Shown here piece after piece: positions 1 to 24,000 of a DNA stretch of 24,000 nucleotides (position 1 is its first letter; each line of letters begins with the position of its first letter). A program made the translations under genes and the position numbers. The notes below the pieces were generated by a model. That model did not search any database and had not been told where the DNA came from. It was given only the letters and a program-made list of their open reading frames with translations. This stretch comes from Halopseudomonas nanhaiensis. Its GTDB lineage: Bacteria; Pseudomonadota; Gammaproteobacteria; Pseudomonadales; Pseudomonadaceae. The stretch lies in contig NZ_CP073751.1 of NCBI RefSeq assembly GCF_020025155.1, forward strand, positions 2,521,167 through 2,545,166. The letters run 5' to 3'.

Positions 1-356
1 GCGTCGTCGACCAGCCGCTCAATGATGAAGCGACGCTGGCATGGCTCCGCCAGGCGACGCAGCGCGCGGCATTGGTCGCATCGGTCTGCACCGGCGCGTT
101 TCTGCTGGCGAAGATCGGTCTTCTGGCGAACCGGCGCGTGACTACGCACTGGGAAGATATACCCGATCTGCGCAGCGCCTATCCTGATCTGCAGGTGCTC
201 GAATCGGTTCCCTTCGTCGATCTGGGCAATCTCCTGACCTCCGCGGGTATCTCAGCCGGCATCGACATGAGCCTGCACCTGGTAGGGCGCATCCTCGGCC
301 CGGACACGGCCGCCGCTACTGCGCGCCAGATGCAATATCACTGGCAGGTCGGCTAG
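1..356 (+). CDS. DJ-1/PfpI family protein (GATase1-like fold), C-terminal fragment; 5' end lies outside the window
   Basis: The frame is open from base 3 (VVDQPLNDEATLAWLRQATQRAALVASVCTGAFLLAKIG...), so the listed 72..356 ORF is only the tail of a longer gene. The nucleophile-elbow-like SVCTGAFLLA and TSAGISAGIDMSLHLV are typical of DJ-1/PfpI/isonitrile-hydratase-like proteins. Stop codon at 354-356. Confidence 0.75.
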   Translation, partial: VVDQPLNDEATLAWLRQATQRAALVASVCTGAFLLAKIGLLANRRVTTHWEDIPDLRSAYPDLQVLESVPFVDLGNLLTSAGISAGIDMSLHLVGRILGPDTAAATARQMQYHWQVG

Positions 357-389
357 CATGGCCAACCAGTTCTGACACCCGGACGCCCC

Positions 390-1607
390 ATGCCAGGCAC
401 TACATCCATTTTCGCCGTCGTTCGCCCAGACCCTGGCCCGGTGAAGGTCATTCTTGCGGGCATCTGTGCACTGATCCTCACGGTCGGACTCGCGCGCTTC
501 GCCTACACCCCGATGCTGCCGGTTATGCGCGAAGGCGCCGGGCTCAGTGATCTGGCTGGTGGTTGGCTGGCTACCTTCAATTATCTCGGATACATCACCG
601 GCGCATTGATTGCCGCCACGACCGGAAGCCTGCAACGCAAGTTCGTGCTGTACCGCATCGGTCTCGTACTCGGCGTAGTAACCACCGCTGCGATGGGGCT
701 GACCGACAACGTTTATCTGTGGACGCTGCTGCGCTACTTCTCCGGCCTGTCCAGCACGGCAGGTCTGCTGCTGGCTTCAGGGCTGGCACTGAACTGGCTG
801 ATCCGCCACGAGCACAAACCTGAGCTGGGCGTACATTTTGCCGGCCTGGGAGTCGGGATAGCCGTCTCGGGCGCCGCAGTAGGCCTGATGATCGGTCACT
901 TCGACTGGGCCGAGCAGTGGCTTGGGCTGGGACTGCTTGGGCTGCTCTTTGCCGTGCCGGCGTGGCTGTGGCTGCCGCCCCCGACACCGGTGGCGGCGCA
1001 GTCCACTGGCCACACCCCGACGGTGCCGGCCCCGGACGGCCGCTGGACCCGCCTGCTCATTGCCGCGTACTTCTGCGCCGGCGCCGGCTACGTCATCAGC
1101 GCCACTTTCATCGTGGCTATCCTGGAACGGCTGCCGGCATTCGCCGGCTGGGGAAGCTGGGTCTGGGTGCTGCTCGGCGTCGCCGCTGCTCCGTCGACCT
1201 TTCTCTGGGACCGCATTGCCAACCTCACGGGCGGCCTACCTGCCCTGCTGCTGGCCTACGCGCTGCAGATCGTGTCGATCGTGCTGCCGGTTCTCAGCGA
1301 CGCAACCGCCTCGAACCTGCTTGCCGCCGTGTTGTTCGGCAATACCTTCGTGGGCATCGTCAGCCTGACGCTGTCGATCATCGGCAGACGCTTTCCCGCC
1401 AACCCGGCCAAGGCGATGGCCAGACTAACCATCAGCTACGGCATCGCGCAGATCATTGCGCCGGCGATAGCGGGGTACATCGCCACGGCTACCGGACGTT
1501 ACGATGGGGCGTTATGGATGGCGGCAGTGGCAATGTGTATCGGCATGCTGCTGCTCTATGCGGCCCACCGACGCGAGGTGGCGTTGAGGCCGACTGGCGC
1601 GGGGTGA
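390..1607 (+). CDS. YbfB/YjiJ-family MFS transporter
   Basis: 405-aa ORF with about a dozen hydrophobic segments. The N-terminal LARFAYTPMLPVMREGAGLS...GWLATFNYLGYITGAL matches my memory of the YbfB/YjiJ (DUF1228) branch of the major facilitator superfamily. ORFs in other frames inside it (563..823, 917..1654, 922..1368) are Arg/Pro/Ala-rich GC artefacts. Confidence 0.75.
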   Translation: MPGTTSIFAVVRPDPGPVKVILAGICALILTVGLARFAYTPMLPVMREGAGLSDLAGGWLATFNYLGYITGALIAATTGSLQRKFVLYRIGLVLGVVTTAAMGLTDNVYLWTLLRYFSGLSSTAGLLLASGLALNWLIRHEHKPELGVHFAGLGVGIAVSGAAVGLMIGHFDWAEQWLGLGLLGLLFAVPAWLWLPPPTPVAAQSTGHTPTVPAPDGRWTRLLIAAYFCAGAGYVISATFIVAILERLPAFAGWGSWVWVLLGVAAAPSTFLWDRIANLTGGLPALLLAYALQIVSIVLPVLSDATASNLLAAVLFGNTFVGIVSLTLSIIGRRFPANPAKAMARLTISYGIAQIIAPAIAGYIATATGRYDGALWMAAVAMCIGMLLLYAAHRREVALRPTGAG

Positions 1608-1664
1608 CCGGGCACAGGAGACGCACAGTGCCGTCGACATTGCTGGGGGCATGATGCCCCAGGA

Positions 1665-1684
1665 AGACAACCGACGGGTTGTCT
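1665..1684 (+). terminator. Possible stem-loop downstream of the MFS gene (8-bp stem AGACAACC / GGTTGTCT, loop GACG); no U-tract
   Basis: Perfect 8-bp inverted repeat read directly at 1665-1672 / 1677-1684, about 58 nt after the stop at 1607. A second weaker GC hairpin (GGGGC..GCCCC) lies just upstream. The lack of a T-run makes intrinsic-terminator function uncertain. Confidence 0.3.
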
Positions 1685-1783
1685 GACGGTGCAACTTAGC
1701 GGCTGCGCGACGCTCGAAATTCGGTGGGATGCTCTACTATCCCGCCCACCGATCATCAATCACCGATCCGGATCAGGACCGCC

Positions 1784-2614
1784 ATGACATCGTCTCCGCT
1801 CGACCCGCACGCCATCGACATCGATCTGACCTCTCGCTACGCATTCGCCCGCCATGTCGCGCTGGACGCCGCTCAGCGGGGCATGGCGTATTACAGCGGC
1901 CGCCGCGAGCTGACCGTGGAGTTCAAGAATGCTGATGAGCAGGATGTCGTCAGCATCGCCGATCGCGAACTCGAGGCGTTCATCCGTGCCGAGCTGGAGC
2001 GGGCGTTTCCGGAAGACGGCTTTCTTGGCGAGGAAAGTGGCCAGGCCAATCTGTCGGCCCGCTGCGTATGGGTCATCGACCCGATCGACGGCACCGCGTG
2101 CTTCGTCAACGGCTTGCATACCTGGTGCGTATCGGTCGGCATGATGCTCGATGGCAAGCCTTGTATCGGAGCCATTGCCGATCCGAATCACGACGAGCTG
2201 TTTCATGGCTGCATAGGACGTGGCGCCTGGGTCAACGACACGCCGCTGCGTGCCAGCCAGGCGCAACATGTCCGTGAAGGTCTGACCGGCACGGGGACCT
2301 TCCACCCGACCGGCAAGCAACACTTCATGCCGTTTCTGCAGTGCCTGCTGGATGAAGGCGGCATGTTCATTCGCAACGGCTCGGGCGCATTGATGACCGC
2401 CTATGTCGCAGCGGGCCGGCTGATTGGCTACTACGAAACGCAACTCAAGAGCTGGGATTGTCTGGCGGGGTTGGTGCTGATCGACGAGGCTGGCGGCCGG
2501 CGAAACGATTTCTTTCGCGGCAACGGGCTGACCGAGGGAAACCCCTTCCTGGTGGCGGGCCCGAAGGTCTATGACCAGCTCGCGAACATGATCGGACCGT
2601 CTCTCGACGCCTGA
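1784..2614 (+). CDS. Inositol monophosphatase family protein (IMPase/SuhB-like)
   Basis: Contains WVIDPIDGTACFVNG (DPIDGT metal-binding motif) and SWDCLAGLVLIDEAGG (WD..AG motif), both hallmarks of the IMPase family. The ORF is open from 1724. I chose ATG 1784 (MTSSPLDPH...) because AGGA sits about 8 nt upstream and it gives 276 aa, a typical family length. Confidence 0.85.
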   Translation: MTSSPLDPHAIDIDLTSRYAFARHVALDAAQRGMAYYSGRRELTVEFKNADEQDVVSIADRELEAFIRAELERAFPEDGFLGEESGQANLSARCVWVIDPIDGTACFVNGLHTWCVSVGMMLDGKPCIGAIADPNHDELFHGCIGRGAWVNDTPLRASQAQHVREGLTGTGTFHPTGKQHFMPFLQCLLDEGGMFIRNGSGALMTAYVAAGRLIGYYETQLKSWDCLAGLVLIDEAGGRRNDFFRGNGLTEGNPFLVAGPKVYDQLANMIGPSLDA

Positions 2615-2637
2615 AGCGCCGCCGGACAGTCAGGCTC

Positions 2638-3645
2638 TCAGACCCGCGAGCGGCGGGGCCTCCGGATGGGCAACCCAAGCAGTCTGTGCCACCCGGTCGA
2701 CGGCCCCTCGGCTGGAGCGGCATCCAGCCATTCGGCGACGGACGCGGCCCTTTTGCTCGGATCAGGACAGGTGGCTGCCTCGATCAGTGCCTGACTGCGT
2801 GGATCGGGTACATCGATGCGCCAGTCACCCAGCAACGGTCGATGGATATCCGCGCTGCACAGTTGATAGAGAATCACGCCCAGCGAGTAGATATCGCTGC
2901 GGGCATCGCCGGGATACCCGCGATACAGTTCCGGGGCGCGGTAGGGGTTGATCGCGTACGCCGGCGCCGGGGGGGCTGTGTCGCGCGGCCGACGCGCCAG
3001 CAGAAGCAGGCGCCCATCGGCGAAGAAATTGACGTTGACGCCCGAGATGCCGGTGTAGCCCAGACCCTCCTCATGGCGTTTGGCGACGGACGCGGCAAAC
3101 TGACGAAAGGCCTCCAGTCGCTTCGGCAAGGGGACGTCGATGAGCGATCGGGAAAGGGCTTCCGACGCCGGCCGGGAGGTCGCGTCGGCTGGCTCGTCGG
3201 TCGACGCAGCGCGGATGCGCAGCGGCAATACATCCAGCGTCGTCAGGCTGCTGTCTGGTGCCATCCGGGTCGCCCGGTCGACTACTGCCCCCTCCGCCGA
3301 GCCGACGCCATCGAAGCGTACCGGACCGTTCAGTCGGTAACCCACTCCCGCAATGGTGACGATCAGCTTGGCATCGCGCCCAAGCGCCTTGCGTAGCTTG
3401 GTCATGGCATTGGGCAGTACGTTGCGGACCGTGATGCGGCCATCCCACACCACCTGCAGCAGTTCCTCATGGGGCACCACGCGGTCAGCATTCTGCAGCA
3501 GAACGTGCAGTAGGCGAAGCGGACGCCGCTCAAGCGTTACTGTCTCGCCCAGCACTGACAGTTGCAGCGTTTCCGGACAGAACTCGGCGCAACCAAAATG
3601 GTAACGGGGCGGTACGCGGCGGGGCGAAGGCAGTGACGCTGGCAT
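2638..3645 (-). CDS. Winged-helix (OmpR/PhoB/CadC-type) DNA-binding protein fused to a degenerate Ser/Thr protein kinase C-lobe (pseudokinase-like)
   Basis: The N-terminus (YHFGCAEFCPETLQLSVLGETVTLERRPLRLLHVLLQNADRVVPHEELLQVVWDGR...VLPNAMTKLRKALG...IVTIAGVGYRL) is a Trans_reg_C-type wHTH. The C-terminus (YRAPELYRGYPGDARSDIYSLGVILYQL...DPSKRAASVAEWLDA) matches Hanks kinase subdomains VIII-XI. No Gly-rich loop or VAIK lysine is present, and the HRD position reads YTG. The ORF is open to 3672; ATG 3645 has a better GGGAAG Shine-Dalgarno-like sequence. Confidence 0.7.
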   Translation of the reverse strand: MPASLPSPRRVPPRYHFGCAEFCPETLQLSVLGETVTLERRPLRLLHVLLQNADRVVPHEELLQVVWDGRITVRNVLPNAMTKLRKALGRDAKLIVTIAGVGYRLNGPVRFDGVGSAEGAVVDRATRMAPDSSLTTLDVLPLRIRAASTDEPADATSRPASEALSRSLIDVPLPKRLEAFRQFAASVAKRHEEGLGYTGISGVNVNFFADGRLLLLARRPRDTAPPAPAYAINPYRAPELYRGYPGDARSDIYSLGVILYQLCSADIHRPLLGDWRIDVPDPRSQALIEAATCPDPSKRAASVAEWLDAAPAEGPSTGWHRLLGLPIRRPRRSRV

Positions 3646-3871
3646 GGGGTGACTTCCCTGTTTGACCGACATTTTCAGTCCATTTGAAGCTTCGTCATCT
3701 CAAACTGCCAGTAGTTCGGACTGTTTGCTTTGCTGGCGACGAACGGCATGCTTGCGTTAGCCATCCGTTAGATCTGCGGGGCAACGATATGTCTCACGTT
3801 AGGGTCAGAGTGGCAGCCAGGCGAACCCTCGCGAGAGTCGCCTGAAGGACCACCATAACAAGGAGCGAAAC
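3646..3871. promoter_or_regulatory. Divergent intergenic region between the wHTH regulator and the ATP-grasp/flippase operon
   Basis: About 226 bp of non-coding sequence separates two divergently oriented genes. AAGGAG lies 7 nt upstream of ATG 3872. No specific promoter or operator could be assigned by eye. Confidence 0.35.
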
Positions 3872-4885
3872 ATGGCACTGAAAAGCCTTGTCCACGGCCA
3901 GCAGGAAGCTCAGCCCCTCCTCCCGCCGGCGGTCGATCTGATCGATGATTTGCGCGAGACCGCACTGTACCAGTGGCAGTACTTCCGGATTCACCGCCGG
4001 TTCTGCAATTTCGACAACCCCCGCGCCTTCTCGGAAAAGATCTTTCATCGCATGCGTTACCCGAGACCGGAGTTCTCGCGGCTGGCCGACAAGGTGCTGG
4101 TACGCGATTACATCCGTGACGTGGTTGGCGATCAGTACAATGTTCCGCTGTACGCTGTGGTTGACGAGGTGCGACCGGAGCACTTTGCCATGCTTCCCGA
4201 TTCCTTCGTCATCAAGGCCAATCACAGTTGCGGCGCCCTGCGGATCATCAACGACAAGTCCTGCTGCGACGTGGTCGAACTGTCGAAAGCTGCCAATGAA
4301 TGGCTGAAGGTGGACTTCTCCGAGTACAACCATGAGAAGCACTATCACGATATTCGCCCGCGCGTGCTGTTCGAGAAAGCGCTGCTGATCAGCGGCAAGC
4401 CCGCGCCCGACTACAAGATCCACGTCTTCAATGATGCCAACGGTCGAAGCTTCAGCTTTCTCCAGGTGATTGATGGCCGTTTCGGTGATACTACGCAAAA
4501 CCTGTATTCCGTGGACTGGCTGGTTATGCCGTTCCGTATCGGCGGTCGGCTGCCGGGCAGTCTGGACCCGCAGATCATCGAGCCGCCCGCCGAACTCCCG
4601 GAAATGGTCAGGCTGGCCAAGCGCCTCGCGCGCCCGTTCGGCTACTGCCGCGTCGACATGTACCTGTTCGAAGGCCAGATTCATGTGGGCGAGCTTACCT
4701 TCACCCCGGGCGCAGGCGAATGCCGGTTCTTGCCTGAACAGTGGGACTGGACGCTGGGATCACTCTTCAGGTGGCCCGAACCGCCCCGGCCCGTGCCGGT
4801 CATGGACCCCCAGACTGCGCCGGTGTCGGTAGCTGCTGAACAACACGACGACTGGGGCGATCTCGACGCGGCGCGGCTGGCATGA
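3872..4885 (+). CDS. TupA-like ATP-grasp fold amidoligase family protein
   Basis: End-to-end resemblance to the ATPgrasp_TupA family as I remember it: FDNPRAFSEKIFHRM, LADKVLVRDYI, DSFVIKANHSCG, PDYKIHVFN, CRVDMYLFEGQIHVGELTFTPGAG and PEQWDWTLGSLF. Strong RBS. The antisense 296-aa ORF (3794..4684) is a shadow. Confidence 0.85.
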   Translation: MALKSLVHGQQEAQPLLPPAVDLIDDLRETALYQWQYFRIHRRFCNFDNPRAFSEKIFHRMRYPRPEFSRLADKVLVRDYIRDVVGDQYNVPLYAVVDEVRPEHFAMLPDSFVIKANHSCGALRIINDKSCCDVVELSKAANEWLKVDFSEYNHEKHYHDIRPRVLFEKALLISGKPAPDYKIHVFNDANGRSFSFLQVIDGRFGDTTQNLYSVDWLVMPFRIGGRLPGSLDPQIIEPPAELPEMVRLAKRLARPFGYCRVDMYLFEGQIHVGELTFTPGAGECRFLPEQWDWTLGSLFRWPEPPRPVPVMDPQTAPVSVAAEQHDDWGDLDAARLA

Positions 4886-6177
4886 TTGGCACCGCCGTCA
4901 TGCGCAATTCGCTGACGCACCTGAGCGGTCGCTCGCTGCGCCATGTCGCGGTTCTTGCTGGTGGAACCGCCACCGCGCAAATACTGACTCTGGCCGCAAC
5001 GCCGCTGATCACCCGAATGTTCGGGCCCGAGGCCTACGGCGCTGCCGGCAGCTTCCTCGCGCTGGTCTCCATGCTGGTGCCGGTGGCGGCGCTCTGTTAC
5101 CCGCTGGCGATCGTACTGCCGCGAGAGGATCGTGATGCGCAGGGGCTGAGCGTGCTTTCGCTGACCATTGCACTGGTCCTTGCTCTGTTGACACTCGCCT
5201 GCGTGTGGGTCGGCCAGCCTCTGCTCGAACGCACCGGAATGACGGCATCGTGGCTGCTCCTGCTGCCGGTATTCATGCTACTCGGGGCACTGCGCCAGGT
5301 ACTCGAGCAATGGGCTCATCGCCTTGGGCGCTTTCCCGTCTCCGCGCGCGTCTCGGTGGCTCAGTCCGTAACGGCCAATGGCGGAAAGATCGGCGGCGGT
5401 CTGGCGTTTCCTGTCGCGGGGACGCTGGTCGGCATGGCGCTGCTTGCAGAGGTGGTGGCGTGCGCGTGGTATCTCGCATCGCTGCGCCGGGTCGTCGTCG
5501 AAGCCTTCCAGCGCAGGCATGAGTCGACCACGGCTCTGCGCCAACTCGCCGCGACCCACTTCGATTTCCCGGTGTACCGCGCGCCGCAGATTCTGGTCAG
5601 CAGTCTCTCACTGGGTTTGCCCGTCCTGATACTCGGAACCTGGTTCGGCGCTGCTGCTGCAGGATTCTATGTCCTCGCCCGCGTGGTGGTAACGGCTCCG
5701 GTTACCTTGATCGGCAAGGCCATTACCGACGTGCTGACTCCTCGCCTAGCGGAGGCTTCACGCCGCGGAGAAGCGTTACGACCCCTGCTCCGCAAGGCCA
5801 TGCTGGGTCTCGCACCCACCGCCGCGTTACCGATGCTCTCGGTCATCATCGCGGGGCCGATACTGTTCGAATGGCTGTTCGGTGCCGAGTGGCGCCCGGC
5901 TGGCGAACAGGCCCGCTGGCTGGCGCTATGGTTCTACGTGACATTGATCACCATGCCCTGTCTCGCCGCCCTTCCAGTCCTGCGGATGCAGCGCTTCCAC
6001 CTGCAGCTCACCTGCTGGAGTGCGGCGGTACGCTTGTCGCTGCTGCTCGGGTGCGCCGCCCTCGGCGCCGATGTCATTACCTGCGTTGCCGTCTACGCCA
6101 TCTCAGGTGCGCTCATCAATCTGCTGCTGGCCGCCAGGGTGCTGCCGGCTTCGTCCGCCCCGGTCGCACGCGACTGA
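4882..6177 (+). CDS. Wzx-like oligosaccharide/polysaccharide flippase (MOP superfamily, Polysacc_synt-type)
   Basis: 431-aa polytopic membrane protein. The N-terminal region GGTATAQILTLAATPLITRMFGPEAYG matches the conserved PxLTRxxxPexFG signature of Wzx/RfbX-like lipopolysaccharide biosynthesis proteins. Its ATG overlaps the upstream stop (ATGA at 4882-4885), implying translational coupling. Confidence 0.75.
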   Translation: MIGTAVMRNSLTHLSGRSLRHVAVLAGGTATAQILTLAATPLITRMFGPEAYGAAGSFLALVSMLVPVAALCYPLAIVLPREDRDAQGLSVLSLTIALVLALLTLACVWVGQPLLERTGMTASWLLLLPVFMLLGALRQVLEQWAHRLGRFPVSARVSVAQSVTANGGKIGGGLAFPVAGTLVGMALLAEVVACAWYLASLRRVVVEAFQRRHESTTALRQLAATHFDFPVYRAPQILVSSLSLGLPVLILGTWFGAAAAGFYVLARVVVTAPVTLIGKAITDVLTPRLAEASRRGEALRPLLRKAMLGLAPTAALPMLSVIIAGPILFEWLFGAEWRPAGEQARWLALWFYVTLITMPCLAALPVLRMQRFHLQLTCWSAAVRLSLLLGCAALGADVITCVAVYAISGALINLLLAARVLPASSAPVARD

Positions 6178-6280
6178 CCGCTTCCCCTCTGCGCAATGCC
6201 GGCCGGTGAACTACCCTTGAGCGAAAGCAGCGTCCGGATCTGACGCCCGGATGCCGCCGTTCCTGAAAACCGCTGGCTAA

Positions 6281-7516
<1,236 letters not shown>

Positions 7517-7529
7517 TCGCTGATATGAA

Positions 7530-7561
7530 CCAAGCCGCCGGCGCGATGGCCGGCGGCTTGG
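7530..7561. terminator. Bidirectional rho-independent-type terminator between the convergent porin and csgA genes
   Basis: Perfect 13-bp GC-rich stem CCAAGCCGCCGGC (7530-7542) / GCCGGCGGCTTGG (7549-7561) with a 6-nt loop. It is flanked by TTATTG on the plus strand and TTCATATC on the minus strand. It lies 14 nt after the porin stop and 10 nt after the csgA stop. Confidence 0.75.
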
Positions 7562-7571
7562 TTATTGCTGC

Positions 7572-8792
7572 TTACTGAGTGATGGACGCAACGTTCGCCG
7601 TTCCGGTCTGGGTCATCAGCGCCTCGTTGTAGTTGCCTGACTGACCAACTACCCCGACGTTGCGGGAGCCGCTCTGGTAGATGTCCGCCAGGTTGTCGCT
7701 GCCCCACTGGGTCGCTGTAGCCACGTTACGATCGCCGTACTGTTCAACGGCGGCGATGTTGTCCGAGCCCCACTGTCCGGTAGTGGCCTTGTTGGCAAAA
7801 CCGTCCTGGAAGATGGTGGCGTCGTTGCCGCTCTCAAGCTGCTCGGCAGTAGCGACGTTGAATTCACCAGTCTGCTCGATATCGACGGTGCCGTTATCAC
7901 CAAACTGGCTGGAGCGCGCCCAGTTGCCAGTGCCGGTCTGGTCGATCGAAGAATCGTTATCGTGGTCGCCCTGTGCGCTATACGCAATGTTCACACCGCC
8001 AGCCTGATCGATTTTCGAATCATTATCAGAACCCGACTGCGATGCGTCAGCGTAGTTGCCGCCGCCCACCTGATCGATATTGACGATACCGTCGGTCCCT
8101 GATTGCGATGAGGACGCGATATTGGTCACGCCGTCCTGCTCGATTTCCGCCAGGTTGCGGGAGTCGGTCTGGACCGCGCGCGCCTGGTTAAGCGTGCCGT
8201 CCTGATCAATCGTTGCAGTGCTGTGCGAGCCCGACTGATAGGTTGTGGCATCGTTACCCTGGCCTTTCTGATAAATGTTGGCTCTGCTGCTTTCGGTGTT
8301 CACCTGCTCGGCCAGCGCGTCGTTGTACCAGCCTTCCTGTTCCACCAGAACCTTGTTGTTCCAGCCGGACTGGTCGATTACAGCGTCGTTGTAATAGTCA
8401 TGCTGCACGACCACCGCATCGTTGTTCCATTTGGTCTGCCGGACCTTCAGATCATTGCCCAGGCCACGCTGCTCGACGTCGATATCGTGCCAGTCTCCGA
8501 TACTGGAGGTGTCGACCGAGTTGCCGCGGCCGGTCTGCAGCGAGTCCAGGGTATTACCCTTGCCTTCCTGATAGGCGTCGAGCTCCTGGCCACGACCGAA
8601 CTGGTCGACGTTGACCCGGTTGAGTTCACCTTCCTGAACGGTGCTGGAGTACTGATGCGCACCGGCCTGATAGATAGTCGCCTGCTGCTCGTCGCCTTCC
8701 TGAATAACGTAAGCCTCACTGTTGTTCGCGGCATGAGCCTGAGCGACACCAAGTGCAAGCAGAGCGGCAACCAGCGGTTTGATCTTGAACAT
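7572..8792 (-). CDS. csgA: Major curlin subunit CsgA homologue, greatly expanded (406 aa, about 17 curlin repeats)
   Basis: Signal peptide MFKIKPLVAALLALGVAQAHA. The rest is built of x-G-x-x-N-x-A-x-x-x-Q units (e.g. SGSRNVGVVGQ SGNYNEALMTQ TGTANVASITQ), the curlin repeat signature. It lies directly downstream of csgB in a csgDEFG-csgBA locus. Start chosen at ATG 8792 (AGGAGA 6 nt upstream); the ORF is open to 8822. Confidence 0.9.
   Translation of the reverse strand: MFKIKPLVAALLALGVAQAHAANNSEAYVIQEGDEQQATIYQAGAHQYSSTVQEGELNRVNVDQFGRGQELDAYQEGKGNTLDSLQTGRGNSVDTSSIGDWHDIDVEQRGLGNDLKVRQTKWNNDAVVVQHDYYNDAVIDQSGWNNKVLVEQEGWYNDALAEQVNTESSRANIYQKGQGNDATTYQSGSHSTATIDQDGTLNQARAVQTDSRNLAEIEQDGVTNIASSSQSGTDGIVNIDQVGGGNYADASQSGSDNDSKIDQAGGVNIAYSAQGDHDNDSSIDQTGTGNWARSSQFGDNGTVDIEQTGEFNVATAEQLESGNDATIFQDGFANKATTGQWGSDNIAAVEQYGDRNVATATQWGSDNLADIYQSGSRNVGVVGQSGNYNEALMTQTGTANVASITQ
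7575..8699 (-). repeat. In-frame tandem array of 34 curlin half-repeats (33-nt / 11-codon period) inside csgA
   Basis: Hand parse: residues 32-406 (375 aa) tile without gaps into 34 consecutive units, 33 of 11 aa and one of 12 aa, each ending in Q (one ends in S). The repeats are degenerate at nucleotide level. The clearest near-duplication is QWGSDNIAAVEQYGDRNVATATQWGSDNLADIYQ (about 66-nt period, around 7680-7800). Confidence 0.85.
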
Positions 8793-8836
8793 GTTGTTTC
8801 TCCTGATGAATCCTGGAATCAATAAGGAAGTGCACG

Positions 8837-9304
8837 TTAGCGATATTGGCGAACCAATATGTTTACAAGCTGGCCGGACTGCGCAATGGATGCACTTTTA
8901 TCCGATCCAGTCTGTTCGATAAGGGCATTGTTGAACGCCCCCTGTTGCTTGATCAGCGCTTCATTGTTCGAGCCCGACTGCAGGATGGCGGCCTCGTGAC
9001 CAAAGCCGTCCTGATCGATCAAGGCGGAATTGAGATAACCTGTTTGCAGAATGACAGCCTCAAGTTCTGCGCCCGTCTGCGCAATATGGGCGTCGAGCAA
9101 GTTACCGGACTGATGTATCGTGGCGAAGCTGTTTTCCGCGCCAGCGCCGCGTGACCCTGGAGCATTCAAGTCGGTTGACAACATCAACTCCGATGGAGCC
9201 AGATCGGCTGAGCCCTGAGCTTTGACAGGCGGCACAAAAAAGGTAAATAAAGTTGCCACCAGGCAAAAAAGAAGCGGCGCAAGCGAAGGTGTTGAGTAAT
9301 TCAT
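8837..9304 (-). CDS. csgB: Minor curlin subunit / nucleator CsgB homologue
   Basis: 155 aa with an N-terminal hydrophobic signal (LAPLLFCLVATLFTFFVPPVKA), followed by about 9 curlin half-repeats (SGNLLDAHIAQ TGAELEAVILQ TGYLNSALIDQ DGFGHEAAILQ SGSNNEALIKQ QGAFNNALIEQ TGSDKSASIAQ SGQLVNILVRQ). Basic C-terminal end (VRQYR). Position immediately 5' of csgA. Confidence 0.85.
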   Translation of the reverse strand: MNYSTPSLAPLLFCLVATLFTFFVPPVKAQGSADLAPSELMLSTDLNAPGSRGAGAENSFATIHQSGNLLDAHIAQTGAELEAVILQTGYLNSALIDQDGFGHEAAILQSGSNNEALIKQQGAFNNALIEQTGSDKSASIAQSGQLVNILVRQYR

Positions 9305-9414
9305 CTGCAGCGACTCGGCATTGAACGTCTTGATTCAATGGTCGATCAAAAGCGTCGCAAGGAACATCAATCAAAGGATTGAAAAATCATCTGAATAGGC
9401 GTTTTGTTTGGAAT
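9305..9414 (-). promoter_or_regulatory. Putative csgBA promoter/operator region (AT-rich, several TTGA/TCAA palindromes)
   Basis: About 110 bp of AT-rich non-coding sequence lies between the csgG terminator and the csgB ATG. Palindromes seen: TCAATC-AAAG-GATTGA at 9367-9382, ATTGAA-N8-TTCAAT at 9320-9339, and the near-palindrome TTGATTCAA at 9330-9338. No -10/-35 could be assigned confidently. Confidence 0.4.
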
Positions 9415-9436
9415 AAAAAAGCCGCTGTTAAGCGGC
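9415..9436 (-). terminator. Rho-independent terminator after csgG
   Basis: On the minus strand: GCCGCT-TAAC-AGCGGC followed by TTTTTT (plus-strand A-run 9415-9420, stem 9421-9436). It starts about 22 nt downstream of the csgG stop. Confidence 0.75.
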
Positions 9437-9458
9437 TTTGCTGAATGCCATTCCTTGA

Positions 9459-10253
9459 CTACTGGGCGGCGGCGACCTGCCAGAGCCGCCGCTCCACACC
9501 CTGATTGATCAGATGCGCAACAGCTGCTTCAATCGCAGAGAGTACGCACAGCTGCGCCGGCTCGTTGGTCGTGTAGCCCGCTTCGGCTTCGAGCAGTTCC
9601 TTGAACTCAATGAACTTGTATACGTTGGCACTGCGCCCGATCGAGTAGATGGTCTTGGTCGTCATCACGTTCGAGAGTACCTGTCCGCTACGCACATCCA
9701 CGGCACGCAGATTGACCGTCACCTGATCGACCCGGTACTCCTGAGACACTCCGATGCCGAGATAGCGCGCGCCCAATCCGCCGCTACGCACGTTCGTTTC
9801 ATACGCGACGATGGCACCTTCGAGGATGATGTTCGCCGCCAGCAGCGAGGGTAGATCTTCCTGAATGTTGGGCGCCACATCCGGCTTGTTCTGCGATGCG
9901 CGAATGATCTTCCGTTCGGTCAGAACGTTCTGCAGGCCCTCCCGTTCCAGCACCACGAACCAGCCGCTGGCCTGGAGCGCATCGACCAGCATGCTGCCTG
10001 CGCCCTGCGTGACCGCCGTGGAGAAGGAGCTTGCAGGGTTGGGTTTGTACTGCCCGGTCTGGTCACGAAAGCCGTAGACTGCGGCCACCAGCTTGCCCTT
10101 TGGACGCGGCAGGTCCAGCAGGTCCTGGTACGTCGAAGCACGCGGTGTCAGGGTCGGGCCTTTCTGCTCGGCCGGCATGGGTTCGCGGACGGCGCAGCCC
10201 TGAAGCAGCGCGACCAGACCCAGGGCAATCATCATCTTGTTCATGTTCAGCAT
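9459..10253 (-). CDS. csgG: Curli secretion channel lipoprotein CsgG
   Basis: Lipobox LLQGC. Strong colinear similarity to E. coli CsgG: PTLTPRASTYQDLLDLPRPKGK, VAAVYGFRDQTGQYKP.PAS.FSTAV.QGA..ML..AL, LEREGLQNVLTERKIIRA, GGLGARYLGIG, VNLR.V.V.SG..LS, GYT.NEP..LC..SAIE. The start could be one of several ATGs within the first 8 codons. Confidence 0.95.
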   Translation of the reverse strand: MLNMNKMMIALGLVALLQGCAVREPMPAEQKGPTLTPRASTYQDLLDLPRPKGKLVAAVYGFRDQTGQYKPNPASSFSTAVTQGAGSMLVDALQASGWFVVLEREGLQNVLTERKIIRASQNKPDVAPNIQEDLPSLLAANIILEGAIVAYETNVRSGGLGARYLGIGVSQEYRVDQVTVNLRAVDVRSGQVLSNVMTTKTIYSIGRSANVYKFIEFKELLEAEAGYTTNEPAQLCVLSAIEAAVAHLINQGVERRLWQVAAAQ

Positions 10254-10260
10254 CCTGTGC

Positions 10261-10680
10261 TCAGTTGATTGCGCCGTATCCGGTGACGCTTATTTCCGAA
10301 ACTTCACCGGTCAGCCTGTCGGTGATTTCGATGGTCAGATTCCCCGAGTCGTTGACGATATTGACGATGAAATCATCGGTTGTGAGCGAGCCGGTGTTGG
10401 TTTCCCCCAGGTCGCCAAGCAGATCGGACAGCAGCCGGGCTTCGAGCTGAGAAGTGAAGCGATCCAGCGCCGACTGCCCCGTGAGGGCCGAACGGTCGAT
10501 GGCGTCCGGGTCCTTGGTATCGTTCTGCGCCTGCGCGCTGCCCAGAAGCCAGGCACCATTGAGCGGGCTGCCGCCAAACGACGGATTGACCGGGGTATAC
10601 ACCAGCTCGGTCGCGGCAAGGGCGCCGCTGAACAGCGCACCCACTGCCATTGAGCACATACAGCTAACTCGGCTTTTCAT
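10261..10680 (-). CDS. csgF: Curli assembly component CsgF
   Basis: Signal peptide, then VNPSFGGSPLNGAWLLGSAQAQN..KDP (E. coli CsgF: [28 protein letters not shown]) and SALDRFTSQLEARLLSDLL...DDFIVNIVNDSGNLTIEITDRLTGE. The start overlaps the csgE stop (ATGA). Confidence 0.9.
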   Translation of the reverse strand: MKSRVSCMCSMAVGALFSGALAATELVYTPVNPSFGGSPLNGAWLLGSAQAQNDTKDPDAIDRSALTGQSALDRFTSQLEARLLSDLLGDLGETNTGSLTTDDFIVNIVNDSGNLTIEITDRLTGEVSEISVTGYGAIN

Positions 10681-11057
10681 AGCTCATCCTTGTCCAGGTC
10701 GATGTTGTCTTCGAACAGCGCTTCGATCTTGCGCCGATTGATCTCCTGCAGGACCAGGTCGGCCGCGCGATACGCCGTCTCGTCCAGCTGCGAGGAATTG
10801 GGTGACAGGAACTCGCGATAGACCGGCTGCCCTTCCAGCTCAACCCACAGCAATACGCCCCAGCGTGCCGACGGGCGCTCCTTGACCACCAGATTGGTTT
10901 CCAGCGGCACCAGCTCGTTGAGCCGCTCGCTGAATTTGCGATAGAAGTCGTTTCCGGAGCGGGTAATCGTGTGGTTGATCACCAGCCCGTTGATCTCTGC
11001 TTCGTCCGCCCAGGCCGCAGGCGCGAGCAGGAACCAGAGCAGGACCCAGCGCCTCAT
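10677..11057 (-). CDS. csgE: Curli secretion specificity factor CsgE
   Basis: MRRWVLLWFLLAPAAWA signal. Then INGLVINHTITRSGNDFYRKFSERL and VVKERPSARWGVLLWVEL (E. coli CsgE: [22 protein letters not shown] ... INERPSARWGSWITI). Start ATG 11057-11055 overlaps the csgD stop 11056-11054 (ATGA). The listed ORF extension to 11273 runs out of frame through csgD and is not credible. Confidence 0.9.
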   Translation of the reverse strand: MRRWVLLWFLLAPAAWADEAEINGLVINHTITRSGNDFYRKFSERLNELVPLETNLVVKERPSARWGVLLWVELEGQPVYREFLSPNSSQLDETAYRAADLVLQEINRRKIEALFEDNIDLDKDEL

Positions 11058-11707
11058 GCTTCCGTACCGTCGACGTGACGCAGAACCATCGAGGCCGCCT
11101 GAGCGCGGTTTGTCGCACCCAGTTTGTACAGCGCGTTGTGAACGTGACTCTTGACCGTATGGATGCTCAGGTTTATCTGGTCGGCAATGTCTACATTCGA
11201 GAGACCGTTGCCAGCCAGCCGGAGAATCTGCTTCTCCCGTTGGGTCAGCGATGAAAGCTTGTCGCTTGCACAAGCAAACAATCGATAACGTGCGATCAAT
11301 TTTTCCATCAATGCACGCGGCAGCCAGTCCCCGTCGGCCAACAGTATCTGTATGCCCGAGCGAAAGTTCTCACGCGACGTATTCTTGTAGAACACGCCTT
11401 TGATCCATGGAAAGTTTTGCAGTGCACTCAACGCCAATTCGGGAGTGGCATTGAAAAGTGCGACGGGCCTGTTTGGCGTGCTTTTCAAAAGGTCGAAACA
11501 CGCCAGTTCGGACAAACTACCGGCATCGATCAGCAGCAGTTTGAAGGAAGCGTCGACACTTGCGACGCTCGCGCACCGAACTAACCTCAACGACGCGTCG
11601 TCCGGAATCTGATGTTGCAGAAACGTTACGGATATATCGCTGTTGGTGGAGATCAGAACTAGCGCAGGTGTAACCAGCTGCGAGCTGGCCGAATTATTAT
11701 TCGACAT
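11054..11707 (-). CDS. csgD: CsgD-like LuxR/FixJ-family transcriptional regulator (atypical receiver + HTH)
   Basis: Colinear with E. coli CsgD: FKLLLIDAG (vs IILLDMME), LQNFPWIKGVFYKNTS (vs IENWPHINGVFYSMED), LTQREKQILRLAGNGLSNVDIADQINLSIHTVKSHVHNALYKLGATNRAQA (LuxR-type HTH). It is the first gene of the csgDEFG unit and noticeably more AT-rich than neighbouring genes. Confidence 0.85.
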   Translation of the reverse strand: MSNNNSASSQLVTPALVLISTNSDISVTFLQHQIPDDASLRLVRCASVASVDASFKLLLIDAGSLSELACFDLLKSTPNRPVALFNATPELALSALQNFPWIKGVFYKNTSRENFRSGIQILLADGDWLPRALMEKLIARYRLFACASDKLSSLTQREKQILRLAGNGLSNVDIADQINLSIHTVKSHVHNALYKLGATNRAQAASMVLRHVDGTEA

Positions 11708-12026
11708 GACAGATCCCTGTAGTCGGATTCATTCCCTAGACCGGAAGCGTCAATATTCCGGATGAAAATCAAGCTAGCCACGAAAGCTGACAAAATAAAG
11801 TCACGCCTTCATCAGGGCGCGCGCTTCCCGACGAAAGGTATATGCAGCGCCATACAGGATTTTCAAATGCAGCATTAAGTTGTTGAAAAGCAATACGTTG
11901 CAAAGCGGATAGGGGAATTGCGCCAGAAACCGGACTTTCGACACCGGCTACCGGACCAGGAAGTTGCGCATACTCACAATTGATGATGGCGCAGCAGGTC
12001 ACGCGCTGCCACGCCAATTTCACATG
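11708..12026 (-). promoter_or_regulatory. csgD upstream non-coding region (319 bp, AT-rich for this genome)
   Basis: No credible ORF (see rejected 11769..12023). Contains the inverted repeat CCGGAA-N9-TTCCGG at 11741-11761, with a TTGACG hexamer on the minus strand inside it, 35-55 bp upstream of the csgD ATG, plus several A/T tracts. Its length is consistent with the heavily regulated csgD promoters known from enterics. Exact promoter not assignable. Confidence 0.4.
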
Positions 12027-12866
12027 TTACGGAGCCTCGAGAACAGCTGCACAGGCTTGAGGAAGCGTGCGATTCGGACTGGGTTCAAGTGCGGTACGCG
12101 GAGTGGGCGCCAGGTTGTCGCAGCCCTCGCCCGGAGGAGGCTCTGGCTGATCGACACAGGCGTGGGAGCCCGGCGGACACTTGAGACGCACGTGCAGATG
12201 CTCGTCATGCGCGGCCCAGGGTCGGATCCGCCGCAGCCAGGCGCGGTCCTCCCAGTCCCGTTCGCAAAGATCTCGCTTGATTGCTGCATCGACGAAGATG
12301 CGCGAAACGCGCGCATCGTCGGCCGCCATTCTGATCATCTGGGCGTGGGTATCGGTCCACAACTGGCGGTCGATTTCGCCCGTCTCGGCGTCGACCACGA
12401 TCGGCTGTTCCAGGTTCTCGCGTTCACTGCGGTCGAGTTGCGGGAGATCCAGCCGAAACCACACGTCGACATCGAGACCGCTTTGATGGCTGACGTGCCC
12501 GTAGGACATCGGTCCCCCGCGGGGCTGTGCCATGTCGCCGATGAGCATGATGCCCAGCCCTGCCGCATCGAAGCGCTCTCCCAGGGTCTGTACGTAGTCC
12601 AACAGCTCCGGATGGCCAAAGTGACGGCGCCGCTCCAGATCCACGGCCTGATAGCCTGGCCCTTCAGACGGAAGCTCCATGGCTCCGATCAGACAGGCGC
12701 CGCCATGATGGCCGATGATCTGCGGCTCGCCCGGCAGAGGTCCTGGCACGCTCGACCAGTCCTGGTCAGCAGGAGCCCGCTGCGGCCAGGCCATCAGCAG
12801 TAGCGCCAGCGTACATAGCGAGAGTACCGCCAGGGCGGCTCGAATCGGGTTCACTCGGTATCGCAC
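12027..12866 (-). CDS. mepA: Penicillin-insensitive murein endopeptidase MepA
   Basis: MSYGHVSHQSGLDVDVWF (H-x-SHQSGLDVD zinc site), DEHLHVRLKCP and a Cys-rich C-terminus are MepA hallmarks. N-terminal signal-like AALAVLSLCTLALLLMA. Start placed at GTG 12866 (GAGGAG 7 nt upstream, 279 aa versus 274 aa in E. coli). The listed ATG 12908 would overlap the upstream gene by 28 nt. Confidence 0.85.
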   Translation of the reverse strand: MRYRVNPIRAALAVLSLCTLALLLMAWPQRAPADQDWSSVPGPLPGEPQIIGHHGGACLIGAMELPSEGPGYQAVDLERRRHFGHPELLDYVQTLGERFDAAGLGIMLIGDMAQPRGGPMSYGHVSHQSGLDVDVWFRLDLPQLDRSERENLEQPIVVDAETGEIDRQLWTDTHAQMIRMAADDARVSRIFVDAAIKRDLCERDWEDRAWLRRIRPWAAHDEHLHVRLKCPPGSHACVDQPEPPPGEGCDNLAPTPRTALEPSPNRTLPQACAAVLEAP

Positions 12867-12880
12867 GATGGATCTCCTCG

Positions 12881-13951
12881 TTAGTCGCGGCGCTGACGCG
12901 CCAGCCATTCCAGCCCCGGTCGGTAGAGCATGTCGTGCTCGCCCTCGAACAGGACCAGCTCGACCGGGCCGGATTTCATATGCAACAACACATCGGCTTC
13001 AGCCGATTCAAACCCGACCAGGTCGCCGTCGTTGACATGACGCGAGCGCAGGGCGTCGGGTACCTCACGCGTGGAGCGCAACTGTTCGTAAGCCGCGGCA
13101 TCGACGCCCTCGCCCTGCTTCGCCAGATCGTTGAATGCGCGCAGGGCATAGTCCGGTGGCACGGTCTCGTCGTCGATGCCGTGGGCGATGAGGATCGGCA
13201 GCTTGCCCGCCACCTCGGACATGTAGGTGCTGGGGCTACGCTTCCGGCACTCCTGACGCGCCGTATCGTTCTCGAGGGGGTTTCCGCCGCACGCGCCTTC
13301 GATCTCGCCGGCATACTTTTCACCGCGACTGGCGTTCCATTCGTACCAGTCAACCAGATCGTAGACCGGCACCCAGATCGCGGTACCGGCGAACACGTCC
13401 GGATTCATTCTGGCCAGATGAAGCGCATTCATCGCACCACCGGAGTACCCCAGCAGATAGATACGCGAGGGATCTACATTGGCGTTGTCCCGTGCATACT
13501 GCAGCGCGTCATGCATGTCCGAGAGGACCATTTCTGACGCCGTCGTGTCAGGATCACCGGTGTTTGCGCCGCGAAAGTCCGGATGCATGAATACCCAGTC
13601 GTTGGCACGGGCGAACTCGGCCAGCGGAATGTCGATGTTCTGCAGATAGCCGGTACTCCAGCTGTGAAGTACCAGCAGCAGCGGCTTGTCGCGATCGGAG
13701 CCGGAGTCGTAGAACAGCGCCTTCTGGTGGGCCCCGTCTGCGGATGACGGGATTTCGATATCCTCGACCTCCTCCACCGCTTCGCGCCAGCTTTCCCGAT
13801 CCGCGCCGACGAATCCCCCGGGGTAATTGGTGACACGCAGATAGTCGCTGGGGTGTTGGAGCGCGGCACTGTCCTGCGCCACCGCGCAGGCGCCGGACAG
13901 CATCAGTGCGAGCAGCCAGATCGGCCTGTGGAAAACGCTGAACCGTCTCAT
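12881..13951 (-). CDS. Secreted alpha/beta hydrolase (S9 prolyl-oligopeptidase/esterase-like)
   Basis: Signal peptide MRRFSVFHRPIWLLALMLSGACAVAQ. Nucleophile elbow LLGYSGGAMNAL (G-x-S-x-G), PILIAHGIDDETVPP (acid) and FEGEHDM (His) give a Ser-Asp-His triad in canonical order. Start at ATG 13951 (GGAG 7 nt upstream); the ORF is open to 14104, but that extension lacks any signal or RBS logic. Confidence 0.75.
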   Translation of the reverse strand: MRRFSVFHRPIWLLALMLSGACAVAQDSAALQHPSDYLRVTNYPGGFVGADRESWREAVEEVEDIEIPSSADGAHQKALFYDSGSDRDKPLLLVLHSWSTGYLQNIDIPLAEFARANDWVFMHPDFRGANTGDPDTTASEMVLSDMHDALQYARDNANVDPSRIYLLGYSGGAMNALHLARMNPDVFAGTAIWVPVYDLVDWYEWNASRGEKYAGEIEGACGGNPLENDTARQECRKRSPSTYMSEVAGKLPILIAHGIDDETVPPDYALRAFNDLAKQGEGVDAAAYEQLRSTREVPDALRSRHVNDGDLVGFESAEADVLLHMKSGPVELVLFEGEHDMLYRPGLEWLARQRRD

Positions 13952-14155
13952 GAGCAGTCTCCGAGCCAAGCGTTCCCTGCTGCGTTGACACCTGGCGACC
14001 CGAGCCAGGCCATTAATGCTGCGACTGCCACAGCGTTCCGCGGTTCCGTGGAAGTCATCCCCATCGACATTCATCCGGTAAATGGCGATTGTTGCCCGGC
14101 GCACAGCGTGCCAACGTAATCAGCACTTGCCACGCCATTCAGAAGAGGACTACCC

Positions 14156-15301
14156 ATGAACGACATGCAAACCCGACAGGGACTGGAACTGCGCTCCCTG
14201 ATCACCTCGCAGGGACAATTGGAACTGTCGCTGACCGAGGTCGACGTCCCTGCGCCGCGCCCTGATCAGGTGGTTATCGAAATCCAGGCGACCCCCATCA
14301 ACCCCTCCGACCTTGGCCTGCTCACCGGCCCGGCAGACCTCTCCACCGCGCAATTCGGCGGCTCCGAAGCAAGGCCGACGGTGACGGCAGAGGTACCAAA
14401 GGACAGGCTGGCCGGCCTCCAGGCACGGATCGACCAGTCGATGCCGGTCGGCAACGAAGGTGCAGGCGTGGTGATCGCAGCGGGTGACAACGCACAGCAC
14501 ATGCTGGGCAAGACCGTAGCCGTACTCGGCGGATCCATGTATGCGCAGTACCGGGTCATCCGCGCATCCGAGTGCCTGGAATTGCCCGAGGGGACCGCTC
14601 CGGCCGACGGCGCGTCCTGCTTCGTCAACCCGATGACCGCGCTGAGCATGGTCGAGAACATGCGGCTGGATGGGCATACGGCGCTGGTGCATACCGCTGC
14701 GGCCTCCAACCTCGGTCAGATGCTCAACCGTATCTGTCTTGCCGACGGCATCGGGCTGGTGAACATTGTTCGCAGCCAGGAACAGGCCGCCATCCTGCGC
14801 GAGATTGGCGCCCAGCACATTTGCGACAGCACTAGCCCCGGGTTCGAGGCTGAACTCGCCGACGCCGTTCACGCAACCGGTGCCACGCTGGGATTCGATG
14901 CGATCGGCGGTGGCGAGCTGCCGTCGCAGATTCTTGCCGCCATGGAGGTCGCCGCCAACCGTAGCGCTACCGCCTACAGCCGCTATGGCTCGGCTACGCA
15001 CAAGCAGGTCTACCTGTATGGCAACCTGGACACCAGCCCTACCGTATTGAACCGTACCTTCGGCATGGCCTGGGGTGTCGGCGGCTGGCTGCTGACCAGC
15101 TTCCTGCAGCGCGCCGGTGGCGAGGCTGCGCAGAGAATGAAGCAGCGTATCGCAGCCGAGCTGCAGACGACCTTCAAAAGCCATTACACCGCCGAGATCA
15201 GTCTTGCCGAAGCGCTGCGCGAAAATACCTTGCGCGCCTATACACGGCGCGCCACCGGGGAGAAGTATCTGATCAACCCCGCGCGAGGCTTGTCTGACTG
15301 A
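14156..15301 (+). CDS. Medium-chain dehydrogenase/reductase family oxidoreductase (quinone oxidoreductase / zinc-binding ADH-like)
   Basis: VVIEIQATPINPSDL, MPVGNEGAGVVIAAG and the nucleotide-binding-like LVHTAAASNLGQML are typical of the MDR enoyl/quinone reductase branch. The 426-aa antisense ORF (14150..15430) is a GC shadow. Confidence 0.8.
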   Translation: MNDMQTRQGLELRSLITSQGQLELSLTEVDVPAPRPDQVVIEIQATPINPSDLGLLTGPADLSTAQFGGSEARPTVTAEVPKDRLAGLQARIDQSMPVGNEGAGVVIAAGDNAQHMLGKTVAVLGGSMYAQYRVIRASECLELPEGTAPADGASCFVNPMTALSMVENMRLDGHTALVHTAAASNLGQMLNRICLADGIGLVNIVRSQEQAAILREIGAQHICDSTSPGFEAELADAVHATGATLGFDAIGGGELPSQILAAMEVAANRSATAYSRYGSATHKQVYLYGNLDTSPTVLNRTFGMAWGVGGWLLTSFLQRAGGEAAQRMKQRIAAELQTTFKSHYTAEISLAEALRENTLRAYTRRATGEKYLINPARGLSD

Positions 15302-15395
15302 ACAGGGAGCGGCATCCTGCGTCAAGCGGTGACGTCTGCTCGCCTGTGCGGTCACAGCAGCAATCCGCTGCAACACGAGCAAAGCGAGACAACCC

Positions 15396-17342
15396 TTGAC
15401 GCAGAGTTTCACCCACCGGCCGTTGCCCACGCTGCTGAGCGGCCCCCTACTACGCCGCCTGGCGCCGGACCGCCTGCTGATCTGGCTGGTCAGCTCCCGG
15501 CCCCTGGAGCTGACGCTCTGGTTGCAGCCCGCCGGCGAAGCGGCTCAGTCCATTTCCTGTACCGGCAAGAGCTGTCGCAGCCTTGCAGTGGGCCAGTCGG
15601 CGTTCGTGCAGTTGCTGGACATAACCCCCGCGTCCCGATTACCCGTCGACACGCTGATCGAGTATGACCTGACCTGGGTCGAACATGGCACCCAGCGCAG
15701 CCTGACCGAAGCGCTGCCCTACCTCTGCCACGATGGCCGAACACGACCAGACTTCGTCATCGCCTCGCACAACCGCAGGCTGCTGCATGGCTCCTGCCGC
15801 AAACCGCATTTCGATGCGCCGGACGGGCTGGTTCGCGCGGACAGCTGGCTCCAGACGCATCACGATGACGCCGCGCAGCGACCGTCATGGTTAATCATGA
15901 GCGGTGACCAGATCTACGCTGACGACGTGGGCGGCCCCATGCTGGTGGCGATCCACCGGCTGATCGAGCGCCTCGGCCTGTTCGGCGAGACGCTTGGTGG
16001 CGCAACGGTGGCCGATAGCGAAGCGCTTTACCGCTCGGACAAGACCTATTACCGCCGCGAGGAGCTGCTGCCGGACGTGCGCTCCAACGCGGTACTGCGC
16101 GAGCGGTTCTTCGGTGGCGTGAAAAAGCCGGTTTTCACTACCGCCCACGCGCATAACCACCTCATCACCTTCGCCGAGGTGATCGCCATGTACCTGCTGG
16201 TCTGGTCGCCGGAGTGCTGGAAGCTGGTCGATGACACGCCACCGCCAGTGGATACGGATTGGCAGGAGGTGTATCGGCGCGAGCAACGCATCCTTAAGGA
16301 TTTCGTCGCCGGGCTGCCCCAGGTCGCCCGACTGGTATGCCATCTGCCAACCCTGATGATCTTCGATGACCACGACATCACCGACGACTGGAACCTGACT
16401 GCCGAATGGGAGCGCACCGCCTATGGCAACCCCTTCTCGCGGCGGATCATCGGCAACGCACTGCTGGCCTATCTGCTATGCCAGGGGTGGGGCAACGCGC
16501 CCGACGCCGTCGCAGAGCCATTGAAGGCACTGGAGGACTTGCTTGCCGTCACGGCGTCCGCCACGGGGGCCAGGCTCGACGCCGGCCGCCAGGACGATTG
16601 CATCAACCAGGCGCTCGCCTTCCATCGCTGGAGCTTCAATATCCCTGGCGACCCCGGTCTGGTGGTCCTGGACACACGCACGCGGCGATGGCGCAGCGAG
16701 GACCATCCATCGCGGCCATCTGGTCTGATGGATTGGGAGTCACTCACCGAGATGCAGCAAAGGCTGCTGGATCACAAGAGTGTGGTAATCGTTTCTCCCG
16801 CACCAATGTTCGGCGTCAAGCTGATCGAGGCGATACAACGCCTGTTCACCCTTTCAGGCAATCCCCTGCTGGTGGACGCGGAGAACTGGATGGCCCACCG
16901 GGGCGCGGCTCAGGTGATGCTCAATATCTTCCGCCACACACGCACCCCCGGGAACTACGTCATTCTTTCGGGGGACGTGCATTATTCGTTCGTCTACGAC
17001 ATACGCATTCGCCAGCGCGTCAACGGGCCACGAATCTGGCAGATCACCAGCAGCGGACTGAAAAACAGTTTTCCACGCGGCCTGCTGGACTGGTTCGACC
17101 GGCTGAACCGCTGGCTGTACTCGCCGCGTTCACCTTTGAACTGGTTGACCAAGCGCCGCGCCATGCACGTGACCCCGCGTGATCCGGACCAGGCCAGCGC
17201 GGGCGAACGCCTCTGGAACGGAAGCGGTATCGGGCTGGTTTGCCTGGACCTTGAAGGCCGACCGGAGTCGATCGTTCAGCTGGATACCAGCGGCAAGGAT
17301 GTCCTGTTTCCCCCTGCCTCGAACAAATACGACGCGGGCTGA
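15396..17342 (+). CDS. PhoD-like metallophosphatase family protein (no recognisable signal peptide)
   Basis: Metallophosphoesterase-type motifs appear in PhoD order: MSGDQIYADDVGG, MIFDDHDITDDWN, ILSGDVHYSF. The N-terminal SGPLLRRLAPDRLLIWLVSS resembles the PhoD_N beta-sandwich start. The first in-frame start is TTG at 15396, so the start is uncertain. Confidence 0.6.
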   Translation: MTQSFTHRPLPTLLSGPLLRRLAPDRLLIWLVSSRPLELTLWLQPAGEAAQSISCTGKSCRSLAVGQSAFVQLLDITPASRLPVDTLIEYDLTWVEHGTQRSLTEALPYLCHDGRTRPDFVIASHNRRLLHGSCRKPHFDAPDGLVRADSWLQTHHDDAAQRPSWLIMSGDQIYADDVGGPMLVAIHRLIERLGLFGETLGGATVADSEALYRSDKTYYRREELLPDVRSNAVLRERFFGGVKKPVFTTAHAHNHLITFAEVIAMYLLVWSPECWKLVDDTPPPVDTDWQEVYRREQRILKDFVAGLPQVARLVCHLPTLMIFDDHDITDDWNLTAEWERTAYGNPFSRRIIGNALLAYLLCQGWGNAPDAVAEPLKALEDLLAVTASATGARLDAGRQDDCINQALAFHRWSFNIPGDPGLVVLDTRTRRWRSEDHPSRPSGLMDWESLTEMQQRLLDHKSVVIVSPAPMFGVKLIEAIQRLFTLSGNPLLVDAENWMAHRGAAQVMLNIFRHTRTPGNYVILSGDVHYSFVYDIRIRQRVNGPRIWQITSSGLKNSFPRGLLDWFDRLNRWLYSPRSPLNWLTKRRAMHVTPRDPDQASAGERLWNGSGIGLVCLDLEGRPESIVQLDTSGKDVLFPPASNKYDAG

Positions 17343-17507
17343 AATGCACAGGTGCTTTGCGCCGGCATTTGGGTAATATGATGGCACCCGAGCAAAACAA
17401 GGAACCACTGCCATGCGGCAGTACCAGCTCGGCCAGCCCCTCCACTGGCCGCCACGCCCAGCTCCGTCCCCAGCGGCGGCCGTGCGGCCACTTCCGGGCA
17501 GGTCGAT

Positions 17508-20500
17508 GTGAGCACATCATCCGGTACGCGACGGGAAGTACCGCTGCGCAGGCGCCTGCTCGCCATTGCGCTCGCGGGTATCGTTCCGCTGGCCGGCATC
17601 GCAGGCGTGGGTCTCTGGCAGCTGGTAGAGCATGAGGAAGATCAGGTCCAGCTGCGTACGCTCGACGTCACTCGACTGGCAGCAACGGCCCTCGAGACAG
17701 AGGTCGGACGGTCGCTGGATGTGCTCGAGGCCCTATCGCTCTCGCCCCTGCTGCTTCAGGACGATCTCGACGACTTCAGCAGACTTGTCCAGCGGGTACT
17801 CCCGCTGGTCCCCAACTGGCACTCCCTTCTGATCGTCGACCCGCAGGGCAAGGTCATTCGCCGCGTTTCGACCACTGCGATCCAGCCTGACGGGGCCATC
17901 GCAGACTGGGACAGCTTCAACTCCGTGCTGAGCACGGGAATACGTCAGGCCGGAAGTATTTCAAAAGGCCCGAGGGGCACCTGGGGCATCCCGCTACGCG
18001 TTCCGGTGATGCGTGACGGAAAGATCCACTATGTGCTGACCGGAGTGCTCAAGCCCTCAGGGGTCCTCGCGGTACTCAATACGCGTGCCCTCCCGGAAGG
18101 TTCGGTGATGACGGTGCTTGACCGTAGCGGCAACCGCATCGCGCGCACTCGGCGGCACGAGGAGACGCTGGGCGAGCCCGCCTCCTCAACTCTGGTCGAG
18201 ATGCTTAGAGAGCGGCCGGAGCCGGAGGGTACGGGGCGCTCGGTCACGGTAGAGGGCGTCCCGTCGTACACTTCCTTCGTGCGCTTGCAGAGCGAAGCCG
18301 GCTGGATCGTGGCAACGGGAATGCCGACCTCGGTGGTAGAGAACTCCGCAGCGCGCGCTTTCAGTCTGTACGGGGGCGGGCTTACCCTGTCCCTGTTGCT
18401 GGCCATCGTCGCAGCGCTGATTGCCAGCCGTCGCATCAGCGAGCCGATGGACCAGCTGCGGCAGGCGGCGGTGGCCATCGGTGCCGGAGAGATGCCGACG
18501 GCACCGAGCACCGACATCGAGGAAATCAGCGATGTCGGCCGCGCCCTGGAGGCGTCCGGTCGGGCGCGGCTGGAGAGTGAAGCCGAGCGCGGCCGCACCA
18601 TGATTCGCCTCAAGGAGGCGCAGCAGGCTCTGACCCGTCAGGTAACGGGGCTCGAGCGTCTGCACGGGCTGAGCAACCGCCTCATCGAACTGCCCGACCT
18701 CTCCTCACAGCTTGCCGCGATCATCGACCTGCTCTGTGACCTGCAGAACACCCGGCACGCGCTGATCCTGTCACGCCAGCTCAAGGGAAGACCCCTGGTG
18801 GTGGCCTCGCACGGGTTCACGCAGGAGAACCTGGCGAAGCTGAATGCCTCGAGCTCGCTTCAGGGTGAACTCGGCGTACAGCTGCTGGAAGGAGGGGAAA
18901 TCATCGCCTCCGAGACACCCTGCGCGCTGGACGGATTCCATTCGCTGCACAGCACCCCGTTCAAGAGCAGCGATGGCTCGGTCTCTGGCGCCATCGTGCT
19001 GCTCCATACCGAGCCGCAGAAACAGGGGGCGCTGGACCGACACCTGGCCGATCTCTGTGCCGGCCTGGCTGCCGTTCTGATCGACCGCGCACGCATGCAG
19101 GCGCGGGCGGGTGAATCGCAACGCACACTGCAGGTGGCCCTGGAGTCCTCATCGGTACCCTTCTGCGTGCTCGCCCCGGAGCGGGACGAAGGTGGAGCCG
19201 TACAGGATTTCCGTTGGGAGTTCATCAACCCCCGGGGCGCACGCGTGCTGCAACGCTCTGTCGAGGAACTGATCGGCGCTCCGCTGGGTGAGGTGCTGAC
19301 CGGCTGGCAGAACCGTCAAACCTTTGCCGAGCTGCTCCGTGTGGTCGATCACGGCGAGTCGAGGGATGTGGAGCTGTCCGCTGCGGCGGATCGTGCCGAG
19401 CGCTGGGTTCACATCATTGCGACCCCCTTTGAAGGGCGGGTAGCGGTCTGGTTCGCCGACATCACCGAGCGGAAAAAGCAGGAAGCGCTGATGCGTCAGG
19501 CAGACCGGCGCAAGGACGAATTCCTCGCCACCCTCGCCCATGAGCTGCGCAACCCCCTGGCTCCGATTCGCATGGCAGCGAGCCTGTTCGGTTCACAGCG
19601 CGCTACCGATTCGCAGAAACAGCGCAGCCAGCAGATAATCGAACGGCAAGTGGCGCACATGGCGCTGCTGCTCGATGATCTGTTCGACATCTCGCGCATC
19701 ACCCTCGGCAAACTGGCCCTGCGCGTGCGACCGGTGGACCTTCGAGACGTGGCCCGAGCGGCGCTGGAAACCTCCAGGCCCAAACTCGAGCTCCGTCGCC
19801 ATGACGTGGCGCTGGATGTGCCGAACCAGCCGATACCGGTCGAGGCCGACCCCATGCGGCTGGAACAGGTGATCACCAACCTGCTGACCAACGCCGCCAA
19901 GTTCACGCCCGAAGGTGGTCGCGTTGCCCTGCGCGTGTACACCGACCAGCAACATGCGTTTGTCAGCGTGTCCGACAACGGCCTGGGCCTGGCTGCCGAA
20001 CAGATTCCGGCAATCTTCGAGAAGTTCGCCCAGGTCGCTACCCAGGGTGGCGTGAGCGCGGGACTGGGCATCGGGTTGGCGCTTGCACGCGAGCTTGCCC
20101 GATTGCATGGCGGTGAAGTCGAAGCGCACAGTGAAGGACTGCAGCGTGGTTCGGAGTTCGTGGTCAGATTACCGTGCGGGGCGGCGCTGGAGGTGTCCCG
20201 GCAGCCGGACCGGCCGGAGGCCACAACAGCCCTCAGACCGCGTCGGGTACTGGTGGCCGACGACAACCCCGACATTGCCGCCACGGTCGCGGACATTCTC
20301 AGGCTGGAAGGTCATGAGGTGATCATGGCGCATGACGGTAGCGCTGCGCTGGCGGCCTACGAAGAACACATCCCGGACGCCGCTGTACTCGACATCGGTA
20401 TGCCTGGCATGCGTGGCGACGACGTCGCCAGGGCGATCCGAGCGCGTGACGATGGCGGGCTACCGTTGCTCATTGCAATGACTGGCTGGGGCCAGCCTGC

Positions 20501-20633
20501 CGACAAGCAGAACGCGCTGAACGCCGGCTTCGACAAACATCTGACCAAACCGGTCGACGCTCGCACATTACTCGAACTGCTGCGCAGCGGTCCGCGGCTG
20601 AATCAGGCTGACGGACAGGCCAGCCCCTCCTGA
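17508..20633 (+). CDS. Hybrid sensor histidine kinase / response regulator with periplasmic sensor and multiple cytoplasmic sensory modules
   Basis: Two TM segments (LLAIALAGIVPLAGIAGVGLWQLV; GGGLTLSLLLAIVAALIASRRI) bracket a periplasmic domain of about 250 aa (Cache-like by size and position; inference). Next come a HAMP-like linker, GAF/PAS-like modules (FRWEFINPRGARVL...), the H-box DEFLATLAHELRNPLAPI, ATPase boxes (LTNAAKFTPEGG, DNGLGL, GLGIGLALAREL) and a C-terminal receiver (VLVADDNPDIA...AAVLDIGMPGMRG...KHLTKP). GTG start at 17508. Confidence 0.9.
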   Translation: MSTSSGTRREVPLRRRLLAIALAGIVPLAGIAGVGLWQLVEHEEDQVQLRTLDVTRLAATALETEVGRSLDVLEALSLSPLLLQDDLDDFSRLVQRVLPLVPNWHSLLIVDPQGKVIRRVSTTAIQPDGAIADWDSFNSVLSTGIRQAGSISKGPRGTWGIPLRVPVMRDGKIHYVLTGVLKPSGVLAVLNTRALPEGSVMTVLDRSGNRIARTRRHEETLGEPASSTLVEMLRERPEPEGTGRSVTVEGVPSYTSFVRLQSEAGWIVATGMPTSVVENSAARAFSLYGGGLTLSLLLAIVAALIASRRISEPMDQLRQAAVAIGAGEMPTAPSTDIEEISDVGRALEASGRARLESEAERGRTMIRLKEAQQALTRQVTGLERLHGLSNRLIELPDLSSQLAAIIDLLCDLQNTRHALILSRQLKGRPLVVASHGFTQENLAKLNASSSLQGELGVQLLEGGEIIASETPCALDGFHSLHSTPFKSSDGSVSGAIVLLHTEPQKQGALDRHLADLCAGLAAVLIDRARMQARAGESQRTLQVALESSSVPFCVLAPERDEGGAVQDFRWEFINPRGARVLQRSVEELIGAPLGEVLTGWQNRQTFAELLRVVDHGESRDVELSAAADRAERWVHIIATPFEGRVAVWFADITERKKQEALMRQADRRKDEFLATLAHELRNPLAPIRMAASLFGSQRATDSQKQRSQQIIERQVAHMALLLDDLFDISRITLGKLALRVRPVDLRDVARAALETSRPKLELRRHDVALDVPNQPIPVEADPMRLEQVITNLLTNAAKFTPEGGRVALRVYTDQQHAFVSVSDNGLGLAAEQIPAIFEKFAQVATQGGVSAGLGIGLALARELARLHGGEVEAHSEGLQRGSEFVVRLPCGAALEVSRQPDRPEATTALRPRRVLVADDNPDIAATVADILRLEGHEVIMAHDGSAALAAYEEHIPDAAVLDIGMPGMRGDDVARAIRARDDGGLPLLIAMTGWGQPADKQNALNAGFDKHLTKPVDARTLLELLRSGPRLNQADGQASPS

Positions 20634-20653
20634 TCGCATCCCCTGCCGTCCGG

Positions 20654-21640
20654 TCAGGGATTGGCTGGTTCGTCGCGGAAGATTGATTCGGCAGGCTTGT
20701 TCTGCACGGTGAAGTCGGTATCGTTCTCGCCGCCGGCGTCCGGATCGGTATACCAGCACCATATGCCCATTCCTTCGATGCCGGGACGGTTGAGCACGCT
20801 CTTCCACTTGGTCAGGATGGTCTGCTGCAGCTGCAGATCCACCGGCAGCTCCTGCTCTTCAGGACTCTTCCAGGGCGCAGAGAGTACGTCGTCGGCTGAA
20901 CGCAGACCCACCTCGGCGACCCAGACCGGCTTCTGATGACGCTCGCCGAGCAACAACAGGCGATCCACCGACTCGCGCATCTGCGTATCGCGCTGCATCG
21001 GCTCGGAGGGGAGCGATGGATACAGGCTGCTGCCGATGACGTCGAACAAGCCCCAGTGCTGGAATTCTTCAGCGCGCTGCAGACTGTCGGCAACGTAGAG
21101 AACCTTGCCTGTATACACTTCGCGCACCGCAGCGACCAGCGCCGGCCAGTGCTCCGATTGCTCCAGATTGCGCAGCTCCGTGCCCAACACCATCGCCGGC
21201 ACCTTCTCCTGTTCGGCTACCCGTGCCAGCGGCAGTACCGCTTCGCGATAGGCCTGAAACCAGGCATCAGGGTCGGAGGGCTCAGCGTCACCGGCCCAAT
21301 GCTCGGGTATCCACAGATGCACCTTCAGCACCGGCACCAATCCAACCTGTTTCATCTGTTTCAGACCCGCCTGAACCATCTCGGGCGTGCTGTCGCTGCC
21401 ATTGACCGGATCATTGGACTCCGGCTCGGCTTGCCAGGCGAATGCCACCAGCAGCGCCCGATCGGCCCCGCTGTCAGCGAGCTGCTGCAACGAACGCTGG
21501 GTTTTCTCGCTGCCCCAACCGGCGTCGCCTGAAATTTTCACATTGGCACCGATCCAGAAATCCGGCTCCTGTGTGCAACCCGCAAGGGGCAACAACAACA
21601 GGGCCAACAACATCAAGGTTCTCTTTGCCATACCCGCCAT
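20654..21640 (-). CDS. Putative TIM-barrel (clan GH-A-like) glycoside hydrolase lipoprotein
   Basis: Lipoprotein signal MAGMAKRTLMLLALLLLPLAGC. Alternating strand/helix pattern with candidate catalytic glutamates in LGTELRN (acid/base position) and PVWVAEVGLRS (nucleophile position, reminiscent of the GH17-type xxE(T/S)GWPS motif). Family assignment is from memory and weak. Start at ATG 21640 (AAGGAG 4 nt upstream), overlapping the upstream gene by 28 nt. Confidence 0.5.
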   Translation of the reverse strand: MAGMAKRTLMLLALLLLPLAGCTQEPDFWIGANVKISGDAGWGSEKTQRSLQQLADSGADRALLVAFAWQAEPESNDPVNGSDSTPEMVQAGLKQMKQVGLVPVLKVHLWIPEHWAGDAEPSDPDAWFQAYREAVLPLARVAEQEKVPAMVLGTELRNLEQSEHWPALVAAVREVYTGKVLYVADSLQRAEEFQHWGLFDVIGSSLYPSLPSEPMQRDTQMRESVDRLLLLGERHQKPVWVAEVGLRSADDVLSAPWKSPEEQELPVDLQLQQTILTKWKSVLNRPGIEGMGIWCWYTDPDAGGENDTDFTVQNKPAESIFRDEPANP

Positions 21641-23130
21641 ACCTCTCCTTCGAACTCCAATTGATAACCCGGCATGCCGCTTTCCCATAGCTGCGGGAAC
21701 CGTTGCGAAATGCTGTCCTGAGCGCCTTCCAGCGACCCCGGCCGCGCCACCACCACCTGCGCCGGCATCCCGCCGCGGGTCGTCAGTGCGAGCTTGAAAC
21801 GATCGTCGAATGGCAGAATCAACTGCTGTGCATCACGCCGTGCTGCAATGACCCGGTATGCCGCCTGATCGTCGATCAGTGTGGGTAGTCGAGCTTCTGC
21901 GAGCCAGGATCCAAGGCGAATGTCTTCGTCTGAGCGCTGCACGATCGGCTCGCGGAATGCAGTGGCCCATTGCTGGACTTCCGGAAGCGGCTCTCTCAGC
22001 AGCACGAGCCAACCGAGCGGTATGGCAAGCAGCAAAAGCACTGCCGCAGGGATGCGCTGCCAGGGCAGCAGTGCCCGCAGCCCCAGAGCAGCGGGCACCA
22101 GCAGCAGCGCAAGGAAATCCAGCGCCTGCGTAGCGAACCAGACCAGCGTCGCCATGGCTCCGGCGCACACCAGCGTGCCGGCGACTGCCAGGGTACCCGC
22201 CCATCCGCGCTTGAGGCTCCAGAACGCCAGCAACAGGGAAGGAAAGGCCAGCGCACCGGTCACCACCAGCCACAGCAGGGGTTGAAACCATTGCCCCCCG
22301 AATTCGAGCAGCCAGGGCAGATAAGGCGCATCGGCGTAACCACCACGGAACGCCGAATCGGCCCGCGTGATGAACATCAGGCTGTCCCCGAAGAACAGCC
22401 AGTTCATGTACATCCAGCCGAGCAGTGCGAACACAAACGGCAAGTAGCAGATCAGGTAGAAGGCCAGCGGGGCGCGCTGGAGGATACCCTGCGGCGCGAC
22501 CAGCGCCAGCCACGGCAGCATCGCCAGAGCAATGAACGCCGCCCGCTCATCGATGAAGAACAGCAGACACAACCACCCGGCGAAGCGCAGATAGACCCGC
22601 GGTTCAGGATCGCCACCAAAGCTGCGTAGCGTGCGAAACAGGCCGTAGACTGCCAACGTGCCAAGGCCCAGGTTGTGTCCGGACGTGGATACCCACAGGA
22701 AGAACGGATGACAGACTAGCAACAGCGTCCATATCCAGGCCCAGACCGCGCCATGGTCGCGGGCCATGTCGCGCCAGGTAAGCGAGGCCAGCAAGCCCAT
22801 GGCGGCGATATCAAGCAGGTACGGCACCAGCACACCCGGCACGCCGGGCACCCAGCTGAACAGCAGGCCGAGGTACACCGAAGCCTGCGTGGAAAGAAAG
22901 CCTGCAAACTCCAGGCGCAGGCCCGCAGCATCGCGCATGACCAGCAGCTTGGCATAGCGCGCCAGGGCATCGCTACTCATGTAGCCATTGATGAGCAGGT
23001 GGTAGCAGAGCACACCCAGCGCCAGCAGCACCAGCACGAGTACCGGAGCGCTGCGCGCACGGCGCCTGCGTCTGGATCTACTCGCGGAGCGCGGCCTTGC
23101 GCTCTGCCGGTGCGTACTTGCTAATGCCAT
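21613..23130 (-). CDS. Polytopic inner-membrane protein of unknown family (about 11-12 TM segments plus a C-terminal soluble domain of about 125 aa)
   Basis: 505-aa ORF. It is the only long ORF in this interval without the Arg/Pro/Ala-rich low-complexity bias of the GC shadow ORFs. The Arg-rich N-terminus (RQSARPRSASRSRRRRRARS) is followed by many hydrophobic helices (VLVLVLLALGVLCYHLL, WAWIWTLLLVCHPFFLW, YLICYLPFVFALLGWMYMNWLFF ...) and a hydrophilic tail. I recognise no family motif. The start overlaps the GT2 stop by 53 nt, so the true start may be further downstream. Confidence 0.6.
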   Translation of the reverse strand: MALASTHRQSARPRSASRSRRRRRARSAPVLVLVLLALGVLCYHLLINGYMSSDALARYAKLLVMRDAAGLRLEFAGFLSTQASVYLGLLFSWVPGVPGVLVPYLLDIAAMGLLASLTWRDMARDHGAVWAWIWTLLLVCHPFFLWVSTSGHNLGLGTLAVYGLFRTLRSFGGDPEPRVYLRFAGWLCLLFFIDERAAFIALAMLPWLALVAPQGILQRAPLAFYLICYLPFVFALLGWMYMNWLFFGDSLMFITRADSAFRGGYADAPYLPWLLEFGGQWFQPLLWLVVTGALAFPSLLLAFWSLKRGWAGTLAVAGTLVCAGAMATLVWFATQALDFLALLLVPAALGLRALLPWQRIPAAVLLLLAIPLGWLVLLREPLPEVQQWATAFREPIVQRSDEDIRLGSWLAEARLPTLIDDQAAYRVIAARRDAQQLILPFDDRFKLALTTRGGMPAQVVVARPGSLEGAQDSISQRFPQLWESGMPGYQLEFEGEVWRVWQREP

Positions 23131-24000
23131 GATTGGTCTTTTCCCAGTAGAACGGTTTGCTGATCAGCTGCCACAGGCCCTTGTAGGCAGCGAAGGATTG
23201 CAGCAACCAGTACAGCGGTACGGTGAGCGCGTACGGTGCGAGATTGAAGTAGTTGCGCTTGAAGCCGGCGACCATGGTCATGTAGATGAAAAACCCGTTG
23301 GCCAATAGCAGGTTGAGCAGGCTGAGGTACACCAGCGCCGGCGGGAACAGAAAGTCGAACGCCCGCGTGCCTGCGGCCAGCCAGAGCCCATAGATGAGCC
23401 ATAACAGGGGTGCGGCCAATGCCGTGAGCACGCCACCACCAATGAAGAACTGAAAGCCCCAGAAGCCCCGGAACCCGGTTGACTGATACAGGTGCACCGG
23501 ATCGCGCATGTGCACCAGCCAGGTCTGCATATAGCCCTTGAACCAGCGCGAGCGCTGCCGGATCCAGTTGGGAACGCTGACATTCGCTTCTTCGAAGGTG
23601 GTCGAATTGACCACGCTGACCCGGTAGCCTTGCTGAACCAGGCGCACGCCGAGGTCGGCGTCTTCGGTCACGTTGTACGGATCCCAGGCATACACGCTGC
23701 GCAGGGCTTCGATCCGAAAGTGGTTGGACGTCCCACCCAGCGGAATCGGGATGCGCAGGTATTCGAGCGCCGGAAGATAGAAGTCGAACCAGAGCGTGTA
23801 CTCCAGCGTGAACATGCGCGTCAGCCAGTTCTCGTTGGCGTTGTAGTAATTCAGCCGCGCCTGCACGCAGACCACCTCCGGCGCGGACTTGGCAAAGGCG
23901 GCCACCACACGTTTGAGCTGCTCCGGTTCGGGCTTGTCTTCGGCATCGAAGATGGTGACAAACTGTCCTCTGGCAAAGCGCAACGCATAGTTGCAGGCCT
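23078..24000 (-). CDS. Processive family-2 glycosyltransferase (cellulose/chitin/PNAG-synthase-like), N-terminus outside the window
   Basis: The frame stays open to the window edge (..ACNYALRFARGQFVTIFDAEDKP). Signature set: DAED (DxD), VTEDADLGVRL (TED/ED) and RQRSRWFKGY (Q-x-x-R-W), followed by 4 or more C-terminal TM helices and FYWEKTNHG. The listed start at 23983 is an internal TTG. Confidence 0.85.
   Translation of the reverse strand, partial: ACNYALRFARGQFVTIFDAEDKPEPEQLKRVVAAFAKSAPEVVCVQARLNYYNANENWLTRMFTLEYTLWFDFYLPALEYLRIPIPLGGTSNHFRIEALRSVYAWDPYNVTEDADLGVRLVQQGYRVSVVNSTTFEEANVSVPNWIRQRSRWFKGYMQTWLVHMRDPVHLYQSTGFRGFWGFQFFIGGGVLTALAAPLLWLIYGLWLAAGTRAFDFLFPPALVYLSLLNLLLANGFFIYMTMVAGFKRNYFNLAPYALTVPLYWLLQSFAAYKGLWQLISKPFYWEKTNHGISKYAPAERKAALRE

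Follow-up and report, generated by a model that had tools for sequence, protein, structure and literature searches.

A long, acidic CsgA-type curlin in a complete curli locus of Halopseudomonas nanhaiensis and its counterparts in other pseudomonads

The 24-kb stretch of Halopseudomonas nanhaiensis DNA analysed here (hereafter the window) contains a gene for a 406-amino acid protein consisting almost entirely of curlin half-repeats, which the first-pass annotation presented as a giant and exceptional CsgA. The locus raises the question of whether this protein has been expanded specifically in this genome or whether it represents the ordinary major curli subunit of its lineage. The evidence presented below makes it very probable that the gene is csgA, that it encodes a long acidic curli subunit of the form usual for the Pseudomonas/Stutzerimonas lineage, and that the protein makes curli fibres in the manner inferred from E. 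coli.

The gene was located at positions 7572..8792 on the reverse strand, with the stop codon at 7572-7574, and was identified from the list of open reading frames, the Pfam Curlin_rpt family, the NCBIfam CsgA model and a match to the PDB entry 8c50. Curlin_rpt (PF07012) matched the protein in 9 separate stretches with a total of 186.8 bits (gathering cutoff 20.7, E=4.9e-56), which, along with the full curli locus around the gene, bore out its earlier classification as a CsgA-type curlin. The NCBIfam models for CsgA (169.9 bits, cutoff 160) and CsgB (180 bits, cutoff 165) were both passed, but since these scores sum over many repeats, the assignment to csgA rather than csgB rests on size and gene order. 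A Shine-Dalgarno sequence, AGGAG, is located 7 nt upstream of the ATG at 8792 (8800..8804, reverse strand), and the N-terminus translated from this ATG, MFKIKPLVAALL..., was common to the Stutzerimonas CsgA proteins, so that the TTG at 8822 is unnecessary as a start. Residues 1 to 21 (MFKIKPLVAALLALGVAQAHA; 8730..8792, reverse strand) read as a Sec signal peptide, with lysines at positions 3 and 5, a hydrophobic core and an A-H-A cleavage motif at residues 19 to 21. This peptide was conserved in 40+ relatives and nearly identical in the Stutzerimonas CsgAs, and the AlphaFold 2 (AF2) pLDDT was below 50 for residues 1 to 22.

The csgD-E-F-G/csgB-A locus is complete, contiguous and co-directional, with all 6 genes on the reverse strand and csgA in the last position. 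The csgB gene (8837..9304) encodes a 155-amino acid minor, or nucleator, curlin that matched Curlin_rpt with E=7e-22 and E. coli CsgB with E=2e-15 in a tblastn search; it scored 79 bits against the NCBIfam CsgB model versus 46 bits against the CsgA model, both under the cutoff. The other genes are csgG (9459..10253; Pfam CsgG, E=1.6e-79), which encodes the outer-membrane curli secretion channel, csgF (10261..10680; Pfam CsgF, E=7e-31), csgE (10677..11057; Pfam CsgE, E=1.3e-35) and a csgD-like gene for a LuxR/GerE-family regulator (11054..11707; Pfam GerE, E=1.4e-18). The best NCBIfam match of the latter was CsgD, with 87.5 bits and thus below the cutoff of 250. The csgE reading frame was taken to start at MRRWVLLW..., which gives a 4-nt overlap with the csgD stop codon, and the same 126-amino acid gene call was present on contig L082.

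A pattern scan identified a hairpin followed by a T-run in the gap between csgG and csgB (9418..9439, reverse strand), a predicted intrinsic-terminator-like element that would split csgDEFG from the csgBA transcription unit. The convergent lamB gene lies 55 nt beyond csgA, and a 15-bp GC-rich hairpin without a U tract was read from the sequence between them (7528..7563; RNA fold of -32.8 kcal/mol, z = -6.0), which is a probable bidirectional terminator. The csgD-E-F-G-B-A order is the same in the Stutzerimonas group, whereas E. coli contains divergent csgDEFG and csgBAC operons, including csgC. Dueholm et al. (2012, PMC3521004) described co-directional csgDEFG and csgBA(C) operons in Aeromonadales and Oceanospirillales, whereas for Pseudomonadales they reported divergent operons and a csgD that stands apart. 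The window and the Stutzerimonas loci differ from the latter description, in that the 2 units are co-directional and csgD is attached. The genes flanking the locus were not syntenic, and none of lamB, mepA or the polysaccharide genes was found in the 80 related loci.

The first-pass annotation also raised the lack of csgC and csgH in the locus as a puzzle. The lack of csgC was borne out within the 24-kb window, where a tblastn search with E. coli CsgC yielded no match at E<=10. In a hand-assembled gene map, no intergenic gap was seemingly large enough for a further gene, and the sole spare open reading frame (11769-12023) was without a Pfam match. However, csgC has been reported only in Enterobacteriales and Aeromonadales, and csgH has been reported in Alphaproteobacteria (Dueholm et al. 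2012, PMC3521004), so the puzzle applies to curli loci generally outside Enterobacteriales, Aeromonadales and the csgH-carrying Alphaproteobacteria, rather than to this one in particular.

Tiling of residues 32 to 406 (7575..8699, reverse strand), together with the composition at each position, recovered the 34 spacer-free half-repeats that had been counted by hand, which correspond to 17 a+b repeats of 22 amino acids, one of them of 23. The units have the form x-G-x-x-N-x-A-x-x-x-Q without gaps, and all are 11 residues long (33 units) except for unit 13 (VNTESSRANIYQ), which has 12. The description of the protein as perfectly tiled was accurate for the spacing, with 32 Q-X10-Q pairs, whereas 5000 shuffled sequences averaged 4.0 and never exceeded 11, but not for the motif. 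The final Gln was present in 33 of the 34 units, Gly at position 2 in 28, Asn at position 5 in 26 and Ala at position 7 in 21, and only 20 units matched positions 2, 5 and 11 jointly. Units 1 to 8 are degenerate, the aromatic block in units 9 to 12 and the Asp/Ser/Gly block in units 19 to 25 are as first described, and the last 6 units are canonical.

Positions 5, 7, 9 and 11 were free of Asp, Glu, Lys and Arg throughout the 34 units. Position 9 was occupied by Ile or Val in 15 of the 17 rungs in motif a and by Ala, Ser or Thr in 14 of the 17 in motif b, and this a/b alternation stayed in register across all rungs. Taken together, the 32 Q-X10-Q pairs, the exclusion of charge and the a/b alternation argue for selection on the fold. 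The lengths previously given for the signal peptide (21 residues) and the segment that follows it (10 residues, ANNSEAYVIQ) were correct, but the segment does not stand apart from the array: since it ends in S-E-A-Y-V-I-Q and residues 25 to 32 were modelled as a β-strand, it is effectively a 35th half-unit rather than a separate targeting peptide similar to the N22 segment of E. coli CsgA, which is rich in Gly and 22 residues long.

A recent repeat expansion of csgA was considered and rejected. Tandem Repeats Finder identified no tandem repeats over positions 7400-9400, and the direct DNA repeats in the csgA region were short, only 60% to 80% identical and mostly spaced by multiples of 33 nt. 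The lack of tandem repeats at the DNA level indicates that the array is old.

The AF2 model of the protein had a mean pLDDT of 86 and a pTM of 0.85, with 30 strands in a strand-arc-strand arrangement that recurs every 11 residues, which is consistent with a β-solenoid. Confidence fell at residues 88-113, which cover units 6 and 7 including the sole unit without a terminal Gln, and at residues 154-169, around the 12-residue unit, and the solenoid may be broken in these segments. A Foldseek search of the PDB with the AF2 model produced no match at E<=0.001, with 8c50 ranked second (E=0.21, TM 0.27-0.29), a result that says little, given that the query is a long repeat protein containing 2 floppy segments. 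The comparison to solved CsgA structures was decided instead by a sequence-based search of the PDB, which retrieved the 363-amino acid CsgA of Pontibacter (8c50) with E=2.7e-34 and E. coli CsgA (8enq) with E=2.3e-8.

The Pontibacter korlensis CsgA 'R15.5' (UniProt A0A0E3UX01) was shown by cryoEM to form β-solenoid curli fibres (Sleutel et al. 2023, PMC10192328). It contains 15.5 repeats, compared to about 17 in the window CsgA, and both proteins have spacer-free repeats, the N-x-psi-x-psi-x-Q / X-G-X-X half-repeat and acidic G-x-D-N-D-x-x-I-D-Q units, whereas the degenerate N-terminal third is a feature of the window CsgA. The Pontibacter protein is from Bacteroidota and belongs to the centrosymmetric class (classes according to PMC10192328). 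The window CsgA is instead more like the non-centrosymmetric class represented by E. coli, because bulky Ile/Val residues alternate with small Ala/Ser/Thr residues at position 9. E. coli CsgA (PDB 8enq/8enr) is only 151 amino acids long and has 5 repeats, but the 2 systems are alike in the curlin family, in csgB, D, E, F and G, and in the non-centrosymmetric a/b repeats.

By analogy with the E. coli system, the window CsgA would be exported by Sec and held unfolded in the periplasm, where CsgE would hand it to the CsgG/CsgF channel. At the cell surface, the 155-amino acid CsgB would nucleate CsgA, which would then fold into a β-solenoid of about 17 rungs and stack end to end into amyloid fibres, with Asn5, Ala7, Ile/Val/Ala9 and Gln11 of each half-repeat expected to face the core. 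Alternatively, the gene could encode a monomeric curlin-repeat surface protein, or be an unexpressed relic. The possible stability of a solenoid of about 17 rungs as a monomer, the degenerate units 1 to 8, the 2 segments of low AF2 confidence and a related locus (L003) that contains csgDEFG with no curlin gene within 8 kb could be taken to suggest a non-fibre role or decay. We consider this highly improbable, since the reading frame is intact with a ribosome binding site and a terminator hairpin, charge is strictly kept out of the core positions in 34 units, and the accessory gene set is complete. Furthermore, the last 6 units keep the canonical form, which would be expected of a templating end that is exposed.

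To place the protein among its homologs, we compared it to CsgA from 44 curli loci in Pseudomonas, Stutzerimonas and their allies, including one Oceanisphaera and one Paucimonas MAG, and to the 148 best matches among 1.84 billion representative proteins. The 44 clade proteins ranged from 306 to 489 amino acids, with 41 of them at 404-489 amino acids, or about 17 to 20 repeats as estimated from tilings of the Stutzerimonas/Pseudomonas CsgAs (loci L001-L080). The median length of the 148 best matches was 441 amino acids and the maximum was 1632, and 89 of them were longer than the window CsgA. CsgA repeat number is variable, while the size of CsgB is constant, and up to 22 repeats have been published in one survey (Dueholm et al. 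2012, PMC3521004) and 4 to 62 in another (Sleutel et al. 2023, PMC10192328). With these proteins, and with a long Asp-rich CsgA already solved (8c50), the designation as giant or exceptional falls away and the architecture is better described as routine. On these sequence comparisons, a long acidic CsgA is normal for the Pseudomonas/Stutzerimonas lineage, rather than the product of an expansion specific to this genome.

The acidic character, as well as the number of about 17 full repeats, was correctly annotated: the 385-amino acid mature protein contains 57 Asp and Glu versus 18 Lys and Arg (20 with the signal peptide), which puts each subunit at a net charge of about -39. The fibre surface would be strongly acidic, because all of the charge is located in the X-G-X-X arcs and at the outward positions 6, 8 and 10. 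The charge on such a surface probably serves as a gatekeeper that delays premature self-assembly, and the surface may also bind cations. The acidic stripes consist of 6 rungs in a row with Asp or Glu at motif a position 10, 4 rungs with Asp at motif b position 6, and arcs of the form D-x-D-x-D.

It could be argued from these stripes that the protein is a specialised variant, in which acidic stripes bind Ca2+ or Mg2+ and folding or fibre bundling is gated by divalent cations or ionic strength, replacing the control exerted by CsgC/CsgH. This is consistent with a net charge of -0.10 per mature residue versus -0.046 in E. coli CsgA, with acidic runs that stay in register for 6, 4 and 3 rungs, compared to at most 2-3 rungs among 17 relatives, with the lack of csgC in the 24-kb window, and with the closest named MepA relatives (Pseudomonas profundi and Billgrantia), which are marine or saline species. 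However, 22 of the 148 database matches were at least as acidic, and several relatives equalled or surpassed the window CsgA, with per-residue net charges between -0.12 and -0.13 for the CsgAs of loci L011, L014 and L024. The 44 clade proteins were all net negative, with 25-56 Asp and Glu and 2-23 Lys and Arg. In the solved Pontibacter CsgA, the G-E-D-N-D-A-D-I-D-Q units are more regular still, and Sleutel et al. (2023, PMC10192328) do not use the word "acidic" anywhere in their main text. Acidity and Asp ladders were accordingly rejected as unique traits. Since position 10 of motif a is acidic in 10 of the 17 rungs, 6 such rungs in a row are not unlikely, going by a rough estimate and not a computed test. 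We therefore regard a specialised cation-dependent variant as unlikely, and it is similarly doubtful that the strict periodicity and the 6-rung stripes make the fibre switchable by divalent cations or ionic strength. If true, it would represent a charge-gated, chaperone-independent way for long curlins to avoid periplasmic self-assembly without CsgC/CsgH.

While ordinary in length and charge, the window CsgA was divergent in sequence. Its mature part was only 28% to 35% identical to the Stutzerimonas/Pseudomonas CsgAs, and no protein with more than 45% identity was found among the 1.84 billion representatives. The CsgG protein was 87% to 89% identical to the 10 best Stutzerimonas-group matches (L001-L010), for which CsgA identity was 31% to 35%, whereas other locus pairs with 87% to 90% identity in CsgG had 46% to 53% in CsgA. 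Furthermore, the Stutzerimonas CsgAs alternate between 11 and 12 residues in the N-terminal two-thirds, whereas the window CsgA has 11+11 units throughout. These observations are those expected if csgA, and perhaps csgB, were a foreign allele that recombination had brought in from a distant lineage. However, the host is itself distant from Stutzerimonas (67% identity in MepA), and the csg genes have diverged jointly, with identities of 68% to 80% for CsgF, 62% to 66% for CsgE, 46% to 51% for CsgD and 45% to 48% for CsgB. The GC3 value of csgA (0.725) is genome-like, and the signal peptide is conserved with Stutzerimonas. CsgA was the fastest-evolving component everywhere, as in a pair with 99% identity in CsgG and 74% in CsgA, and about 30% to 35% identity is a floor set by the shared motif. 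Replacement of csgA by horizontal transfer was therefore set aside as improbable.

The mildly distinctive trait left to the window CsgA is its extreme 11-residue regularity: relatives mix units of 11, 12 and more residues, whereas here nearly all are 11/11, and the Q-X10-Q density was the highest of the 226 homologs compared. The finding matters little beyond cataloguing that Stutzerimonas and allied pseudomonads have full curli loci with a long, acidic CsgA of about 17 repeats. Fap amyloids are the better-known amyloids of pseudomonads, and our literature search on curli in Pseudomonas and P. stutzeri yielded nothing beyond papers on Fap, reviews and bioengineering work, with no experimental report of expression, secretion or amyloid formation for any pseudomonad curli protein. 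Being very regular, the window CsgA could serve as a model for the tuning of curli assembly by repeat number and by surface charge, for how premature polymerisation is avoided without CsgC/CsgH, and for the rate at which CsgA diverges relative to the secretion machinery (33% for CsgA versus 88% for CsgG in comparison to Stutzerimonas). These questions concern the clade as a whole and are not discoveries from this window.

It was also noted that exact look-ups of the CsgA, CsgB, 264-amino acid CsgG and inositol-phosphatase sequences gave no record, whereas the exact CsgF sequence and the 261-amino acid CsgG were both present on a single Logan contig of 4 kb, which shares 99.5% identity with the window and breaks off within csgB.

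The csgA gene (7572-8792, minus strand) was found to encode a protein of 406 amino acids, with an AGGAG motif located 7 nt upstream of its ATG codon at position 8792. The N-terminus, MFKIKPLVAALLALGVAQAHA, reads as a typical Sec signal. It carries an A-H-A cleavage motif and is nearly identical to the signal sequences of the Stutzerimonas CsgA proteins. The first-pass annotation had parsed the protein by hand into 34 curlin half-repeats of the form x-G-x-x-N-x-A-x-x-x-Q, and this parse was accurate: after the first 10 residues beyond the signal, residues 32-406 are tiled without spacers by 33 units of 11 aa and 1 unit of 12 aa. The final Q was conserved in 33 of the 34 units, G at position 2 in 28, N at position 5 in 26, and A at position 7 in 21. 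The mature sequence contained 32 Q-X10-Q pairs, whereas 5,000 shuffles of the same sequence averaged 4 and never exceeded 11, and the proposed check against Pfam Curlin_rpt gave a match in nine stretches (E=4.9e-56). The aromatic block in units 9-12 and the Asp/Ser/Gly block in units 19-25 were also present as described, and a recount of the mature protein returned the same 57 acidic (D+E) and 18 basic (K+R) residues.

The charged residues were confined to the X-G-X-X arc (positions 1-4) and to positions 6, 8, and 10, and D, E, K, and R were absent from positions 5, 7, 9, and 11 in all 34 units, which matches the inward/outward pattern of the curlin β-solenoid (Sleutel et al. 2023, PMC10192328). 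Position 9 was I or V in 15 of the 17 odd units and A, S, or T in 14 of the 17 even units, indicating that the true repeat is a 22-residue pair of motifs a and b that stays in register across 17 rungs. This asymmetry resembles that of E. coli CsgA, which belongs to the non-centrosymmetric class. No tandem repeats were found at the DNA level in the csgA array, which must therefore be ancient.

The genes immediately upstream of csgA, on the same strand, encode CsgB (155 aa), CsgG, CsgF, CsgE, and a CsgD-like LuxR regulator, and all five have strong Pfam or NCBIfam matches. A strong terminator-like hairpin (9418-9439, minus strand), consisting of a 9-bp stem followed by a T-run, separates csgG from csgB, so that the best reading of the locus is 2 co-directional and probably separate transcription units, csgDEFG and csgBA, with the csgBA promoter probably located in 9305-9417. 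A 15-bp GC hairpin (-32.8 kcal/mol, z = -6) was also identified between csgA and the convergent lamB gene. The GC3 values of csgB (0.58) and csgD (0.63) were clearly below those of all other measured genes in the window (0.71-0.82), including csgA, csgE, csgF, and csgG. The sole further trace that we found of the curli locus of this organism was a 4-kb Logan contig (SRR33230314_171521) that corresponds to window positions 9272-13329 with 99.5% identity and the same mepA-csgDEFG synteny, and which ends within csgB. The absence of csgC, which had been presented as a puzzle, was real in that tblastn with E. coli CsgC gave no match in the window and our hand-assembled gene map left no gap big enough for an extra gene. 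However, csgC is limited among the Gammaproteobacteria to Enterobacteriales and Aeromonadales (Dueholm et al. 2012, PMC3521004), so its absence is not a problem peculiar to this locus.

The first-pass annotation had also described the protein as giant and singled out its acidic, Asp-rich units, and neither feature proved unusual in comparison with other curlins. At least 498 relatives of CsgG were identified in reference genomes, the closest in Stutzerimonas with 87-89% identity, followed by many in Pseudomonas. The CsgA proteins extracted from 44 of the 80 related loci that we fetched were 306-489 aa long, with 41 of them in the range of 404-489 aa. All 44 were acidic (D+E 25-56 vs. K+R 2-23), and several were more so than the window protein, with net charges per residue of -0.12 to -0.13 in loci L011, L014, and L024 vs. 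-0.10. Searched exhaustively with HMMER (E<=0.001), a set of 1.84 billion representative proteins yielded 2178 curlin-repeat proteins, the best 148 of which had a median length of 441 aa and a maximum of 1632 aa, 89 of them being longer than 406 aa. Previous surveys have reported up to 22 repeat units in CsgA outside Enterobacteriales, with CsgB of constant size (Dueholm et al. 2012, PMC3521004), and repeat numbers from 4 to 62, the distribution having secondary peaks close to 15 and 22 (Sleutel et al. 2023, PMC10192328). The Pontibacter CsgA fibre of 15.5 repeats, solved by cryoEM (Sleutel et al. 2023, PMC10192328; PDB 8c50), matched the window protein in sequence with E=2.7e-34 and contains acidic units of the same kind, such as GEDNDADIDQ and DGTLNDAAIEQ. 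This architecture is thus routine among long CsgA proteins; the observation was confirmed, and its interpretation was supported in part. No experimental study of pseudomonad curli was found in the literature searched. The long, acidic curlins of pseudomonads thus appear experimentally untouched, and the window CsgA would be a reasonable model protein for long, acidic curlins.

The protein is still mildly distinctive in the regularity of its spacing. Its density of strict Q-X10-Q pairs, 0.079 per residue with a theoretical ceiling of 0.091, was the highest among 182 database matches and 44 pseudomonad CsgA proteins, the others reaching at most 0.062. By contrast, 11- and 12-residue units alternate over much of the length of the Stutzerimonas proteins. 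In-register acidic runs spanned 6, 4, and 3 rungs, as compared to a maximum of 2-3 in 17 relatives, but motif a is acidic at the position of the longest run in 10 of the 17 rungs, and by a rough estimate a run of 6 is therefore not remarkable.

No protein above 45% identity was found in the databases searched, including the 1.84 billion representatives, and identities to the CsgA proteins of loci with 87-89% identical CsgG were only 31-35%. We examined whether this discrepancy reflects replacement of the csgA allele. CsgA is everywhere the fastest-evolving curli protein, and in locus pairs whose CsgG proteins were 99%, 92%, and 81% identical, the CsgA proteins shared 74%, about 48%, and about 41% identity. 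Furthermore, the other Csg proteins of the window have diverged together (CsgF 68-80%, CsgE 62-66%, CsgD 46-51%, CsgB 45-48%), the GC3 of csgA is genome-like, and the host is remote from Stutzerimonas, the adjacent MepA being 67% identical to that of S. zhaodongensis and 71% to those of Pseudomonas profundi and Pseudomonas sp. gcc21. The simplest reading is that a fast-evolving repeat protein has diverged in the ordinary way until only the identity imposed by its motif was left. Comparison of csgG (9459-10253) with mepA (12027-12866) pointed to one of two possibilities, an unusually high conservation of CsgG or a transfer of the curli locus between these lineages. It was also noted that the S. 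zhaodongensis locus contained csgDEFG with no curlin gene detectable within 8 kb, and that in S. urumqiensis (L011) csgD-E-F-B-A was located about 3 kb from csgG, which was followed by another curlin-repeat ORF, 342 aa in length.

An AlphaFold2 model built from an alignment of 28 sequences (mean pLDDT 86, pTM 0.85) contained 30 strands with an 11-residue period. Confidence fell to 50-69 at residues 88-113 (units 6-7, including the sole unit without a terminal Q) and at residues 154-169, around the 12-residue unit, two places at which the solenoid may be interrupted. A Foldseek search of the model against the PDB gave no significant match, with 8c50 at E=0.21. The first predicted strand (residues 25-32) covers the supposed N-terminal segment, ANNSEAYVIQ (residues 22-31; 8700-8729), which bears no resemblance to N22, the Gly-rich segment that targets E. 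coli CsgA for secretion. A short A-x-N-T-S-E-Q-x-Q motif was common to the relatives at the mature N-terminus. The canonical curli pathway is the best-supported explanation, whereby CsgA would leave the cytoplasm by Sec export and be delivered by CsgE to the CsgG/CsgF channel. At the cell surface, with CsgB as nucleator, it would fold into a solenoid of about 17 rungs, and the stacked solenoids would form fibres with a strongly acidic exterior. The acidic residues that face outward plausibly serve as gatekeepers that hold back premature self-assembly, and may bind cations.

Genes related to surface polysaccharides were located around the curli locus (3872-6177, 20654-21688, and 23078-23983), of which those for a TupA-like ATP-grasp protein and a Polysacc_synt flippase lie upstream of lamB and those for a GH113 glycosidase and a family-2 glycosyltransferase lie further away. 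The ORF at 21613-23130 (minus strand, 505 aa) had no Pfam match, and a hybrid histidine kinase of 1041 aa was encoded at 17508-20633. Two overlapping ORFs, 14150-15430 (minus) and 14156-15301 (plus), had Pfam matches on the plus frame only, to zinc-type alcohol dehydrogenase, with ADH_N reaching its gathering score (27.2 vs. 23.5 bits) and ADH_zinc_N below it (28.0 vs. 31.8 bits). Finally, a 344-aa protein (2638-3672, minus strand) had at its N-terminus a winged-helix DNA-binding domain of the OmpR/CadC type (Trans_reg_C, residues 42-114) and lacked a receiver domain, which suggests a ToxR/CadC-like one-component membrane regulator.

What the first reader, a model, noticed from the sequence alone, without database searches (positions are those of the whole stretch)
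20654..24000. Uncharacterised three-gene synthase-type exopolysaccharide module: processive GT2, unknown 505-aa membrane protein, TIM-barrel hydrolase lipoprotein
**Seen in sequence:** three minus-strand genes are packed with overlapping ends (53-nt and 28-nt overlaps with the chosen starts), implying one translationally coupled unit.
- The first has the full D,D,D,QxxRW signature of processive beta-glycan synthases plus its own C-terminal TM bundle.
- The last is a lipoprotein with two candidate catalytic glutamates, the arrangement of clan GH-A hydrolases.
- The middle gene matches nothing I recognise.

**Established knowledge:** synthase-dependent systems (Bcs, Pga, Alg, Pel) pair a GT2 with a co-polymerase or c-di-GMP receptor, a periplasmic hydrolase or modifying enzyme, and an outer-membrane porin.

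**Inference:** this trio does not match the gene sets of bcs, pga, alg, pel, psl, crd or ndvB as I know them. No PilZ, TPR/porin, deacetylase or MFP partner is visible within the window. It may therefore encode an undescribed glycan synthesis, export or remodelling pathway. One possibility is a split relative of NdvB-type GH17+GT2 beta-glucan systems.
Basis: partly seen in the sequence, partly recalled or inferred. Interest (0 to 1): 0.7.

Follow-up and report, generated by a model that had tools for sequence, protein, structure and literature searches.

The report
Xag-type biofilm polysaccharide operon (xagBCD)
The three overlapping genes are the xagB, xagC and xagD genes of a biofilm-sugar-polymer operon already known genetically from Xanthomonas and from iron-oxidising bacteria; the product and mechanism are still unknown, and the "mystery" middle protein is predicted here to have the fold of a membrane glycosyltransferase.

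Summary
Three real minus-strand genes overlap by 53 nt and, most likely, 19 nt:
- **GT2** (23078 to beyond 24000): a BcsA-like glycosyltransferase, cut by the window end.
- **Membrane protein** (21613-23130): 505 aa, no Pfam or NCBIfam match.
- **Lipoprotein** (20654-21631): GH113-type, with both catalytic glutamates.

The module is not undescribed. It is orthologous in sequence and gene order to xagB-xagC-xagD of the Xanthomonas xagABCD biofilm operon (80/51/57 % identity). It also matches the "xag-like" sfz/sfb cluster of iron oxidisers.

In the two closest relatives, a BcsB-like gene and a XagA-like outer-membrane gene sit upstream. XagB there carries an N-terminal MshEN (c-di-GMP receptor) domain.

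New here: an AlphaFold model of XagC (pTM 0.81) matches only GT-C-fold glycosyltransferases in the PDB. The canonical GT-C acidic residues are not conserved across its wider family, so catalysis is unproven. XagC-like genes sit next to BcsB-like and MshEN-GT2 genes even in cyanobacteria.

Most likely function: a c-di-GMP-gated, synthase-dependent exopolysaccharide system, possibly making a mannose-type beta-glycan. It is a new member of a known but biochemically uncharacterised kind.

The parts
23078..24000 (-). xagB, 3' two-thirds (306 codons plus stop). BcsA-like family-2 glycosyltransferase with a C-terminal membrane bundle; the N-terminus is cut off by the window end.
   Evidence: It is 96 % identical to the full 637-aa XagB of L002 and 80 % to Xanthomonas XagB. 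The full orthologue aligns to BcsA over residues 258-563.
23936..23947 (-). DAED (the DxD-type motif of the GT-A domain)
   Evidence: The motif assignment follows BcsA (established knowledge).
23660..23668 (-). TED motif (catalytic base of BcsA-type synthases)
23543..23557 (-). QRSRW (QxxRW acceptor-binding motif)
23078..23130 (-). 53-nt overlap between the xagB stop and the xagC start
   Evidence: The same 53-nt overlap occurs in L005, L011, L013 and L015; it is 59 nt in L008 and 8 nt in L010.
21613..23130 (-). xagC: 505-aa membrane protein with about 11 TM helices, N-terminus in the cytoplasm and C-terminal domain in the periplasm; predicted GT-C fold.
   Evidence: AF2 model with pLDDT 80.5 and pTM 0.81. 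The top 26 Foldseek PDB hits are all GT-C enzymes: DPY19, STT3, ArnT, AftA, PglB, ALG9, AftB, Emb. No Pfam hit. The family has 637 clusters at 50 % identity.
22897..22977 (-). First periplasmic loop of XagC, carrying D54, D67 and E74 (candidate GT-C catalytic or metal-binding acids)
   Evidence: E74 is invariant and D67 is at least 90 % conserved among 15 close homologues. Conservation is only partial in 119 distant representatives.
21616..21948 (-). C-terminal periplasmic alpha/beta domain of XagC. It holds the best-conserved polar residues of the whole family: D420, D472, W498 and R499.
   Evidence: The domain-only model was of low confidence and had no significant fold match.
21613..21631 (-). 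19-nt overlap between the xagC stop and the preferred xagD start (ATG 21631, with GGAGAGG upstream)
   Evidence: A 19-nt overlap is conserved in L005, L006, L011, L013 and L015.
20654..21631 (-). xagD: 325-aa GH113-type periplasmic lipoprotein (the longest ORF extends to 21688)
   Evidence: Pfam GH113 at 8.9e-31. The only PDB relatives are GH113 beta-1,4-mannanases, best 2.9e-15. It is 57-62 % identical to XagD of L005, L011 and L013. NCBI names the Xanthomonas orthologues 'glycoside hydrolase family 113'.
21575..21586 (-). Lipobox L-A-G-C of XagD
   Evidence: A Cys is present only in the window and Xanthomonas sequences; the other orthologues have plain signal peptides.
21170..21184 (-). GTELR: candidate acid/base glutamate of XagD (E152 counted from ATG 21631)
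   Evidence: Aligns with GCEMV of the GH113 structure 5ylh. Invariant in 7 orthologues.
20906..20920 (-). VAEVG: candidate nucleophile glutamate of XagD (E240)
   Evidence: Aligns with FVEAG of 5ylh. The deposited variant 5yli has FVAAG at this position. Invariant in 7 orthologues.

Best explanation
The trio is xagB (3' part), xagC and xagD of a Xag-type exopolysaccharide operon in a Halopseudomonas-like gammaproteobacterium. In this lineage the full operon is probably five genes: bcsB-like, xagA-like, xagB, xagC, xagD. The first two genes and the 5' third of xagB lie just beyond position 24000.

**Proposed mechanism (inferred)**
1. c-di-GMP binds the N-terminal MshEN domain of XagB and releases the enzyme.
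2. XagB is a BcsA-like inverting GT2. It polymerises a beta-linked glycan and threads it through its own membrane bundle. A BcsB-like, membrane-anchored periplasmic partner assists.
3. XagC is a GT-C-fold membrane protein, translationally coupled to XagB, that meets the chain on the periplasmic face. It either adds sugars from a polyprenyl-phosphate donor or hands the chain on. A purely structural role is also possible.
4. XagD is a retaining GH113-type beta-glycanase tethered to a membrane. It trims or releases the polymer, as BcsZ or PslG do in their systems.
5. The XagA-like barrel takes the polymer across the outer membrane.

The polymer is most likely beta-linked and may be mannose-configured (mannan, glucomannan or ManNAc type).

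**Shown:** gene identity, order, domain content, predicted folds and conservation. **Inferred:** every biochemical step and the polymer.
For: **Orthology and synteny**
- The window proteins are 80, 51 and 57 % identical to the MshEN-GT2, 504-aa and GH113 genes of a Xanthomonas four-gene cluster, in the same order and with the same 53-nt and 19-nt overlaps.
- A 62 %-identical homologue of the middle protein is named 'membrane protein XagC' by JGI.
- The literature describes xagABCD as a four-gene operon with xagB as the glycosyltransferase. It is needed for biofilm and repressed by DSF/RpfG signalling.
- The sfz/sfb and 'xag-like' cassettes of iron oxidisers are BcsB-like + XagB + XagC + XagD, with matching gene lengths.

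**Context beyond the window**
- The nearest relatives are L015 (82 % nt identity) and the Halopseudomonas MAG L001/L002 (77-83 %). Both carry a 653-672 aa BcsB-like gene and a 304-325 aa XagA-like gene upstream.
- The BcsB-like protein is homologous to Pfam-BcsB-positive proteins of L008 and L010 at 1e-45 to 1e-55. The XagA-like protein is 55 % identical to the Xanthomonas 322-aa gene product and ends in WWRF.
- Full-length XagB matches the c-di-GMP-binding MshEN domains of PilF and MshE over residues 24-124, and BcsA over 258-563. It has the tandem 24-residue RLG...Q motifs with a 5-residue spacer.

**XagC.** GT-C fold.

**XagD.** GH113, with both catalytic Glu aligned and invariant.

**Coupling.** A XagC-like gene lies next to BcsB and MshEN-GT2 genes even in Chroococcidiopsis.

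**Mannose hint**
- GH113 members are described as exclusively mannanases (PMC7710045).
Against: - The N-terminus of XagB, the BcsB-like gene and the XagA-like gene are not in the window. Their presence here is extrapolated from relatives at 77-83 % nt identity.
- I did not compare directly with the X. campestris 8004 sequences used by Tao et al. 2010; that paper is not held.
- The GT-C assignment rests on a predicted structure with moderate TM-scores (0.41-0.54). Sequence support is negligible: PMT_2 at E 0.0087 in 1 of 15, DUF2142 at 1.6e-3 in 2 of 80, and nothing against PDB profiles.
- The canonical acidic residue after TM1 is present in only 77-88 of 119 family representatives, and D194 in 64 of 119. 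XagC may therefore not be a catalytic glycosyltransferase.
- No polyprenyl-phosphate-sugar synthase or flippase gene is in the operon.
- The Arg of the first MshEN motif is missing in several orthologues, including Xanthomonas.
Confidence: 0.75

Rival explanations
1. This is a three-component periplasmic glycosylation system, not a polymer synthase. The GT2 makes a polyprenyl-phosphate (or other lipid)-linked sugar on the cytoplasmic face, and the GT-C protein XagC transfers it to a periplasmic acceptor such as LPS, glucans or a protein. This would work as GtrB/GtrC, ArnC/ArnT or CsbB/YfhO do.
For: XagC has a GT-C fold, and GT2 + GT-C pairs are the standard layout of such systems (PMC13390465). 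XagB-like genes have been auto-annotated as monoglucosyl-diacylglycerol synthase, a lipid-glycosylating GT2. No other donor-making enzyme is in the operon.
Against: - XagB has TED and QxxRW motifs and a multi-helix C-terminal bundle, and its best solved relative is BcsA. It does not have the two-helix GtrB/DPM1 layout.
- It is consistently paired with a BcsB-like protein, with a glycanase and, in most loci examined, with a candidate outer-membrane barrel. These are features of polymer export.
- Xanthomonas xag mutants lose extracellular polysaccharide and biofilm.
- No GtrA-type flippase gene is present.
Confidence: 0.1
2. It is simply a variant cellulose (beta-1,4-glucan) synthase operon: XagB plus a BcsB-like protein make cellulose or a modified cellulose, and XagD is its endoglucanase.
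For: BcsA is the closest solved GT2 and CelA is the best NCBIfam hit. A BcsB-like partner is present. Clan GH-A contains many glucanases.
Against: - All NCBIfam scores are far below the equivalog cut-offs (41.6 against 699 bits).
- There is no PilZ domain, no GH8 BcsZ and no TPR-BcsC.
- X. tesorieronis has a complete separate bcs operon about 1.5 kb downstream of xag.
- The iron oxidisers likewise keep separate bcsABZC genes.
- XagD's only solved relatives are mannanases.
Confidence: 0.12
3. One reading: a wholly undescribed pathway, possibly a split NdvB-type (GH17 + GT2) beta-1,3-glucan system.
For: The trio matches none of the bcs, pga, alg, pel, psl, crd or ndvB gene sets. XagC has no sequence family.
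Against: The hydrolase is GH113, not GH17. The gene set has been named and studied genetically as xagABCD since 2010, and as sfz/sfb since 2015 and 2021.
Confidence: 0.03

Closest known systems
xagABCD operon of Xanthomonas campestris / X. oryzae pv. oryzicola (Tao, Swarup & Zhang 2010; Zhang et al. 2013, PMC3609779)
   Same: Same three genes in the same order, with the same 53-nt and 19-nt overlaps. Identity to a Xanthomonas locus is 80, 51 and 57 %. A XagA-like gene lies upstream in the nearest relatives.
   Different: The host is a Halopseudomonas-like pseudomonad, not a xanthomonad. This lineage adds a BcsB-like gene upstream of xagA, which the Xanthomonas locus examined lacks. Regulation by DSF/Clp is not expected here.
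sfz1-4 / sfb1-4 ('xag-like') stalk-formation candidate cluster of Zeta- and Betaproteobacterial iron oxidisers (PMC4643136, PMC8250860)
   Same: The cassette is BcsB-like + XagB-like (T2SS-E N-terminal/MshEN domain + GT2) + XagC-like of unknown function + XagD-like hydrolase. This architecture is seen here in L008 and L010.
   Different: Those clusters lack xagA, and identity to them is low (33-37 % for XagC in the L008/L010 type). The stalk function is itself only a correlation. The authors read the N-terminal domain as secretion-ATPase-like and the hydrolase as GH10, whereas here they are MshEN and GH113.
Bacterial cellulose synthase BcsA-BcsB-BcsZ-BcsC
   Same: A processive-type GT2 with TED and QxxRW motifs and its own membrane channel. 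It has a BcsB-like single-anchor periplasmic partner, a dedicated periplasmic glycanase, c-di-GMP control and an outer-membrane exporter.
   Different: The receptor is MshEN rather than PilZ. The glycanase is GH113 rather than GH8. The exporter is a small barrel of about 300 aa rather than TPR-BcsC. There is an extra GT-C-fold protein with no counterpart in Bcs.
NfrB/NfrA N4-glycan-receptor system of E. coli (PMC8669472, PMC8669469)
   Same: A BcsA-like GT2 controlled through an MshEN-type c-di-GMP domain, plus an outer-membrane partner, making a still-undefined surface glycan. Its synthesis depends on ManNAc, a mannose-configured sugar.
   Different: In NfrB the MshEN domain is C-terminal; in XagB it is N-terminal. 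The Nfr system has no BcsB-like, GT-C-like or GH113 component. The NCBIfam match to the NfrB-type model is weak (1.9e-5).
GT-C glycosyltransferases (ArnT, PMT, DPY19, STT3/PglB, AftA/Emb) and the GtrB/GtrC-type three-component glycosylation systems
   Same: The predicted fold of XagC: cytoplasmic N-terminus, a long first periplasmic loop with short helices and acidic residues, and a C-terminal periplasmic domain.
   Different: There is no significant sequence similarity. The canonical catalytic acids are not conserved across the XagC family. XagC is partnered with a BcsA-like synthase rather than a GtrB-like lipid-sugar synthase. No donor is known.
GH113 beta-1,4-mannanases (AaManA 3civ/4cd6, AxMan113A 5ylh, BaMan113A 7dv7)
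   Same: The Pfam GH113 match is well above cut-off, and both catalytic glutamates align.
   Different: XagD is a lipoprotein embedded in a biosynthetic operon, not a secreted plant-mannan degrader. Homology to the solved enzymes is distant (E-values 2.9e-15 to 1.4e-11), and its substrate is unknown.

Membership tests
Xag (xagABCD) exopolysaccharide operon | Gene order GT2 (xagB), then an approximately 500-aa membrane protein (xagC), then an approximately 325-aa glycosidase-like protein (xagD), tightly coupled | tested here: met
   Same order and same overlaps as the Xanthomonas locus L005, with 80, 51 and 57 % identity.
Xag (xagABCD) exopolysaccharide operon | xagA immediately upstream of xagB | not testable with these tools
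   The window ends inside xagB. The nearest relatives L002 and L015 have a 304-325 aa gene there, 55 % identical to the Xanthomonas 322-aa gene product.
Xag (xagABCD) exopolysaccharide operon | Identity with the experimentally studied X. campestris 8004 and X. oryzae BLS256 genes | tested here: inconclusive
   The link is indirect. It rests on the JGI name 'XagC' on a 62 % homologue, on descriptions in the literature and on a Xanthomonas locus of another species. The original sequences and paper are not available.
Xag (xagABCD) exopolysaccharide operon | Required for matrix polysaccharide and biofilm | not testable with these tools
   Shown only in Xanthomonas.
BcsA-type processive GT2 synthase | GT-A domain with DxD, TED and QxxRW motifs, followed by a membrane helix bundle | tested here: met
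   DAED, TED, QRSRW and C-terminal hydrophobic helices are in the window. Pfam gives Glyco_trans_2_3. The BcsA alignment covers residues 258-563 of the orthologue. The first Asp motif lies outside the window.
Bcs cellulose synthase operon | PilZ domain on the synthase, GH8 BcsZ, TPR-porin BcsC | tested here: not met
   No PilZ domain was found. The hydrolase is GH113. No BcsC was found in related loci. CelA equivalog score is 41.6 against 699 bits.
MshEN c-di-GMP receptor domain | Two 24-residue RLGxx(L/V/I)(L/V/I)xxG...Q motifs separated by 5 residues | not testable with these tools
   The N-terminus is outside the window. In L002 and L015 orthologues (96 % identical to the window protein for L002; 82 % nt identity for L015) both motifs and a KRWRS spacer are present, and residues 24-124 match PilF and MshE MshEN domains. 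The second motif is degenerate (G to R, Q to H). Binding was not tested.
GH113 (clan GH-A retaining beta-mannanases) | Sequence membership above the curated threshold | tested here: met
   PF22612 scores 107.8 bits against a 27-bit cut-off. The only PDB relatives are GH113 enzymes.
GH113 (clan GH-A retaining beta-mannanases) | Acid/base and nucleophile glutamates | tested here: met
   E152 (GTELR) and E240 (VAEVG) align with the GH113 catalytic positions, and the 5yli variant is E-to-A at the second. Both are invariant in 7 orthologues.
GH113 (clan GH-A retaining beta-mannanases) | Beta-1,4-mannanase activity | not testable with these tools
   Needs enzyme assays.
GT-C fold glycosyltransferases | Multi-pass membrane fold with a long first extracytoplasmic loop and a C-terminal extracytoplasmic domain | tested here: met
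   Prediction only. The model has pTM 0.81. The top 26 PDB matches are all GT-C, with probability 0.97-1.00, and the next hits drop to 0.35 or lower.
GT-C fold glycosyltransferases | Conserved catalytic acidic residue at the start of the first extracytoplasmic loop | tested here: inconclusive
   D54, D67 and E74 are conserved among close homologues. An acid at positions 53/54 is present in only 77 of 119 family representatives, or 88 of 119 within +/-1-2 positions.
GT-C fold glycosyltransferases | Use of a polyprenyl-phosphate-linked sugar donor | not testable with these tools
   No donor-synthesis gene is in the operon. Biochemistry is needed.
NdvB-type GH17+GT2 beta-glucan system | GH17 transglycosylase domain or gene | tested here: not met
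   No GH17 hit was found. The hydrolase is GH113, with a weak GH53 hit.

The most novel reading that the evidence does not exclude
Xag/Sfz-type systems may form a separate class of c-di-GMP-gated, synthase-dependent polysaccharide machines. In this class a BcsA/BcsB-like core is coupled to a GT-C-fold membrane protein that modifies, branches or transfers the nascent chain on the periplasmic side. No characterised synthase-dependent pathway (cellulose, PNAG, alginate, Pel, curdlan, MLG, NGR) does this. The product would be a bacterial beta-mannan-type polymer.
Probability: 0.3. Interest if true: 0.65.

Novelty: new member of a known kind. Interest (0 to 1): 0.4.

Why it matters
**For the scan.** The locus should be labelled xagBCD, not "undescribed".

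**For the field.**
- The Xag polymer is still chemically undefined after 15 years. The same cassette is the leading candidate for the organic matrix of iron-oxidiser stalks.
- Three readings make the system directly testable: XagC/Sfz3 as a GT-C-fold protein, the XagB N-terminus as an MshEN c-di-GMP receptor, and XagD as GH113 rather than GH10.
- The cassette's presence in pseudomonads, xanthomonads, iron oxidisers and (in part) cyanobacteria shows it is a widespread matrix system, not a Xanthomonas speciality.

Tried and rejected
- **Exact look-up of the 505-aa protein:** nothing on record.
- **Sequence-level link of XagC to GT-C:**
  - Profiles of 15 and 119 sequences found no relevant match in PDB sequences.
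  - Pfam scans gave only stray weak hits: PMT_2 in 1 of 15 and DUF2142 in 2 of 80.
- **Second homologue search with the alignment:** no new proteins.
- **C-terminal domain of XagC alone:** mediocre model (pLDDT 69.7) with no significant fold match.
- **Literature:**
  - Tao et al. 2010 is not held.
  - No paper links GT-C with BcsB-like systems.
  - The NfrB paper does not mention Xag.
- **Rejected hypotheses:**
  - NdvB/GH17 relative: no GH17.
  - Membership of Bcs: no PilZ, GH8 or BcsC.
  - Hybrid histidine kinase as part of the module: it is convergent, and it is conserved only in the sister MAG, not in other loci.
  - ORF starts 21688 and 21640 for xagD, in favour of 21631.

Full report
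**1. The observation**

The ORF scan shows three long minus-strand ORFs in 20654-24000.

- **First gene.** It has no start in the window. Read in frame from 23998, it gives 306 residues ending at the stop at 23078.
  - Pfam: Glyco_trans_2_3 (1.2e-24), Glyco_tranf_2_3 and Glycos_transf_2.
  - NCBIfam: best hit is the cellulose synthase CelA domain model, far below its cut-off (41.6 against 699 bits).
  - Motifs: DAED, TED and QRSRW lie at 23936-23947, 23660-23668 and 23543-23557, followed by hydrophobic helices.
  - The first UDP-binding Asp motif of BcsA-type enzymes ('ESDD' in the orthologue) falls outside the window.
- **Second gene (21613-23130).** It encodes 505 aa with no Pfam or NCBIfam hit. 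Its ATG at 23130 is the only start codon upstream of the first transmembrane helix. That fixes a 53-nt overlap with the GT2 stop.
- **Third gene.**
  - It is a GH113-family protein (PF22612, 8.9e-31).
  - ATG 21631 has GGAGAGG upstream. It yields MAKRTLMLLALLLLPLAGC with a lipobox.
  - This start reproduces the 19-nt overlap and the 321-326 aa length called in five other loci.

**2. What it is**

A homologue search with the middle protein returned only 14 clusters. One was named 'membrane protein XagC' by JGI (62 % identity), and the Xanthomonas hypothetical proteins were about 51 % identical.

*Literature.*
- xagABCD is a four-gene operon of Xanthomonas campestris, X. oryzae pv. oryzicola and X. 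citri, and xagB is its glycosyltransferase.
- Deleting the cluster lowers extracellular polysaccharide and abolishes biofilm.
- The operon is strongly up-regulated in rpfF, rpfC and rpfG mutants (PMC3609779; PMC3633832; PMC3826837).

*Xanthomonas locus.* In the X. tesorieronis chromosome the gene order is as follows:
- a 322-aa gene with no Pfam hit;
- a 629-aa gene with MshEN + GT2;
- a 504-aa gene, overlapping the previous one by 53 nt;
- a 325-aa GH113 gene, overlapping by 19 nt.

The window proteins are 80, 51 and 57 % identical to the last three. NCBI names the last one 'glycoside hydrolase family 113'.

*Iron oxidisers.* The same cassette, with a BcsB-like gene in place of xagA, was reported twice. 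Kato et al. 2015 called it 'xag-like' (PMC4643136). Koeksoy et al. 2021 called it sfz1-4/sfb1-4, the candidate stalk-matrix cluster (PMC8250860). There Sfz3, the XagC equivalent, is 'unknown' and Sfz4 is read as GH10.

**3. What lies beyond the window**

*Nearest sequences.*
- An uncultured Halopseudomonas MAG matches at 77-83 % nt identity. The match includes the convergent histidine-kinase gene downstream of xagD.
- A metagenome contig, L015, matches at 82 % nt identity.

*Gene order upstream.*
- Both relatives carry a 653-672 aa gene and then a 304-325 aa gene upstream of the GT2.
- The large protein has a signal peptide and a C-terminal membrane anchor.
- The large protein is homologous (1e-45 to 1e-55) to proteins of L008 and L010 that hit Pfam BcsB. 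Its L013 orthologue hits BcsB weakly.
- The small protein is 55 % identical to the Xanthomonas 322-aa gene product. It ends in WWRF and weakly matches an outer-membrane barrel family.

*Full-length XagB.*
- XagB of L002 is 96 % identical to the window part.
- It matches the c-di-GMP-binding MshEN domains of PilF and MshE over residues 24-124.
- It matches BcsA over residues 258-563.
- The two 24-residue RLG...Q motifs, separated by five residues, define the MshEN ligand site (PMC5013675). Both are present in L002, L015, L008 and L010. They are partly degenerate elsewhere.

The lineage most likely has a five-gene operon: bcsB-like, xagA-like, xagB, xagC, xagD.

**4. The middle protein**

*Predicted fold.*
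- An AlphaFold2 model from 15 homologues reached pLDDT 80.5 and pTM 0.81.
- The first 26 Foldseek hits against the PDB are all GT-C-fold glycosyltransferases: DPY19, STT3/OST, ArnT, AftA, PglB, ALG9, AftB, EmbB and AglB.
- Those hits have probability 0.97-1.00 and TM-scores of 0.33-0.54 (most 0.40 or higher). Of the later hits, two further GT-C enzymes (Pmt4, EmbB) still score 0.89-1.00; every unrelated transporter or channel has probability 0.35 or lower.
- The topology fits GT-C. A basic N-terminal tail lies inside. TM1 is followed by a 50-residue periplasmic loop with short helices and acids D54, D67 and E74. There are about 11 helices in all, then a 110-residue periplasmic alpha/beta domain.
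- UniProt auto-names two Xanthomonas orthologues 'Glycosyltransferase RgtA/B/C/D-like domain-containing protein'.

*Caveats.*
- Sequence-level support is negligible.
- The exhaustive profile search found 637 clusters at 50 % identity, 131 of them at E 1e-30 or better.
- In 119 of those representatives, an acid at positions 53/54 is present in 77, and D194 in 64.
- The best-conserved polar residues are D420, D472, W498 and R499, all in the C-terminal domain.
- That domain, modelled alone, gave no fold match.

The fold assignment is therefore reasonably firm. Catalytic glycosyltransferase activity is open.

**5. Conservation of the association**

| Architecture | Loci |
|---|---|
| BcsB-like, XagA-like, MshEN-GT2, XagC, GH113 | L011, L013, L015, L002 + L001 |
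| BcsB-like, MshEN-GT2, XagC, GH113 | L008 |
| BcsB-like, MshEN-GT2, XagC (no GH113) | L010 |
| XagA, MshEN-GT2, XagC, GH113 | Xanthomonas |

In Chroococcidiopsis and a Leptolyngbyaceae MAG, a XagC-like gene (24-26 % identity) is present. In Chroococcidiopsis it lies next to a divergent BcsB + MshEN-GT2 pair, with no GH113 gene.

The invariant core in these loci is thus the MshEN-GT2 plus XagC. BcsB-like, XagA and GH113 are frequent but dispensable partners.

**6. The hydrolase**

- XagD's only solved relatives are the GH113 beta-1,4-mannanases, with E-values from 2.9e-15 to 1.4e-11.
- GTELR aligns with GCEMV, and VAEVG with FVEAG. The deposited 5yli variant carries FVAAG at the second site, marking it as a catalytic glutamate.
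- Both glutamates are invariant in seven XagD orthologues.
- The lipobox cysteine is present only in the window and Xanthomonas sequences. The others have ordinary signal peptides, so periplasmic location is conserved but lipid anchoring is not.

**7. Mechanism**

The best-supported model is a synthase-dependent pathway.

- XagB is controlled by c-di-GMP through MshEN. The precedent is NfrB, where an MshEN-like domain binds c-di-GMP and is needed for function (PMC8669472).
- XagB polymerises and translocates a beta-linked glycan with a BcsB-like partner.
- XagC acts on the chain in the periplasm.
- XagD trims or releases it.
- XagA exports it.

*Mannose hint.*
- GH113 is described as exclusively endo-mannanases. 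A GT2 + GH113 + WecB cluster in C. difficile was predicted to make a ManNAc-rich polymer (PMC7710045).
- In Xanthomonas, the endomannanase gene manA (biofilm dispersal) is down-regulated and the xag genes up-regulated in a clp mutant.

I put about 0.9 on the identity as xagBCD. I put about 0.75 on a synthase-dependent exopolysaccharide function. I put about 0.5 on XagC being catalytically active. I put about 0.35-0.4 on a mannose-configured polymer.

**8. Rivals**

- **GtrB/GtrC-style lipid-sugar glycosylation system.** This would explain the GT-C protein. It fits poorly with the BcsA-type motifs, the BcsB-like partner, the glycanase and the Xanthomonas phenotype.
- **Cellulose variant.** Weakened by the absence of PilZ, GH8 and BcsC, and by separate bcs operons in Xanthomonas and in the iron oxidisers.
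- **NdvB-like system.** Excluded by the absence of GH17.

**9. Verdict**

This is a new member (a Halopseudomonas-like host, in a five-gene form) of a known but biochemically uncharacterised kind. Its claim of an undescribed pathway was not.

The useful additions are the GT-C fold of XagC/Sfz3, the MshEN reading of the XagB N-terminus, the GH113 assignment with intact catalytic residues, and the breadth of the XagC-synthase association.

Noticed in passing
window 7572-11707 (minus strand): A curli (functional amyloid) operon lies in the lower-GC stretch (GC 0.53-0.56). It comprises a 416-aa CsgA-like protein with 9 curlin repeats, a 155-aa CsgB-like protein, CsgG, CsgE and a LuxR/CsgD-type regulator. 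The window therefore carries two biofilm-matrix systems about 9 kb apart.
   Followed up: partly
window 3872-7516 (plus strand): A TupA-like ATP-grasp gene, a Wzx-type polysaccharide flippase-family gene and a LamB-family porin lie in a row. They may be part of another surface-glycan locus.
   Followed up: no
window 17508-20633 (plus strand): A 1041-aa hybrid sensor kinase/response regulator (weak dCache, PAS, HisKA, HATPase, REC) converges on xagD, with only 20 nt between the two stop codons. It is also next to xagD in the sister MAG but not in L011 or L013, so it is probably not part of the module.
   Followed up: partly
L005 13996-21515 (Xanthomonas tesorieronis): A complete bcs cellulose operon (BcsD-like, BcsA with PilZ, BcsB, GH8, BcsC) starts about 1.5 kb downstream of xagD. 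A 281-aa soluble-type GT2 lies 170 nt upstream of xagA.
   Followed up: no
L010 6094-13644: In the one locus where XagC is not followed by a GH113 gene, the adjacent minus-strand cluster encodes a YaiO-family outer-membrane barrel and a UDP-GlcNAc 2-epimerase (WecB-type, makes UDP-ManNAc). This is a possible hint at a ManNAc-type precursor.
   Followed up: no
L008 5969-8059: This XagB orthologue (696 aa) carries an extra N-terminal copy of the MshEN-type RxG...Q motif pair.
   Followed up: no
L004 4316-12737 and L003 532-3931 (cyanobacterial MAGs): The XagC-like 501-aa gene is followed by two conserved genes of 362 and about 272 aa with no Pfam hit. In L004 it lies divergent from a BcsB + MshEN-GT2 pair. 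This looks like a cyanobacterial variant of the module with different accessory proteins.
   Followed up: partly
window 23078-23130 and equivalents in L005, L011, L013, L015: The 53-nt xagB/xagC overlap has the same length in four other loci, and both reading frames are conserved at the protein level. The cause was not examined; translational coupling or a regulatory constraint are possibilities.
   Followed up: partly
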